From: an uncultured bacterium
GTDB taxonomy: Bacteria; Oederibacteriota; Oederibacteriia; Oederibacteriales; Oederibacteriaceae
Reading direction: 5' to 3'
DNA: 64,000 nt
Assembly (NCBI GenBank): GCA_965112635.1
Contig: OZ218778.1
Span: 2,222,833 to 2,286,832, forward strand
The notes beneath the pieces are model-generated. The model worked only from the letters and a program-made list of their open reading frames with translations, did not search any database and had not been told where the DNA came from. Made by a program: the position numbers and the translations under genes. Below, one piece after another: positions 1 to 64,000 of the stretch. Within the stretch, counting starts at the first letter, position 1. Each line of letters opens with the position of its first letter.

Positions 1-1885
1 TCCTCCGGCATGGTCCATTTCATCCTGATCTCCGGGTCGGAATACCAGCGGCCCTGGTCGGGATGCGAATCCGACAGGAGGCTGGCGGACTGGCACTGGG
101 TGTCGATATTGAACCGGAAGTGGACGACTTCGCTCTTGTTGCCCGCCTGGTCTTTGCTCACCAGGTGGAAATACCATATTCCGTCCCGCAGGGCCGTGAG
201 CTGGATCTCGGATTTGAGGGCCCACAGGCTGGTCTCTTCCACCGGCACGGTGTCAGGATTGGAGTCCCAGCAGTAGAGGTAGCCCACCACGCTGGACAGG
301 CTCACTGCTTCGCTCCATTTCAGGAGCGGACGGGTCTCGCTGTACCACTGGCCGGGTTCGGGGTGCGTGGGGGAGAATATCTTTGGCGGCGTGACGCTGG
401 TGGAGATCTGGATCTTGTAGTGGAACGGCAGCTTGCTGAGGTTACCCGCGAAATCGGCGCTGGTGATGTGGAAATACCAGGTCCCCTCGCTCAGGTTGTC
501 GAATTTGATTTCGGTCCCTTCTAGAAAATCAGCCGTGGCCGGGTCAGGCACCGTGTCTTTTTCCTGGTCCAGGCAGGTGTAGTAGCCCTTGATCCCGGAT
601 AGGTCCGGAGGGCAAAGCCAGGTCAAGACCGCTTCGGTCTGGCGGGACCAGTCGTTTTCGCTGGGATGGGTCATGGAGGTCACGGTCGGTGCTAGGGCCA
701 CGGTGTCGATATTGATCTGATAATGGGCAGGTTCGCTCACGTTATCGGCCATATCCTTGGCCGCCAGGTGGAAATACCAGGACCCGTCGTTCATGTCCTG
801 AAAACTGGCGCTGGTACCCGTGGTCCAGACGCTGGTGGTGGCGTGGGGGATGGTCTGAGGGTTCTGGTCGAACGCAAAATAGTACCCCGCGATGCCGGAC
901 AGGTCCTCAGGTGCGTCCCATTCAAAGACCGACTTGGTCTCCGTGTACCAGGCCAGGTTGTCAGGGTGCGTGGGCGAATATATCTTGGGCGTATCCACGT
1001 GCGTGTCGATACGGACAGGCAGGGTCACGGCAGGGCTCACGCATCCGGCCTGGCTCTGCACCATCACATGGAAATACCAAACGCTGTCCTCTTTCTCGCC
1101 GAAGTTGATGGTCTGGTTGTTGGTCCAGATCCCCTTGCTCGGTTTAAAATCAAAATCCTGCTGCTGGTTGAGCTGGTAGAAACAACCGCGGATGCCCGAC
1201 TTGGACCTGGCCGACTGCCAGTGCACCACAGGCTGGTTATGGCTGTACCATTTCTTGGGGTCCTGATGCGTCAGAGAGCTTACCGTGGGCTGACCTACCG
1301 TCAGGTCAATGCACACGCCGTAGTGGGCGGGTTCGCTCAGGTTGTTGGCCTTGTCCTTGGCTACGACGTGCATGTGCCAGATGCCGTCCTCGATGTTCTT
1401 GAACTGGAACCCGGTCTGGGTGGTCCAGATGGAGTTCCTCTCGTCCGGGACCGTATCGCGATTCTTGTCCAGACAGAGGTAGTAGCCCTCGATCCCGGAA
1501 AGGTCGTGAGGGGTGGCCCAGGTGAACTGCGGCTGGTTGTGGCTGTACCACTCCTGCTGGTCCGGGTGTGAAGGCGAGTTGATGACCGGGATAGGCGCGA
1601 CGGTGTCGACCTTGATCTGGTAGTGGCAGCAGGTGTCAGCCATGTTGCCCGAGGTGTCTTTGGGTCTTAGGTGGAAATACCAGACGCCGTCGGCGATGTC
1701 GCGGAAGATATGGTTGTTCTTTTTGGTAAAATGCGCTTCCTCCATGTCCGGGATGGTGTCCGAGAAGGCGTCCAGGATGTAGTAGTGGCCGTCGATCTCA
1801 GACGAGTTTTCCCACTGGAACATAAAGTCACGGTGGTTGGACCAGCCGTCGGCCGAGAGCAGGTTGGGGGAACTGATTTTAGGCA
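1..1885 (-). repeat. tandem in-frame coding repeats, period 300-303 bp (about 100 aa), at least 6 copies and continuing off the edge
   Basis: The rc of the W-Y-F-H codons (gtggaaatacca or a close variant) recurs at 165, 468, 768, 1068, 1368 and 1671. The spacings are 303, 300, 300, 300 and 303 bp. Confidence 0.9.
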
Positions 1886-3310
1886 GGACCGGGGTCTTGG
1901 TGGTGAAACTGCCTTCCTTGACCTCCTGGAACGAGCCGCCGGTCAAGGAACTGACCAGTCTATAATGGTAGGTCGTGTTGGACTTGAGGTCCCCTAGGGC
2001 CACCGCATGCTTGTAGGTATCGGTCTGGTCCGTGACCATGCGGTCCAGCAGGCCGCTGGTACCGTACTGTACGATGGTCGGGGCAGGTTCCGTGGTGGTC
2101 CAGTTCAGAGTAGCCGAACAGGAGGTCAGCTTGGTGATCAGGGGCTCGGACATCTCCACGGGCGAGGGGCTGTCCGAAAAACCGGATTTGTAGAGCTTGC
2201 CGGAGTTTTCCGTGGCCACGTAGAGCCGGCGGCCGTAGACCGCCATGCTGCGGACCCCATCGTCGGGCAGAGTAAAGGCCGTCTCCCATTCCTCGCCGTT
2301 GCTGGTCTTGTAGACTTTGCCCTTATCGCCGGTGCCGGCGTAGAGCGTGTTGTTGAAGGAAGTGAAGCAAAAAAAGTTGATGTCCTCCGAACTGCTGAAG
2401 CACGAGCTCCAGGTTTTGCCGTTGCCGGAGCAGAAGACCGCGCCGCCGGCAACCTTGTTGCTGGTGCCGGCATAGATCTTGTCCCTGAAAACGTGGAAGG
2501 CCTGGACAAAGGACTGGTCGGTCTGCCAGACCTTTTCCCAGGTCTTGGCGTCGTAGGAGCGGTAGATGATGCCGTTGGGATAGGTGCCGCAGAACAAGGC
2601 CCGCTCGAAGATCGCCAGGGAGCAGCAGCTGGCCTCGCTGGTCTCGAACACCACGGACCAGCTCTTGCCGTTAAATTGCAGGATCCTGCCGGGCGTGGAC
2701 GAGGCCGCGTAGAGCTTGTCCCGGAAATGGCACAGGCTGTGGATGCGGTCCTGCTTGGTCTCGGCCAGGCAGTTCCAGGAAAGGCCGTCCTTGGTGGAAT
2801 AAACCCTTCCGTAAGAATTGGTACCGGCAAAAAGCAGGGGAACCCCGTCCAGGGTGCCGGATTCCAGGCAATACACCTGAGGGGTCAAGTCTTCGGCGTT
2901 TTCAGGTTCCTTGGGCTTGTTTTTGCCGCTATTTTTCTGTTTCAGGGGGTTAAAGAACTGGGAAGTGGCTTGGGTCAGCAGGATGGTCTTCCAGGAACCA
3001 GGGTCACCGGTTTGGGAGAACATGACGCCATCCCTGTTGCTGCAACAGAAGATCTTGCCGTTAAATTCACGCAGAGAATACAAGCAAGGATGGCTTGACT
3101 CTTGATAAACCACATCAAACGCCGGGGACGCGCTATTTTGCAGGAAAAGCTCGATGGCCCGGGAGATATTTTGGAAGGCTTCTTTTTTGGTCTTGCCCTG
3201 GCTGACACAGCCGGGGAGCAGGGGGCACTCGGCGGTAAAGGTCTCTTTGTCAGTTTTTTTGATGGAAATAGGAAAACTCTTTTTTACTTCCGCGGATGGC
3301 ACGAAAAGCA
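1..3310 (-). CDS. giant multidomain surface-type protein, first ~1,100 codons (3' end lies beyond the left edge): HicB/UPF0150-like N-domain, BNR/Ycf48-like beta-propeller, FN3-like module, then >=6 tandem ~100-aa repeats
   Basis: My own minus-strand translation starts at the ATG (rc of cat 3308-3310; AGGAG lies 4 nt upstream) and stays open to position 1. It is absent from the ORF track because no stop falls inside the window. Motifs read: LPGCVSQGKTKKEAFQNISRAIELFL (HicB-like); YRSYDAKTWEKV and GKVYKTSNGEEWE (BNR-like propeller blades); LNWTTTEPAPTIVQYGTS...NTTYHYRLVS (FN3 / purple-acid-phosphatase-N-like). The repeated unit is SPTHPD..WY..(F/L)(E/T)W....DLSGI.GYYY.LD...DTVP...DG.WYFH..AKD.AGN.S.P.HY.I.ID. 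Confidence 0.85.
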
Positions 3311-3512
3311 TATTGCTCCTATAAATAATTGCTTGGTTTTGAGGAACACATTTTAAAATTGTCTAGTGGTAAAGTCAATGAATGATGAGTAATATATTAA
3401 TATAACCTTTAAAGGTTAAGTCATTTTTTTTCTTGATAAAAAAATATGCCATAAAAAAATTATTGACAATCGGCCGCCAAATCACCTAGCAAACGGCTGA
3501 GAGGGAGTTGCT

Positions 3513-4136
3513 TTGAAAATATTGGTTTTAGACAGTGGGGAGCCCTTTTTCGAGAATACTTACCTGGTTTATGACCAGGATTCATTGGAGGGAGTGGTTA
3601 TTGATCCAGGCTGCAGTCCTGCCAAAATACTTAAGGAGATCAAGGATAACAAGCTCAAGATCAAGTATATTTTGCTGACACATGGACATGCTGACCATAT
3701 CGCTGGCCTGACCGGCCTGGCCCAGGAGACCAAGGCGCCGGTCCTGGTCCATGAGTTCGATGCCCCGTATTTGGAAGACCCGGCCAAGAACCTTTCCGGG
3801 TTCATGGGAGCGCCGGTTATAGCCCCCAAGCCCCAGCAACTGCTCAGGGACGGCTCAGAGGTGAGTGTCCAGGGCATCACTTTCAGGGTCCTGCACACGC
3901 CGGGCCATACTCCGGGCAGCGTGTGCTACCTGACCCAGGCCGGTCTGTTCTCCGGCGATACTATCTTCCAAGAATCCATTGGACGCACAGACTTTCCCGG
4001 CAGTTCCTCTGATAATATTATAAGGTCCATCAAGGAAAAGATTTGGGCCTTGCCGGGATCAACGGCGATCTATTCAGGCCACGGCGAACCGACCACTGTG
4101 AGCCACGAAAAAAAACACAACCCGTTCATCGATTAG
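3513..4136 (+). CDS. MBL-fold metallo-hydrolase (hydroxyacylglutathione hydrolase-like)
   Basis: 207-aa ORF with a TTG start and GAGGGAG 6 nt upstream. It carries the HxHxDH motif (LTHGHADHIAG) and later HTPGHTPGS. Confidence 0.85.
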   Translation: MKILVLDSGEPFFENTYLVYDQDSLEGVVIDPGCSPAKILKEIKDNKLKIKYILLTHGHADHIAGLTGLAQETKAPVLVHEFDAPYLEDPAKNLSGFMGAPVIAPKPQQLLRDGSEVSVQGITFRVLHTPGHTPGSVCYLTQAGLFSGDTIFQESIGRTDFPGSSSDNIIRSIKEKIWALPGSTAIYSGHGEPTTVSHEKKHNPFID

Positions 4137-4154
4137 CTAAGAAGGAGTGGTTCA

Positions 4155-5975
4155 TTGCCCAGCAAGATCAAAGTTTTGCCTGACCATATTGTCAACAAGA
4201 TCGCGGCAGGCGAGGTAATCGAAAGACCGGCCTCAGTCCTGAAAGAACTTATCGAGAACAGCCTGGACGCGGGCGCTAAAAATATTTTCGTTGAGATCGC
4301 AGGGGATGGAACCAAGCTTATTAAAGTAAAAGATGATGGCTCAGGTATGACGCCTGAGGACGCTCTTTTGTGCCTGGAACGTCACGCCACCAGCAAGATC
4401 TCAGGTTTTGACGACCTGGAAAGCCTGCGCTCCTTCGGTTTCAGGGGAGAGGCCCTGCCGTCTATCAGTTCGGTTTCGCATTTTGACCTGCTGACCAAGC
4501 CCAAAGGAGTTTTGGGCTCTGCGGTCAGGGTGGTCGTGGAAGGCCACAAACCGCCCCAAAAAAGTGAAACCTCAGGCCCTGACGGCACCACCATTGAGGT
4601 CAGGCATTTGTTCTTTAATACGCCGGCGCGCCTCAAATTCCTCAAATCCCGGTCCACCGAGATCTCCCACCTGATGCAGGTGGTCACTTTATACAGCCTG
4701 GCCAGCCCAGAGGTGAGTTTTGAGGTCCATCTGGACGGCAAGACCAGCCTCAAGCTAGTGCCAGCCAAGAACAAAAAAGACCGTTTGGCCCAGGTGTTCG
4801 GAAAGAGTTTCTGCGACCAGCTGGTCGAGGTCGTTCCCCAGCCTGACCTGCGGTCGGACGCTGGGATGCCGGCAATCAACGGCTATATCGGAGAACCGGC
4901 TTTAACCAGGCCCAACCGCAACACCCAGTACTTTTTTGTGAACAACCGGCCTATCGAGAGCCGGGTTTTGAGCCATGCCCTTTACAGCGGATACCGGACC
5001 CTGCTCATGTCCGGCCGTTATCCCGTGGGAATCCTTTTCCTGGAGCTGGATCCGGCCTATTTTGACGTGAACGTGCATCCGGCCAAAAAAGAAGTGCGTT
5101 TCAAGGACGAGAGCGCCATTTATCGCGAGCTCAGCACATTGATCCAAAAATCACTGGCCAAAGCCAACTATATCCCCACAATCCCCTCTGACAGCCCGTC
5201 CAGCAGCCAGGCTTTTTACGGTTCTCTGCGTTCCAGCCAGAAGTACCCAAAGGCCATAAGAACAGCTTTAACGGATAATAGCCATCTCGCTTTAAATGAA
5301 CCGGTTGCTTTGTATAAAACCAGCGGAACTGGCTCGACCTCTGAACCGGAATCTCCAGCCCAGCAGGGGAGACCCAGCCAGACTGGCCTGGTTGTCCAGC
5401 AGTTCACCCGAGTGTTCGGACAGCTGCACGCTACCTACATCCTGGCTGAGAACAGCGAAGGCCTGTGGGTGATCGACCAGCACGCGGCCCACGAGCGCGT
5501 GCTCTACGAACAGGTACTGTCCAAATACAGCCAAAAGGGCCTGGCTTCGCAAAATCTGTTGCTGCCCATCACCCTGGACCTGACCCCGAGCCAAAAAAGC
5601 ATTGCCGCGGGCAACCAGGAGGTATTGGCCAAACTCGGCTTTGAGCTCTCCATGCTCGGCGGGCAGACCTGCAGTCTGCAGGCCGTGCCGTCCATGCTCC
5701 AACAAAAGAATTTGAAGGAGTTATTCATCACTCTCTTAGAGAACATCTTAGAGAAACCCAGGCCGCCTCAAACCTCGGAATTTCTGGATCGTATGCTCTA
5801 TTACATGGCCTGCCGCTCAGCAGTGATGGCCGGGGACAACCTGACGACCGAACAGATCTACGGTCTCCTGGAGGCCCTGGTCAAGACCCAGCACCCGTTC
5901 GCCTGTTCCCACGGCCGGCCGACCATGGTCAAGATCACGGTCCCTGAAATTGAAAAATGGTTCAAGAGAACTTAA
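4155..5975 (+). CDS. mutL: DNA mismatch repair protein MutL
   Basis: 606 aa. The N-terminal GHKL ATPase motifs are IAAGEVIERPASVLKELIENSLDAGA and DDGSGM. The C-terminal dimerisation region includes CSHGRPT. The start is TTG, preceded by AAGGAG. Confidence 0.95.
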   Translation: MPSKIKVLPDHIVNKIAAGEVIERPASVLKELIENSLDAGAKNIFVEIAGDGTKLIKVKDDGSGMTPEDALLCLERHATSKISGFDDLESLRSFGFRGEALPSISSVSHFDLLTKPKGVLGSAVRVVVEGHKPPQKSETSGPDGTTIEVRHLFFNTPARLKFLKSRSTEISHLMQVVTLYSLASPEVSFEVHLDGKTSLKLVPAKNKKDRLAQVFGKSFCDQLVEVVPQPDLRSDAGMPAINGYIGEPALTRPNRNTQYFFVNNRPIESRVLSHALYSGYRTLLMSGRYPVGILFLELDPAYFDVNVHPAKKEVRFKDESAIYRELSTLIQKSLAKANYIPTIPSDSPSSSQAFYGSLRSSQKYPKAIRTALTDNSHLALNEPVALYKTSGTGSTSEPESPAQQGRPSQTGLVVQQFTRVFGQLHATYILAENSEGLWVIDQHAAHERVLYEQVLSKYSQKGLASQNLLLPITLDLTPSQKSIAAGNQEVLAKLGFELSMLGGQTCSLQAVPSMLQQKNLKELFITLLENILEKPRPPQTSEFLDRMLYYMACRSAVMAGDNLTTEQIYGLLEALVKTQHPFACSHGRPTMVKITVPEIEKWFKRT

Positions 5976-6140
5976 ACAAGTCCAAGGTCAAAAGTCCAAA
6001 GTCCAAGGTAAGAAAAAATTCAAAGCTGAAATATCGAAAAAAGAATTATGTTGAGATTTTTAGCGCTATACTTTAAATGTTTACGGCATAGTTAATGTGC
6101 TATGGATTGAGTTTGTATTTTAACTTTGGACTTTGGACCT
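5973..6140. repeat. intergenic element copy A: GTCCAA(A/G) heptad run plus a conserved ~60-nt core, closed by an inverted GTCCAAAG arm
   Basis: Nucleotides 5978-6010 read aagtccaaggtcaaaagtccaaagtccaaggt. The core ttgagatttttagcgctatactttaaa lies at 6051-6077. The inverted arm ctttggactttggacc lies at 6124-6139. See copy B at 7216-7320. Confidence 0.8.
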
Positions 6141-6168
6141 GAGACCTCGGACTGTATTTAGGAGCGAT

Positions 6169-7218
6169 ATGGCTGATACATTAAAACGCTGTCTTGATGA
6201 CCTGGAATCCCGGCTGGATGAAAAGGTCGAGACCCAGCTTTACACCCAATGGGTGGAATTCACGGAAAACCAGTCCAAGAGCGAGGTTTTCGAGCCCAGG
6301 AGGCTCCAGAGGTCGGTCCCGCGGGTCGAATGGCCCAAGGTCCTTATTAACGACACCCTGGAAAACACCGAACTCATGGCCCTGCGGGAATACAAAACCT
6401 GCTCCGACCTTTTGGAGAACGGCGAGGGTTACCTGCTGTGCGTGCGGAGCAACTACGGCACAGGCATCATCTCCAGCCTGTTCGGGGCAGAGTTGTTTTT
6501 GCTGGATAAGGAACTGGATACGCTTCCCACGGTTAAACCCTTGGGGGACAACAAAAAGATCAGGGATCTGGTGGACAAAGGCGTGCCTGACCTGGACGCC
6601 GGTTTTGGGGCCAAGGTCATGGACATGGGACGATTTTTCAGGGATGTGGCCCAACGCTACCCCAAGATCGGGAAATTCGTGTACCAGTACCATCCTGACC
6701 TGCAGGGGCCCATGGACAGCGCCGACCTGGTCTGGGGCAGCGACATATTCCTGGCTATTTACGACGAGCCGGACCTGCTGGACAGCTTTTTGGGGCTCAT
6801 GACCGACACCTACATCAAGTTCATGAAAAAATGGCAGGAATCCTTCCAGCCCGCGGGACCTTACACCTTTCACTGGGGCTTTATGCAAAAGGGGAGCCTG
6901 ATGATCCGCGAAGACTCCTGCACCAACCTTTCGCCGGATAATTACGCTCGTTTTATTAAACCTTACGACCAGACCCTGTTGGATATTTTCAACGGCGGGT
7001 GCCTCCACTTTTGCGGTAAGGGCGACCATATGATTGGGCAGTACTCAAGCCTCAGTGGCCTCTACGGCATCAACATGACCCAGCCGGAATACAACGACAT
7101 GGAGGTCATCTACAAGAACACCGTGGACAAGGGCATCAAGCTCCTCAATTTCAAGACCGACGCGGCCCGCCTCAGCCAGGAGCAGGGACGGCCCCTCAGG
7201 GGACAAGTGCACATCTAA
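6169..7218 (+). CDS. hypothetical protein, possibly a URO-D/MtaA-like TIM-barrel fold (weak)
   Basis: Long ORF with coding-like composition. The ATG at 6169 has AGGAG 6 nt upstream. The 6133 TTG given in the ORF track lies inside the inverted repeat arm. The only hint to fold is the C-terminal LHFCGKGDH motif, which resembles URO-D family HxCG. Confidence 0.7.
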   Translation: MADTLKRCLDDLESRLDEKVETQLYTQWVEFTENQSKSEVFEPRRLQRSVPRVEWPKVLINDTLENTELMALREYKTCSDLLENGEGYLLCVRSNYGTGIISSLFGAELFLLDKELDTLPTVKPLGDNKKIRDLVDKGVPDLDAGFGAKVMDMGRFFRDVAQRYPKIGKFVYQYHPDLQGPMDSADLVWGSDIFLAIYDEPDLLDSFLGLMTDTYIKFMKKWQESFQPAGPYTFHWGFMQKGSLMIREDSCTNLSPDNYARFIKPYDQTLLDIFNGGCLHFCGKGDHMIGQYSSLSGLYGINMTQPEYNDMEVIYKNTVDKGIKLLNFKTDAARLSQEQGRPLRGQVHI

Positions 7219-7320
7219 ACAGGGTCCAAAAACAGTCCAAGGTCCAAGGCCTAAAATCCAAAGCCGAAACATCGAAAAAATTACATTGAGATTTTTAGCG
7301 CTATACTTTAAAAGTTTGCG
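7216..7320. repeat. intergenic element copy B (same family as 5973-6140, without the right inverted arm)
   Basis: It reads taaacagggtccaaaaacagtccaaggtccaagg..., followed by a 27-nt core at 7286-7312 that is identical to 6051-6077. The core contains the 8-bp palindrome TAGCGCTA. Confidence 0.8.
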
Positions 7321-7352
7321 AGTGATTTGAAGTGCAACACACCGAGGTATAA

Positions 7353-8285
7353 ATGAATAATCAAAAATTTAAACATAGAATTCTAATTATTTCCGGACCG
7401 ACCGCGGTCGGCAAGACCAGCCTGGCCTGCGAACTGGCCGAGGAGCTCGGGGCTGAGATCATTTCGGCGGACGCTTTCCAGATCTACACCGAGCTCAACC
7501 TCGGCACGGCCAAGCCCAGCCGGGAGGAGCGGGCCCGCGTAGCGCACCATTTGCTGGACATTATTTCCTTTGACCAGCCTTTTAACGCGGCGGAGTTCAG
7601 CGCCAGGGCTTTGGTGGCCATCCGCGACATCAGTAGCCGGGGCAAGATCCCCATGCTGGTGGGCGGCACCTATCTTTACCTGCGGGCTTTGCTGGAGGGA
7701 TTTTTCCCGGCCCCAGCCGCGGACAGCGCGGTCCGTGACCGTCTCCTGGAGACCTCCAAAAAACAGGGGAATGAGGCCCTGCATCAAAAATTACAGCTCG
7801 TGGACCCCGTAGCCGCCAAGGCCATCCATGCCAACGACACTTTGAGGCTCACCCGGGCCCTGGAAGTCTATGAGATCACCGGTAAACCCATTTCCGAGCA
7901 TTGGAAAAAGGGCCAAACCGCGCCCAAACCGTTGTCCGGCTTTGATATCACGGCTATCGCGTGTTTAAGGCCCCGGCAAAAGCTTTATGACCTGGCGGAC
8001 CAGCGGGTGGACCGGATGATGGAGGCCGGCCTGCTGGCTGAAGTCAAAAGCCTGTGCGAAAAGGGTTTTAACGAGACCATGCAGTCTTCTTTCGCCCTGG
8101 GGTACCGGCACCTTTTGCCCGTGGCCAGGGGAAAAGGGGATTTGGGCAAGGCCGTGGAAACTTTTAAGCGGGATACCCGGCACTTTATCAAACGCCAGCT
8201 CACCTGGCTCAAAAATGAGTTCAACTTCACGCCTGTCAATCTGGATAAAACGACCAGCCATCAAGTCCTCGAGTTATTGGCCTAG
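7353..8285 (+). CDS. miaA: tRNA dimethylallyltransferase MiaA
   Basis: 310 aa. It has the P-loop ISGPTAVGKTSLA, the motif ISADAFQIYTELNLGTAKPS, and typical length. Confidence 0.95.
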   Translation: MNNQKFKHRILIISGPTAVGKTSLACELAEELGAEIISADAFQIYTELNLGTAKPSREERARVAHHLLDIISFDQPFNAAEFSARALVAIRDISSRGKIPMLVGGTYLYLRALLEGFFPAPAADSAVRDRLLETSKKQGNEALHQKLQLVDPVAAKAIHANDTLRLTRALEVYEITGKPISEHWKKGQTAPKPLSGFDITAIACLRPRQKLYDLADQRVDRMMEAGLLAEVKSLCEKGFNETMQSSFALGYRHLLPVARGKGDLGKAVETFKRDTRHFIKRQLTWLKNEFNFTPVNLDKTTSHQVLELLA

Positions 8286-10646
8286 TCCAAAAAGTCAGAA
8301 AAACCCACCTTTGGTTGCCACAAAACAGCTACATTTTAATATGCAGTTTTAAAGGAGTTAGTTGCTAATTGCGATAGCGTGAAACTAGAAATACGCCTAT
8401 TGCTAATATTTCCAATACTAAAATAATCTTCAGAAATTGCTTCAAATTTGAAAAATTTAACAAATTAATCCACTTACGCCCATAGGTCTTACACCCGCCT
8501 CAATTTGGACACAAACGCTGTTTATCCCCTGGGAGCAGGCACGGTCAGGTATCTGGCTGTTCCCCAAATCAGCCCAAAACTCTGATAGGATAAAGGTTTT
8601 ACACAGATCAGGCTCTCAGCAGCCCGGAAACTCCCGAGGCTATATATATAAAGAAAGAGACTACGGCGGGAGAACAGGGTGTAGGCTGTAAAGCGATTGT
8701 GTTATAAGGGTTTTGTGTAGAATGTCCCATAGAACGGCGACAAAACTCTTATATTATAAAGGCTTTTTAAAGTTTTCCCGGGTTCTGGGCCTCAACAGGG
8801 CTTCCCAGGTTTTCTCCTTATTCTGGAACGGGAAAAATGGGCGATTTCGCATTTAAATAGGCCTAATTTGAAAAAATCCTAGAGACACATGCAATTACCC
8901 TAGCTTCAAAAAACCCAGAACGGTTAGTTTCCGCCACCTCCAACCCTGGTCAATCTCTAGCCACCGGCCCGGATCCAGCCCGGTCCAGCAGGGGAATTTA
9001 GTATGGAATAACGGAACTTAGCTGTCGTAAACAGACAGGCATCCCTGGTCAGCCCTGGAAAACCCTTAATTCATGAGGCTTTTACAGGCCTATCGCTTTA
9101 ATAAGCTGGCCCTGTCTGGACAGGAAGCAGTTGTTTCGTGGACATTTGGGGGCATAGGATAGCTTTCCAGCAGGGGGAAAGCCCTCTAAACACGAGAGTT
9201 GCTTTAAAATATATGTATTTAGGGGTTGTTTCTGCCGAATCTCCTGCAAATGCAACGGTTTTCGTATTAAATAACAATTTATTAGGTAGGCAAATCTGGG
9301 TTGTTAGAACGGGTATATCTCTCTAAGCCCTTGATTTAATGGTCCTTTTTGACGGCTGGGCCGGTTCTCCCAATACCCTGAATTCGCATCAGAATGAACT
9401 AATTTGAGAAAAAACTATGGAATTAATGAAGTTATATTGCTCTTAAAAGTGGTCTTTTTCTGGACAAAAGGCGGCAAACCAATCCTTAAAGGGACCTTAG
9501 CTGGCTACAGAAACTTAGGAAATGTCCAGGAAATAAGGTATTTCCCAGGTCAGGAACCAGGGTCCCTGATCCACAGGGATTAAAGCCTGAAAACAGGCCA
9601 GGAAATAAGAGATTTGCAGGATGCCGCCTAAATAACAAAGCGGGATTAGGTGAAAAAAGGGAGTATGGGATGAAGAGCGGTAAAGTGCAGAAAAGGCCAT
9701 AAAAACAAGGGTTTTCGCATGAAAATGGCCCTAATTTCGAAGTTTATCGAGAATAAGGGTATATGGGTTAGGTCCGAAAAACACCATTTTCGCTTGTATT
9801 GATAAGGGGAATATACGGGCTGGGGAATAGGTAGACAAGACTCCCCAACGAGCAACAAATCTATTAAATATAATAGATATTATATGTAACAAAATAATTA
9901 TAGTTGAAGTCATTTCTTAGAAATATTAAGAATAGATTTTGTTGCAAATCCAAGCCGAAATTAAACCCTGATTTACAGACTATAATTGGCTTTGGCGGGG
10001 AATTGGGATAACTTCAGCAAATCCAATAGTTTTTGATAACCTAATTCCCAACAAACCATATTAGATAATACCGGTTAACGCTTGCGATAACAAACAAAAT
10101 AATAGTTACTTTTACTAAAACAGAAAGAGACTAGTTTTCCAAGATAGAAAGAGTAAAGCTTAGGTAAATTAGCCTAGCTGCGAACCCTGATCCGGTTAGG
10201 TTGGCAGGGACGGTCTAGAGCCTTGGGTCAAGACCTAGGGCTGGGAGGCTGACCAGGGTCAAGGCCAACGGCTGACCGGACCCGGCCGGCTAGGTGGCCT
10301 TGGTTGGTTCCGGGGGCTGAGGCTAGCTTGACCCCGGGGCTAACTGGAACCCAGAACCGGGAGCTTGGGGTCCAAGGATTGGAAGCCAGGGGAGCCTAAA
10401 CTATCCTGCAGCTGCCTGTTAGGAACCCTTTAAAACTACCTATTATTACAACGTTTATTATCCACAAGATTTCGCAGGTAGTTTGTTAAATAAGGGAATA
10501 AGGGTATCCTGGCCTTAGGTTTTAAATTAAAGCAAAACATTTATACCCTGACTTTAGAAGTGCTGATTCAATGCTTGTCATTACAGCGCTATTATGAACG
10601 AATAATTTAGACCCTTGTTTTTGTGTTTTCGTGTATAATCTGAACC
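8286..10646. other. 2,361-bp region with no credible ORF (longest listed ORF 70 aa); contains dispersed short repeat families, local hairpins, an AT-rich core and a GC-rich self-complementary block
   Basis: The six-frame track shows only 60-70-aa ORFs of low plausibility. I translated several stretches by hand on both strands and hit stops within 10-30 codons. Repeat coordinates are given in the findings. Confidence 0.8.
10634..10639 (+). promoter_or_regulatory. TATAAT -10 box only 7 nt upstream of the ATG at 10647 (candidate leaderless transcript)
   Basis: The sequence is gtgTATAATctgaaccATG. No Shine-Dalgarno sequence fits in the gap. I found no good -35 element. Confidence 0.35.
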
Positions 10647-11567
10647 ATGCAAAACATACCCAACATACCTAAACCAACCTTAAAGTTACTCTTAACCTTG
10701 GTCGGAGTCCTTAACCTGGCCTTTATAGTTTTCCAGCTTCGAGCCTATGACATCCTGACCTGGGTAAGCCAGTCCAGCCTAGACTCGGCCTTTTATCCCT
10801 ATAACACGACCCTATTACTGCGATATTTCATCAGAACCAAGGTTTTCACTCAAGTTTATTTGGTTTTTTTGGCGATTTGGATCGTCCAAATAGAAATCCA
10901 AGGTCAGGAACCCAGAACAACCGCCTGGAGGAACCTGTTCTCGGTCAAAACCTTATTTTTGTGGTTAGGGGCGGGTATAGCCCTCAAAAGCCTGGTTTGG
11001 GCGGGCATCATCTCCGCAACGCCTGTTTACGGCCATAGGCCTATGGCCAGCCTGGGAATCACTATAGAAGGTTGTTTTGTATTAGCTCTAGCCCAAATAG
11101 CCTACAGGACCTATTTTAGCTCTGCAATAGGGGCAGATAGCCCCAAACAGGTGAACCTATTGCTCAAGGTCGTCCAAAGACCAGGAAAGCTCATCCAGGT
11201 GCTTTTGGAAGAGTTCAGCCTCATCCCTCACCAGGTCTATCAACCTAGTGGGGCAAGGACCGCCCCTGAGCCGGTTCCCAGCCCCCAGTCCGCCAGCCAT
11301 GCTGGCGAGACCTCTCGGCCCCCCAAACTGCCTAAGGGCCAGGTCATGGCCAATCTCATCCTGGAATTGGGCCGGTCCAAGGGGACTTTCAAGATGAGGG
11401 ATTTGACCCGCACCTTCCGCAAACACCCCAACTCCATCCTGTATCATCTGAATAAACTCGTAAAAACAGGCCATCTGGCCCGCAAGGGCTCCCGCAGGGC
11501 AACAGTGTATGAGGTGAGCGTTCCTTTGGCCCCAGAGTTGCCTAAGGACCAGGTTTTGTTGGGGTGA
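10647..11567 (+). CDS. membrane-anchored winged-helix DNA-binding protein (about 4 TM helices plus a C-terminal MarR/ArsR-like wHTH)
   Basis: 306 aa. The N-terminal half has hydrophobic segments. A Pro/Ser linker follows. The C-terminal part reads MRDLTRTFRKHPNSILYHLNKLVKTGHLARKGSRRATVYEV. Confidence 0.7.
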   Translation: MQNIPNIPKPTLKLLLTLVGVLNLAFIVFQLRAYDILTWVSQSSLDSAFYPYNTTLLLRYFIRTKVFTQVYLVFLAIWIVQIEIQGQEPRTTAWRNLFSVKTLFLWLGAGIALKSLVWAGIISATPVYGHRPMASLGITIEGCFVLALAQIAYRTYFSSAIGADSPKQVNLLLKVVQRPGKLIQVLLEEFSLIPHQVYQPSGARTAPEPVPSPQSASHAGETSRPPKLPKGQVMANLILELGRSKGTFKMRDLTRTFRKHPNSILYHLNKLVKTGHLARKGSRRATVYEVSVPLAPELPKDQVLLG

Positions 11568-11666
11568 GAGTGCCCGCGTCCAGGTCCTAGGGACGAGTGG
11601 GCAAACCGGATTTTTGAGGAGTAGAATTTGTCCAAAGCCCAGGTGCGCGGATGGGGAGATGGAAAA

Positions 11667-12086
11667 ATGAAATTATCAAAATTAGGCGACTTATTTAAAA
11701 AAAGAACGCATAGAATTTTTGCTGCCTGTTTTATTGCCACAACAATTGTTGTGCTTATTTCTGTCAATTTTTTTAAAGCCCATAGCGACATTGCCGTTTG
11801 GTCAATCATATTCATTTTAATTGTTCAATATTTTTTAAGTTTAAGCTTCCCAAAATATTTCTGGATATAGCCTCTTGGTGTCTTTTTGGGATGTTTTATA
11901 ATTTTTGTCGGAGCGGTTTTTTTTACGTTTAAGTTCGGTCTTTCTGGAATTAGTTATCCATTTTATATTTCATCTCTTATAGGTCTTTATTCATATGTTG
12001 CATCGCTCGGTGGATTTTTAACCAGAATAATAGCAAGTAAAATGGGTAACTTAATTTTTCGAAATAAATTTAATAAATCAGTTTAA
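11667..12086 (+). pseudogene. small 4-TM membrane protein reading frame interrupted by a single in-frame TAG (11868-11870)
   Basis: ORFs 11628..11870 and 11886..12086 share one frame (11886-11628 = 258). Translation reads ...SFPKYFWI*PLGVFLGCFIIFVG.... Each half has two hydrophobic helices. The ATG at 11667 is preceded by GGGGAGA. Confidence 0.45.
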
Positions 12087-12104
12087 GTGATAGTTGTTAT
12101 CTGG

Positions 12105-12124
12105 ATTCCCGCTTTCGCGGGAAT
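12105..12124. repeat. REP-like perfect hairpin ATTCCCGC-TTTC-GCGGGAAT, possible terminator after the small membrane ORFs
   Basis: 8-bp perfect stem with a 4-nt loop. On the opposite strand it translates as the IPAKAGIQ-type peptide seen in minus ORF 12083..12265. That peptide is typical of spurious ORFs across palindromic repeats. Confidence 0.6.
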
Positions 12125-12176
12125 GACAAGTGAGCCCAGGGGCGCGGATGGAGAAAAATAAAGGTAGGAGTGAGTT

Positions 12177-13046
12177 TTGAAATATTGGATGTTCGTCCTG
12201 CTTTTTGCTGTTTTCTTTTGCCCGCTCTTCGTTTGCGCGGAGTCTGTATGGTCAAAGAACGGCAAAAGCTTGTTCTATGCAGAGAAATATAAGGAAGCCT
12301 TTTATGACCTGCAACAGGCCGTAAGCCAGGGAGATGCGCAAGCCGTTGAATTAGTGGGAGTCATGTATTTGGACGGGTTAGGAATTAAAAAGGACCCTAA
12401 GAAGGCCCTCTGGTATTACAAAAAAGGGGCCAGGCTGGGCGAGCCCTACTGTATGAATAATTTGGCAACCATGTATTTCAACGGGATTGCTGTAAAGCGA
12501 AATGAAAAAAAAGCGTTTGAGTTGTATAAAAAGTCCGCGGACAAAGGTTGTTTTTATGCCCAAACCAATATAGCCGATTCTTATTTAGCAGGGCATTTTG
12601 TGAAAAAAGATTATAAGAAGGCTTTGGAGTTGTTTCAAAAGGCAGCGGACCTGGGAGATAGCTACGCGCAAAGGAAAATAGGGGATATGTACATGAGGGG
12701 ATGGGGCGTGCCCATAGATTACGACAAAGCCTACTCGCAGTTTTACGAAGCGTCCCAAAAGAACGACGACATTGCCGAGCTTAACCTCGGTTTTCTTTAT
12801 CATGATGGCCTTGGGGTAACGAAAAGCGCGCGGCAAGCCCTGGAATGGTTTGGCAGGTCAGTGGAACACGGAGATGGTTTAGCCGCGAAATTTATAGGTG
12901 ATATGTATGAACGCGGGGATGGTGTGAATCCGAATATGCGCGAAGCCTTGCGCTGGTATAAAAAAGCCAAAAAATTAGGTTTCGATGATGTAGGCAAAGA
13001 TATCGCGCGAGTTGGTTATGCCATCGTCAAGCCTATTGGTGAGTAG
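12177..13046 (+). CDS. secreted Sel1-like (SLR) repeat protein
   Basis: 289 aa (TTG at 12177; alternative ATG at 12189). The signal-like N-terminus is FVLLFAVFFCPLFVCA. About 7 Sel1 repeats follow, for example GVMYLDGLGIKKDPKKALWYYKKGARLGE. Confidence 0.85.
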   Translation: MKYWMFVLLFAVFFCPLFVCAESVWSKNGKSLFYAEKYKEAFYDLQQAVSQGDAQAVELVGVMYLDGLGIKKDPKKALWYYKKGARLGEPYCMNNLATMYFNGIAVKRNEKKAFELYKKSADKGCFYAQTNIADSYLAGHFVKKDYKKALELFQKAADLGDSYAQRKIGDMYMRGWGVPIDYDKAYSQFYEASQKNDDIAELNLGFLYHDGLGVTKSARQALEWFGRSVEHGDGLAAKFIGDMYERGDGVNPNMREALRWYKKAKKLGFDDVGKDIARVGYAIVKPIGE

Positions 13047-13159
13047 GAAAAAGGCGATCTGTCGATAAACTCGAGGCGCGGAGGGGGAGAAGTGGAATAA
13101 ATGAATAAAAACCATTTTATAGGCGGAATTTTGGTTAAGAAGGGATTAAAATTACTTAC

Positions 13160-14851
13160 ATGAGAAAAATATTCCTACCCATATTTTTATCTTTTACTAT
13201 CTTTGTTTTCTCAACGGGAACTTTGCTCGCCGAGGATGGAGCAGATGCAAAGGCCGCGCTAACGACAGGGATGAAATACTTTTATCAAAAAGATTTTGCG
13301 GATGCTTACAAATGGTTCAAGATAGCGGCTGACCAGGACAACAGCGATGCAGAAAGGGTCCTGGGCTTTTTGTATCAATACGGCCTGGGCGTGGATAAAG
13401 ATTACCAAAAGGCATTTGAATACACAGAAAAATCAGCGATGCAGGGCAATGCGTTGGGAGAGAGCGCTCTGGGTTCCTTGTATGAGGTTGGTATGGGTGT
13501 AAAACAGGACCAGGGAAAGGCGTTCGAATGGTTCAAAAAATCCGCGGAGCAAGGCAACAGTACGGGCCAAGCCTATTTGGGTTTCTTTTATTTTAACGGG
13601 GTGGGGGTGGCGCAGGATTATGTCAAAGCGCTGGAATGGTTCAAAAAATCCGCGGAGCAAGGCGATGCCTCGGGCGAATGCGGCCTGGGGATGATGTATG
13701 GGAACGGTCTGGGCGGAGTTCCCAAAGACATGGCCAAAGCTTTTGAATGGACGATGAAATCCGCGAATCAGGGAAGCATGGACGGGGAGTGCAACCTGGG
13801 TTTAATGTTCCAAAATGGCCTGGGTGTGGAAAAGGATTATTTAAAAGCGTTGGCTATGTTTACCAAAGCCGCCAAGGATGGCAATGTAAACGCGATCTAT
13901 TACCTGGCTGGCATGTATGAAAACGGCCAGGGTACTACCGTGGATATGGAGCTGGCCAAGAAGCTGTACCAGGCGGCGGCACAGAAGGGCAACAGTTTGG
14001 CCGAAGACGCTTTGCAAAGACTGGAGCATGCTGCGTCCACCCCGGGCCAAATCACCTATCCTGATTCGGATGTGGACAGCCAAATCCCTTCCGGCGGGGA
14101 CAAAAACCCGGACGGGGTGGCCGTTGTCCTGGGAGTGCGGGACTACGATGAAAAAGACGTGCCCGCCGTGGACTATGCCATCCATGACGCCATGACTTTC
14201 AGGACATACCTAGTCAGGACCCTGGGATTCAAAGAGGACAACATCCTTTATTATGAAAATCCCAGCAAAGGAAAGCTGGAGGCCATCTTTGGCACGGAGA
14301 CCAACCCCCAGGGTAAACTGGCGGATTGGGTCAAGCCGGGAAAGTCTCCGGTTTTCGTTTACTACGTTGGGCACGGCATACCCAGCCTGGAGGATGGCCG
14401 GGCTTATTTAGCCCCGGCGGATTGTGACCCGTCCAAGATAGCGTTGACAGGATATCCCCTTAATACTTTTTACAAAAATTTAGCGCGCCTCAAGGCCGTA
14501 TCGGTCACCGTGGTCATCGATGCCTGTTTTAGCGGAGGGTCGAACAAAGGTACCTTGGTCAAAGGGGCTAGTCCTTTGGTCCTGTCGTCAAAGGCCGGCG
14601 GGATAGTTCCCAAAGGGATAGAGGTTTTTACGGCCAGCGAACCGGACCAGGTGGCTTCGTGGTATGCCGATAAGAGTCACGGCTTGTTCACCTATTTTTT
14701 CCTGAAAGGCCTTCAGCAAGGCATCAAGACCTGCGGGGATATGGACCATTACTTGAAAGAGCAGATCCCCCCCCTGGCGCGCCGGTTGTACGGGGACCGC
14801 CACCAGATGCCCTTCTTCACCGGCAACGCGGACAGGAACATAAAACCATGA
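13160..14851 (+). CDS. secreted Sel1-repeat / caspase-like (peptidase C14) fusion protein
   Basis: 563 aa. The signal peptide is MRKIFLPIFLSFTIFVFSTGTLLA. About 7 Sel1 repeats follow. The C-terminal caspase fold has a His in FVYYVGHGIP and a Cys in VVIDACFSGGS. Confidence 0.85.
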   Translation: MRKIFLPIFLSFTIFVFSTGTLLAEDGADAKAALTTGMKYFYQKDFADAYKWFKIAADQDNSDAERVLGFLYQYGLGVDKDYQKAFEYTEKSAMQGNALGESALGSLYEVGMGVKQDQGKAFEWFKKSAEQGNSTGQAYLGFFYFNGVGVAQDYVKALEWFKKSAEQGDASGECGLGMMYGNGLGGVPKDMAKAFEWTMKSANQGSMDGECNLGLMFQNGLGVEKDYLKALAMFTKAAKDGNVNAIYYLAGMYENGQGTTVDMELAKKLYQAAAQKGNSLAEDALQRLEHAASTPGQITYPDSDVDSQIPSGGDKNPDGVAVVLGVRDYDEKDVPAVDYAIHDAMTFRTYLVRTLGFKEDNILYYENPSKGKLEAIFGTETNPQGKLADWVKPGKSPVFVYYVGHGIPSLEDGRAYLAPADCDPSKIALTGYPLNTFYKNLARLKAVSVTVVIDACFSGGSNKGTLVKGASPLVLSSKAGGIVPKGIEVFTASEPDQVASWYADKSHGLFTYFFLKGLQQGIKTCGDMDHYLKEQIPPLARRLYGDRHQMPFFTGNADRNIKP

Positions 14852-16236
14852 GGAAGTTTAAGATTAGAAATTTTAGGGAATACAAAAAAAAGCAAATAGC
14901 AGTTTCTGTCATCCTGATATTTTCAGCGATGTTTTTGTGTCTTGAGCACGGGATTTGCCAGAACAGCGGGAATAGTGTTCTGACCGTCACGCCTCAGGCT
15001 ATGACCAATACAAGCGTTGTGGCGGGGCTTATCCAAAACCTGACCGGAAAAGACGACCAGGCTGCCAGCCGAGCGGCAGACCAACTAGGTGATATGTCTA
15101 TCGAGGCCAGGGACGCCGTGCCTAGCCTAATTGAGACGCTCAAAGATCAGCAGCGCTCCGTGGTCGTGGGTTCAAGCGCAGCCAGGGCGCTGGCCAGGAT
15201 TTGGCCCTACGAGAAAGGGACTATCAATGCTTTGGTGGATGCTCTCAAGGACAGCCGTCCACCTGTGCGCATTGCCGTGGTCAATGCCGCGGGTTCAATC
15301 CAACCGGTCCGCAAAGAGGTTTTTGACGCATTTTTGGATATGCTGAAAAGCAGTAGCGAGTCCGACGGCATCAAGATGAATGTCGAGGATAAGCTAGGGG
15401 AAATGTGGCCCTATGATAAAAAAGCGGTCTTGCGGGCCTTGTATGGCGCATTAAAAGACCGCAGTCCTTATGTCCAAAAAGAGGCTATCCATGTGTTTGG
15501 TCAGATGGGGCCTGAAGCCAAGATTTTGCTGCCCATTATTCAGGAGGCCAGGAAAGACCCGTCCCTGGTTCCTGATATAGATGAAGCTGTGCAAAAAATA
15601 AATACTCCTGCTCACCTCGCAAAACCAGACCCAGGGGTCGTGGACTTGTACGGTGGGATCAATTTCAAGTACATGGTGTTCATGCATTTAAAAACAGAGG
15701 GGGACAGATTGACCGGGGATTACAATTACGGCAATCCCAATGATTATTTGCTAGTTCATGGAAACATGAACGAGTTTGATGAGTTCGATATGGACGGGAA
15801 CTATGAAGGAACAATGCATTTCACCAAGGTGTACGGCCTTTACAAGGGGGAGTGGCAAAACGCAAATAAAACCAAAGTCTATCCTTTTTTCGCGGTTCCC
15901 CAAAAAAATATTTTCAGCACTTCCTATGATCTTTTTAGGGAACAATACACGGTACAGGTCGTGGGCAGCATCAAGAACATGGCTGACATGCAATCCCTGG
16001 AGATTACCCGCAATGGACAGTCGTTCACCGGGAACCACAAAAAGAACGGCCGCTTCCTGGCACTGGTTGGCCGCATCCAGTCGTCGGGTCTTGTTTCTCT
16101 AAGGGAAGTGGATGCCCAAAAAAAGGTAATAGGTTCATTCACGGGAAAAATTACGAATAGGGGGAGCTTTTACGGGGAGTATCAGGACTTTTCAAGCATG
16201 TCTTCCTGCCCGTTCTTTTTTGTAGTTTCGAATTGA
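14848..16236 (+). CDS. HEAT-repeat protein with an N-terminal signal/anchor and a duplicated C-terminal domain of unknown function
   Basis: 462 aa. Its start overlaps the upstream stop as ATGA. HEAT units include VPSLIETLKDQQRSVVVGSSAARALARI and LVDALKDSRPPVRIAVVNAAGSI. The C-terminal half contains two related ~75-aa units, each ending in ...PFF. Confidence 0.75.
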   Translation: MRKFKIRNFREYKKKQIAVSVILIFSAMFLCLEHGICQNSGNSVLTVTPQAMTNTSVVAGLIQNLTGKDDQAASRAADQLGDMSIEARDAVPSLIETLKDQQRSVVVGSSAARALARIWPYEKGTINALVDALKDSRPPVRIAVVNAAGSIQPVRKEVFDAFLDMLKSSSESDGIKMNVEDKLGEMWPYDKKAVLRALYGALKDRSPYVQKEAIHVFGQMGPEAKILLPIIQEARKDPSLVPDIDEAVQKINTPAHLAKPDPGVVDLYGGINFKYMVFMHLKTEGDRLTGDYNYGNPNDYLLVHGNMNEFDEFDMDGNYEGTMHFTKVYGLYKGEWQNANKTKVYPFFAVPQKNIFSTSYDLFREQYTVQVVGSIKNMADMQSLEITRNGQSFTGNHKKNGRFLALVGRIQSSGLVSLREVDAQKKVIGSFTGKITNRGSFYGEYQDFSSMSSCPFFFVVSN

Positions 16237-16625
16237 GATTAAATAAATTGATACAACCATTCCGAGTTGATTCAACTGGAGTTGATATTTTTGATTCTTA
16301 TTTAAAGGATATGGAGAGAGCTGCTGCAAGCGGTGTGTTTCTTGAAATTAGGTGGATGTCACCAAGGGAGTATTTTCAAATACTTAAAAAGGAATGGCAC
16401 CCCAAATATATAAGATGGTTGTGGATGAGTTTGATGACATGGTATTGGTGTAGGCAGATTAAAAAAGAAATGCAAAAGGGCATTATGTTTAATTTGCCTT
16501 GGATAGATTATTCTCCAGATTACGGAATGCATCAGGATGGTGGTCATCGTATTAAAGCAGCTTGGCGATTAGGAATTAAATCTATGCCAGTTTTAATCAT
16601 TACTCATTCTGAAAAGTTAACCTGA
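16233..16625 (+). CDS. small cytoplasmic protein with a ParB/sulfiredoxin-like (ParB N-terminal nuclease-like) motif
   Basis: 130 aa. Its TTG start overlaps the upstream TGA as TTGA. The motif QDGGHRIKAAWRLGIKSMPVLII resembles the ParB N-domain DGxHR...G...PV signature. This is a by-eye assignment only. Confidence 0.5.
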   Translation: MRLNKLIQPFRVDSTGVDIFDSYLKDMERAAASGVFLEIRWMSPREYFQILKKEWHPKYIRWLWMSLMTWYWCRQIKKEMQKGIMFNLPWIDYSPDYGMHQDGGHRIKAAWRLGIKSMPVLIITHSEKLT

Positions 16626-16786
16626 ATTTGATAAAAAGGGTCGGGTTGGACTTGCAAAAAGAAATAGACCCTAGGCAAACATTGAAAATCTCCGCATCAC
16701 AAAATATCACATTTTTAAGTATTCCTTCGATCTTTCTGAAGTGGAACTTTACTGTGATAGTCTTGTCTAATTTTTCAGGAGCACGG

Positions 16787-19045
16787 ATGCGCGTAAAACT
16801 ACTGGTGTTGGCAGTTTTTGTAATTACAAATGCGGCTTTGCTGCAGGCCAATATTTATACGGTGGGTCCCGGCAAAACCTATGCCAGTTTGACCGCCATG
16901 CATACCGCGGTGGGGAATTTGCAGCCCGGGGATATTGTGCAGGTCTATTATAAGGCCTCCCCGTATTTTAATGAGGCCATCAAATGGACGGAGAGCGGAA
17001 CAGCCGTCAGCCCCATCACCATCGTGGGCATAGGTTCGCCAAAGCCGGTCATCGATGGGACAGGTCTTGACGTGACCGGTGCCGGGGCTGTCCCCAGGGC
17101 GCTTTTTCAGATCAACGGCAGCCATTGGGTCATAGACAATATCGAATTCCAGAACGGCTGGAACGATTCGGGCAACGGCTCCGGGCTGCGCATCACCGGC
17201 GGGGCCGACGATACGACCATCCAGAACTGCTATATCCATGACAACCAGATGGGATTGATGTGCGACTCCAACGACCACCTGCTCATCCAATACTGCGAGT
17301 TCAACTACAACGGCGCGCTGGGCAGCGGGCCTCCGCACAACATCTATATCGACACCTGCCAGAACGCGACCATCCAGTATTGCTACATCCATGACGCGCC
17401 CAATGGGTTCAATGTGAAGAGCCGCGGTCATTTCACGGCCCTTTTATACAACTACATCGCGAATTCAGCCAACGGGGAAGTGAATTTTGTCGATGACACC
17501 ACGACCACGCCGGCCAACAGCAACGCGGTCTTGATCGGCAACACCCTGGTCACTCTGGCAGGCCGTTCTGGAAATGACTGGCAGAATGTCAATTTCGGCC
17601 AGGATATCGGAGGCGCCCATAATGGGACCATGTATGTCATAAACAATACGATGGTCGCCAACGATACGCACATCGCGTTCTTAAATGCCTCTGCCGCCGG
17701 GGCCTCTATCGTGGCGACTAACAACATCATGGTAGGGAGCAACATTTTGGTCAACACCACCAACGGCCCCAATTTTCCGGCCAATGTCTCAGGTTCCTAT
17801 AACTGGGTCCCTAGTACGGCCACGATACCCGGCACCTTTGCCAACAGCGTCCTGGGGGCAGCGCCCGGGTTTGTGAATCCCGGCGCTAACAATTATCACC
17901 TGCTGGCCTCTTCAGGATGCATCAATCAGGGGAAGAATCCGCCCCTTAATTATGTGGACGGCAGCGGGAACTCCCAGTCAGGGGTCCCGGTCTACGAGTA
18001 TGTACAGCAGCTCACCTTCACGGCCAGGGTCAGCGACGGCGCCCTGGATATCGGCGCTTATGAATATGTGCCGAACCAAACGCCGACTTTTTCAGCGACG
18101 CCTTCTGCGACCCCCACGACGACCGCTACCAGGTCCGCAACCGCGACCACAAGCCAAACCCCGACCGCCAGCCAGACACCGACAGCCTCCAGCACGGCCA
18201 CCCAGACCGCCACCTATACCATCACCCTGACCCCTTCCCAGACCCTGACTTCCAGCCAAACGTTTACTCCCAGCAATACGGCCACGATCACCAATACCTC
18301 TACCCAGACCAACACCTCTTCCCTGACCTTGACCTCGAGCCAGACCTCTACCCAAAGCCAAACCGGGACGGCCACAACTACCTCAACCACGACCGCCACT
18401 AAGACGCAGACAGCGACCTCCACTCAGACCGGCACGGCCACCATGACCGGAACAGCTACGCTTACTTCCAGCCAAACCCTGACCTCCAGCCAGACCAGCA
18501 CCGTGACCCAGACAGGAACAGCGACTAATACCCCCACGGTGACAGCCACGGCCACGCAGACCTATACAGCGACCCAGACTGCCACCATCACGCAGACTTT
18601 TACGGTCACTATGACCTCCACGGTGACCATGACCTCGACGCAGACCTATACCTCGACCCAGACCTCCACGCCTTCGCAGACTCAGACCCCGTCCATGACC
18701 TTCACGCCTTCGTTGACTTTTACCAATACGCCGACTTTTATTACCACCCCGCCCACAATAGGCACCTCGTTTATTTACCCTTCGCCGGCAACAGGTGATT
18801 CAGCGACCATTGTTTACCTGATGCTAGGACCGGGGACTGTGAAGATACGGGTTTATAACGAAGCCGCGGAACTGGTGGCGACCATAGAAGAGCCAAGGCA
18901 GGGAGGGCCGCAGGCGAGTATTTTGGATGTCAGAAATTTTGTTTCCGGTGTTTACCTGTACATGGTCAGCATCAAATACAATTCCACATACACTTACCAG
19001 GGTTCTACCAAGATAGGGCCGAAAAAGTTTATAGTCCTTCGTTGA
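16787..19045 (+). CDS. secreted right-handed parallel beta-helix protein with a Thr/Ser/Gln-rich linker and a T9SS-type (Por tail / FlgD-Ig-like) C-terminal domain
   Basis: The ATG at 16787 has AGGAG upstream and a signal peptide MRVKLLVLAVFVITNAALLQA. The 16628 start in the track adds an implausible extension. Beta-helix repeats include NCYIHDNQMGLM and YCYIHDAPNGFNVK. The C-terminus reads IYPSPATGDSATIVY...VKIRVYN...GVYLYMV...KKFIVLR. Confidence 0.8.
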   Translation: MRVKLLVLAVFVITNAALLQANIYTVGPGKTYASLTAMHTAVGNLQPGDIVQVYYKASPYFNEAIKWTESGTAVSPITIVGIGSPKPVIDGTGLDVTGAGAVPRALFQINGSHWVIDNIEFQNGWNDSGNGSGLRITGGADDTTIQNCYIHDNQMGLMCDSNDHLLIQYCEFNYNGALGSGPPHNIYIDTCQNATIQYCYIHDAPNGFNVKSRGHFTALLYNYIANSANGEVNFVDDTTTTPANSNAVLIGNTLVTLAGRSGNDWQNVNFGQDIGGAHNGTMYVINNTMVANDTHIAFLNASAAGASIVATNNIMVGSNILVNTTNGPNFPANVSGSYNWVPSTATIPGTFANSVLGAAPGFVNPGANNYHLLASSGCINQGKNPPLNYVDGSGNSQSGVPVYEYVQQLTFTARVSDGALDIGAYEYVPNQTPTFSATPSATPTTTATRSATATTSQTPTASQTPTASSTATQTATYTITLTPSQTLTSSQTFTPSNTATITNTSTQTNTSSLTLTSSQTSTQSQTGTATTTSTTTATKTQTATSTQTGTATMTGTATLTSSQTLTSSQTSTVTQTGTATNTPTVTATATQTYTATQTATITQTFTVTMTSTVTMTSTQTYTSTQTSTPSQTQTPSMTFTPSLTFTNTPTFITTPPTIGTSFIYPSPATGDSATIVYLMLGPGTVKIRVYNEAAELVATIEEPRQGGPQASILDVRNFVSGVYLYMVSIKYNSTYTYQGSTKIGPKKFIVLR
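18085..18745 (+). repeat. low-complexity coding repeat (T/S/Q/P-rich linker, ACC/ACG/CAG/AGC codon periodicity)
   Basis: The translation reads TPSATPTTTATRSATATTSQTPTASQTPTASSTATQTATYTITLTPSQTLTSSQ... for about 220 aa. Confidence 0.85.
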
Positions 19046-19063
19046 GCGCTAAGCGATCTTCCG

Positions 19064-19654
19064 CTACTTTACGGTTTTGTGGCTGATCTTCTTGACGAGG
19101 GCTCCCTGGTTGCTGGCGACAGCGAGAATTTCCGAGGCAATTTGGTCGGCAATCTCCAGGCTCGCAAAAACAATGGCATACCTTCCCGTGATGGTCTGTC
19201 CGTCTGTGGTGGTGAATGCTGTCCGATAAACCGTCTGGGATTGGTTGTCCGGCTGGATGCCAAAACCGGGGTCGGTCACGACCGTGATGGAATTGATATA
19301 GTTCAAATCCACAAAAATGTCATGCTTGATGAGCTGGCCCGCCGAGTTGGGGTCGTTGTCCCACTCCCCAAAAGGCTGCCTGGTCGTGCTGTCCCCGCCG
19401 TTGATATCCGTGACCGAGGATTCGCCGTGCAACTGTATCCTGGCGTCGGTCACATACTCCGCGCTCTGGTTGTAGTACTGTTTGCACAGGCGATGGGTGT
19501 TGCCGAGGAAGAAATCCACCACAGCGGTAAAATTTCCATTGTCGTTTATATCGTTGACCAGCTGCTGTGCCGTGATCTCGCTATCGTCGGCCAGGGCCAG
19601 CCCCGCCAGATCAAACATGGCGGCTAATAAAATAAGTGCCATTATTTTTTTCAT
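19064..19654 (-). CDS. secreted hypothetical protein
   Basis: The ATG at 19654 is preceded by AAGGAGG. The signal peptide is MKKIMALILLAAMFDLAGLALA. Confidence 0.65.
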   Translation of the reverse strand: MKKIMALILLAAMFDLAGLALADDSEITAQQLVNDINDNGNFTAVVDFFLGNTHRLCKQYYNQSAEYVTDARIQLHGESSVTDINGGDSTTRQPFGEWDNDPNSAGQLIKHDIFVDLNYINSITVVTDPGFGIQPDNQSQTVYRTAFTTTDGQTITGRYAIVFASLEIADQIASEILAVASNQGALVKKISHKTVK

Positions 19655-19763
19655 CAGGGAACCTCCTTTAAATAATTTGCGGCCTTTCATTGAAATGAAT
19701 TACAGATATTAAGTATATCAAAGGCAAACATCGAAGGTAGCCCTGCCCACCAATCATGAATTT

Positions 19764-20636
19764 CTAAAAAGCGAAAGTTGGGCCGATAAAGAAGAATTGG
19801 TTGGTTTCCATGGGATCTTCAAAATAATCGATCTTTAGGGAAACACCGATGTCCCTGGTCACCAGAATATCCAGCCGGTTGCGGGTGGTGAAATAGGCCC
19901 GCTCGCCGGGGGCCATGCGGAAATAAAATCTATGGTCCAGCCTGATGAAGCGCATGATATTCAGCTCCAATTTTGCTCCCAGGGATAGGTAATTAAGCCA
20001 AGCACCCGTATTATCCATGGTGTAACCCTCCATGCCTCCCGTGCCGGTTGCCACCATGGTCATGCCGTACTCTTCGCTGAAATATCCCACGAAAGGGGTC
20101 AGACGCATGAAATCATTTTTGTAAGACAGTCCCAGGGTGGGGTGAAAAGCAAACACAGAGGTATTCAAAGCTATTGAATCCGTACCCATGGTCTGAGCGA
20201 TATTTCCCTGGAGGACCGAGTTAGTATCCAGGTAGTCCATCGCAAAACCAAAGGCTGGCTGCCAGATCTGGTCGGCAAACATATAGTAGTTTACATAGAA
20301 CATAAAACCGTTCTCTACGGTGTTGTCCAATATAGAATAGTGGCCCAAGCAGCCGATGGACAGGCTGGGATTGGCATACATCATAAAAATCCCATAGAGT
20401 GGGCCGGATAGGCTGAGATTGGATGACCCCGGGATCACCACCGTATCGCTGGTCCAGCCCATCTGCGGAGCAAATAATACAACGGAATGTTTGGGCGATC
20501 CCTGGCTCTGCGCCGCGAGGGTGACCGGACTGGGGGCGGATAACATTTCTTGGGCATAAAGGCTTAGATGAGACATAAAAGCCAAAGTGATTAAAATGCC
20601 CAATATGAGGCATAGATAGTTTTTACTGTTAATCAT
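19764..20636 (-). CDS. putative outer-membrane beta-barrel protein
   Basis: The internal ATG at 20636 gives a signal-like N-terminus MINSKNYLCLILGILITLAFMSHLSLYA. The body has alternating aromatic and Gly residues. The C-terminus ...FFIGPTFAF has the terminal Phe typical of OMPs. Confidence 0.6.
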   Translation of the reverse strand: MINSKNYLCLILGILITLAFMSHLSLYAQEMLSAPSPVTLAAQSQGSPKHSVVLFAPQMGWTSDTVVIPGSSNLSLSGPLYGIFMMYANPSLSIGCLGHYSILDNTVENGFMFYVNYYMFADQIWQPAFGFAMDYLDTNSVLQGNIAQTMGTDSIALNTSVFAFHPTLGLSYKNDFMRLTPFVGYFSEEYGMTMVATGTGGMEGYTMDNTGAWLNYLSLGAKLELNIMRFIRLDHRFYFRMAPGERAYFTTRNRLDILVTRDIGVSLKIDYFEDPMETNQFFFIGPTFAF

Positions 20637-20822
20637 AAAACTTCTTTCATAGCGACATTTAAATACAGGCGTAATTTTACATTTTTTTCCAGATTTTGGT
20701 AGGTGCAATAAAAATTGGTTTAAGTTTGACAGATATCTGAAGGGGGATAGAATTGTTGCTGGGCCGTAAATTATAAAACGCACACCCTTAAAGTGAGATG
20801 TATATTGGAAAATGAAGATAAC

Positions 20823-22346
20823 ATGAGTTCAAAAATACCTGCTATGTCTCATGGCCGGGCTTTGGTCTACCAAAAAATATTGGACGCCTCAGCCAGGGAT
20901 CCCCGGCGCTATACCGAACGGTACAGGCCGCAATACCACTTCACGCCGGTGGAGGGCTGGATCAACGACCCCAACGGCCTGGTGTTCTTCAACGGGGAAT
21001 ATCACCTTTTTTACCAGCACAAGCATCCCGGGCTAACAGACCCCCTGACCTGGGGAAAGCATACCGGGTTGGCAGACCAGATGCACTGGGGCCACGCGGT
21101 CAGCCCTGACCTGATCCATTGGACCCATCTGGCCCCGGCCATCGAACCGGACAGCCTGGGCGCTATCTGGTCAGGAAGCGGCGTGGTGGATCAAAAGGAC
21201 TCCAGTGGATTTTTCAACGGTAAACCCGGCCTGGTCTGCCTTTATACCTATATGGACCCCCAGGAACAGGGCCGTCAATCCGGCGCATTGGCTTACAGCG
21301 CGGACGGACGGCAGTTTTTTAAGTACGAAAAAAACCCGGTCATTCCGCAGCTGCGTTACTGGCCAGGACAGGCCGATATTGTTGATTTCCGGGATTTCAA
21401 ACTGTTCTGGCACGAACCGACCCAGCGCTGGGTGACCATCGTGGCCGGCGGAAAGGTGCGGTTTTTTTCCTCGTCAAACCTCGTCGAATGGAAGTTCGAA
21501 AGCGATAATGAGGGGCTGGATACCGAGTGCCCCGACCTTTTTGAACTTAGCGTGGATGGTGACCCTGGACAGACCAGATGGGTGCTCAATGGCGCGGGAC
21601 GCTGGTATGTGGTGGGCCGTTTTGACGGGCACAAATTTCTGCCTGAGTCCGCCAAGATACCCATGAACTTCGGCCCTGATTCCTATGCCTCCCAGACCTG
21701 GAGCCACGAGCCCCAGGGCCGCTGTTTGATGACCTCCTGGCTTTTTTATTGGAGCTATCATAATGTCTGGCCGACCAAGCCGTTCGAAGGGGGCTGCCTG
21801 ACCCTGACCCATGAGCTTAAATTGAAAACTTTTCCGGAGGGCTTGCGGCTGACCCAGACGCCCATCGAGGAAATGAAAAAAATACGCGGGAAGCCAAGGC
21901 AATGGAAGAGTCAGTTGGTCAAGCCTGGTATAAATTTGCTGGAGGTTGTCCATGGCACCGCGCTGGAGATCGTGGCGGAATTTGAACTGGGTACGGCCAA
22001 GGAGTTTGGATTTAATGTATTCAAGGGTAAGATGGAGTGTACAAAGGTAGGGTATCGCGCCGGGGAAGGCAAACTTTTTGTGGACCGCCGTGAGTCAGGC
22101 CAGATGGTGGCCCCGGATTTTGGAAAAGTATTTGAAGCGTCGCTGGCTCCTGTGGCTAACCGGATCAAAATGCATATTTTTATCGATGAGTGCACGGTCG
22201 AGATTTTCGGCAATGAGGGCAGGGAAGTCATCACCTGCCTGGTACTGCCCGCGGCCGGGAGCGATGGACTGGAACTTTTTGCCGTGTCCGGCGAGGTGCG
22301 CCTGTGCTCCCTAGAGGTCTATCCGCTGCATAGTATTTGGCACTAA
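20823..22346 (+). CDS. glycoside hydrolase family 32 (beta-fructofuranosidase / levanase-like)
   Basis: The three GH32 catalytic signatures are present: GWINDPNGLVFFNGEYHLFYQH (WMNDPNG block), FRDFKLFW (RDP block) and TECPDLF (EC block). The start is uncertain (20793, 20823 or 20844). Confidence 0.9.
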   Translation: MSSKIPAMSHGRALVYQKILDASARDPRRYTERYRPQYHFTPVEGWINDPNGLVFFNGEYHLFYQHKHPGLTDPLTWGKHTGLADQMHWGHAVSPDLIHWTHLAPAIEPDSLGAIWSGSGVVDQKDSSGFFNGKPGLVCLYTYMDPQEQGRQSGALAYSADGRQFFKYEKNPVIPQLRYWPGQADIVDFRDFKLFWHEPTQRWVTIVAGGKVRFFSSSNLVEWKFESDNEGLDTECPDLFELSVDGDPGQTRWVLNGAGRWYVVGRFDGHKFLPESAKIPMNFGPDSYASQTWSHEPQGRCLMTSWLFYWSYHNVWPTKPFEGGCLTLTHELKLKTFPEGLRLTQTPIEEMKKIRGKPRQWKSQLVKPGINLLEVVHGTALEIVAEFELGTAKEFGFNVFKGKMECTKVGYRAGEGKLFVDRRESGQMVAPDFGKVFEASLAPVANRIKMHIFIDECTVEIFGNEGREVITCLVLPAAGSDGLELFAVSGEVRLCSLEVYPLHSIWH

Positions 22347-22396
22347 ATAAAAGTTATACTAGTTAATATAGTGAGTGGATCCGAAAAAGGAGACTT

Positions 22397-22873
22397 ATGG
22401 TTCTAATAACTTATTTTACCCGCACTGAGAATAGCCGGGTGATCGCTGAAATGATCCGTCAGGCGACCGGGGGAGATATTTTTGAAATAAAGTCCGTCCA
22501 GCCCTATCCCGAGGACTATGACGCCTGCGTGAAGCAGGCGAAGAGCGAGCTCGAATCCGGCGCCCTGCCGGCTTTGCAGGGCAAAGTGGCGGAACTTAAG
22601 AAATACGATGTGGTCGTTATCGGATATCCCTGTTGGTGGAGTACTTTCCCGATGCCGGTCAAAACCTTTTTGACGGAAAACGATTTGTCCGGCAAGACCA
22701 TCCTCCCGTTTTGCACGCACGAGGGCAGCGGCATGGGGAACAGCGTCGAAGACATTAAAAAGTTCTGTCCAAAAGCCAGAGTGCTGGAAGGTCTGGCCAT
22801 CCGCGGGTCGAGCGTCAAATCCAGCCAAAGCAGGGTGCTGGACTGGCTCAAAGCCCTGAAAGTCATCAAGTAA
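22397..22873 (+). CDS. flavodoxin-like fold protein
   Basis: 158 aa with AAGGAG upstream. The N-terminus is LITYFTRTENSRVIAEMI, and the protein contains YDVVVIGYPCWWSTFPMPVKTFL, as in short flavodoxin-family proteins. Confidence 0.75.
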   Translation: MVLITYFTRTENSRVIAEMIRQATGGDIFEIKSVQPYPEDYDACVKQAKSELESGALPALQGKVAELKKYDVVVIGYPCWWSTFPMPVKTFLTENDLSGKTILPFCTHEGSGMGNSVEDIKKFCPKARVLEGLAIRGSSVKSSQSRVLDWLKALKVIK

Positions 22874-22894
22874 ATATAAGTGGAGGCCTAGGCA

Positions 22895-23185
22895 ATGTCA
22901 GTCTATCTGATCGTGGAAGCCACCAAGATCATCGACAAGCATAAATACGACGAGTATATCCGCAGGGCCCCGCAAACCATCCACAAATTCGCCGGAAGAT
23001 ACCTTGTCCGCGGGGGCCAGGTCAAGTTTTTAGCCGGAAAATGGAAGCCCGAACGCCTCATCATCATCGAGTTCCAGACCATGCAGGAGTTCGAGGGCTG
23101 GTGGAATTCGCCTGAGTACGCCGCTGTGGCGCCCTTGCGCGAGCAGGGAGCCGAGACCAACGCCATCGTGATCGAGGGCCTGTGA
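22895..23185 (+). CDS. DUF1330-like small protein
   Basis: 96 aa. The sequence reads VYLIVEATKIIDKHKYDEYIRRAPQTIHKFAGRYLVRGG...IIIEFQTMQEFEGWWNSPEY. Confidence 0.75.
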   Translation: MSVYLIVEATKIIDKHKYDEYIRRAPQTIHKFAGRYLVRGGQVKFLAGKWKPERLIIIEFQTMQEFEGWWNSPEYAAVAPLREQGAETNAIVIEGL

Positions 23186-24660
23186 GCGGCGTGTTTTTGT
23201 CCAAATCAAAGTTCCTCAACGGCCTGCAGTGCCCCAAACTCCTGTGGTACGCCATCCACAAGCCCAGCGCTTTTCCGGAACCCGGCCCCGCGGTGCAGGC
23301 GGCGTTTGACCAGGGTAACCAGGTGGGCGAACTGGCCCGCACTCTTTTCCCGGGCGGGATAAAGCTGGAAAGGGAACACAATCCCCTGGCCCAGTCCAGG
23401 AAATCCCTGGAAGCCGCCAAAGCCCGCAAACCGCTTTTTGAGGCTGGTTTTGTTTTTGGCCGTGCTTACGCCCTGGCCGATATCCTTGTCCCTGTTGCGG
23501 CCAACCGCTGGGACTTGATCGAGGTCAAAAGCTCCACGGGGGTCAGGGAAGAGCATTTGTTGGACACGGCCTATCAACGGTGGACTTACGAGGGCGCAGG
23601 GCTGTCCATCAACAACTGCTCGGTCATGTACCTGGACAGGGAATATGTGCGTGAAGAAAAGCTGGAGCCGGAAAAACTATTGGCACAGCAGGATGTGACC
23701 AGCCAAACTTTAGAGCTGGTGCCCCAGGTCATCCGGGAGGCCGCCAGGTTGCGGCAAGTGTTGGACCAAAAGCAGGCGCCGGAGATCAAAATCGGACCTC
23801 AATGCCGTACTCCCCACGAGTGCCCGCTGATGGAAATGTGCTGGGGGTTTTTACCCCAGGAAGACGGTGTTTTTTCCTTGGTCAGCGGGACCCAAAAAGC
23901 GTTCCGCTGGATGGGGCAGGGGATATTGAGCCTGGCTGGCCTGCCGGAAAAAGCCAAGCTCTCGCCAAAGCAGGCCATCCAGGTCGGATGCGTCAGAAGC
24001 AAACAGCCCTACGCGGACAAAAAAGGGATCAAAATATTCCTCGGTGGCCTGGCCTACCCGCTTTATTTCCTGGATTTTGAGACCATGGGGCTGGCTATCC
24101 CGCCCTATAGCCGGTCCAGCCCCTATGAAAATATCCCTTTCCAATACTCCTTGTTCGTGGTCAAAGAAAAAGGGGCCCGGCCGCAGGGCCACGCCTACCT
24201 GGCTCCGGGCGATATCGACCCGAGGCCGGAGATCCTCAAACAGCTCAAGTCCCTGCTGGGCGCCAAAGGCTCTATCGTCGCCTACAACGACGCTTTTGAA
24301 AAAGGCGTGCTGCGGGATTCCGCTGAAGCGTATCCGCAATACAAAAACTGGGCGGCCCGGACGAACAAGAGGATGGCGGACCTGCTGGAGCCTTTTAGGA
24401 GGTTCCTCTACTACCATCCGGCACAGCAGGGCAGCGCCTCGCTCAAGGCCGTGCTGCCGTGTCTGACCAGCCTGAGCTACGAAGGGATGGGGATCGCCAA
24501 CGGTGCCGTGGCCACCAGCGACTACTGCCGGGTGACCTTTGGCCAAACCGTGGACCCCAGGGACAAAGAGGCGGTGAGGGCGAACCTGGAAAAATATTGC
24601 GACCTGGACACCGCTGGGATGATCGAAATCGTGGAAAAACTCAGGGAGCTAGCCGGTTAA
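23182..24660 (+). CDS. DUF2779-type protein with an N-terminal Cas4/RecB-like PD-(D/E)xK nuclease and Fe-S cysteines
   Basis: 492 aa. Its GTG start overlaps the upstream TGA as GTGA. Motifs: LSKSKFLNGLQCPKLLWY, DLIEVKSST and CRTPHECPLMEMCW. Confidence 0.8.
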   Translation: MSGVFLSKSKFLNGLQCPKLLWYAIHKPSAFPEPGPAVQAAFDQGNQVGELARTLFPGGIKLEREHNPLAQSRKSLEAAKARKPLFEAGFVFGRAYALADILVPVAANRWDLIEVKSSTGVREEHLLDTAYQRWTYEGAGLSINNCSVMYLDREYVREEKLEPEKLLAQQDVTSQTLELVPQVIREAARLRQVLDQKQAPEIKIGPQCRTPHECPLMEMCWGFLPQEDGVFSLVSGTQKAFRWMGQGILSLAGLPEKAKLSPKQAIQVGCVRSKQPYADKKGIKIFLGGLAYPLYFLDFETMGLAIPPYSRSSPYENIPFQYSLFVVKEKGARPQGHAYLAPGDIDPRPEILKQLKSLLGAKGSIVAYNDAFEKGVLRDSAEAYPQYKNWAARTNKRMADLLEPFRRFLYYHPAQQGSASLKAVLPCLTSLSYEGMGIANGAVATSDYCRVTFGQTVDPRDKEAVRANLEKYCDLDTAGMIEIVEKLRELAG

Positions 24661-24663
24661 AGT

Positions 24664-25992
24664 CTATTTCTTACCCTGCTGGGCCATCCGGTCCTTCACG
24701 AAGTAAAGGGTATCCTTGAGGCTGTAGAGCATGGGGATGTATTTGCGCGAAACACGCACCCGGTTGGTGCGCTCCTCCAAATGATCCATCCGCTCCTTAA
24801 GGTCCGGCGTCGGGGGCTTGTTCCCGAGTTTGTTGAGCTCGGATTCCAGCCAGTTGAGCTCGCCGTAGAGCAAAAATATCCTACGTTGCATTCCCCAACC
24901 GTACAAAGCGGTAAGGCCTTTGACCAGAGGGTACATCAGCCCGATGACGGGGATGAGCAGGACCACGAATTGCTCCAAAAGGACGGCCAGCCAGAAAGGC
25001 AGGAAACGCTGCAGGAAAGGCTTGCCGGACTTGTAGTAGTGCCGTGCCTCCGGGCTCAAGGGGAACTCCAGGGAATCCGGGGCCGGGAACTCGCCGGCCT
25101 TGTGCATCAAGCCCCGGCGGCTGTGCACTTGGCTCATGACCTCCATCAAAAGGTACTGGAGGGCCGGGTGCATGTCCCCGCGCACGATGAGGCTGGTTTT
25201 GGCGGCCAGGAGGTTGAGGTCGTGCGGCGGGTCGTCTTTTTCGAGGTTAAAAACACCGGCCGGCAGGGTGACCTTGCTGAGCGAGGGAAAGAGCGCCACA
25301 TAGGCATCCGCGCGGGTGAAGTTGGCCACGTCGATCCCTTCGGTACGCACCAGCTTGCGCACCACGGGCGAGGCCAGGGAACTCACGATGACCGCCGCGT
25401 CGATCTTATCCGACAAGAGGGCCTTTTCGGTCTCCTCGGGCAGGTAGCTCAAAGCCTTGAAAGAGCCGATATCAAGCGCGTTGCGTTTCAAAAGTTGGTT
25501 GAAAAGCACTCTGGAGTTACTGCCTTCCGGGCCTATGGAGACCCGTTTGCCTTTTAATGAGAAAAGGCCGCGGTCCGTGATCGTGTGGTGGGCGAAGAAC
25601 CACATGGGCTCGTAACCAATGGTGCCCAGCGATAATAGTTCTTCTGTGTCGGTTTCTTCGGAAAGGCCGCTCATGACAAAACCCGCCTGCACTCCGGAAC
25701 GGGGGTCGTTCAACCGATTGAGGTTGTCCATACAGCCTTCCGTGGGGACGACGATCAGGTCAACGCCTTGCTTTTCCAGCAGGGCTTTGTAGCGCTTGCC
25801 AAAGACCTCGTAGGCGCTTCCCTCGGGGCCGCAGGCCATGATGATGGTGCGGGGAGGCAGGGGATGGAATAAAAATATGAGCCAGATGACCGTAGCCAAG
25901 ATGATCACGCTGGAGACCAGCATGGTTTTGACGCTGTGGTGGGCCAGAAAATGATGGAAACCGTGGATATATTTTTCTTTAAAATCGGCCAT
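24664..25992 (-). CDS. TAXI-family (TRAP-type) solute-binding-like protein with N- and C-terminal TM segments
   Basis: 442 aa. It contains IIMACGPEGSAYEVFGKRYKALLEKQGVDLIVVPTEGCMDNLNRL, which is TAXI-like. Hydrophobic helices sit at both ends. Confidence 0.6.
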   Translation of the reverse strand: MADFKEKYIHGFHHFLAHHSVKTMLVSSVIILATVIWLIFLFHPLPPRTIIMACGPEGSAYEVFGKRYKALLEKQGVDLIVVPTEGCMDNLNRLNDPRSGVQAGFVMSGLSEETDTEELLSLGTIGYEPMWFFAHHTITDRGLFSLKGKRVSIGPEGSNSRVLFNQLLKRNALDIGSFKALSYLPEETEKALLSDKIDAAVIVSSLASPVVRKLVRTEGIDVANFTRADAYVALFPSLSKVTLPAGVFNLEKDDPPHDLNLLAAKTSLIVRGDMHPALQYLLMEVMSQVHSRRGLMHKAGEFPAPDSLEFPLSPEARHYYKSGKPFLQRFLPFWLAVLLEQFVVLLIPVIGLMYPLVKGLTALYGWGMQRRIFLLYGELNWLESELNKLGNKPPTPDLKERMDHLEERTNRVRVSRKYIPMLYSLKDTLYFVKDRMAQQGKK

Positions 25993-26135
25993 GAACGACT
26001 CCTTTCAGCAAGATGACGGAAATAATTCCAAAAAGATTATAACTCAATCCGTACTGATTAAAAGTCCATTAAATGACTTTCATCCACTTGTTTGGCCGGT
26101 ACAATTGGTTTATCATCAACCCTTGAGGTGACCCG

Positions 26136-26864
26136 ATGAGTATTAAGAAAAGTCAAAACGCGACCCTGCCAACCCCGGAAACGCATTATCAAGGGAACAC
26201 CCTGAGGGACGTGATCCTGGGAGGCCAGGACGGACTGGTCAATGTCCTGGGTGTCATCTTCGGGGCTTCCGCCGCTACCTCGGACCCCAAGATCATCATC
26301 GGGGTGAGCCTGGCCGCTACTTTTGCCGAAACCCTGTCCATGACCGCCGTGGCCTATACTTCCTTTAAATCCGAGAAAGAACATTACGAGAGCGAACTAG
26401 CCAGGGAAAAATGGGAAATAGAAGAGCTCCCGGAAAGGGAGACCGAAGAGATCAGGGAGATCTACCAGAAAAAGGGTTTTAAAGGCGACCTGCTGAACAG
26501 GATCGTCAAGAAGATCGTTTCCGATAAGCAGATCTGGCTGGACATCATGATGAGCGAGGAGCTCGGGTTTGCCGCGCCGATGCCCTGGTCGGCTGTTTAC
26601 AAAACAACGGCAGTGGTGGGGATATCCACCCTGCTGGGTTCTCTTGTCCCGCTTTTTCCCTATTTTATTTTTCCCCAAGACCTGCGACTTGTTGCTTCCG
26701 TTCTAGTCTCCGCCCTGGTTTTGTTCGGGATAGGGTTTTATAAGGCCAAGGTCATGGCCGGCAAATATTGGCGAAGCGCTTTGGAGATGATGTTCATCGG
26801 CCTCATCGCGGCCGTGGCCGGCTACGCGGTCAGCCTTTTGTTCACCAGGGGCTATACGTCTTAG
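26136..26864 (+). CDS. VIT1/CCC1 family iron/manganese transporter
   Basis: 242 aa. It has the motif RDVILGGQDGLVNVLGVIFG, a central acidic ferritin-like segment, and C-terminal TM helices. Confidence 0.85.
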   Translation: MSIKKSQNATLPTPETHYQGNTLRDVILGGQDGLVNVLGVIFGASAATSDPKIIIGVSLAATFAETLSMTAVAYTSFKSEKEHYESELAREKWEIEELPERETEEIREIYQKKGFKGDLLNRIVKKIVSDKQIWLDIMMSEELGFAAPMPWSAVYKTTAVVGISTLLGSLVPLFPYFIFPQDLRLVASVLVSALVLFGIGFYKAKVMAGKYWRSALEMMFIGLIAAVAGYAVSLLFTRGYTS

Positions 26865-26874
26865 GAGGGGGAAA

Positions 26875-27375
26875 ATGGCCAGTTGCAGTTATTGCGGCAC
26901 CACGATCCTTTTCGGAGGGATCCGGCAGGATGAATACCTTTTTTGCGGGGCCAAATGCGCCAGGCAGGGCGCGGCCCTGGTCCACGCCAAGGACATCTCC
27001 CTGAACCTGGCCGAAAAAACGGCGCGGGAGATCTTTTTCGGCGATTGCCCCCGCTGCCATGGCAAAGGGCCGGTGGACCTCCATACTTCCTACGAAGTGC
27101 TGTCCTTCCTGTTTATGACCCGCTACAGCAGCCATCCGTCCATCTGCTGCCGCTCCTGTGGGAACAAGCAAAGGCTCAAGGGATTCCTCTACACCTTTTT
27201 CCTGGGCTGGTGGGGTTTTCCCTGGGGGCTCGTGATGACCCCGTGGTATCTCGCCAAGAACCTTTTTGGGATCATGCACCCTACGGAAACCAATCTGCCC
27301 TCGGAAGCTTTGGTCAGGATCGTGCGCGTCAATATCGCGGCCCAGGCTTTGGCGCAGAAGAAAATGCAGGCCTGA
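26875..27375 (+). CDS. FCS/TRASH-like zinc finger plus zinc-ribbon protein with a C-terminal membrane hairpin (paralog 1)
   Basis: 166 aa with AGGAGGGGG upstream. Cysteine motifs: CSYCG...FCGAKCA and CPRCHG...CCRSCG. A hydrophobic segment LGWWGFPWGLVMTPW follows. It is a clear paralog of 29824..30324. Confidence 0.7.
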   Translation: MASCSYCGTTILFGGIRQDEYLFCGAKCARQGAALVHAKDISLNLAEKTAREIFFGDCPRCHGKGPVDLHTSYEVLSFLFMTRYSSHPSICCRSCGNKQRLKGFLYTFFLGWWGFPWGLVMTPWYLAKNLFGIMHPTETNLPSEALVRIVRVNIAAQALAQKKMQA

Positions 27376-27467
27376 CCCCAATGGCACTGGGTCAAGGCCG
27401 TTCCCTGGATGAAAAGATTTTTGGTGGTAAACTAAACAAGGTTATTTAACTCAACAAAGGAGGAATC

Positions 27468-27887
27468 ATGATGAATTTACTGAAACTAAAATTTTTGGGT
27501 AAGTTCAAGGATTTTGGACTGTTGGCGATGAGGCTGGGGGTCGGCGGGATGTTCGTGTTTGTGCACGGCGCACCCAAAGTCATGGGAGGACCGGACCTGT
27601 GGGTCAAGATCGGCGGAGCCATGGGGAACCTAGGCGTCAGTTTTGCCCCGACTTTCTGGGGATTCATGAGCGCCATGGCTGAATTTTGCGGGGCCATCCT
27701 GATCGTCCTGGGGTTTATGACACGGCCCGCTGCGGCAATCCTGTGTTTCAATATGATCGTGGCCATGACCATGCACTTCGCCATGCACCAGGGCATTGAT
27801 GTGGCCTCGCACGCCATTGAGGTTTTTTTCGTTTTCGCTTGCCTTTTGTTCACGGGGCCAGGCAAATACAGCATCGACCGGGATTAA
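27468..27887 (+). CDS. DoxX family membrane protein (paralog 1)
   Basis: 139 aa with AAAGGAGG upstream and four hydrophobic helices. It aligns end to end with 32221..32640. Confidence 0.85.
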   Translation: MMNLLKLKFLGKFKDFGLLAMRLGVGGMFVFVHGAPKVMGGPDLWVKIGGAMGNLGVSFAPTFWGFMSAMAEFCGAILIVLGFMTRPAAAILCFNMIVAMTMHFAMHQGIDVASHAIEVFFVFACLLFTGPGKYSIDRD

Positions 27888-27911
27888 ACAAGCTCTTCCA
27901 AGCGACCTAAA

Positions 27912-28739
27912 ATGGCCAAAGAACTTCCCCTCATCCTGGGGGGACACAGCTTTATCCAGCAATTGGGAAACGACCCGCCGGCTTCTCCCAAAGAGCAGTG
28001 CGAGATTGTGGCAGAATGTTTGGACAGTGGAGTTGTCTGGTTCGACGTGACATACCAGCCCGAGCGCCTGGCTCTGGGCAGAGCGCTTCACAAATTGGGA
28101 CGCCACAAAGAAGCGCGCATCATTGCTTGGAATTTTTTCCACGGGTTTGAGGCCGGCGAGGAAGTGGGCGGGCCGGTTTATTATCAACCCAGTCATCTCC
28201 ACCTCATGCTCAAGCAACTGCGCACCGACCATATCGACGCCCTCGTGGTCCATCCGCTCAAAGACGCAAGGCGCAACGAAAGCCAGCTCAAACTGGCCCG
28301 GGCCTGGCAAAAACAGGGAGCCGTGGGAACTCTCGGGCTTTGGGGACCGGAACGCAATGTCGATAAGCTTTATACTTTGGGTAATCCTTATGCTTTTATG
28401 GTCAAACCTTACAATGTCACGACCAAGGATTCGCCGGTTATATTCGAAAAGTGCAGGATGCTGGCCTGGTTGAACTTTGCCTGTTCTCCTTTTGTGCGCG
28501 GCTGGGAACTGGACAGCCTTGTGAAAAGGGCGATGAAAAAGGACAAGGCCGGCGAAAAAGAAATCCGGCAAAAAATCGCCGACCACATGCTGAGATACTC
28601 GCTGTTCCAGCCCTATGTGGACAAGCTCATCGTGGCCATGCGCAAAAAGCAATGGATCAAGAAGAACATCCAAAGTTATTGGAAGGGCAAGCTCGCCTCA
28701 CCGGAAAACCGCTGGCTGATGGGCCTGGTCGGCCGATAA
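27912..28739 (+). CDS. aldo/keto reductase-like protein
   Basis: 275 aa. Segments GVVWFDVTYQPERLALGRAL and LRTDHIDALVVHPL resemble AKR blocks. The 347-aa ORF on the opposite strand has antisense-type composition. Confidence 0.6.
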   Translation: MAKELPLILGGHSFIQQLGNDPPASPKEQCEIVAECLDSGVVWFDVTYQPERLALGRALHKLGRHKEARIIAWNFFHGFEAGEEVGGPVYYQPSHLHLMLKQLRTDHIDALVVHPLKDARRNESQLKLARAWQKQGAVGTLGLWGPERNVDKLYTLGNPYAFMVKPYNVTTKDSPVIFEKCRMLAWLNFACSPFVRGWELDSLVKRAMKKDKAGEKEIRQKIADHMLRYSLFQPYVDKLIVAMRKKQWIKKNIQSYWKGKLASPENRWLMGLVGR

Positions 28740-28753
28740 AAAGGGGGAATATT

Positions 28754-29806
28754 GTGATAAGACCGCTCTTAATTTTCGTGCCTTTGCTAATGGTTGCCTT
28801 TGCCAGCGTGGCGCAAGCTGGAGGTGGCCGGTCCAATCTGCGGGATTACGCCCAAAAAAGGAATTTTCTGATCGGAACCTGCGTGGACATGAGAGCCTTT
28901 TACAAGGACGCCGCCTACACTGCCATTTTAGCCCGGGAATTCAACGCTCTGGTGGCCGAGAATGCTTTTAAACAAAAAGCCGTCTGGACGGGGCCACATA
29001 CTTACAATTTCAAGGATACGGATGCCTTGGTTGATTTTGCCCAAAAGCACAAGATGAAGATAAGGGGGCATTGCCTGGTCTGGCATCACGAAGTGCCCCA
29101 GTGGCTCAAGGAAGGCCATTATTCGGGTAAAGAGGTCAACGACCTGCTCAAGGATTACATCACGGCCTTTGTTTCCCGCTACAAGGGCAAAGTGGACCAG
29201 TGGGACGTGGTCAATGAGGCTATTGACGATAAAACTTTCGGGCTGAGGCTGGACTCTTTTTGGTTCCAAAAACTCGGTCCGGAATATCTCAGCCTCGCTT
29301 TCCAGTGGGCGCATAAGGCCGACCCCAAGGCCAAGCTCTACTATAACGAGTACAGTGCCGAAGATATGGGAAAAAAATCCGAGACTGTTTACGGATTGCT
29401 GGCGGACCTCATGAAAAATAAGATCCCGGTCTCAGGAGTGGGTTGGCAGTGCCATATACTGGAGCAAGGCTGGCGCACCAGCGAAGATATGACTAAAAAT
29501 GCCAAGAGGCTGGGGAAACTGGGACTGGAAATCATGGTCACGGAATTGGATGTGTCTATCAAGCTTCCCACCACCAAGGAGAAATTACTGGAACAGGCCC
29601 AGTGCTACAGGGATATGATGGATTTTTGCCTTAAAACGCCCCAGGTCAAAGGCCTGCTGATGTGGGGGTTCACCGACGCCCATTCCTGGATACCAAGTTT
29701 TCAACCCGGCAAGGGAGACGCGCTCATTTTCGACAAGGATTACCAGCCCAAGCCTGCCTACCAGGCCATGCTGGAAGAACTAGCCAAGGGGAAGAACAAA
29801 AAATAA
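28754..29806 (+). CDS. secreted glycoside hydrolase family 10 endo-1,4-beta-xylanase
   Basis: The GTG at 28754 has AAGGGGGAA upstream and a signal peptide IRPLLIFVPLLMVAFASVAQA. GH10 blocks present: RGHCLVWHHEVPQW, WDVVNEA, YYNEY and VTELDV. Confidence 0.9.
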   Translation: MIRPLLIFVPLLMVAFASVAQAGGGRSNLRDYAQKRNFLIGTCVDMRAFYKDAAYTAILAREFNALVAENAFKQKAVWTGPHTYNFKDTDALVDFAQKHKMKIRGHCLVWHHEVPQWLKEGHYSGKEVNDLLKDYITAFVSRYKGKVDQWDVVNEAIDDKTFGLRLDSFWFQKLGPEYLSLAFQWAHKADPKAKLYYNEYSAEDMGKKSETVYGLLADLMKNKIPVSGVGWQCHILEQGWRTSEDMTKNAKRLGKLGLEIMVTELDVSIKLPTTKEKLLEQAQCYRDMMDFCLKTPQVKGLLMWGFTDAHSWIPSFQPGKGDALIFDKDYQPKPAYQAMLEELAKGKNKK

Positions 29807-29823
29807 GAAGGAGGGAAACGGAC

Positions 29824-30324
29824 ATGGCTGTATGCAGTTACTGCGGAACAACGATACTTTTCGGCGGGATACGCAAAGATGAATATACATTCTGCAGCGC
29901 CAAATGCGCCAAGAACGGCGCTCCTCTGGTCCTGGCTAAGGATGTGCCGCTGGCCGTAGCGGAAAAGACCGCGAGGGAGATCTTCTTTGGCACCTGCCCC
30001 AGATGCCACGGGAACGGGCCCGTGGATGTCCACAACTCCTACGAGGTATCCTCGTTCATTTTTGTCACGAACTCCAAAAGCACTCCGCATGTGTGCTGCC
30101 GTTCCTGCGGGAATAAATTCCGTATCAAAGGGCTCATTTATTCTCTGTTCCTGGGCTGGTGGGGAGTGCCCTGGGGAGTGGTCATGACACCCCTCCAGAT
30201 CGTGAGGAACCTGACCGGACTCCTGCACCCGGCGGACAACAACACTCCGTCCGCGGACCTCATCCGGATAGTCCGCATCGGTTTAGCGTCCCAATCTCTG
30301 GCGGACACAAAAAAACCTTCCTAG
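29824..30324 (+). CDS. FCS/TRASH-like zinc finger plus zinc-ribbon membrane protein (paralog 2)
   Basis: The ATG at 29824 has AAGGAGGGA upstream. The N-terminus reads MAVCSYCGTTILFGGIRKDEYTFCSAKCA. Further motifs are CPRCHG...CCRSCG and LGWWGVPWGVVMTP. Confidence 0.75.
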   Translation: MAVCSYCGTTILFGGIRKDEYTFCSAKCAKNGAPLVLAKDVPLAVAEKTAREIFFGTCPRCHGNGPVDVHNSYEVSSFIFVTNSKSTPHVCCRSCGNKFRIKGLIYSLFLGWWGVPWGVVMTPLQIVRNLTGLLHPADNNTPSADLIRIVRIGLASQSLADTKKPS

Positions 30325-30330
30325 TCCTAA

Positions 30331-30924
30331 TTACTCATAGTGATGGGTTGTTTTGGTCCAGGCATAACCCAGGCCGAGGCGGAATTCAACGGTAAAAGAA
30401 TTAACACCTCCTGGGAATGAGTAGTTGGACTGGATATTTTGATTGCCGGCTGAAATCATGAGCAGGTCAATGCTCCATTGATGGTCAAATATCCATTGAT
30501 ATCCTAATCCTGACGCGAAAGCTGAAATGGTGTCATTTTTTGTCCCTAAATTATCCGCATGAATATTAATATCCTGGTAAAGATAACAAAGTAAGAGATA
30601 AAACCCATTGGGGGCGTTTTGATAGGTATACATTTTGAAGCCCCCGGTGATCCCGTCAGAAGTTAAACCGCATCTATCAGCGCTGGCATTCCAATAATTC
30701 CCTTTGACCATGAAAGAAAAATAATTATTAAAATACTTTTCGTACTGGAGGTCCAAGATGGGATAGATGGTCTCTGTAGAGTTAAAAGGAGTGTCGAATG
30801 TTTTGGGCACGAAATTCAACGTAGCGATCTGGTCCTCATGGACCTGTTCCACCCAATCAGCACAGGAGCAGGAAGCTGAATAAAGCAAGGCAACAAAGGT
30901 GATAATGGAAAAAAATATTTTCAT
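30331..30924 (-). CDS. small secreted beta-barrel-like protein
   Basis: The ATG at 30924 overlaps the upstream stop as ATGA. The signal peptide is MKIFFSIITFVALLYSASCSCA. The body is about 175 aa, rich in aromatic residues, Gly and Asn. Confidence 0.6.
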   Translation of the reverse strand: MKIFFSIITFVALLYSASCSCADWVEQVHEDQIATLNFVPKTFDTPFNSTETIYPILDLQYEKYFNNYFSFMVKGNYWNASADRCGLTSDGITGGFKMYTYQNAPNGFYLLLCYLYQDINIHADNLGTKNDTISAFASGLGYQWIFDHQWSIDLLMISAGNQNIQSNYSFPGGVNSFTVEFRLGLGYAWTKTTHHYE

Positions 30925-32057
30925 TTTTTGAGGTCTTTGGCCGAAGGGTAGGGACGGCAATCAGGATAGGAGGACGGGTTAAGATAGGTCTTAAAGGTAA
31001 TAGCCCAGAGGCCTCCTAGAACAAATGCTACAAGACCACTGCTGGCGTCTTGATGGTTTTTGCCCATGACCGCGTATATCCCATAACTAAGCCCAAGCCC
31101 GATAGCAAAATAGGGACCAAGATCATAGGCATTTTTTTCTCTCATCCACTGGCATTCTTCACGGGTATGGTATTCCTTACCTAGTTCCAGGGATGGCTGC
31201 TTGTTGGGGGAGACGTTAGCCTGGTTCTGCTGGGCTGGCTCACTGCCTCCTGTAAATTCTGCGGGTGGCTTGGAGCAGTCAGGCGCGTAGGTAGATGCCC
31301 ACCATCCACCCAAAAACTCGCCGATGGTCCCGCCCAGGAGAGCAGTGATGAGGGGTGTAAAATTATATTCATCAGGAGCGCTTTTGGGGGAAGCATAATA
31401 ACCAATAGCTCCTCCCAGGAGCATTCCTCCGATCAGGCCGAGCATGGTACCTCCGAAGATGATATTTTGTCGGGTATTCAGGCAATCTTTATAACTGGTG
31501 AAACGTGGGCCGCTCACAGTTTTAGGGTTTTCAAAATCGTTAGGATGGGCAGCCTTTTCTTTTTGATATAGTTCCTCGGTTGTGGGCAAACAATCGCAGG
31601 TTGGAATTTTTGAAGGATAGAGCCATTGGGAGATAAAGTAACCGCTGACGCCGCCAACCAGCATGGCGACCTGAGGTGTCCAGTTGAAATTAGCACTTTC
31701 CGAAAGGGAATCGGAGCTGTTGGCTGGGGATAAAAATACCCCTCCGAGACCGCCCAGCGTCGCACCGATACCAACTCCCAGCAGCGTTTCATATCCTGTA
31801 TCATTGGCGACTAGATATACCCTTTCTTTCTCACATTCCTCTCGTGTTTTAAAACCGCTCCAGTAAGCCAGAGCGTCCTTTTTTACATCACCAGGATTTT
31901 TGGGATTAATGTTCAAGTTATGATCAGCAAAAGCATAAAAATTAAGGTCATGGGAGCTGTTGGCATAAACCAAGCCAGGTAAAATGAGGGTACCAATAAT
32001 AGTGAAAATTAAAAAAATGGATAGTGGTTTTTGGAGGTTTTTAAATACGTAAATCAT
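30921..32057 (-). CDS. modular glycine-zipper membrane protein with conserved Cys pairs
   Basis: The ATG at 32057 gives the signal peptide MIYVFKNLQKPLSIFLIFTIIGTLILPGLVYA. The longer 532-aa ORF would run antisense through the DoxX gene. About six Gly-zipper helices are present, such as GVGIGATLGGLGGVF and GGMLLGGAIGYY. They alternate with segments carrying P(D/T)C and EEC/KDC motifs. Confidence 0.65.
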   Translation of the reverse strand: MIYVFKNLQKPLSIFLIFTIIGTLILPGLVYANSSHDLNFYAFADHNLNINPKNPGDVKKDALAYWSGFKTREECEKERVYLVANDTGYETLLGVGIGATLGGLGGVFLSPANSSDSLSESANFNWTPQVAMLVGGVSGYFISQWLYPSKIPTCDCLPTTEELYQKEKAAHPNDFENPKTVSGPRFTSYKDCLNTRQNIIFGGTMLGLIGGMLLGGAIGYYASPKSAPDEYNFTPLITALLGGTIGEFLGGWWASTYAPDCSKPPAEFTGGSEPAQQNQANVSPNKQPSLELGKEYHTREECQWMREKNAYDLGPYFAIGLGLSYGIYAVMGKNHQDASSGLVAFVLGGLWAITFKTYLNPSSYPDCRPYPSAKDLKK

Positions 32058-32220
32058 AAAAATGATGATACCCTCAACTGGGAAAAAAGCAAAACTGTAG
32101 CGGATAGGAAAAAGTGGATTAGGCACAATTTTACGGTTTTTATTATGACCTTTGGCATGGTCTGCTTTTGGATTAGTGCTAAAATAATCATAAAATAATT
32201 CGAATAGGGGAGGGAAAAGC

Positions 32221-32640
32221 ATGATGAATTTGATAAAACTGAAATTTTTAGGGAAGTTCAAAGACCTGGGGCTGCTGATAACGCGCCTGGGAGTCGGCAT
32301 CATGTTCGTTTTTGTCCATGGCGGCCCAAAAATGATGGCCGGGCCCGACATGTGGGTGAAATTGGGCGGAGCCATGGGGAACCTCGGCGTCACCTTTGCG
32401 CCGACCTTCTGGGGATTTATGAGCGCGTTCGCGGAGTTCGGCGGAGGCATCCTGCTGATACTCGGGTTTATGACCCGTCCGGCTTGCGCCCTGCTTTGCT
32501 TTAACATGGTCGTGGCCATGATGATGCACTACGCCATGCACGATACCATGGCCACTGCTTCGCATGCCATTGAGGTGTTTTTTGTTTTTGCCGGCCTTTT
32601 GTTCGTCGGCCCGGGCAAATACAGCATTGATAAAGAATAA
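32221..32640 (+). CDS. DoxX family membrane protein (paralog 2)
   Basis: 139 aa. It matches paralog 1 closely: MMNLIKLKFLGKFKDLGLL versus MMNLLKLKFLGKFKDFGLL, and it ends GPGKYSIDKE versus GPGKYSIDRD. Confidence 0.85.
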   Translation: MMNLIKLKFLGKFKDLGLLITRLGVGIMFVFVHGGPKMMAGPDMWVKLGGAMGNLGVTFAPTFWGFMSAFAEFGGGILLILGFMTRPACALLCFNMVVAMMMHYAMHDTMATASHAIEVFFVFAGLLFVGPGKYSIDKE

Positions 32641-32654
32641 ATCAGAACGGAATT

Positions 32655-32684
32655 TGTAGGGGCGTATTGCAATACGCCCCTACA
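32655..32684. terminator. bidirectional hairpin terminator between convergent DoxX and GH3 genes
   Basis: The hairpin is tgtaggggcgtat-tgca-atacgcccctaca: a perfect 13-bp stem with a 4-nt loop. On the + strand it is followed by tttacttttt. Confidence 0.75.
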
Positions 32685-32692
32685 TTTACTTT

Positions 32693-35017
32693 TTAGCTGA
32701 CCGTTACCTTGGAAAAGAAAACAGTTCTTTCAGGAACAAATTTTATTTTACCGACCGCATTGACCCTACCCTTTAGGCGAATGTCCGCCGAGGAACTGCC
32801 CACCATGACTTTGAAATACCCTGGCTCCACCACCAGTTCCATATTCCTATCCAAAAATGCCATCTGCTCTAGCGCTAATTCAAAAGTCACTTTTTTCTTC
32901 TGTCCCGCTTTGAGATGGATACGTTGGAAACCTTTTAATTCCATATTGGGCCGGGCGAGAGAGGACGCTTCGTCGGTCAGATATAGCTGGACTACTTCGT
33001 CTCCTGCGACCTTGCCCGTATTTTTGAGCGTGAAACTGATCTTGACCACGCCCGAAGTCTGCACAGACCGCGGAGTGATGGCCAGACCGCTGTATTCAAA
33101 TTTGGTGTAGGACAGACCATGGCCAAAAGGGAAGAGAGGCTTCATGTCCATACTGATGTAATCCCCGAACGAGGAAGACTTGCGGTTGTAGTTGATGGGG
33201 ATCTGGCCCGCGTCCTTAGGAAAAGTGTGGGCTAGTTTGCCACCCGGGTTGTAGTCCCCGAAAATGGTGTCCGCCACGGCGTTGCCGCCCTCCTCGCCAG
33301 GATACCAGCACTCCAGGACCGCGTTGACCTTGTCGCGGAGGTATAAAGAGCCGATGGGACGGCCGTTGGTGAGCACACAGATGACGGGTTTGCCGGTGTC
33401 GACCAAAGCTTTGAGCAGGTCCTCCTGCGCGCCCATGAGACGGATGTTCTCGCGGTCGCAGCCTTCGCCGGATAAACCTTTGAAAAAGATACCGGAATAG
33501 TCTCCGATACAAGCTATCACGGCGTCGGCCTGGCGGGCCACCACCGCGGCCTGGGCCAATCCGCTCCGATCCATGTCTTTACCGCCCTCGAACATATTGG
33601 CTGGAGTTTCAGGCCCGACGGCGGTCGTGACATTGTGCTTGCAGCCCTGGGCATAGAGCACCTGGACCTTTTTACCGCACTTATTCTTGATGCCTTCGAG
33701 GATGGAGACCATGCGGATAGAATCTTTTGGTGCGTTCCAGTGGGCCGTAATGTGGTAATCGCCGAAGAGGCAGCGGGTGGTATCAGCATTGGGGCCGACC
33801 ACGGCGAGTTTCTTTATTTTTTTCATATCGAGGGGCAGGACGCCGTCGTTCTTTAAAAGGACAAAGGTCTTGCTGGCCAGCTCGCGGGCGAATTTGCGGT
33901 CCCAGGGAGTGTCAAAATTTTTGGCTGATTTTTTTTCATTTACGAAGGGGTTGTCAAAAAGGCCCAGCAAGTATTTCACCTTTAACATCCTGGAAACCGA
34001 GAGGTTGATGGTCTCGATGGAGATGAGCCCTTCTTTAAAGGCCTGCTTGAGAGGCTTGCCGTAGCAATACCGTTCGGGAAGCTCGATGTCCAAACCGGCC
34101 TCGAGGGCGGCCACAGCCGCTTCTTTAAGCGAACCCAGGGCTTTGTGGTGAGTATGCAACATAGGGATGGCCATGTAATCCGAAACGATGATCCCTTTGA
34201 AACCCCATCGCTCGCGAAGGATTTCGGTCAAAAGCTCCCGGGAGGACGCACAGGGTATGCCGTCCACTTCGTGGTAGGCGTTCATCAGAGAATAGGTCTC
34301 GGCGAACCTGACCGCGACCTCAAAGGGAAATAGAAATTGTTCGTGGAATTCGCGCGGGGTCAGATGGGCTGGAGCAAGGTTCCTGCCGCCTTCAGACCAG
34401 CCGTGGCCGGCGAAATGTTTGACGGTGGCAATGACGCCTGACCGCAAGTCCTTGCCCTGCAGGCCCATAATATAAGCTGCGCCCATAGCCGCGACCAGGT
34501 AGTGATCTTCGCTGAAAGTCTCCTCAGTGCGTCCCCATCGTGCATCGCGTTGGACATCGAGGACAGGGGCCAAACCCTGGTGGCCACCCATACCGCGGAT
34601 TTGCCTCTTGATGATGCTGGTCATTTTTTCAATGGTGTCCGGGTCAAAGGTGCAGCCTAAGCCGATGGCCTGGGGAAACACCGAGGAACCGTAGCCCAGT
34701 GGGCCGGCCAGGCACTCCTCGTGGACCATAGCGGGAATCTTTAAGCGGGTCTTGGTCAGCAGGAATCTCTGGGCCTCATTGTTCACGCGCGCGGAGATCT
34801 TGTAGGCGTCCATATGTTCCGGACCAAAGGAACCGAAGGTCCTGGTCAGCTGGCCGATGCCGTGTTTCATATATTTCATGGCCAACTTATTGGAGAACTT
34901 TCCTTTTTTATCCCGGATGTAGTCCGCCCTCGCCGAAGTGAGCTGGCTGATCTTTTCATCCAGGGACATGCTTCCGAGCAGATCTTTGACCTTCTGGTCG
35001 ATCAATACTTCTGACAT
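32693..35017 (-). CDS. glycoside hydrolase family 3 beta-glucosidase / beta-xylosidase (BglX-like)
   Basis: About 774 aa. The ATG at 35017 has GGAGG 5 nt upstream. GH3 blocks present: GRNLAPAHL..., WGFKGIIVSDYMA (nucleophile Asp region), and the C-terminal FPFGHGLSYTKFEY. Confidence 0.9.
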   Translation of the reverse strand: MSEVLIDQKVKDLLGSMSLDEKISQLTSARADYIRDKKGKFSNKLAMKYMKHGIGQLTRTFGSFGPEHMDAYKISARVNNEAQRFLLTKTRLKIPAMVHEECLAGPLGYGSSVFPQAIGLGCTFDPDTIEKMTSIIKRQIRGMGGHQGLAPVLDVQRDARWGRTEETFSEDHYLVAAMGAAYIMGLQGKDLRSGVIATVKHFAGHGWSEGGRNLAPAHLTPREFHEQFLFPFEVAVRFAETYSLMNAYHEVDGIPCASSRELLTEILRERWGFKGIIVSDYMAIPMLHTHHKALGSLKEAAVAALEAGLDIELPERYCYGKPLKQAFKEGLISIETINLSVSRMLKVKYLLGLFDNPFVNEKKSAKNFDTPWDRKFARELASKTFVLLKNDGVLPLDMKKIKKLAVVGPNADTTRCLFGDYHITAHWNAPKDSIRMVSILEGIKNKCGKKVQVLYAQGCKHNVTTAVGPETPANMFEGGKDMDRSGLAQAAVVARQADAVIACIGDYSGIFFKGLSGEGCDRENIRLMGAQEDLLKALVDTGKPVICVLTNGRPIGSLYLRDKVNAVLECWYPGEEGGNAVADTIFGDYNPGGKLAHTFPKDAGQIPINYNRKSSSFGDYISMDMKPLFPFGHGLSYTKFEYSGLAITPRSVQTSGVVKISFTLKNTGKVAGDEVVQLYLTDEASSLARPNMELKGFQRIHLKAGQKKKVTFELALEQMAFLDRNMELVVEPGYFKVMVGSSSADIRLKGRVNAVGKIKFVPERTVFFSKVTVS

Positions 35018-35041
35018 TATTACCTCCATTTTCAAACTTTA

Positions 35042-37448
<2,407 letters not shown>

Positions 37449-37474
37449 TTTAAAAATAATAAATTGGCGGACTA

Positions 37475-38869
37475 ATGCATAAATCAAGAAAACTTGGCAG
37501 GGAATCAGACCCAATCCAGGCCATACTAGAAGACAACAACGATCTGCCCAAAATTTCAATTATTGGGAGTCCTAATGTGGGCAAATCCACTTTGTTCAAT
37601 AGGCTTATTCGTAAAAATATTGCCATTGTGGACAGCACTCCTGGCACAACAAGGGACAGACAAAAAAGAGCTGTTTCTCTGGGAAATGCGCTTGTCTGGC
37701 TGGAAGATTGCGGTGGATTTACAAGAAATAAAGGGGACATTGAAACTGAAATAAACAACAGAGTCATTCAATCGATTACTGAAGCTGCGATAATTATTTA
37801 TGTTTTGGACTTTTTACGAGGTATTAGTGATAGTGATAAAAAATTGCTGGACATTATCAGAAAGCACGAAAATAAATCGGTAATAATTGCTGTAAATAAA
37901 GTGGATAACGACAATTTCATCAATAAAAATCCAAGAACTAAAGAATTTTTGAATTTCGGTTTAGGTATGACGGTCTTTATTTCCGCGTTGCATAATAGAG
38001 GAATACAAGTATTAGAAGACAACTTAAGTGATTTCATTAATAAAAGATTGCAAACGTCGCCCAGCGGTGAATTGCTGACAAAAACTATTTGCATTATAGG
38101 CAGACCAAATGTCGGGAAATCTTCATTGGTCAACGCTCTTTTAGGACAAAATAAAATGATTGTTCACTCAGTTCCAAACACAACGCGAGATTCTGTTGAA
38201 TTTAATATAAAGTTAGAATCGAAGATCCTAACTATCGTTGATACAGCCGGAATTCGGAAAAAGAAACAAATTCAGGGAAATATTGAGGATTTAGCGGTTA
38301 CTAAGTCTTTACTTTATATCAGAAAAAGCGACATGGTACTTTATGTTGTAGATGCTCTTATGGGGATAGAGGACCAGGACAAAAAAATAGCAGGGTACAT
38401 ACATCAAGAAGGAAAGAAGTTAATAATTGTTGTCAATAAATGGGATTTAACAGATGGTTTGGAATCAACAAAAAAACAATACACTAGTGAAATAAAAAGA
38501 ATACTATTTTTTGCTGATTACGCACCAATTGTATTCATTTCAGCTCTAAAAAAGGAAGGTCTTGAAAATTTGAAACTGATGATTGATAATATAGTAGCTG
38601 CTAACGAAAAAACCATCGAACAAAAAGAATTAAATGTAATTTTAAAGGAAATGTCTTCGAAACAAGGATTTTCACGTAAAGGGAAATCTTTTACATTAAA
38701 TTCTTTAACGCAAATTGGGGTCAATCCTCCCAGGTTTTTGATTAAAGTCAGCAGACCAGATCTTTTTCATTTTAGCTTAAGGCGTCAATTGGAAAATAGA
38801 ATCAGAGATAAATTTGGGTTTTTTGGTACAGCTTTGAAAATATATTTGGCTAAAAATCATAAAAACTAA
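37475..38869 (+). CDS. der: ribosome-associated GTPase Der (EngA)
   Basis: 464 aa. It has two GTPase domains (GSPNVGKSTLFN and GRPNVGKSSLVN; DTPG/DTAG; NKVD/NKWD) and a KH-like C-terminus. Confidence 0.95.
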   Translation: MHKSRKLGRESDPIQAILEDNNDLPKISIIGSPNVGKSTLFNRLIRKNIAIVDSTPGTTRDRQKRAVSLGNALVWLEDCGGFTRNKGDIETEINNRVIQSITEAAIIIYVLDFLRGISDSDKKLLDIIRKHENKSVIIAVNKVDNDNFINKNPRTKEFLNFGLGMTVFISALHNRGIQVLEDNLSDFINKRLQTSPSGELLTKTICIIGRPNVGKSSLVNALLGQNKMIVHSVPNTTRDSVEFNIKLESKILTIVDTAGIRKKKQIQGNIEDLAVTKSLLYIRKSDMVLYVVDALMGIEDQDKKIAGYIHQEGKKLIIVVNKWDLTDGLESTKKQYTSEIKRILFFADYAPIVFISALKKEGLENLKLMIDNIVAANEKTIEQKELNVILKEMSSKQGFSRKGKSFTLNSLTQIGVNPPRFLIKVSRPDLFHFSLRRQLENRIRDKFGFFGTALKIYLAKNHKN

Positions 38870-38887
38870 ACGATGGAGTGCTAACTC

Positions 38888-39526
38888 GTGTTGTCTGTAT
38901 TTTTTATTCTTACAGTTTCATATCTAATCGGTTCATTTCCAACGGGGTATATCATAGGAAAACTAAAAGGTATTGATATAAGAAAACAAGGTAGTGGCAA
39001 TATTGGATTTACCAATGTTTACAGGATTCTTGGGCCTTTGCCAGGAATAATTGTATTTATTATCGATTTTTTAAAGGGTTATTTAACTGTCGCCATATTT
39101 TGCAATTATTTTGGGATTATTTTAGATTATCCAGTCAATTCTTGGATAAGAACAGGCGTAGGTTGCGCAGCAATTGCTGGCCATAATTGGAGTGTTTTCT
39201 TAGGTTTTAAAGGAGGCAAGGGCGTCCTGACCAGCGCAGGTGTTTTTTTTGCTTTATCCCCATTGTCAGCAAGCATTACACTAATTTTCTTTATCATTGT
39301 CATATTTATCTGGCACATCATATCTTTAGGTTCTTTGATTTCAGCAATTTTGTTGCCATTTTTAATTTGGATTTTTTCAGAACCCTTACCCGTTCTTTTA
39401 TTAAGTATTTTGGCCTGTTTTTCAATAATATTAAAACATCGAGATAACATTAGAAGACTTATTGAAGGTAATGAGTATTACTTTGTTTTGTTCAAAAAAA
39501 ACAATAAGAAAGCAAAAATATCATAA
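38888..39526 (+). CDS. plsY: glycerol-3-phosphate acyltransferase PlsY
   Basis: 212 aa with a GTG start. Motifs: GSGNIGFTNVYR and HNWSVFLGFKGGKGV. Confidence 0.92.
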   Translation: MLSVFFILTVSYLIGSFPTGYIIGKLKGIDIRKQGSGNIGFTNVYRILGPLPGIIVFIIDFLKGYLTVAIFCNYFGIILDYPVNSWIRTGVGCAAIAGHNWSVFLGFKGGKGVLTSAGVFFALSPLSASITLIFFIIVIFIWHIISLGSLISAILLPFLIWIFSEPLPVLLLSILACFSIILKHRDNIRRLIEGNEYYFVLFKKNNKKAKIS

Positions 39527-39534
39527 AAAACAAG

Positions 39535-40533
39535 CTGAAAATAACAGTATTAGGGGCGGGATCATGGGGCATTACTTTATCTATTTTGTTAAATAATAAA
39601 GGGAATCAAGTTACTTTATGGGATCCTTCTGAAAATTACTTGAAAAAGCTAGGGAAAATAAGGCAAAATAAGGAGCATTTACCAGGAATTACCATACCGG
39701 ATTCTATTAGAATCGAATATAATATTGCTAACACCTTAGCCCTGAGTGATATTATTGTTCTGGCAATAATTTCACAAAAAACGAGGTTAATTATAAAAAA
39801 GTTTGCTCCATTCTTTCCGAAAAGTGCAATTTTTGTTAATGTTTCTAAAGGAATTGAACGGAAATCGCTGAAAACATTATCGCAGGTGTTTAAGGAAGAG
39901 GTGCCCAAATTAATAAGAAATTATTGCGTTTTATCAGGCCCTAGTCATGCGGAAGAAGTTATTAAAAATGTTCCCACAGCTGTAGTAGTTGCTTCAAAAT
40001 CAAGGAAAATTGCAAAAACAATTCAAAATCTTTTTATAACTCGGAATTTTAGAGTTTACACAAGTAATGATGTAGTTGGAGTTGAGTTAGGTTCAGCCTT
40101 AAAAAATGTAATTGCTGTTGCGGCAGGAATAGTTGATGGTATCGGACTAGGAAGTAACACCAAAGCTGCTCTCATTACACGAGGACTTGCTGAAATAACT
40201 AGATTTGCTAAAGCAAAAGGCGGGAAAATCATAACAATTACTGGATTAAGCGGTTTAGGTGACCTAATAGTAACTTGCAATAGTAAATATAGTAGAAATA
40301 GGTTTGTTGGTGAGCAAATTGGGAAAGGTAGCAAATTAATAGATATTCTCAATTCAAGAAAAGATTTTGTTGAAGGAATTCCAACAACTAAAGCAGTTTA
40401 TTTACTTTCAAAAAAAAGTAATATTTCAATGCCCATTACCGAACAAATTTACAATGTAATATTTAAGGAAAAATCACCTATATTAGCCATTAAAGATCTG
40501 ATGACTAGGGCCGGGAAAGCCGAAAATACTTAA
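39535..40533 (+). CDS. gpsA: NAD(P)H-dependent glycerol-3-phosphate dehydrogenase GpsA (start codon unresolved; CTG at 39535 is a provisional choice)
   Basis: The frame is open from 39508. The Rossmann motif ITVLGAGSWG is encoded at 39541-39570, upstream of the TTG (39586) used by the ORF track. No ATG, GTG or TTG occurs in frame between 39508 and 39585. Downstream GpsA blocks include SGPSHAEEV and NVIAVAAGI. Confidence 0.85.
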   Translation: MKITVLGAGSWGITLSILLNNKGNQVTLWDPSENYLKKLGKIRQNKEHLPGITIPDSIRIEYNIANTLALSDIIVLAIISQKTRLIIKKFAPFFPKSAIFVNVSKGIERKSLKTLSQVFKEEVPKLIRNYCVLSGPSHAEEVIKNVPTAVVVASKSRKIAKTIQNLFITRNFRVYTSNDVVGVELGSALKNVIAVAAGIVDGIGLGSNTKAALITRGLAEITRFAKAKGGKIITITGLSGLGDLIVTCNSKYSRNRFVGEQIGKGSKLIDILNSRKDFVEGIPTTKAVYLLSKKSNISMPITEQIYNVIFKEKSPILAIKDLMTRAGKAENT

Positions 40534-40569
40534 GTTTAGAATTTATAATATTTTATGAACTAAGGAGGA

Positions 40570-40854
40570 ATGATGACTAAAGAAGATCTTATAAAAAGTA
40601 TCGGAACTCTTGGATTTTCAAGAAGAAATTCAGTTCTTGCAGTTGAAGCCATACTAAATTCAATTCGAGAATCCTTAAAAAAAGGAAAGCAGGTTAAAAT
40701 TACAGATTTTGGAACATTTTTAATCAAAAAAAGGGCTGCAAGGCAAGGTAGAAATCCCAAAACCGGTGTTTCAGTTCAGATTCCAGCGAAATTAATACCT
40801 CATTTCAAGGCCAGCAAAAATTTAAAGGAGATGGTCAAAGTTGCTCCTAACTAA
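40570..40854 (+). CDS. HU/IHF family DNA-binding protein
   Basis: 94 aa with AAGGAGG upstream. The motif is FGTFLIKKRAARQGRNPKTGVSVQIPAKLIPHFKASKNLK. Confidence 0.9.
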   Translation: MMTKEDLIKSIGTLGFSRRNSVLAVEAILNSIRESLKKGKQVKITDFGTFLIKKRAARQGRNPKTGVSVQIPAKLIPHFKASKNLKEMVKVAPN

Positions 40855-41191
40855 TTTTGTAAACAACAAATTATTCTATTCAATAAGTGAAGTAAGTAGG
40901 TTAACAAAAATTCCTACTTATATACTAAGATATTGGGAAAAGGAATTTAAAGATCTTAAACCAGAGAAAAGTTCGACAGGGCAAAGAAGATATCGATATA
41001 AAGATATTGAAACAGTTAAATTTATTTATAAACTCTTGTATCAGGATATGTTTTCTATAAAAGGCGCAAAACGTAGAATTAAAGAGTTAAAGAAAGAGAA
41101 TAAGCAATTAGGATTTAATCTTGATAGAAAAGAGCCTAATTTATCAAAAGTAATTGAAAAGCTTGAAGAAATAAGGAATTTAATTCAATGA
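40841..41191 (+). CDS. MerR family transcriptional regulator
   Basis: 116 aa. The TTG start overlaps the end of the HU/IHF gene. The HTH region reads YSISEVSRLTKIPTYILRYWEKEF...GQRRYRYKDI. Confidence 0.8.
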   Translation: MLLTNFVNNKLFYSISEVSRLTKIPTYILRYWEKEFKDLKPEKSSTGQRRYRYKDIETVKFIYKLLYQDMFSIKGAKRRIKELKKENKQLGFNLDRKEPNLSKVIEKLEEIRNLIQ

Positions 41192-41235
41192 TAAAGGCCA
41201 TGTCCGGTAATATATATTATGTTAACCTTCTTGTA

Positions 41236-41805
41236 TTAAAAAACACCTTCACAAAACAAAATTCTATTAATCAGCTTAATGGTTTTATTTAAGTCCCTGT
41301 TCACAACAATATAGTCATATAGAAATATCTTGCTTATTTCTTCATTTATTTTTGATAAACGTTTTTTGATTTCGCATTTAACATCAGTGTTTCTTTTTAC
41401 AAGTCTTTTTTTTAAATACGATCTTGAAGGAGGCAAAACAAAAATAGAAACTGTTTTATTGAAAAACTTATCAATATGTTTTTTCCCGTTATAATCGACA
41501 TTTAAAAGAGGGATGTTTCCTAATTTTGTGATACTCCTTAGATTTTGAACGCTTGTGCCATAATAATTGTTATAAATTTTTGCACACTCAATAAAATACC
41601 CTTTATTCAAACGTTTTTTAAATTCATTTGAATTAATAAAGTGATAATCAACATGATCGTTTTCATTATCTCTTGGTGGCCTTGTTGTGAATGATATGCT
41701 TTTAGTTAACGCTTTGTTTAATTTAATTAAACGGTTGGCAATGGTTGTTTTTCCGGTACCTGAGGGCGCTGAAATAACTACTATAACTTTTTTGTTCTTT
41801 CCCAT
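41236..41805 (-). CDS. gmk: guanylate kinase
   Basis: 189 aa. It has the P-loop ISAPSGTGKTT, then SFTTRPPRDNENDHVDYHF and YYGT. Confidence 0.92.
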   Translation of the reverse strand: MGKNKKVIVVISAPSGTGKTTIANRLIKLNKALTKSISFTTRPPRDNENDHVDYHFINSNEFKKRLNKGYFIECAKIYNNYYGTSVQNLRSITKLGNIPLLNVDYNGKKHIDKFFNKTVSIFVLPPSRSYLKKRLVKRNTDVKCEIKKRLSKINEEISKIFLYDYIVVNRDLNKTIKLINRILFCEGVF

Positions 41806-41806
41806 T

Positions 41807-42679
41807 TTATTCTATGTTTTGCGCCTGTTCTCTTATTTTTTCTATCTCTTCTTTAGCTAGTATTGAAAGTTCTATTACATTTATATCATGACACTTAGAA
41901 TTTATAGTATTTAGTTCCCTATTTAATTCTTGGCATAAAAAATCCAAATGCTTGCCGCAATTTTTAGAGTTTTCCAATAAATTCTTTATCTTTATAATAT
42001 GTGAGTTGATTCTGTCAATTTCTTCAGAAATAATATTTCTTTCCAAAAATTTGTTTATAATTTCTACTACTTGTTTTTTTTCGTTATCTTTAGCTGCCAT
42101 TAATAACTTTATGCTTTTTTGAGCCTTTATATATTCATTATTCAAATATTGTTCAATTCTAGCTTTTAATTTATCAATATATTTATGAAATTTAAAAATA
42201 TTTAACAGAATACACTTTTTTAAATAAACTCCTTCAATTCCTTTATCTTTTTTTGTTTTATCTATTATTTTTACTAGGTATTTAATACACTTCTTCCAAA
42301 ATAATTTATTTTCAAATAGATTAATATTCAAACGTTCAATTGACCCTGGTAAAGAAAGTAATTGGAATTCGCCTATATTTTTATATATGCTTCCCAATTT
42401 TGATTTTTTTAATTCATTTAAATAAGCATTAATTTGGTTGGGGTTTAATTTGTAGTTTGTGTTATTGTTATTAAATATATCTACGGTTAAATCAATTTTC
42501 CCTCTATTAAATGACTTTTTTAGTAGTTTAAAAATGAGGTTTTCTTTTTTGAAAGACTTTACGCTTAATTTTAGGTTAATTTCAAGAAATTTTGAATTGA
42601 GAGAGCGTATTTCAATATTTACAGTATGATTCAAATAATAGAAAGTGCCGTATCCATAACCGGTCATGCTACTTATCAT
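41807..42679 (-). CDS. yicC: YicC/YloC family stress-induced protein
   Basis: 290 aa. The N-terminus is SMTGYGYG. The C-terminal coiled-coil region ends EIEKIREQAQNIE. Confidence 0.85.
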   Translation of the reverse strand: MISSMTGYGYGTFYYLNHTVNIEIRSLNSKFLEINLKLSVKSFKKENLIFKLLKKSFNRGKIDLTVDIFNNNNTNYKLNPNQINAYLNELKKSKLGSIYKNIGEFQLLSLPGSIERLNINLFENKLFWKKCIKYLVKIIDKTKKDKGIEGVYLKKCILLNIFKFHKYIDKLKARIEQYLNNEYIKAQKSIKLLMAAKDNEKKQVVEIINKFLERNIISEEIDRINSHIIKIKNLLENSKNCGKHLDFLCQELNRELNTINSKCHDINVIELSILAKEEIEKIREQAQNIE

Positions 42680-42688
42680 TGCGTGGCC

Positions 42689-43414
42689 TTAGAAAGACAA
42701 TCCAAAGCAACCACCTTCTTCATCAGTTGCTGAGGCTTTGGGGGCATTACTTAAAGAACTCGATGTTTTGCTGGTTCCGGTTAGGACCTCAGGTATTTCA
42801 ACAACAGTATGGCTAAGTTTTTCGCGACTTATTTGAGTGTCTTCCATAGTTACAGAGCCAGTTTGCGCAAATGTTTTAGCGCCTTCGATTTGACAATGTT
42901 GAATCATGCAATCCTTGGTCGATTGTTCTCCAAATAGGATGCCCCCCCAGCTTGAAGTTCCCTCGTTTGTAGTGAATAGAATGGGTTTATCATGAGTTCC
43001 CACAGCTTTTAATGTCCCTAATATCTTTAAAACTAAATCCGGTTTTGTTGATGGAAAAATCACATCTCCCCCGAATTTAATCACCACTCCTGGTTCAATG
43101 CTCAGGGTGACTTGCGGCGGTATGATTATGTCTCCAACTATGACATATGGACTATTAGCTGCCCTAAAAGTCATGTTCTCTTTGAAATCACCGCCCGTGA
43201 CGTAAGTTTGTCCATTCACTTTAAACATGGTAATAGGCACATGGACAATCTCCTCTCCTGTGCCTTCCTCCGTTGATGAGGAAGTGGTAACATTTTGAAC
43301 CTGTGGATTGTCACCAGGGTTTGGCTGCTGTCCAAATTGTTCCTGGGCATAGAGAGTCGTAAAAGCTAAAATAAATATTAATAAAAAACATAAACGGCAA
43401 TAATTTCGATACAT
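42689..43414 (-). CDS. secreted hypothetical protein with a beta-helix-like central region
   Basis: 241 aa. The signal peptide is MYRNYCRLCFLLIFILAFTTLYAQE. The central segment GDIIIPPQVTLSIEPGVVIKFGGDVIF...ILFTTNEGTSSWGGILF resembles parallel beta-helix / CASH repeats. Confidence 0.6.
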   Translation of the reverse strand: MYRNYCRLCFLLIFILAFTTLYAQEQFGQQPNPGDNPQVQNVTTSSSTEEGTGEEIVHVPITMFKVNGQTYVTGGDFKENMTFRAANSPYVIVGDIIIPPQVTLSIEPGVVIKFGGDVIFPSTKPDLVLKILGTLKAVGTHDKPILFTTNEGTSSWGGILFGEQSTKDCMIQHCQIEGAKTFAQTGSVTMEDTQISREKLSHTVVEIPEVLTGTSKTSSSLSNAPKASATDEEGGCFGLSF

Positions 43415-43457
43415 AATTTCCTCCCGTAGAAAGCAATTAAACCAGATAAATTAATAA

Positions 43458-44129
43458 TTACAAAGACAAATAATTTTTTTTATAACCTGAGCGGAGTCTG
43501 AAAAGGATGTCCTCTGCCTTATCTTTTTCATTAAGCTTAATATAGCATTCCGCTAAGAAAAACAAAGAACTTGGTACTAGTTTCGATTGGGGTTGATCTT
43601 TTATGAGTTTTTGGAATATTTTAATAGCATTACGAAAATCGTTTTCATAAAAAAAACACTCACCAATTTTATAGCTAATCATATCAACGCATTCAACATC
43701 CCTAAATGTTCTTACGACAAAATTGTAATAATAACAAGACTTCTTAAAATCTTTCTTAAAAAAGCAAGAATCAGCCAATAAAAGCGAAGCATAACTACAG
43801 ACAAATCTATCACTATTGCTGTTCTTTTCAAGGAATCTCACAAAATTATCGTAAGAATTATTGAAACTATTCCTTTCAAATAAATTAATATATCCCATTA
43901 AAATAAGCGCCTTATCTGCATAAGGTGCTTCGTTGCCGTACGAAACAATCTTGCTCAGGCCGGCTTGGGCGCTCCTATAATCACCTTTTTCAAAATCCCT
44001 TAAAGAATCCATATACTGTTTAAGTAATAAATCTTTATCGGCTATTGGCTGGCTGTAGCAACCGAAGCAAATTAAATAAATTAATAAAAATAAAATAAAA
44101 TTATATAGAAGATAAAGGAGGCGCTGCAT
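43458..44129 (-). CDS. TPR-like lipoprotein (BamD/YbgF-like)
   Basis: 223 aa. The lipobox-like N-terminus is LIYLICFGC. TPR-like helical repeats run throughout. Confidence 0.6.
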   Translation of the reverse strand: MQRLLYLLYNFILFLLIYLICFGCYSQPIADKDLLLKQYMDSLRDFEKGDYRSAQAGLSKIVSYGNEAPYADKALILMGYINLFERNSFNNSYDNFVRFLEKNSNSDRFVCSYASLLLADSCFFKKDFKKSCYYYNFVVRTFRDVECVDMISYKIGECFFYENDFRNAIKIFQKLIKDQPQSKLVPSSLFFLAECYIKLNEKDKAEDILFRLRSGYKKNYLSL

Positions 44130-44164
44130 GCGGCCTTATTTTTATCCATTCTTAGAAAGAAATG

Positions 44165-44237
44165 AGCTGATGGTCGGATTTGAACCGACGACCTATCGAT
44201 TACGAATCGATTGCTCTACCAACTGAGCTACATCAGC
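44165..44237 (-). tRNA. tRNA-Thr (anticodon CGT)
   Basis: Hand-folded cloverleaf, 73 nt. Acceptor GCTGATG/CATCAGC; D arm GCTC-AGTTGGTA-GAGC. Anticodon arm ATCGA-TTCGTAA-TCGAT; variable AGGTC. T arm GTCGG-TTCAAAT-CCGAC; discriminator T. CCA is not encoded. Confidence 0.9.
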
Positions 44238-44240
44238 TTC

Positions 44241-44963
44241 TCAAGCGGTCTCAGCTTGCAAATCGATTTTAGTAATATTGATATCACTAAATGCTTTATC
44301 TTGCCATATGATAATCGATTTAATTCTTATTAATTCAAGTAATGCCAAGAATAAAACTACTTTGTGAAGTAGGTTCTGTTGTTTGGCAACGATATCGTTG
44401 AACTGGACTTTCTCATTGTTTGTAAAATAGTCTAAAAGTTCATTGATTTTTTGGCTTATCGATATGTCGTCTTTAGCAATTTCATGGATAAACTCCGGTT
44501 TAAGCTTGTCAGTGATTTCTTTAAAAGTTCCCAGTAAGTCAAAAAGGTCTAATTTCAATATCTCTGTGCCTTTGGAAATATAGGCAACCGCTTTTGAGCC
44601 GCTCCCAAAGATATCCCTTTGCAGCAATTCTTTTTGTTCCAGAGATGTAGCCAAATCTTTGAACTTTTTATACTCTATCAGCCGCTGGATCAGTTCGTCC
44701 TTAGTTTCGTCAACCTCCTCAGGTTGAGTTTCATCCCTGGGAAGCAACATTTTGGACTTTATCTGCATCAAGGTGGATGCCATGACTAAGAATTCTCCTA
44801 TACCCTCCATTTCAAAAAATTTCATTAAATTGACATAGGCAATGAAATCATTAGTGATCTTTAGAATGGGAATATCAAAAATATTAAACTCGTTTTTCCG
44901 GACTAGGTAAAGCAGAAGATCCAAGGGGCCGTCAAACGTATTAAGTTGTAGTGAAAATTCCAT
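44241..44963 (-). CDS. scpA: segregation and condensation protein A
   Basis: 240 aa. The N-terminal motif is FDGPLDLLLYLVRKNEFNIFDIPILKIT. Confidence 0.9.
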   Translation of the reverse strand: MEFSLQLNTFDGPLDLLLYLVRKNEFNIFDIPILKITNDFIAYVNLMKFFEMEGIGEFLVMASTLMQIKSKMLLPRDETQPEEVDETKDELIQRLIEYKKFKDLATSLEQKELLQRDIFGSGSKAVAYISKGTEILKLDLFDLLGTFKEITDKLKPEFIHEIAKDDISISQKINELLDYFTNNEKVQFNDIVAKQQNLLHKVVLFLALLELIRIKSIIIWQDKAFSDINITKIDLQAETA

Positions 44964-44982
44964 TTAATCTCCGCAAATAATA

Positions 44983-45546
44983 TTATTTGCTGGCATTATT
45001 CACAAGGCCAGCGTCCCTGGAGAACAATTGATCAAGTTCGTTGATGGTCGGAAGGTCCTTAAGGTCCTTGAGGCCGAATTGCTGTAAAAATTCCTTCGTG
45101 GTGCCGTAAAGAAAGGGTCTTCCTATCCCCTCCTGCCTTCCGACCAACCTTATCAAATTCCTATCCATTAAAGTATTTAAGACCCCGTCGGAAATCACGC
45201 CCCGAATCGACTCAATCTGGACCTTCGTGACAGGTTGACGGTAAGCGATGATGGCCAAGGTCTCCAAAGCCTGTTTGGACAGTTTATTTGAGATGTTCGC
45301 TTGTAGAAGTTTTTTGATCCAAGGCGCAAAAACCTGCCTAGTGCACATCTGATAACCATTGGCTATTTCAACAATATGAAACCCTCCGGGGTTTTCCTCG
45401 TATTTATTCATAAGTTCCTTAAGGGCGGCTTGTATCAGTTTCGTATCGTTGATGTTTAGCACTTTCTCTACAGTACGAACATCCAAAGGCCCCTCGGAAA
45501 CAAATAAAAGACTTTCCAGAATATCCTTTAACTCGTTCTTTTCCAT
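44983..45546 (-). CDS. scpB: segregation and condensation protein B
   Basis: 187 aa. Motifs: LESLLFVSEGPL, LAIIAYRQPVTK and GRPFLYGTT. Confidence 0.9.
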   Translation of the reverse strand: MEKNELKDILESLLFVSEGPLDVRTVEKVLNINDTKLIQAALKELMNKYEENPGGFHIVEIANGYQMCTRQVFAPWIKKLLQANISNKLSKQALETLAIIAYRQPVTKVQIESIRGVISDGVLNTLMDRNLIRLVGRQEGIGRPFLYGTTKEFLQQFGLKDLKDLPTINELDQLFSRDAGLVNNASK

Positions 45547-45598
45547 ACTTTATCCTCAATACAAAGAAGTTTTAAGAGTTTGTCACTGAAAAAGCAAC

Positions 45599-46510
45599 TC
45601 AGCTCCTGGGATGAAGGTTTTTGTGGTACTTTTTCAAGGAGTCGGCTTCTAAGTGAGTATATATCTGCGTGGTAGAAATGCTAGTGTGTCCTAACATTTC
45701 TTGCACACTTCTTAAATCCGCCCCCCTTTTCAGCAGATGGGTGGCAAACGTGTGACGCAGGGTGTGCGGGGTGATATTGGCAGGTAAACCAGCCTGTCTA
45801 AAATAAAATTTGATTATCTTCCAAATTCCCGTTCGCGAAAATATTTTCCCCGATTTGGTCAGAAACAGATAAGAACTGTTGTATGGGTTAAGGTTAGGCC
45901 GCTGTTTTTGGATGTACGCCTTTAGTCTGATCATAGATGCTCCGCCAAGAGGTATCATCCTTTCTTTGTTTCCCTTACCGATGCATCTTAAATATTCGTT
46001 GTCAAAGTTTATATTTTCAATCTTTAAATTCATTAGCTCTGAGATTCTGAGCCCTGCTCCATAGAGTACTTCCAGCATAGCGATATTTCTTAAAAAAAAA
46101 GGATCCTTTGAATTTTCTAAAGATAGCAGATTTTTTATGTCTTTGAGGGAGATCACTTTTGGTAGCAACTTGGATTTAGCTGGCAATTCAATTTCGGAAA
46201 GTACCGTTTCCCCCAATTCATTCCTAGTGGCCAGGTATTTGTAAAACGATTTAATTGCGCTAATTTTCTGAGAAAGAGAGGAGGCTTGGAGTTTTTTCTC
46301 GCTCAAGTATTTGATATAGAGCGAGACGCCGCGATCGTCCGTGTCTTTAAGTAGGTCGTGATTTTTTTGCGAAAGATAGGCTTTGAATTCCCTAAGAGTC
46401 TTTTCATAGGAGTATATTGTGTTGGCTGACAGCCCTTTTTCCACAGCTAGATAAGTGATAAACCTGGAGATAGAATCTCCCTTTGAATTTTGGTTTATCC
46501 GACGCTTCAT
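45599..46510 (-). CDS. xerD: tyrosine recombinase XerD/XerC family
   Basis: 303 aa. It has an N-terminal SAM-like core-binding domain. The catalytic blocks are GLRISEL, HTLRHTFATHLL and LGHTSISTTQIYTH. Confidence 0.85.
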   Translation of the reverse strand: MKRRINQNSKGDSISRFITYLAVEKGLSANTIYSYEKTLREFKAYLSQKNHDLLKDTDDRGVSLYIKYLSEKKLQASSLSQKISAIKSFYKYLATRNELGETVLSEIELPAKSKLLPKVISLKDIKNLLSLENSKDPFFLRNIAMLEVLYGAGLRISELMNLKIENINFDNEYLRCIGKGNKERMIPLGGASMIRLKAYIQKQRPNLNPYNSSYLFLTKSGKIFSRTGIWKIIKFYFRQAGLPANITPHTLRHTFATHLLKRGADLRSVQEMLGHTSISTTQIYTHLEADSLKKYHKNLHPRS

Positions 46511-46533
46511 GGGCTCATTCCGCTAGAATAATT

Positions 46534-46616
46534 TGCCGGAGGCGGGACTTGAACCCGCATGACCTTGCGATCGGAGGATTTTGAGTCCTCTGCGTCTGCC
46601 ATTCCACCACTCCGGC
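46534..46616 (-). tRNA. tRNA-Leu (anticodon CAA)
   Basis: Hand-folded, 83 nt. Acceptor GCCGGAG/CTCCGGC; anticodon arm GAGGA-CTCAAAA-TCCTC. It has a long variable arm. T arm GCGGG-TTCAAGT-CCCGC; discriminator A. CCA is not encoded. Confidence 0.88.
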
Positions 46617-46701
46617 ATTATCTGATCCACTATAAAAAATAGAATATGTTTTGTTCAGAAACAACGGTTAACTCAGGCATGTCAAGCAAAAACCAGATGC
46701 T

Positions 46702-47508
46702 TCAAATAGAACTCAAATAAAAATCATCGAAGTAAAGGACGGGGTTGCTCGTTTCATTGGTCGTATCCAGAGAAAATTCTACGGCCTTGATGTCATCCGT
46801 ACTCAACGAGTTCTGGGTCAATTGGTTCAAGTCCATCACGACTAGGGTGTCTTTGTTCTTGTCAAGCTTGAAGGTTTGAGAGTAAATATAGTCTTTGCTA
46901 TCAATGACGGAAAGTTCAAGCGTAAGCGTTTTGTTTTGGGGATTATAGACCGAAACTTTTAGCGATTTAAAAGTTGACCAGTCATAGACAGACAACGGGG
47001 TCAAGGATTGTGTGCTCAGCACCATGGTCGATTTCCAGGTTACGGGTAAATTGCCCTGGGATATGGCGGTAATGGTCAGAAGTTTAGAATAAGACTTGGC
47101 AGAGACAGAAATGTTTGTAATTTCGGTGTAAAACGGAACGGCAGTCGAGTCAGACGAATTAAAATCTGAGGGGATCTTAAAGGTCGCCTGGCAAGACATC
47201 AGTCCGGATTTGACGTGTTGGTTCGACGGTTTTAAAACGACATAACCGTTGGTCTGCCAGTCAAAATCAGTTTTCGCATCCTCAAAATCATCCAATACCA
47301 CCGTCTGCTTCTGGGGCTGGCTAAGCAAGGCCCATTTATTTTTTATATAGGTGATGGGTTTCTGTAAAATGCTCTGGGTGTTCGGGTGTTTGATTGCTGC
47401 AGAGCCTTTTTTTGCTGGGGTGTGCCTTGGTATTGCCAACCACAGCCCAAGGAAAACTATCAGGATCGCTAGCAAGGTGATAACGATAATCGGTGCTTTT
47501 TTGTCCAT
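46702..47508 (-). CDS. membrane-anchored hypothetical protein with a beta-sandwich (CBM/CIA30-like) look
   Basis: The ATG at 47508 gives the anchor MDKKAPIIVITLLAILIVFLGLWLAI. The body contains VLDDFEDAKTDFDWQ and ends YFDDFYLS. Confidence 0.6.
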   Translation of the reverse strand: MDKKAPIIVITLLAILIVFLGLWLAIPRHTPAKKGSAAIKHPNTQSILQKPITYIKNKWALLSQPQKQTVVLDDFEDAKTDFDWQTNGYVVLKPSNQHVKSGLMSCQATFKIPSDFNSSDSTAVPFYTEITNISVSAKSYSKLLTITAISQGNLPVTWKSTMVLSTQSLTPLSVYDWSTFKSLKVSVYNPQNKTLTLELSVIDSKDYIYSQTFKLDKNKDTLVVMDLNQLTQNSLSTDDIKAVEFSLDTTNETSNPVLYFDDFYLSSI

Positions 47509-47536
47509 TTTGGACCCCTGCATAAACCTTAGGATT

Positions 47537-49243
47537 TTATAATGACGTTTCCAGCGAGATATCCCCCATCTTCTCGGGGTTCTTTTCGCGCTCCTGGTCT
47601 TTCAAATATTTCTTAATGCTGAGACTGATCTTTCTCTCTTCAGGTGAAATTTTGATGATCTTCATAATTTTCTGCTCGCCCGCCTTGAGGAAATTTTCCA
47701 CTTTTGCAACCCGCTTTGTGTCTATCTGGGATATATGAAGCAGGCCTTCAATGCCCGGTTCTATCTCCACAAAAGCCCCAAAGGTGGTAAATCTCAAAAT
47801 CTTTCCCGTAACAATATCGCCCACCTTGTATTTGTTTATCACCATCGACCAAGGGTCTGGTTGCAGTTGTTTGATCCCAAGAGAGACCTTGCCGTTCTCC
47901 TTGTCGATAGACAATATAATAGCATTAACCGTATCGCCTTTTTTCAAAATCTCTTCGGTAGATATCCTGCCACTCCAGCTTATGTCGGTATTATGCACGA
48001 GACCCTCCACGCCCGGCACGATCTCCACAAAAACACCGTAGCGAACCAGGCTGGTCACGGTCCCCGTGACCAGAGACCCCACAGAAAGATTCTCCAGGGC
48101 CGTTTCCAGGGGGTTGGGCTGCAGCTGTTTTACCCCCAGGGAAATTCGCTTAGCGGTTTTATCCACTTTTAATATTTTGACATCTATTTCCTGGTCAGCT
48201 TTTAGGTATTCTCTGGGATGGGCAGCGCTCTTATCCCAGCTAACTTCCGAAATATGGATCAACCCTTCGATCTGGTTATCTAAGCTGACAAACACGCCAT
48301 AGTCAGTAATATGCCTGACGATCCCTTTGACGATCATCCCCGCCTGGTACCGGCTTTCGATCTCCTGCCAGGGGTCCTGGGCCAGCTGTTTAAGGCTCAG
48401 CGAAATTTTTCCCTTCTCCTTATCAATATTAATAACCAAAACTTCGAGCTCGTCCCCAACCTTGAGACTTTCTGCTGGATTGCTGATCCGGTTCCAAGAT
48501 ATCTCGCTGACATGGAGCAGCCCGAAAACGCCGCCGATGTCCACAAAAGCACCGAAATCCGTCAAGCTTTTTACGCGGCCCTTTATCTTGTCTCCCATCT
48601 TTAAATTTTGGATCATCTGATCTTGATTTTTCTTTGCTTCTTCTTCCAGGACGGACCGGTTAGAAACCACAACGTTCTTCCGTGCGGGGTCATACTTTAT
48701 TATCCTGACTTTGAGGACACTACCCACTTGGACGTCTTCTTTGGAAGAATGCCTGTAACCAACTTGGGAGGCTGGAAGAAAAGCTTCCGTGCCAATATTA
48801 CAAAGATATCCGCCTTTAATCTGCTTGACCAGCTTGGCATCCAGGATTTCCTGGCTCCGGAACTTTTCTTCCAAAGTCTGCCAGATCTTTTTCCTGTCCA
48901 CGATGCTCTTGGATAGAATTACCCTGCCCTGCCGGTCTTCCTGTTGACGGATAAAAACCTCGATCTCGTCTCCTACCTTTGCGGATACCGTGCCGTCAAG
49001 CGATTTAAATTCCTCGATAGGGATGTTTCCTTCTGATTTGTATCCGATGTCCACGAATACATCTGAGTCCGTGATGCGAATAATAGTTCCTTTAACCACG
49101 CTGCCAGCCTCTTTATCTTTCATGCTCTCAGCGTAAATTTCATTATCAGGCATAACTTTAGCGTTAATCTCAGCCTCAAGTTCGGGCATGGATTGCCCCT
49201 CGCCCTCCATGTTGTTTAGTTCGTTTTCGGTGTTGGTCTGCAT
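47537..49243 (-). CDS. rpsA: 30S ribosomal protein S1
   Basis: 568 aa with six S1 OB-fold repeats, for example VKGTIIRITDSDVFVDIGYKSEG and GRVKSLTDFGAFVDIGGVFGLLHVSE. Confidence 0.95.
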   Translation of the reverse strand: MQTNTENELNNMEGEGQSMPELEAEINAKVMPDNEIYAESMKDKEAGSVVKGTIIRITDSDVFVDIGYKSEGNIPIEEFKSLDGTVSAKVGDEIEVFIRQQEDRQGRVILSKSIVDRKKIWQTLEEKFRSQEILDAKLVKQIKGGYLCNIGTEAFLPASQVGYRHSSKEDVQVGSVLKVRIIKYDPARKNVVVSNRSVLEEEAKKNQDQMIQNLKMGDKIKGRVKSLTDFGAFVDIGGVFGLLHVSEISWNRISNPAESLKVGDELEVLVINIDKEKGKISLSLKQLAQDPWQEIESRYQAGMIVKGIVRHITDYGVFVSLDNQIEGLIHISEVSWDKSAAHPREYLKADQEIDVKILKVDKTAKRISLGVKQLQPNPLETALENLSVGSLVTGTVTSLVRYGVFVEIVPGVEGLVHNTDISWSGRISTEEILKKGDTVNAIILSIDKENGKVSLGIKQLQPDPWSMVINKYKVGDIVTGKILRFTTFGAFVEIEPGIEGLLHISQIDTKRVAKVENFLKAGEQKIMKIIKISPEERKISLSIKKYLKDQEREKNPEKMGDISLETSL

Positions 49244-49255
49244 GCAAAGCTCCTT

Positions 49256-49900
49256 TTAAACTTTTTCAGTTTTATTTAGATTATGTTTCAATAGCGTAAT
49301 CTTTTCCATGATCGCATCGCTTATTTTCTGGAACGCTTCCTTGTTACTTGGCATTGAATAAAAAGATTCTAATGTTATTGGCTCTCCAAAACAAACAAAT
49401 ATTTTACTTAATTTTAACATTTTCCTTGTTCTGGGAAGGGCCTTAAATGTTCCCTCCACATAAACAGGCACAACAGGAACCCTGGATTCCAGGGCCATGA
49501 TCCCCATCCCCCTTTTGGCTTTTTGTAGATTTCCGTCACTAGTCCTGGTGCCCTCTGGGAACAACAATACCGCCCCCCCTTGCTCCATGACCTGTTGGGC
49601 GCTATGAAATGCCCCCAGATCAGCACTCCCTCTTTTTACGGGAATGGAATGCACTTTCCTGATGATGGCTCCAAAAATCTTGTTGGTGAACAAAGTATCC
49701 CTGGCCAGGTAATAGATCTGCCTGTTCGTTACAGCTGTGCCTACGACAATGGGATCCAAAAAGCTCGCGTGGTTGGACGCCAAAATAAGCGGTCCTTTTT
49801 TTGGTATATGATTCAGGCCAATAACTTTCAATCTGTAAAAAATCTTAAAAAACAGCCAAAAAATAATATGTGCCGCTGAGTAGAGGTACGATCTCTTCAT
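49256..49900 (-). CDS. plsC: 1-acyl-sn-glycerol-3-phosphate acyltransferase
   Basis: 214 aa. Motifs: NHASFLDP (HxxxxD) and FPEGTRT. Its start overlaps the cmk stop as ATGA. Confidence 0.88.
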   Translation of the reverse strand: MKRSYLYSAAHIIFWLFFKIFYRLKVIGLNHIPKKGPLILASNHASFLDPIVVGTAVTNRQIYYLARDTLFTNKIFGAIIRKVHSIPVKRGSADLGAFHSAQQVMEQGGAVLLFPEGTRTSDGNLQKAKRGMGIMALESRVPVVPVYVEGTFKALPRTRKMLKLSKIFVCFGEPITLESFYSMPSNKEAFQKISDAIMEKITLLKHNLNKTEKV

Positions 49901-50559
49901 GCTTTACCTTTTACCACGCTTATAATGATTTGCGCTACCTGTTCTACGGTCAGCTTGCTGGTGTCTATATAAAAGGCTTCCGGCACCTTGACTAGAGGTC
50001 CCATTTTTCTACTTATGTCCTCTTGATCCCTCTTAAGGATGTCCTTTTTAAGGACCTGGCGGTCAACCTCTATGCCTTTTTTTGTGAATTCCAAATAACG
50101 TCGTGTCACTCTGGCCTCGGCTTCGCAATCCAAGAAAAACTTTTTATCCGCATTGGGAAAGACTACAGATCCTATATCTCGGCCTTCCATGACTATTGAC
50201 GCAGTTTTGCCCATGGCACGCTGCATAGACACCAATATTTCCCTGACTCCCGGGTTGTTTGCAGTGTATTCTGAGGTAAGCTTGGATATTTCAGGTGTCC
50301 GTATTTTTTCCGAAGCGTCCTTGCCGTCAATAAATAGACGCTGGTCTCCTGAAATATGTCTGAAGGAAATATCGGTTTTTCTTGCCAATTCAAGAATTTT
50401 TTCAGTATCTTTCCAGTCCAGGCCGTTTTCCATTACCTTTAAGGTAATGGCACGGTACATGGCACCGGTATCTACGTAGATAAAGTTCATTTTGTCAGCG
50501 ACAATTTTGGCTACAGTACTTTTACCAGAGCCTGCCGGCCCGTCTATGGCGATGACCAC
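49897..50559 (-). CDS. cmk: cytidylate kinase
   Basis: 220 aa. The N-terminal motif is IAIDGPAGSGKSTVAK, followed by DTGAMYR. Confidence 0.93.
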   Translation of the reverse strand: MVIAIDGPAGSGKSTVAKIVADKMNFIYVDTGAMYRAITLKVMENGLDWKDTEKILELARKTDISFRHISGDQRLFIDGKDASEKIRTPEISKLTSEYTANNPGVREILVSMQRAMGKTASIVMEGRDIGSVVFPNADKKFFLDCEAEARVTRRYLEFTKKGIEVDRQVLKKDILKRDQEDISRKMGPLVKVPEAFYIDTSKLTVEQVAQIIISVVKGKA

Positions 50560-50759
50560 AATTTTGCTTTCCTTAAGATGGTTTCTATCAGATGCGCAAT
50601 AATTTGTTTTACATTATTCAATAAATTATTACAATCACATTAATTACCAGTTTCAAAAAAGACCTTTGGTTTCCATTAAATAATAGCTTCAACTTCTATA
50701 ACAACTCCATCAATAATAATATCGAGACAATTACCTTAATCAAATTCTGAATTGGGCTG

Positions 50760-50768
50760 TGCTATAAT
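50760..50768 (+). promoter_or_regulatory. extended -10 promoter element TGCTATAAT upstream of the PQQ-propeller gene
   Basis: The TGn-TATAAT element at 50760-50768 ends 21 nt before the ATG at 50790. AGAGGTAGGG lies in between and could serve as an SD. It sits at the end of a 230-bp AT-rich intergenic region. Confidence 0.45.
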
Positions 50769-50789
50769 TATCGCCAAGAGGTAGGGCCT

Positions 50790-52502
50790 ATGAGAAAGCA
50801 GTCCATTCTAATCTGGGCCATTTTCGCGGCCCTGTTTTTTCCCAGTTTTGCCCATTCTGACTATTGGGTCGACCGTCATGGCACCTTAAGCCCGAATGGA
50901 GACCTCCCCAAAGGCACCCGTTACCAGCCCAGTTTCAACCTAAACCTTGGCGATACCCAGTTGCTTTGGAAAGCCGACCAACTGCAAACCCGTAAGAACT
51001 TTGCCACGGCGACCTCTCCGACCATAGCCAACTCCACGGTATTCGCCACCATGGATAATACTCTTTACGCCTGGGATTTGAATACAGGCGCGGTCAAACC
51101 AGGTTACCCCATAGCCCTGACCACCGCCGCCGGCATGACCAGCCCTATCCTGGCCAACGGCATTGTTTACGCCGGCACAGGTGCCGCCATCTACGCCTGG
51201 ACGCAGGATAAGGGCGTCCTGGTTAAGGGCTTTCCGGTCACCTTAAACGGCACGGTCTGGGCGCCTCCCCTGGTCCTGTCCGGCCTTCTTTATGAACCTT
51301 GCTCGGATTCAAAAATATACGCCTGGAACTGCCAGACCGGAGGATTGCTGTCCGGTTTCCCCGTGAGCACGGGCAATGTCAGTTCCATGCCTTTGGACGC
51401 CGCTTCCCTGACGACTCCAGGCGGCATCTTGTCCCTGGTCTTCCAGACTTCCCTGGACGGCAGGGTCTATGGATGGCCTCTCGGCCTTCCGGTCACGGCT
51501 ACGGGTTTTCCCCTGAACACCGGCAAAAGTTTTAACGCCTCTCCCGTCATCTACCATGGCTGTCTTTACGCCGCCACCGTGGACGGCAGATTATACGGCT
51601 GGAACCTTTTGACCGGCAATCCTGTGGCCGGATTTCCCCTGACCCTGACAGCCGGGAGCTTTTCCTGTCCGGCCATTGCCAACGGCAACATCTATGTCGG
51701 TACTCTGGATAATAAAGTTTTTGGGTTCAATATCGCCAGCGGTTCCCTGCTGCAGGGATTCCCGGTCAGCGTCAAAGGCAGTATCAGCTGTTCCCCGGCT
51801 GTGGCCAACAATGTGGTCTATATCGGCGATTCGACCAACACCCTTTACGCTATCAGCGCGGTGAACGGCCAGGTCCTGTGGAGCTACGCCATCCCGGTCG
51901 TCGTGGACAAGGCCGGGTTTAACCTGTCCTCGCCGGCCTTGGCTGACAACAGGGTGGTGGTCCTCTCCGCTTCGGCCAAGGGATTGTATGTTTTCGGCGA
52001 CCCCCGGCAGCCGACCTCCACGCTGACCCCCAGCGTCACTCCCACGGCAACTGCGACCACGACTCCGACCCCCAGCCTCCTGGCTATCTGCATGTCCAGA
52101 CCCTGCGGATCAAGGACCACCTCCGCGACCTTGACCCTGACCAGCAGCCCCACCAGCACGGCCACGGTCACCCCTACCCTGACGCCTGTTATCGCGGCCT
52201 TGGACGTGCAGAACGTGATAGCCTATCCCAACCCTTTCAAGACGGGTGACATCATCAACCTGAGCTATGTCCTGCCCACTTCGGACACGGACAAGGTGAC
52301 CATCAAGATCTATACCATTTCCGCCCTGCTCATCCGGGTCTTGGACGGCTGCCCCGCCAATTACGGCCTGAACGCCTGCCCCTGGGACATCAAAGACCTT
52401 AAAGGCATCGGCCTGTCCAACGGCATCTACTATTTCAGCGTCGAGGCGGTCCGGGGCAATTCCAAGGTCACGCATATTGGCAAGATAGCCATCACCCGCT
52501 AA
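50790..52502 (+). CDS. secreted PQQ-like beta-propeller repeat protein with a Thr/Pro linker and a T9SS-type C-terminal domain
   Basis: 570 aa. The signal peptide is MRKQSILIWAIFAALFFPSFAHS. Repeated units read G.LYA.....G..(P)GFP(V/L), with 8 or more copies. The linker is TSTLTPSVTPTATATTTPTPS. The tail reads AYPNPFKTGD...VTIKIYT...NGIYYFSVEA...GKIAITR. Confidence 0.8.
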   Translation: MRKQSILIWAIFAALFFPSFAHSDYWVDRHGTLSPNGDLPKGTRYQPSFNLNLGDTQLLWKADQLQTRKNFATATSPTIANSTVFATMDNTLYAWDLNTGAVKPGYPIALTTAAGMTSPILANGIVYAGTGAAIYAWTQDKGVLVKGFPVTLNGTVWAPPLVLSGLLYEPCSDSKIYAWNCQTGGLLSGFPVSTGNVSSMPLDAASLTTPGGILSLVFQTSLDGRVYGWPLGLPVTATGFPLNTGKSFNASPVIYHGCLYAATVDGRLYGWNLLTGNPVAGFPLTLTAGSFSCPAIANGNIYVGTLDNKVFGFNIASGSLLQGFPVSVKGSISCSPAVANNVVYIGDSTNTLYAISAVNGQVLWSYAIPVVVDKAGFNLSSPALADNRVVVLSASAKGLYVFGDPRQPTSTLTPSVTPTATATTTPTPSLLAICMSRPCGSRTTSATLTLTSSPTSTATVTPTLTPVIAALDVQNVIAYPNPFKTGDIINLSYVLPTSDTDKVTIKIYTISALLIRVLDGCPANYGLNACPWDIKDLKGIGLSNGIYYFSVEAVRGNSKVTHIGKIAITR

Positions 52503-52729
52503 AGATCTACACCAAACCCTACCGCAGTCATATTTTTGCGTATAAAACCATCCTGGCTGTTTTTTAGGTCCAATGCGAGGGTTACCCTGCCGCACAAGAA
52601 TTTGGAGTACTGGCCACCTATGCCCAAATATCCTCTACTGCGACCCCGGAGAGTACTTGGTCCATGGCTTGACGGCCTGAAACAGCCGGGGGTATCATCA
52701 TATTAAAAAACGAGAGGAGGAATTGCACC

Positions 52730-53047
52730 ATGCGTTGGAACCACACCATTTCTTACTTTTTCGGAGGGGCTTTTCTCAGCAATGCGGTCCCGCATTTTGT
52801 CAGCGGGATCACGGGCCACCCTTTTCAAAGCCCGTTCGCTTCTCCGCCGGGGCAGGGTTTGTCTTCCGCCCTCGTTAATGTGCTCTGGGGCTCGTTCAAT
52901 CTCATTTTGGCCTACCTGCTCCTCTGCCGCGTGGGTAAGTTTGAACTTCGCCGGACCAGTCATGTCCTCGTGGCTGGCTTGGGCGCCCTGATCATGGCGG
53001 TGATGCTGGCCTATGCCTTTGGCCGTTTCTACGGTGGCATCCTCTAA
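52730..53047 (+). CDS. small membrane protein
   Basis: 105 aa with a strong RBS GAGAGGAGGA and three hydrophobic helices. Confidence 0.65.
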   Translation: MRWNHTISYFFGGAFLSNAVPHFVSGITGHPFQSPFASPPGQGLSSALVNVLWGSFNLILAYLLLCRVGKFELRRTSHVLVAGLGALIMAVMLAYAFGRFYGGIL

Positions 53048-53138
53048 AAACTGGCGGAAAAATAGTTGGAGGCGGGGCGATTATTTCGTGTCAATTGTCA
53101 AGAAGTAACAGGTTTCATTTCGTCTCCTCGAAGGCAGT

Positions 53139-54134
53139 TCATTGGCAGCGAACCAATACCCCATCGGTATTGAAGGGATGGGAGCTCCCTTCAGTCAATA
53201 CTGTTGCGCGTGAATTGATGCTGTTGCCGTCCTCTGACAGGGTCATACTACCCTCAACCTGACATTTCGTCCCCACTGATTCGACATCTTTTTTATAGGA
53301 GACTTTATTTTCAACGACCTTCCCGACAGAATCTGTTTTGCCCGCATAGGTCTGGATAAGGTTTTCCTCAGCATCAATACTATATTCAATGACCTGATCG
53401 GCCCGGGAGCAATCGAAGGTACTACCATGCCATATGCCCATCGTAGAATCAGAAGCAAAGTTCGGATCATTGGAGCTTGATCTTGTTTTAGCAACGATCC
53501 ATTTCCCGGCAAAAGTATGCAAACGCGAGTCAATATCCTTGAGCTCGTAGATCCTATCCTGCACTTTGCGGCTGTCCTTGGCGTGCGGTGACGAAAGCAG
53601 ATAAAATTTGAGCGAGGCCATAGCCTTGGCGTAGAGATGGCGCAGCTCCAAAGTCCTGGCCAGATTATAGTTGGCCTCCGGCCACCAGGGTGCTAAAAGC
53701 AAAGCCTTTTGGTAGTTTCCGATGGCCCTGTCGTAATCCCCGTCCGCTTTGGCTTTTTTTACCGCGCTGTTGGCCATGACAAAATACTCCCTGGCCTCTT
53801 CGGGTATGGCGGGCTTTTCTTTTAGGGCCAACTTGATGACCTTTTCGCGCAACTCCTGGTCCTCGGGATATTCCTTCAGGTCAGCCAGGTATTGCTTCAA
53901 AGTCCCCTTGGTCCTCAGGGGCGCTTTGGGTTTTTCAGCCGGGGTAGAGGTCAGAGCAGGTTCCTGGCTGGTGTCTGAGGTAGTGGGGGAGGCAGTCACA
54001 TTATGGGCTTTAGTCTTATCCAGAGACTCCCTCAATAGGTCCTCGAGAGACCCGGCCACTGCCGTCCGGGTCACAAGAACAGCCAGACAGACCACACCCA
54101 GGAGCAAGACCATCCGCCCCAATATTTTTTTCAT
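53139..54134 (-). CDS. secreted TPR-containing hypothetical protein
   Basis: 331 aa. The signal peptide is MKKILGRMVLLLGVVCLAVLV. The TPR-like region reads YDRAIGNYQKALLLAPWWPEANYNLARTLE. Confidence 0.65.
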   Translation of the reverse strand: MKKILGRMVLLLGVVCLAVLVTRTAVAGSLEDLLRESLDKTKAHNVTASPTTSDTSQEPALTSTPAEKPKAPLRTKGTLKQYLADLKEYPEDQELREKVIKLALKEKPAIPEEAREYFVMANSAVKKAKADGDYDRAIGNYQKALLLAPWWPEANYNLARTLELRHLYAKAMASLKFYLLSSPHAKDSRKVQDRIYELKDIDSRLHTFAGKWIVAKTRSSSNDPNFASDSTMGIWHGSTFDCSRADQVIEYSIDAEENLIQTYAGKTDSVGKVVENKVSYKKDVESVGTKCQVEGSMTLSEDGNSINSRATVLTEGSSHPFNTDGVLVRCQ

Positions 54135-54195
54135 AACGCCTCCTGTGTTTTAATGAGAAGCAAGTTCATCGTCTTTTTCTGAAAGCCCAGGCCGG

Positions 54196-55110
54196 TCAGG
54201 GGGCGTAATTGAAAACGCCGCCGGACCTATGTTTGGAAATATTCATCCCCACGGTATAGGACCAGGGAGCGGTAACGCTATTTCTGACGACCCATCCCGC
54301 GCAAACAAATTTCCCGGACCCGACCGTCGCGTCCTTGAACGAATGGTTGCAATTGGCGGCAAGGGACATATAAACATCGACATCAACCGGGTAGGCATTG
54401 TTGTTCGTGATCCAGACCCTATCTTCATTGATGCTGGCGGGCCTCTTGGTCAGAATGACCCCGTCTTTCTCTGCAATGATCTGTTCTTTTTTAGGCTGCT
54501 TGGCCTGGGGTTTTTTCCCCTCCGGAGCTGCCGCGGCCGTGTCTTCGGAAGCATCCTTGAGGCCGTCCGTGTCCTCGGAAGCATCAGCTCCTTTGAGCCC
54601 TAAACTGTCGGCAGAACCGATTCCCTTTTCTCCCGTGCTTTCTTCCTCGTCCGGGGAACCCCCTTTCATTTCACCCAGGGCTTGTTTCTTGTTCTGATCA
54701 AACTCCACTTGCCGGCGTTTTTCTTCCGCGGCCCGCCTTTCCTCCGCTGCCTTGGCCTCGTCCGCGTCCTTTTTTTCCGCTCCCATGCGGCGCGCTTCCG
54801 CGGCCTCACGGTCCTGTTCTCCTCTTTGTTGTGAATTATCACTGCCCCCAAAGATCCCCTGCCCAATGGAGTATCCTAAATTATAAGCGGCATTCCCAAC
54901 CGCGTCCGAACCGCCGCCGCTGCCGGAAGAACCCCCTTGACTATCACATCCATGAGCGGCCATTTCGGCAGAGGTACATTCCCCCTCCCAATAAATGGCG
55001 TGTCCGTTCTTCATACAGCCGCAACTGCCGGCCATGGCCAGGGGGCAATGAACAAGGGAGACTATCAGGACGGCTAACAGGCTAAATGAGGATTTATTGG
55101 GTTTTTCCAT
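54196..55110 (-). CDS. secreted hypothetical protein with a Cys-rich N-region, a Gly/Ser tract and a charged coiled-coil segment
   Basis: 304 aa with a signal-like N-terminus SFSLLAVLIVSLVHCPLAMA. The charged tract reads EAAEARRMGAEKKDADEAKAAEERRAAEEKRRQ. Confidence 0.6.
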   Translation of the reverse strand: MEKPNKSSFSLLAVLIVSLVHCPLAMAGSCGCMKNGHAIYWEGECTSAEMAAHGCDSQGGSSGSGGGSDAVGNAAYNLGYSIGQGIFGGSDNSQQRGEQDREAAEARRMGAEKKDADEAKAAEERRAAEEKRRQVEFDQNKKQALGEMKGGSPDEEESTGEKGIGSADSLGLKGADASEDTDGLKDASEDTAAAAPEGKKPQAKQPKKEQIIAEKDGVILTKRPASINEDRVWITNNNAYPVDVDVYMSLAANCNHSFKDATVGSGKFVCAGWVVRNSVTAPWSYTVGMNISKHRSGGVFNYAP

Positions 55111-55120
55111 AATTGGCCGG

Positions 55121-55129
55121 ATTATAGCA
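55121..55129 (-). promoter_or_regulatory. extended -10 (TGCTATAAT on the minus strand) only 10 nt upstream of the ATG at 55110
   Basis: The minus strand reads ttgcacctcatttaactggTGcTATAATccggccaattATG. A TTGCAC -35-like hexamer lies 16 nt upstream. No SD fits in the gap, which implies a very short or absent leader. Confidence 0.5.
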
Positions 55130-55149
55130 CCAGTTAAATGAGGTGCAAT

Positions 55150-55220
55150 CTTAGGTCAAAAACTTAGGTCAAATCTTAGGTCAAACATGGGGGGTCGTTT
55201 TGACCTAAGTTTAGGTCAAA
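55150..55220. promoter_or_regulatory. iteron-like array of the 10-11-bp box (C)TTAGGTCAAA: 3 direct copies, then a 10-bp-arm palindrome
   Basis: Direct copies lie at 55150-55160, 55163-55173 and 55175-55185, a pitch of 12-13 bp. The palindrome is TTTGACCTAA(55199-55208)-GT-TTAGGTCAAA(55211-55220). The array sits immediately upstream of the predicted promoter of gene 54196..55110 and just downstream of the SDR stop. Confidence 0.75.
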
Positions 55221-55225
55221 GACAC

Positions 55226-56011
55226 TTACTCCTCGTAGATCATCTTAATGGTCATGCCGCCGTCCGCCACCAGATTCTGGCCGGTGATAAAGCCGGCCTT
55301 TTGGCCTGAGGCCAGGAAAAGGCACGCCTGGGCAATATCCTCCGGCCTGACCACCCTGCCGGCCGGGTGCTGGCTATGGTCCCTGGCAGTAAGCTTGGCC
55401 TTTTTAGGAGGCACCTGCCAGGCCGAGGTGTCGATCCAGCCCGGGCTGACGCAGTTCACCCTCACCCCGTGCTTTCCCAGGGTGACAGCCAGAGAATGGG
55501 TCAAAGCAAGCAAGCCGCCTTTGGAGGCCGAATACGGCTCTGTGTCCGGTTCGCTCATCAAAGCGCGGGTGGAGGCGATATGGATGATGCTTCCGCCCGT
55601 CCGGCTGAGACTCTTGGCCAGGAGCTGGGAGCACAGGTAGGCGGCTTTTAAGTTCACGCTGAGGACCCTGTCCCATTCCGCCACAGGCCTGTTCTGTAAC
55701 CTCGTCTGCCAGGCCATGCCCGCGTTGTTGATGAGCACATCCGCTCTTTGGAATCGGCTGAGGACCGTACTGATGAACCTCCGGACATCCGCCTCTTTTC
55801 CCATATCCGCCCTGATGAACAGGACCTCCCCATTCCCCAGCCCGTACTTTTGTCTGAGGAGCTTTTGTCTCCATTTCCCGGCTTTGGCGTCACAGTCGGA
55901 AAATGCCACCCTGGCGCCGGAGCTCAAAAAGACGTCCACCACGCAGGCACCAATGCCTTTGGCCCCGCCGGTCACGACCACGACCTTATCTACAAACTCC
56001 CTGTTTTTCAT
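55226..56011 (-). CDS. SDR family oxidoreductase
   Basis: 261 aa. Motifs: VVVTGGAKGIGA (TGxxxGxG), NNAG and YSASKGG (YxxxK). Confidence 0.88.
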   Translation of the reverse strand: MKNREFVDKVVVVTGGAKGIGACVVDVFLSSGARVAFSDCDAKAGKWRQKLLRQKYGLGNGEVLFIRADMGKEADVRRFISTVLSRFQRADVLINNAGMAWQTRLQNRPVAEWDRVLSVNLKAAYLCSQLLAKSLSRTGGSIIHIASTRALMSEPDTEPYSASKGGLLALTHSLAVTLGKHGVRVNCVSPGWIDTSAWQVPPKKAKLTARDHSQHPAGRVVRPEDIAQACLFLASGQKAGFITGQNLVADGGMTIKMIYEE

Positions 56012-56041
56012 AGTTTCGCTCTCCTTCTAAAAGCAAAAATA

Positions 56042-57094
56042 TTAATTGGCACCCAGGAAAACTTTGGATAATTTCAGGATACTTGTGTTCTTGTGGCTGT
56101 TGACGACGATGCGGGCCACCAGCTTTTTCTTGAGCGGGCCTCCCGGCCTGCCCGTAATGCGCAAAACACCGGGCCTGGCAAGGACCTCGTTCACTTTGAA
56201 CCCCTTGATGGTCCTGACCCGGTCCACGGTATTGGCCGCGCAGAACAGGTCAAAATAGACCTTTTTGTAGCACGCTGTTTCCGGCGAACTCAGCAAATAC
56301 ACGGCGTAATCGCTGCGGTCCAGTTTCACCAGCCTCACGAAAAAGGGGCTGTTCTGCGGTTCACGGATGGCAACTTGGTCGGACAATAATAAATTGTTGA
56401 TGCTGCCAAGACCGGCTTCCAGAGCAAACCCTGAACAGGACTGTTCTTTGAGGTCTCCTGAAATTTTCCTTAACTGGTTGACCATATCCTGGAACAGGCT
56501 GAGCCTGTCTTCCTCGAACTGGTCCGGCCTGTTTTTCCGGGGAGGGACCAGCAAGTAATAGGGCATTTTAAAAATCGCGCACAGGGAAGCAACACTTTTT
56601 ATTTTTTCTTCATTTATGTTCACAATTGGATAATCAGTGACGGCCGAGGGGTCCAACCTGGCCATGAAGGAGTCGATCTCAGGAAGCAGGTCCCCAAAAT
56701 AGAGCGAAAACAGCCACCTCTGCTCAACAACAATGGATAGTTCTATTTTGGGATGGGCCTGTTTTATCCGATGCAGAAGTTTCGCGTATTGCTTGAGCTC
56801 TTGTTTCGGGCACTCAAAATCAATTTGGCACCTTGGGATGTTATTGGCCTCCAAAGTTTTAAAAAATTGAGCATATTTACTTGGATTTAAATTGTTCACC
56901 TTGCCTGTGATGGGAAGGTCAGGCCAGGCGTTATCATGCCGGCTGAACAAAGTTTTCCATCTGCTGTCGTTTGGGGCAAGTTTATTGATTTCGATAAGAT
57001 AGAGGATGTTGGGCTGGGTCCCGGCCAAACAAACCGCAGAGGACGCGAAAAAGCCGAAAATGACAACAATGGCTAGTAAAATATTTTTAATCAT
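56042..57094 (-). CDS. secreted hypothetical protein
   Basis: 350 aa. The signal peptide is MIKNILLAIVVIFGFFASSAVCLA. I recognised no diagnostic motif. Confidence 0.6.
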   Translation of the reverse strand: MIKNILLAIVVIFGFFASSAVCLAGTQPNILYLIEINKLAPNDSRWKTLFSRHDNAWPDLPITGKVNNLNPSKYAQFFKTLEANNIPRCQIDFECPKQELKQYAKLLHRIKQAHPKIELSIVVEQRWLFSLYFGDLLPEIDSFMARLDPSAVTDYPIVNINEEKIKSVASLCAIFKMPYYLLVPPRKNRPDQFEEDRLSLFQDMVNQLRKISGDLKEQSCSGFALEAGLGSINNLLLSDQVAIREPQNSPFFVRLVKLDRSDYAVYLLSSPETACYKKVYFDLFCAANTVDRVRTIKGFKVNEVLARPGVLRITGRPGGPLKKKLVARIVVNSHKNTSILKLSKVFLGAN

Positions 57095-57110
57095 TAAGGC
57101 CGGCCGCAGT

Positions 57111-58166
57111 TCAATCCTTCAGTTTTAAATAAGCGTAGCGCAACAAAGACTCCGTGGTTTCCCAGCTAATGCAGGCATCCGTGATGCTGACCCCGTATTT
57201 CAACTTACTAGGCGTATTGGCCACAGCCTGCTTGCCCTCGTGGATATTACTTTCCAGCATCAGGCCCTTGAGGCAGGAAGCGCCTTGCAGGATATTGCCG
57301 ATGGACTGCCTGAATACCCCGGCCTGGTTCTTGAAATCCTTGCTGGAATTGTCATGGCTGCAATCCACTATAATGGCCCGCAACAGATGGTGCTGGGCCA
57401 GGCTGTGGTCGACCCGGACCAGGGTCTTGAGGTCAAAATTGGTCTTTCCTCCCCCGCCCCGCAGGACAATATGGGCAAAAGGGTTGCCTTTGGTGCGGAC
57501 CACCGCGCTCTGGCCATTCTGGTCAATGCCCAGGAAATGGTGCTTGTGCGTGGCGGACTGCATGGCGTTGATGGCTGCCTGGATGCTGCCGTCCGTGCTG
57601 TTCTTGAAACCGACCGGCATGGAAAGGCCGGAGGCCATTTCCCGGTGTGTCTGCGATTCTATAGTCCTGGCGCCGATGGAAGCCCAGGAGACCAGGTCAG
57701 AAAGGTACTGCGGGATGATGGGGTCGAGGGCCTCGGAAGCGCAAGCAAGTCCCATCTCGTTGATGGCCAGGAGGATGCGGCGAGCCGTGAATACGCCGGA
57801 TTTGATGTCAAAAGAACCGTTGAGCCGGGGGTCGTTGATCAAGCCTTTCCACCCTATGGTGGTCCTGGGCTTCTCAAAATAGGTGCGCAGGACCACGAAA
57901 ATACTGTCCTGGATGCCCTCTGACAGGTTTTTTAAGTGCCGGGCATAGTCCAGGATGGCTTTGGGGTCGTGGATGGAACAGGGCCCCACAATAACCATGA
58001 GCCGGTCGTCTTTTCCCGCCAGGATGGACTTGATGGTTTCCCTGCCCAAAACAACGGTCTCCAGAGCTCTGGCTGAGGCTGGGTATCTTTTTTTTACTTC
58101 GCGGGGCGAAACCAGGACATCCAGGCCGGATACATTGACGTCGTTTATCTTTAGTTTTAAAGCCAC
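57111..58166 (-). CDS. aroG: 3-deoxy-7-phosphoheptulonate (DAHP) synthase, class I (AroF/G/H type)
   Basis: 351 aa. Motifs: DDRLMVIVGPCSIHD and KPRTTIGWKGLINDP. The length is typical of class I-alpha. Confidence 0.9.
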   Translation of the reverse strand: MALKLKINDVNVSGLDVLVSPREVKKRYPASARALETVVLGRETIKSILAGKDDRLMVIVGPCSIHDPKAILDYARHLKNLSEGIQDSIFVVLRTYFEKPRTTIGWKGLINDPRLNGSFDIKSGVFTARRILLAINEMGLACASEALDPIIPQYLSDLVSWASIGARTIESQTHREMASGLSMPVGFKNSTDGSIQAAINAMQSATHKHHFLGIDQNGQSAVVRTKGNPFAHIVLRGGGGKTNFDLKTLVRVDHSLAQHHLLRAIIVDCSHDNSSKDFKNQAGVFRQSIGNILQGASCLKGLMLESNIHEGKQAVANTPSKLKYGVSITDACISWETTESLLRYAYLKLKD

Positions 58167-58190
58167 TGAACACCTCGGTTGAATGTAGAT

Positions 58191-59495
58191 CTACCTGGCG
58201 ACGACCTTGTCCAGGAGTTCAAAAAAATTGGGGAACGAAGTATTGATGCATTCCACATTATTGACCACCATTTTGTCCTCGGCCAACAAGCCGGCTATGG
58301 AAAGGGCCATGGCCATCCTGTGGTCGCCGTAGCTTTCCACGGTACCTCCCTGGAGCTGGGGCTGTCCGTGGATGATCAAACCGTCCGGCAGGACCCCGAC
58401 GCGCACCCCTATCTTGCGCAGTTCCGTGGAAAGGGCCTTGATACGGTCGGTCTCCTTGACCCGCAGTTCCTCCGCGTCGCGGATGATGGTGATGCCGTCA
58501 GCCAGGCTCGCGGCCACCGCGATGATGGGTATTTCGTCGATAAGTCTGGGGATGATATCTCCACCTATTTTTGTGCCTTTGAGCTTGGAGGCCTTGATGG
58601 TCACATCCGCTACGGGCTCGCCGCACTCTTCGTGCCGGTTCTTCATGCTGATGTCAGCGCCCATCCACCTCAATACATCAAAAAGACCTGTCCGGGTAGG
58701 GTTGACCCCCAGCCCCTCGATGGTGAGCTCGGAACGCTTGAGCAGCGCTGCCGCGACCATAAAGAACGCCGCCGAAGAAATGTCTCCCGGCACCGCGATC
58801 TTCCTGCCCAGGAGCTTGGGCTGGCCGGTCACGGTCACGGACAAACCCTCTCTGGTCACTTCGGCCCCAAAAGCCTCCAGCATCCTCTCGGTATGGTCCC
58901 GCGACGCCATGGGCTCGGTCACCTTGGTCCTGCCTTCCGCGTAAAGGCCAGCCAGCAGGATGGAAGATTTGACCTGAGCGCTGGCTATGGAAAGGTTATA
59001 GTCGATGGGCCTCAATCTCGCGCCCTGGACAGTCAATGGCGCGTATTCTCCGTCGTTGTCGCCCCTGATGTTCGCACCCATCTCCCGCAAGGGCGCGACC
59101 ACGCGCATCATCGGACGCTTGTTAAGGGACTCGTCGCCGCTGATGGCGGTGGTGATGTTCAGTCCGGAAAGGATGCCCAGCATCAGCCGCATGGTCGTGC
59201 CGGAGTTCCCCGCGTAAAGGTCGTGCTGGGGCTGGGTCAGGCCGTGAAGACCCTTGCCCTGGATGAGCATCTCCCCTTTTTCGCTGTCCGTGATCTCCAC
59301 CCCCAGGTCCTTGAATATCTGGACGGTCCGCAGGCAATCTTCCCCGTTCAAAAAACCGGTCACCGCGGTCTGTCCTTCGCTGATGCCGCCAAAAATGACG
59401 GCGCGGTGCGAGATGGACTTGTCGCCGGGCACCCTGATGCTGCCCGACACTTTTTTGGCCGGCGCGATCTCTACCGTATTATTCTCTGCGCTCAC
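58191..59495 (-). CDS. aroA: 3-phosphoshikimate 1-carboxyvinyltransferase (EPSP synthase)
   Basis: AroA blocks present: IRVPGDKSISHR, LYAGNSGTTMRL and others. I prefer the GTG at 59495, which overlaps the tyrA stop as GTGA and gives about 435 aa. The ATG at 59576 in the track would overlap tyrA by 85 nt. Confidence 0.92.
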   Translation of the reverse strand: MSAENNTVEIAPAKKVSGSIRVPGDKSISHRAVIFGGISEGQTAVTGFLNGEDCLRTVQIFKDLGVEITDSEKGEMLIQGKGLHGLTQPQHDLYAGNSGTTMRLMLGILSGLNITTAISGDESLNKRPMMRVVAPLREMGANIRGDNDGEYAPLTVQGARLRPIDYNLSIASAQVKSSILLAGLYAEGRTKVTEPMASRDHTERMLEAFGAEVTREGLSVTVTGQPKLLGRKIAVPGDISSAAFFMVAAALLKRSELTIEGLGVNPTRTGLFDVLRWMGADISMKNRHEECGEPVADVTIKASKLKGTKIGGDIIPRLIDEIPIIAVAASLADGITIIRDAEELRVKETDRIKALSTELRKIGVRVGVLPDGLIIHGQPQLQGGTVESYGDHRMAMALSIAGLLAEDKMVVNNVECINTSFPNFFELLDKVVAR

Positions 59496-60363
59496 AGGCT
59501 TCTCCTGAATTGGCTCGTTTTCTTGAACTCCCGGACAATAGCCGGGCCGTTGCCTGACTTTAATAACGCTTTCCATTTTTTCAGGTCAGCCTCAAAAATA
59601 CCCAAAGCAGACAGAAGGGCCTCCCTGTTGGTCAGCAGGATATCCCTCCACATGGCCGGGTCGCTGGCGGCGACTCTGGTAGTATCCCGAAAACCCGTTG
59701 AGACCAGTTTTAATATCTGTCCATCGCCGGCCTTTTTCCGGCGTAAAATTTCCGCCAGGATAGATGCCGCCAGATGGGGCAAGTGGCTGGTCAGAGCGAT
59801 GCGCCGGTCATGATCAGCGGCCGGCATGATAAGGGTGCGGCAGCCTGCCTTCTCCCACATCCGCCGGACCCTGGAAACGGCAAGCGGGTTGGAACCGGGA
59901 CCAGGCGTGACAACGCAGAGGCTGTCCTTAAAAAGGTCAACCTGAGAATTCCGGATGCCCGCCTTTTCCGAACCGGCCATGGGATGCGCTCCCACAAAAA
60001 ACAGTTTTTGGGGACAAGGCGCTGCGCTTTACCGGCCATTATTTTTTTGGTGCTGCCGCAGTCTGTCACGATAGTGCCGGGTTTAAGGTAAGGAGCTATC
60101 CTGGCGATGATCTTCAAGGAATCAAGGATAGGCGCGCTGACGACCACCACGGAAGCGTCCTTGACAGCGCTCAAGTCGGTGGTGGCCTGGTGGCAGGCTT
60201 TTAAAGCCAGGGCGATACGAAGTTTTTTGGGATTGCGGCCGATAACCATGACCTTTTTAGCCCAATGTTCTTTCACCAATACCCGGCCCAAAGAGCCTCC
60301 GATCAAACCCGCTCCAATGATAGCCACAACTGGTTTTTGCATGTTCCCGCCTTTTTTCTTCAC
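59492..60363 (-). pseudogene. tyrA: prephenate dehydrogenase TyrA, split by a frameshift in a homopolymer
   Basis: The N-terminal part with the Rossmann motif VAIIGAGLIGGS is in frame with ORF 59791..60363. The C-terminal part (V)GAHPMAGSEKAG... is in frame with ORF 59492..59995. The switch point is the A6 run at 59996-60001 (T6 on the coding strand). One extra T would restore ...NCFFVGAHPMAGSE.... Confidence 0.85.
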
Positions 60364-60379
60364 GGCTTTCGCATTCTCC

Positions 60380-61465
60380 CTATAAAACAGCCCGTAAACT
60401 ATCCAGCAGTTTTTTATCTTGGCCCGCAGTGCCTATGGTCACCCGGATGTGCCTGGCGCTGACAGGCCTGACGATAACCCCGTTTTTCATCAGTTTTTCA
60501 AACACAATCTTACTAGAAATCGGCAATTCCACAAAAATAAAGTTCGCGTAAGTCCGGGTAAAAGTTAACCCCATTTTAGCAAAACCTTCCGACAAAAACC
60601 TCTTGCCCTGGTCGTTTGTCCTTAAAACTTTTTTTTGGTAACTGGCATCGGTCAAAGCCGCTCTGGCCGCGCACTGGGCCAGATGATCCACATTAAAAGG
60701 CTGTCTGACTTTTTCCAGGTATCCAATGATCTCTTGGGGGGCGATGCCATAGCCTACCCTAAGACCCGCCAGGCCGTAATATTTGGAAAATGTTTTGAGG
60801 ACAATGATCGGCACCGGGCCCGGAATATAATGAAGTCCGGAGTAAAAATCTTTAGGAGGCGCATATTCCCCATAAGCTTCGTCGAACACCATGAGGCATT
60901 GCGGGTTTTTGCGTTTAACGGACGCGACAATAAAGTCCAGCTCTCCCCTGCTTAACAAGGTGCCGGTGGGATTGTTGGGGTTGCACAGGATAAGGAGCTT
61001 GGTCTTTTTGGTGACCAGGCCTGCTAACCTCTCAGGGTCATGGCGGTGCTGCCTGGCCGGAGCGGCCTTTGCTTTGGCCCCCATCAGGCCGGCCATGGTG
61101 GTATAGACCACGAAACTCTCAGCTGAGAAAACGACTTCGTCTCCGGGGTCCAGAAAAGCCAGGGCCAGCAGGATGAGCAGCTCGTTGGAACCGTTCCCGA
61201 ACACTAAACATTCCGGGCGTACCTTCCATTTTTTCGACAAAGCCTGGCGCAAGTCCGGGCAATCGCCCTCAGGATAATAATGGATGTTCTTGAGGTTCTC
61301 TTTTATGGCCCGGAGCGCCTTGGGGGAAGGTCCTAAAGGGTTCTCATTGGAAGCCAGCTTGATGACATCCCGCAGGCCGTACTTCTTTTTTACCTTTTGA
61401 ATGGGCATGCCCGGCACATAAATTTCCAGGGAAGCGAGCGCGGGCCTTGCCAACCTAGGGTTCAA
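60380..61465 (-). CDS. hisC: histidinol-phosphate / aromatic aminotransferase (class II)
   Basis: 361 aa. Motifs: KLASNENPLGPSP, NPNNPTG and the PLP-Lys region LKTFSKYYGLAGLRVGY. Confidence 0.88.
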   Translation of the reverse strand: MNPRLARPALASLEIYVPGMPIQKVKKKYGLRDVIKLASNENPLGPSPKALRAIKENLKNIHYYPEGDCPDLRQALSKKWKVRPECLVFGNGSNELLILLALAFLDPGDEVVFSAESFVVYTTMAGLMGAKAKAAPARQHRHDPERLAGLVTKKTKLLILCNPNNPTGTLLSRGELDFIVASVKRKNPQCLMVFDEAYGEYAPPKDFYSGLHYIPGPVPIIVLKTFSKYYGLAGLRVGYGIAPQEIIGYLEKVRQPFNVDHLAQCAARAALTDASYQKKVLRTNDQGKRFLSEGFAKMGLTFTRTYANFIFVELPISSKIVFEKLMKNGVIVRPVSARHIRVTIGTAGQDKKLLDSLRAVL

Positions 61466-61496
61466 GGGTGTTTTTCCTTTTTAAGAATGGCTGAGT

Positions 61497-62573
61497 TTAC
61501 AAGTTCGCCTGGGGATAAGAACCGAGGATCTTCAGGAACAGGCATTTCCGCTCCAGCTCCTTGATCGCTTTGGCTATTTTTTTGTCCTGCCTGTGGCCCA
61601 ACATGTCGATGAAAAAATAATAGTCCCAGGCCTTTTTCTTGGACGGCCTGGACTCAATGCTGGTCAGGTTGATGGTGTTCTTGCGAAAGGGCAAAAGCAT
61701 GTCATACAGGGCTCCGACCTTGTCCTTGATGGAGAACATGATGGAGGTCTTGTCGCACCCGGCCGGCTCGCTGTCGTTGCAGCTGATGACGAAGAACCGC
61801 GTGACGTTGCTGGACGAATCCTCGATGTTCTTGGCCAGGACGCTCAGGCCCCACTTCCTGGCGGCCAACTCAGGGCAGATCGCGGCGCTCTGGGGGTCAT
61901 GGGCCGCGAGCTCGGCGGCCTTGGCATTATTGGAAACCTCGATGAGCTCGGCGCCGCGCATGTTCTCCTCCAGCCACTCCCGGCACTGGCCAAAGGACTG
62001 GGGGTGCGAATAGATCTTTTTAATTTTGCCTATGTTCCCGCTTTTGGCGGCCAGAAAATGATGCACTTCGAGCAGGATCTCCGCGCAGATCATCAAAGAG
62101 GAATCCATGAACATGTCCAAAGTATGGTTGACGACGCCTTCGGTCGTGTTCTCGATGGGGACCACGCCGCAGGTGACCCTGCCCTTTTCCACTTCGGCAA
62201 AAACCTCGGCAATGGTCATGCAGGCATGGTAGTGGGTGGAATGGCCGAACCGCCGGATGGCTGCCTGATGGGTAAAAGAAGTTTCCGGTCCGAAATAAGC
62301 CACGGAAAAAGGGCTCTGGAGGCTGCGGGCCGCCGACATGATCTCGGCGTAAATGGAGGTCAAGGAATCGTTCTTGACGGGCCCGCGGTTGGAACCGGTC
62401 AGCCTTTTGATGACCTGTTTTTCACGGGGATCGGAAAAAATAGGGGTATGGTTCAGGCTTTTCAATCTTCCGATGCTGAGGGAAGCCGTGACGCGGTCGT
62501 TCAGGAGCCCCAGGATACGGTCGTCGATCTCATTGATCTTTTTGCGCCAAAATTGAAGGTTTTTGTCGGTCAT
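61497..62573 (-). CDS. pheA: bifunctional chorismate mutase / prephenate dehydratase (P-protein)
   Basis: 358 aa. The N-terminal chorismate mutase helix region is RKKINEIDDRILGLLNDR. The PDT core contains VAYFGPETSFTHQAA. The ACT domain contains TSIMFSIKDKVGALYDML...ESRP. Confidence 0.92.
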   Translation of the reverse strand: MTDKNLQFWRKKINEIDDRILGLLNDRVTASLSIGRLKSLNHTPIFSDPREKQVIKRLTGSNRGPVKNDSLTSIYAEIMSAARSLQSPFSVAYFGPETSFTHQAAIRRFGHSTHYHACMTIAEVFAEVEKGRVTCGVVPIENTTEGVVNHTLDMFMDSSLMICAEILLEVHHFLAAKSGNIGKIKKIYSHPQSFGQCREWLEENMRGAELIEVSNNAKAAELAAHDPQSAAICPELAARKWGLSVLAKNIEDSSSNVTRFFVISCNDSEPAGCDKTSIMFSIKDKVGALYDMLLPFRKNTINLTSIESRPSKKKAWDYYFFIDMLGHRQDKKIAKAIKELERKCLFLKILGSYPQANL

Positions 62574-63784
62574 TTATCCCGCTTTCTTTTGGCCAGGTCT
62601 GGGGCGACTTGGTCCAAAATAATATCAGCAACCTGGTCTTTGGGGAGGACAGGATAGCTTTTGGCCTGTCCGTCCTTTTTGATGATGGTCACCTTATTAT
62701 AATCGCTTCCAAACCCCGTTTCCATCGAATCTATGGGATTGGCCACGATAAAGTCCAGTTTTTTGTTTTTTATTTTGGCCTTGGCGTTTTTGACCAGGTC
62801 CGCTTCGTTCTCGGCCGTGAACCCCACTAATAAATTGGACCTGTTGGTCTTGCCTAATTCCGCGAGAATATCCTCGTTTTGCACCAGCTTGAGATCGACA
62901 GTAAGGGCTAATTTTTTGAATTTTGTTTTTAATTTTTCCTGGGGCCTGTAATCCATCACAGCGGCGGACATGATGATGACCTTATGATTTTCCCTGTTCT
63001 TAAAGACCTGGGTTTTCATTTCCGCGGCGCTCTGAACAGGGATAAATTTGACCCCTGCGGGCGCTTCCAGATTGGTCGGCCCGCTGATCAGGGTGACCTT
63101 GGCCCCCCTCTGCTGAGCGGCCCTGGCCAGGGCATACCCCATTTTGCCCGACGAACGGTTGGTAAAATACCTTATCGGGTCCCAGGCTTCCACAGTGGGG
63201 CCCGCCGTGACCAGCACCGAAAAATTATTCAGGTCTTTTTTTTTACTGAAGAATTTTAAGACCGCGTCCACGATCTCGGCGGGCTCCAAGAACCGGCCTT
63301 CACCTGATTCGCCGCTGGCCAAAGGCCCGGAATGGGGCCCTAAAAAAGAGCAGCCGCGGGACTTGAGCAAAGCGATATTCTGCTGGGTCACGGCGTTCTG
63401 GTACATCCTGGTATTCATGGCCGGGACCATAAAGATCGGCGCCAAGGTGTCCAGCGCGACGAGGGAAACTGGATCATCAGCCAAGCCGTGGGTTATTTTG
63501 GCAATGATATTCGCGGTCGCCGGCGCTATCAAATAAAGGTCCGCGTTGATCGCAAAAGAGATGTGGTCCATTTTCCAGGCATCCGGACCATCCACGACCT
63601 GATGGTAGACGGGCCTTTGGGACAAGGCGGCCAAGGTCAGCGGCGTGATAAAGGCTTCCGCGGACCTGGTCATGGCCACCATCACCTCGGCCTTGTGCTT
63701 TCGCAAACTTCTGACCACATCAACAGCCTTATAAGCGGCGATACTGCCGGTAATGCCGACGATGATGCGTTTCCCCTCTAACAT
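62570..63784 (-). CDS. coaBC: bifunctional phosphopantothenoylcysteine decarboxylase / phosphopantothenate-cysteine ligase
   Basis: 404 aa. Motifs: GKRIIVGITGSIAAYKA, PAMNTRMY and ITNRSSGKMG-like FTNRSSGKMG. Its stop overlaps the pheA start as ATGA. Confidence 0.93.
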   Translation of the reverse strand: MLEGKRIIVGITGSIAAYKAVDVVRSLRKHKAEVMVAMTRSAEAFITPLTLAALSQRPVYHQVVDGPDAWKMDHISFAINADLYLIAPATANIIAKITHGLADDPVSLVALDTLAPIFMVPAMNTRMYQNAVTQQNIALLKSRGCSFLGPHSGPLASGESGEGRFLEPAEIVDAVLKFFSKKKDLNNFSVLVTAGPTVEAWDPIRYFTNRSSGKMGYALARAAQQRGAKVTLISGPTNLEAPAGVKFIPVQSAAEMKTQVFKNRENHKVIIMSAAVMDYRPQEKLKTKFKKLALTVDLKLVQNEDILAELGKTNRSNLLVGFTAENEADLVKNAKAKIKNKKLDFIVANPIDSMETGFGSDYNKVTIIKKDGQAKSYPVLPKDQVADIILDQVAPDLAKRKRDK

Positions 63785-63801
63785 GGCTTCTCCTGGAGTG
63801 G

Positions 63802-64000
63802 CTACAAAATTTCCCTGGCTTGGTTATCCCAGATGGTGCCAGGGTATTCCTTGCTTACTTGTTCCAATGTTTGTTTGGCTTTAGCTTTTTCCCCGCTGTT
63901 CAACAGGCAAAGGCCTTCGTGGTATAAAGCCTCGGCTTTCCACAACTTTGCCCCGCCTTCAAAATTCCTGGTTTGTTCCAGGATATCTATAGCCTTGCGA
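63802..64000 (-). CDS. C-terminal fragment of a TPR protein (YbgF/CpoB-like); the 5' part lies beyond the right edge
   Basis: My own translation of the rc reads ...AKLWKAEALYHEGLCLLNSGEKAKAKQTLEQVSKEYPGTIWDNQAREIL*. The TAG stop is at 63802-63804. Confidence 0.5.
   Translation of the reverse strand, partial: RKAIDILEQTRNFEGGAKLWKAEALYHEGLCLLNSGEKAKAKQTLEQVSKEYPGTIWDNQAREIL

Follow-up and report, generated by a model that had tools for sequence, protein, structure and literature searches.

The 2.36-kb stretch at 8286-10646, which lies directly 3' of miaA in a deep-branching uncultured bacterium and is bounded by the miaA stop codon and an orphan ORF, is ORF-free and non-periodic. Our leading explanation, a tentative one, is that it is the non-coding left end of an insertion after miaA, lineage-specific and foreign in composition, and that the stretch carries a few motifs that would act at the level of the DNA. 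Upstream of the stretch are mutL and miaA; downstream are the orphan gene and Sel1, caspase-like and HEAT genes.

The initial annotation had described the stretch as lacking a believable ORF, and this was borne out: on neither strand does an ORF exceed 70 aa when counted from start to stop, or 85 codons (the length of the longest stop-free run) when counted from stop to stop, stop codons occur at a near-random density in each of the six frames (39-56 per 833 codons), and gene callers called no gene within 8286-10646 in two assemblies. In the window (the whole 64-kb piece of DNA that was analysed) the gap is at least 4 times longer than any other. The next-longest gaps measure 566 nt, which contains an uncalled 190-aa ORF, and 414 nt. 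The Logan assembly of ERR11523656, which is independent, is identical across 12,128 nt, both junctions of the stretch included, and the stretch is therefore not an assembly artefact. The period-3 z-scores within it range from -1.4 to +0.9, as compared to 4-16 for the flanking genes. The translated searches for a decayed gene or mobile element that had been suggested at the outset recovered no recognisable pseudogene fragment: the sole match at E <= 1 in a six-frame Pfam search was a spurious one (E 0.3), a concatenated six-frame query against 5.8 billion proteins found zero matches at E <= 10, and a local tblastn of 545 neighbouring ORFs against the stretch gave only noise. A comparison at the DNA level with phages and plasmids also gave no match.

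It is very improbable that coding sequence was missed (small proteins or a recoded genetic code) or that the assembly is chimeric. Each copy of the three-copy motif that is treated below (the b-box) reads ...ATGCGAA on the - strand and opens a tiny ORF of 32, 17 or 24 aa, but these small - strand ORFs are not conserved: they agree in no more than the initial 2-3 residues and lack a Shine-Dalgarno sequence. With TGA as the sole stop codon a 465-codon frame opens on the - strand, but TGA is simply rare in the stretch and no single-stop reassignment opens a long frame. Moreover, the flanking genes are normal when read with table 11, and the base-for-base agreement of the two assemblies argues against a chimera.

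The stretch was initially placed at the border between core genes and an accessory-looking block, a placement that fits both the flanking genes and a shift in composition. From the miaA stop codon onwards (about 8.3 kb) the usage of CpG, TpA, CTAG and GATC shifts sharply, and the composition extremes of the whole window fall at 9.6-11.4 kb. Over 8.4-12 kb the O/E values are 0.46-0.64 for CpG (window mean 0.83, sd 0.11), 0.9-1.08 for TpA (mean 0.70) and up to 1.6 for CTAG (mean 0.31); the O/E of GATC ranges between 0.0 and 0.7 in the interval of about 7.8-19 kb and does not exceed 0.25 within 9.6-14.4 kb, as compared to mostly 0.9-2.2 in the upstream core. For 8286-10646 itself the values are: GC 42%, CpG O/E 0.62, TpA O/E 0.97 and CTAG O/E 1.15. 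Like the tracts that border genomic islands, the stretch thus differs in composition from the host core, it has core genes (mutL, miaA) on one side and accessory-looking genes on the other, it starts with an abrupt oligonucleotide shift, its GC content is below that of the core, it lacks ORFs and period-3 signal, and it breaks a gene linkage (miaA-hfq) of relatives. It differs from such tracts in the lack of recognisable gene remnants and in carrying a statistically solid three-copy motif. The mobility markers of islands were not found either: there is no integrase domain in the neighbouring genes, there are no flanking direct repeats and no tRNA target lies nearby. A boundary without integrase, att repeat or tRNA speaks against an island.

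The gene order mutL-miaA-hfq is known from E. coli. Here, mutL and miaA occur in that order and on the same strand, but an extra 361-aa gene lies between them and the expected position of hfq is occupied by 2.36 kb in which no Hfq remnant was found (a tblastn of the Hfq proteins of two relatives against the stretch gave only noise). In both nearest MiaA relatives examined (two, and distant) hfq lies within 40 nt 3' of miaA; the best MiaA relative in the databases searched is 48% identical, and a MiaA search of genome contigs gave no relative. The putative insertion would sit right after miaA, where these two relatives carry hfq. We infer its foreign origin from the composition within one genome. 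Most of the stretch, chiefly 8286-9450, appears to behave as unconstrained spacer, and this spacer could be imported non-coding DNA or the remains of lineage-specific genes that decayed past recognition. Bacteria tend to delete useless DNA, and the persistence of 2.4 kb therefore hints at some function.

The three-copy motif, TTCGCAT-N9-10-CTAATTT, is found exclusively on the + strand: at 8846-8869 (TTCGCATTTAAATAGGCCTAATTT; 34.5 bits), at 9383-9405 (TTCGCATCAGAATGAACTAATTT; 26.1 bits, its spacer lacking one base relative to the first and third copies) and at 9714-9737 (TTCGCATGAAAATGGCCCTAATTT; 33.1 bits). The copies are spaced 537 and 331 bp apart, and the first resembles the third across 8833-8869 (37 nt, 76% identity). 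The number of matches in the 64 kb is 3, as compared to 0.00 expected, and when bipartite 7+7 motifs of any sequence were searched for without bias, none of 200 shuffles reached three copies; the three copies that had been noticed at first inspection are thus real and non-random. Further copies were absent from 85 kb (mismatch searches and a profile model, with 10 kb of extra contig included), and a 21-base pattern of the b-box had 0 matches in genome, metagenome and viral collections.

The initial annotation had gone further and proposed three degenerate tandem modules around these boxes. When the 300-nt flanks on either side of the b-boxes were compared among the three copies, their similarity did not exceed that of shuffles (p 0.06-0.86), and a blastn self-comparison of the stretch gave nothing below E = 0.1. 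Since the flanks are unrelated, the modules fall away as a claim and the conserved part is the core itself; its conservation amid randomised flanks implies that the core is under selection and has not simply decayed neutrally. A consensus RNA structure across the three box modules was not found (-0.03 kcal/mol), and the single modules fold at z about 0. The three same-orientation 24-nt boxes may rather be sites for a sequence-specific protein, for instance a regulator. A sigma-70-type promoter was rejected, as no b-box coincides with any of the six promoter-like sites of the stretch and the two halves are only 9-10 bp apart; judged by eye, the spacing is wrong for a promoter of the sigma-70, sigma-54, sigma-28, ECF or Bacteroidetes type, and we know of no promoter class that matches the half-site spacing of 16-17 bp.

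Of the other short motifs that had been reported, motif (c), GAATAAGGGTAT-N5-7-TTAGGT, is present in both copies, on the + strand: GAATAAGGGTAT-N5-TTAGGT at 9751-9773, beginning 14 nt downstream of the third b-box, and GAATAAGGGTAT-N7-TTAGGT at 10496-10520, preceded by a b-box-like half site (GATTTCGCAG, 10468-10477). A 12+6 pair of this kind was found in only 2 of 500 shuffles, a statistic that was defined after the data had been seen; together with the b-box it supports the earlier remark that the stretch is not random sequence. TTAGGT itself recurs as often as was stated (at least six times), with six occurrences on the + strand and one on the - strand. The claim of a box (a), "YCCAGCAGGGGAA", stood in part: there are two good copies, which have the 11-mer TCCAGCAGGGG in common (at 8984 and 9166), and the copies at 8615 and 9524 are poor. 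The box does not rise above chance, since most shuffles also contain exact repeats of 11-12 nt. CRISPR or tandem arrays were not recovered (TRF gave only micro-repeats of 16-23 nt, and a repeat search gave no regularly spaced family). A link between the stretch and the CTTAGGTCAA cluster at 55.1 kb was unsupported, and a likeness of its start to a duplicated intergenic module upstream was unconvincing.

The short motifs are biased towards the + strand (+:- ratios of 5:0 for TTCG[CT][AG]T, 8:2 for TTTCG and 6:1 for TTAGGT), and the segment 9500-9800 is purine-rich on that strand. Both features would also fit a + strand transcript and in that respect speak against a spacer.

The second half of the stretch contains an AT-rich core (9840-10140; 27-35% GC), which is followed by a block of 65% GC, as had been described. 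Inverted repeats are nested within the core. Among them are the palindrome ATCTATTA-AATA-TAATAGAT at 9859-9878, which was confirmed along with the one reported at 9111-9124, and a pair of arms at 9882-9895 and 9936-9949; 9878-9895 was considered as a dif-like site and, judged by eye, rejected. Both strands of the core fold at z about -4, a sign of symmetry at the level of the DNA. This symmetry is among the properties expected if the locus were a maintenance element (origin, partition or recombination) of an integrated plasmid- or ICE-like element, in which the b-boxes would be iteron- or centromere-like and the AT-rich core would be a site of unwinding or recombination, with a DnaA box alongside. 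The three direct copies of an about 24-bp motif in one orientation, the perfect DnaA-box sequence TTATCCACA (10458-10466, + strand) and the foreign composition of the block are in line with such an element, which we nevertheless consider quite improbable. The copies are 331-537 bp apart and unphased, unlike iterons; the perfect DnaA box is single and isolated, outside any cluster (the stretch holds this one and one with 1 mismatch, as compared to about 0.5 expected); neither a GC-skew switch nor a cumulative-skew minimum occurs at the stretch; the neighbouring genes contain no Rep, Par, integrase or relaxase domains; and phage and plasmid DNA show no similarity. Thus, the stretch shares with iteron origins and oriC the one-orientation repeats, the inverted-repeat-rich AT core and one perfect DnaA box, but the repeats are hundreds of bp apart and a DnaA-box cluster, a skew switch and an initiator gene are lacking. 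An oriC or terminus was rejected because of the one perfect DnaA box without cluster or skew minimum, and an iteron origin or partition site because of the spacing of 537 and 331 bp and the lack of a Rep/Par domain among the neighbouring genes.

A cluster of integron attC sites was considered and rejected as well. In module 3, GGCCCTAA (9726-9733) faces TTAGGTCC (9768-9775), GTTAGGT fits the GTTRRRY core and the boxes lie at cassette-like distances, as in attC/CALIN arrays. However, modules 1 and 2 have no 3' partner, so that, compared by eye, complementary ends (RYYYAAC ... GTTRRRY) occur in only one of the three modules; the inverse core ends in AAT and not in AAC, and cassette ORFs and an integrase are lacking.

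The initial annotation had proposed a large or multiple non-coding RNA locus or, alternatively, a decayed element. An Rfam 15 scan of the stretch (at the gathering threshold, and at E <= 10 with relaxed filters) matched no family, group I introns, riboswitches and ribozymes included: the best E-values within it were 0.12-1.2, with bit scores far under threshold, and in the window the gathering threshold was passed only by two tRNAs, both outside the stretch. ARAGORN found neither a tRNA nor a tmRNA in it. The Rfam, ARAGORN and repeat searches thereby agree with the earlier failure to recognise RNase P, tmRNA, SRP, 6S, group II intron domain V or a CRISPR array by eye. The reading as a large non-coding RNA was not supported, given the absence of any Rfam match with E <0.1, the segment 8286-9450 that folds no better than shuffles (MFE z about 0) and the boxes without consensus structure; as judged by these predictions, a single large structured RNA is unlikely. 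The stretch does share with OLE, GOLLD, ROOL and HEARO the long ORF-free sequence and a well-folding GC-rich block within AT-rich surroundings, but it has no Rfam match, half of it folds like shuffles and at 2.36 kb it is several times longer than these RNAs.

A smaller RNA is another matter. The segment 10196-10345 (+ strand) of the GC-rich block (65% GC) is predicted to fold into a closing stem with two hairpins (-79.6 kcal/mol, z -3.56); none of 200 shuffles matched this stability, the MFE structure accounts for 15% of the ensemble, and the - strand gives a z of -1.47. This segment is a candidate for a small structured RNA. That the block folds better on the + than on the - strand is an observation that speaks against a spacer. 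One could therefore imagine one or several lineage-specific non-coding RNAs from the + strand, with an about 150-nt GC-rich RNA (10196-10345) transcribed from the AT-rich core and the b-boxes as promoter or 5' elements of further transcripts. Every motif copy lies on the + strand, promoter-like sites occur on that strand at 10033-10062 and 10075-10103, and 5 of 96 windows inside the stretch have z < -3 as compared to 2 of 122 controls. Against this, the same number of control windows (2 of 122) reach z -3.3, the whole block (10150-10440) has a z of only -1.5, no Rfam family matches and a fold common to the box modules is lacking. The number of promoter-like sites (6) is not raised over expectation (4.4); four of the six lie in or just beside the AT-rich core, one of them on the - strand immediately upstream of it (9838-9810); the + strand has no intrinsic terminator, the one terminator-like site of the stretch (4.4 expected) being on the - strand. 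We regard this RNA explanation as unlikely. More doubtful still is its most far-reaching form, a functional lineage-specific RNA locus at the place where hfq usually follows miaA, with a new RNA of about 150 nt (10196-10345, +) and several transcripts marked by TTCGCAT-N9-10-CTAATTT, all outside the described RNA families.

The segment 9500-9630 was compared with the CsrB/RsmZ sponge RNAs, as it has four CAGGA (five AGGA) and further AGG(G/A) motifs and its + strand folds with MFE z-scores between -2.5 and -3.0. The motifs lie outside the predicted hairpin loops, unlike in these RNAs, and no Rfam match was found; the CsrB-like reading was rejected, as ordinary coding windows in other places have the same AGGA density (5 per 150 nt).

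The gene that closes the stretch, a hydrophobic ORF of 306 aa at 10647-11567 (+ strand) with a weak period-3 signal, has the same unusual composition (its CpG O/E of 0.46 is the minimum of the window) and no homologue among 1.84 billion representatives. A TATAAT hexamer at 10634-10639, 7 nt upstream of its ATG and without a Shine-Dalgarno sequence, looks like the promoter of a leaderless mRNA. With an orphan as the adjoining gene, database searches would miss any lineage-specific genes that had decayed here, and the stretch could accordingly be imagined as a functionless, ancient graveyard of such protein genes, its motifs being relics of paralogous gene starts or promoters. The GC content of 8500-9200 (45-50%) and of the 65% block resembles that of coding sequence, and, by eye, TTTCG...AAT-N7-AT(G/T) is common to the b-boxes and the TATAAT/ATG of the orphan ORF. 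We consider this, too, to be unlikely: the period-3 signal is absent, the stop density is random, no fragment matches anything, and the b-box core is conserved in flanks that are fully randomised.

The insertion edge that we favour would thus consist mostly of spacer with a few embedded elements: the three b-boxes, presumably bound by protein, the twice-repeated GAATAAGGGTAT...TTAGGT, the AT-rich palindromic core with its promoter-like sites, and the TATAAT as the probable promoter of the downstream orphan gene, which would be leaderless. Were the RNA explanation true, the locus would add a previously undescribed class of RNA, from a lineage that is unexplored, and nothing that we found makes that likely. 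If the stretch is only the spacer of an island edge, its main value is a caution for deep-branching MAGs, in which long ORF-free tracts need not be RNA genes and can be explained by breaks in composition. The break in the widely conserved miaA-hfq linkage would mark the insertion point, and the three-copy motif provides a concrete candidate binding site in a lineage that has no MiaA relative above 48% identity.

The ORF-free stretch at 8286-10646 starts at the stop codon of miaA (7353-8285; PF01715, E 8e-80) and finishes at the ATG of an ORF encoding a hydrophobic protein of 306 aa (10647-11567). The initial annotation had described it as 2,361 bp without a believable ORF, and this description holds: the longest ORF counts at most 70 aa, the longest stop-free run at most 85 codons, and each of the six frames contains 39-56 stops per 833 codons. 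Neither of two assemblies has gene calls in the region, and the second- and third-longest gaps in the window measure 566 nt (with an uncalled 190-aa ORF inside) and 414 nt. The 566-nt gap (59814-60379) lies between convergent genes and has a coding-like GC content of 55%; its ORF (59791-60363, - strand), which is absent from our gene list, may be a real gene. Because the Logan assembly of ERR11523656, an independent assembly, was identical to the window over 12,128 nt (0 mismatches), both junctions of the region included, an assembler-specific chimera is unlikely. The six-frame translations yielded nothing at E ≤ 1 in Pfam except one spurious match, no hit in 5.8 billion proteins (E ≤ 10) and no match to 545 ORFs of the same contig, and no reassignment of a single stop codon opens a long frame, by which a recoded genetic code was rejected. 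Three-base periodicity was clear in the flanking genes (z 4-16), weak in ORF 10647-11567 (z 1.9-3.6) and absent from the region (z -1.4 to +0.9). That a coding sequence was missed, or that the region is an assembly artefact, is thereby very improbable. A recognisable pseudogene was rejected on the lack of Pfam, protein or local ORF matches and of periodicity; a pure graveyard of genes decayed beyond such matches, with stops in all frames, we consider rather unlikely.

Known RNA families were rejected as well. Only two tRNAs, both outside the region, passed the Rfam gathering thresholds in the whole window, relaxed Rfam scans of the region and of its GC-rich block gave a best E of 0.12 (to a snoRNA model), in agreement with the earlier failure to match known RNAs by eye, and ARAGORN found no match in the region. 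Repeat searches returned no CRISPR or tandem array. Folding was scanned on both strands in sliding windows of 150 nt: z was about 0 for both strands of 8286-9450 and about -4 for both strands of the AT-rich core (9800-10000), a symmetry that points to DNA-level inverted repeats. The + strand of the GC-rich block (10196-10345) has a predicted closing stem with two hairpins (-79.6 kcal/mol, z -3.56; - strand z -1.47), the wider block (10150-10440) reaches only z -1.5, and since 2 of the 122 control windows elsewhere reach z -3.3, this predicted structure is suggestive and not a demonstrated structured RNA. A non-coding RNA locus on the + strand, with which this fold and the strand bias of several short motifs (TTCG[CT][AG]T, 5 on + and 0 on -; TTTCG, 8 and 2; TTAGGT, 6 and 1) would agree, is unlikely in view of the empty family searches.

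Among the repeated motifs proposed in the initial annotation, box (b), TTCGCAT-N9-10-CTAATTT, proved to be non-random: its three matches in 64 kb (0.00 expected) are all on the + strand and within the region, at 8846, 9383 and 9714, and in an unbiased search for bipartite 7+7 motifs (gap 0-30) none of 200 dinucleotide shuffles reached the three copies of the real sequence. No further copy was found in the whole window with up to 3 mismatches, nor with a sequence-only profile built from the three copies in the window plus 10 kb of extra contig (next best match E 0.89), and a 21-base version had no match in genome, metagenome and viral collections. The two copies of box (c), GAATAAGGGTAT-N5-7-TTAGGT, are likewise present, with a comparable 12+6 pair in 2 of 500 shuffles by a statistic defined after the data were seen. 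Box (a) did not stand as a repeat: it has just two good copies, sharing an 11-mer, and most shuffles contain exact 11-12-nt repeats. Nor did the three tandem modules proposed around the box (b) copies, of which the flanks (300 nt each side, box masked) were no more similar than shuffles (p 0.06-0.86); blastn self-comparison of the region gave nothing below E = 0.1, and alignments with box (b) included were significant (p 0.002-0.007), driven by a core of about 25-37 nt. Because no consensus structure emerged for the modules (-0.03 kcal/mol), which individually fold like shuffles, box (b) is more plausibly a motif at the level of DNA or primary sequence. A promoter was rejected because no promoter class has this half-site spacing. 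The region is a real, unusual spacer with a genuine repeated motif and falls outside the known RNA and repeat families.

The composition shifts at the miaA stop codon. CpG O/E is 0.46-0.64 over 8.4-12 kb (window mean 0.83, sd 0.11) with its minimum at 10.2-11.4 kb, TpA O/E is 0.9-1.08 (mean 0.70) with its maximum at 9.6-10.8 kb, CTAG O/E rises to 1.6 (mean 0.31), and GATC O/E is 0.0-0.7 over ~7.8-19 kb and ≤ 0.25 over 9.6-14.4 kb, compared to mostly 0.9-2.2 in the upstream core; the remaining intergenic DNA of the window has no such values. ACGT is strongly depleted throughout the window (O/E 0.06-0.21), which suggests restriction-site avoidance, whereas the GATC depletion is confined to the 9-19 kb block. 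A separate stretch at about 36000-46000 with very low GC (25-35%, about 52% elsewhere) and two - strand tRNA genes (44165-44237 and 46534-46616) is probably a second acquired island. For the block after miaA we infer a foreign origin solely from composition; its edge carries no integrase, att repeat or tRNA as boundary marker. That the region serves an integrated replicon as origin, partition site or recombination element is quite improbable: it holds one perfect DnaA box (10458) and one with 1 mismatch (~0.5 expected), and phage and plasmid records showed no similarity to it. A replication origin as its identity was rejected on the single perfect box and the absence of a GC-skew switch.

ORF 10647-11567, with the lowest CpG O/E of the window, had no homologue in 5.8 billion proteins, and exhaustive phmmer against 1.84 billion representatives returned none either. 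As the ORF has no Shine-Dalgarno and a TATAAT 7 nt 5' of the ATG, it may be transcribed as a leaderless mRNA; other genes of the window mostly have a canonical Shine-Dalgarno and several have TTGACA/TATAAT-like promoters. It is followed by genes for Sel1-repeat, Sel1 plus caspase-like and HEAT-repeat proteins, and then more unknowns. A second AT-rich gap of this accessory block (11871-12176, 306 nt, 36% GC) carries a perfect hairpin, ATTCCCGC-TTTC-GCGGGAAT, just 5' of the first Sel1 gene.

Judged by its MiaA, to which no other MiaA in the database comes closer than 48% identity (best match among 5.8 billion proteins), the lineage is very isolated; the genome is absent from the species-representative collection. 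The two examined relatives with the nearest MiaA have hfq overlapping miaA or starting within 40 nt of it, one of them in the order mutS-mutL-miaA-hfq, and no Hfq remnant was detectable in the 85 kb available of this contig. Upstream, the intergenic sequences 5976-6132 and 7219-7352, which precede a 361-aa unknown gene and miaA, respectively, are ~79% identical over roughly 130 nt with a common exact 27-mer (TTGAGATTTTTAGCGCTATACTTTAAA); they form a duplicated module, regulatory or promoter, before two adjacent genes. GTCCAARG (15 matches in the window, 5.35 expected) occurs as tandem heptads at 5980-6008 and 7235-7249 (+), just past the stop codons of mutL and the 361-aa gene, and as an inverted pair at 6124-6138 (-), where ORF 6133 begins; at 8286, past the miaA stop, there is a weaker GTCCAAAAAGTC. 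Elsewhere, at 55150-55219, CTTAGGTCAA occurs four times exactly (three direct copies, 12-13 bp spacing; one inverted) and once with 1 mismatch, 5' of a 304-aa unknown ORF (54196-55110, - strand); the cluster, of which the GGTCAAA recalls CtsR-type heptads, looks like an operator array.

As the simplest explanation we tentatively favour, at somewhat less than even confidence, a lineage-specific, compositionally foreign block inserted directly 3' of miaA, with a non-coding left part that carries a few constrained DNA motifs. Its first 2.36 kb would have been imported as non-coding DNA or else consist of genes decayed beyond recognition, and a few short elements in it, chiefly the three-copy box (b), would be under constraint. 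Because its core was kept while the flanks were randomised, no RNA fold was found and the half-site spacing is unlike that of promoters, box (b) is a putative protein-binding site. The most likely identity of the region is ordinary non-coding DNA at the edge of an island; its palindromic, AT-rich core and the TATAAT (10634) would plausibly serve transcription of the first gene of the island.
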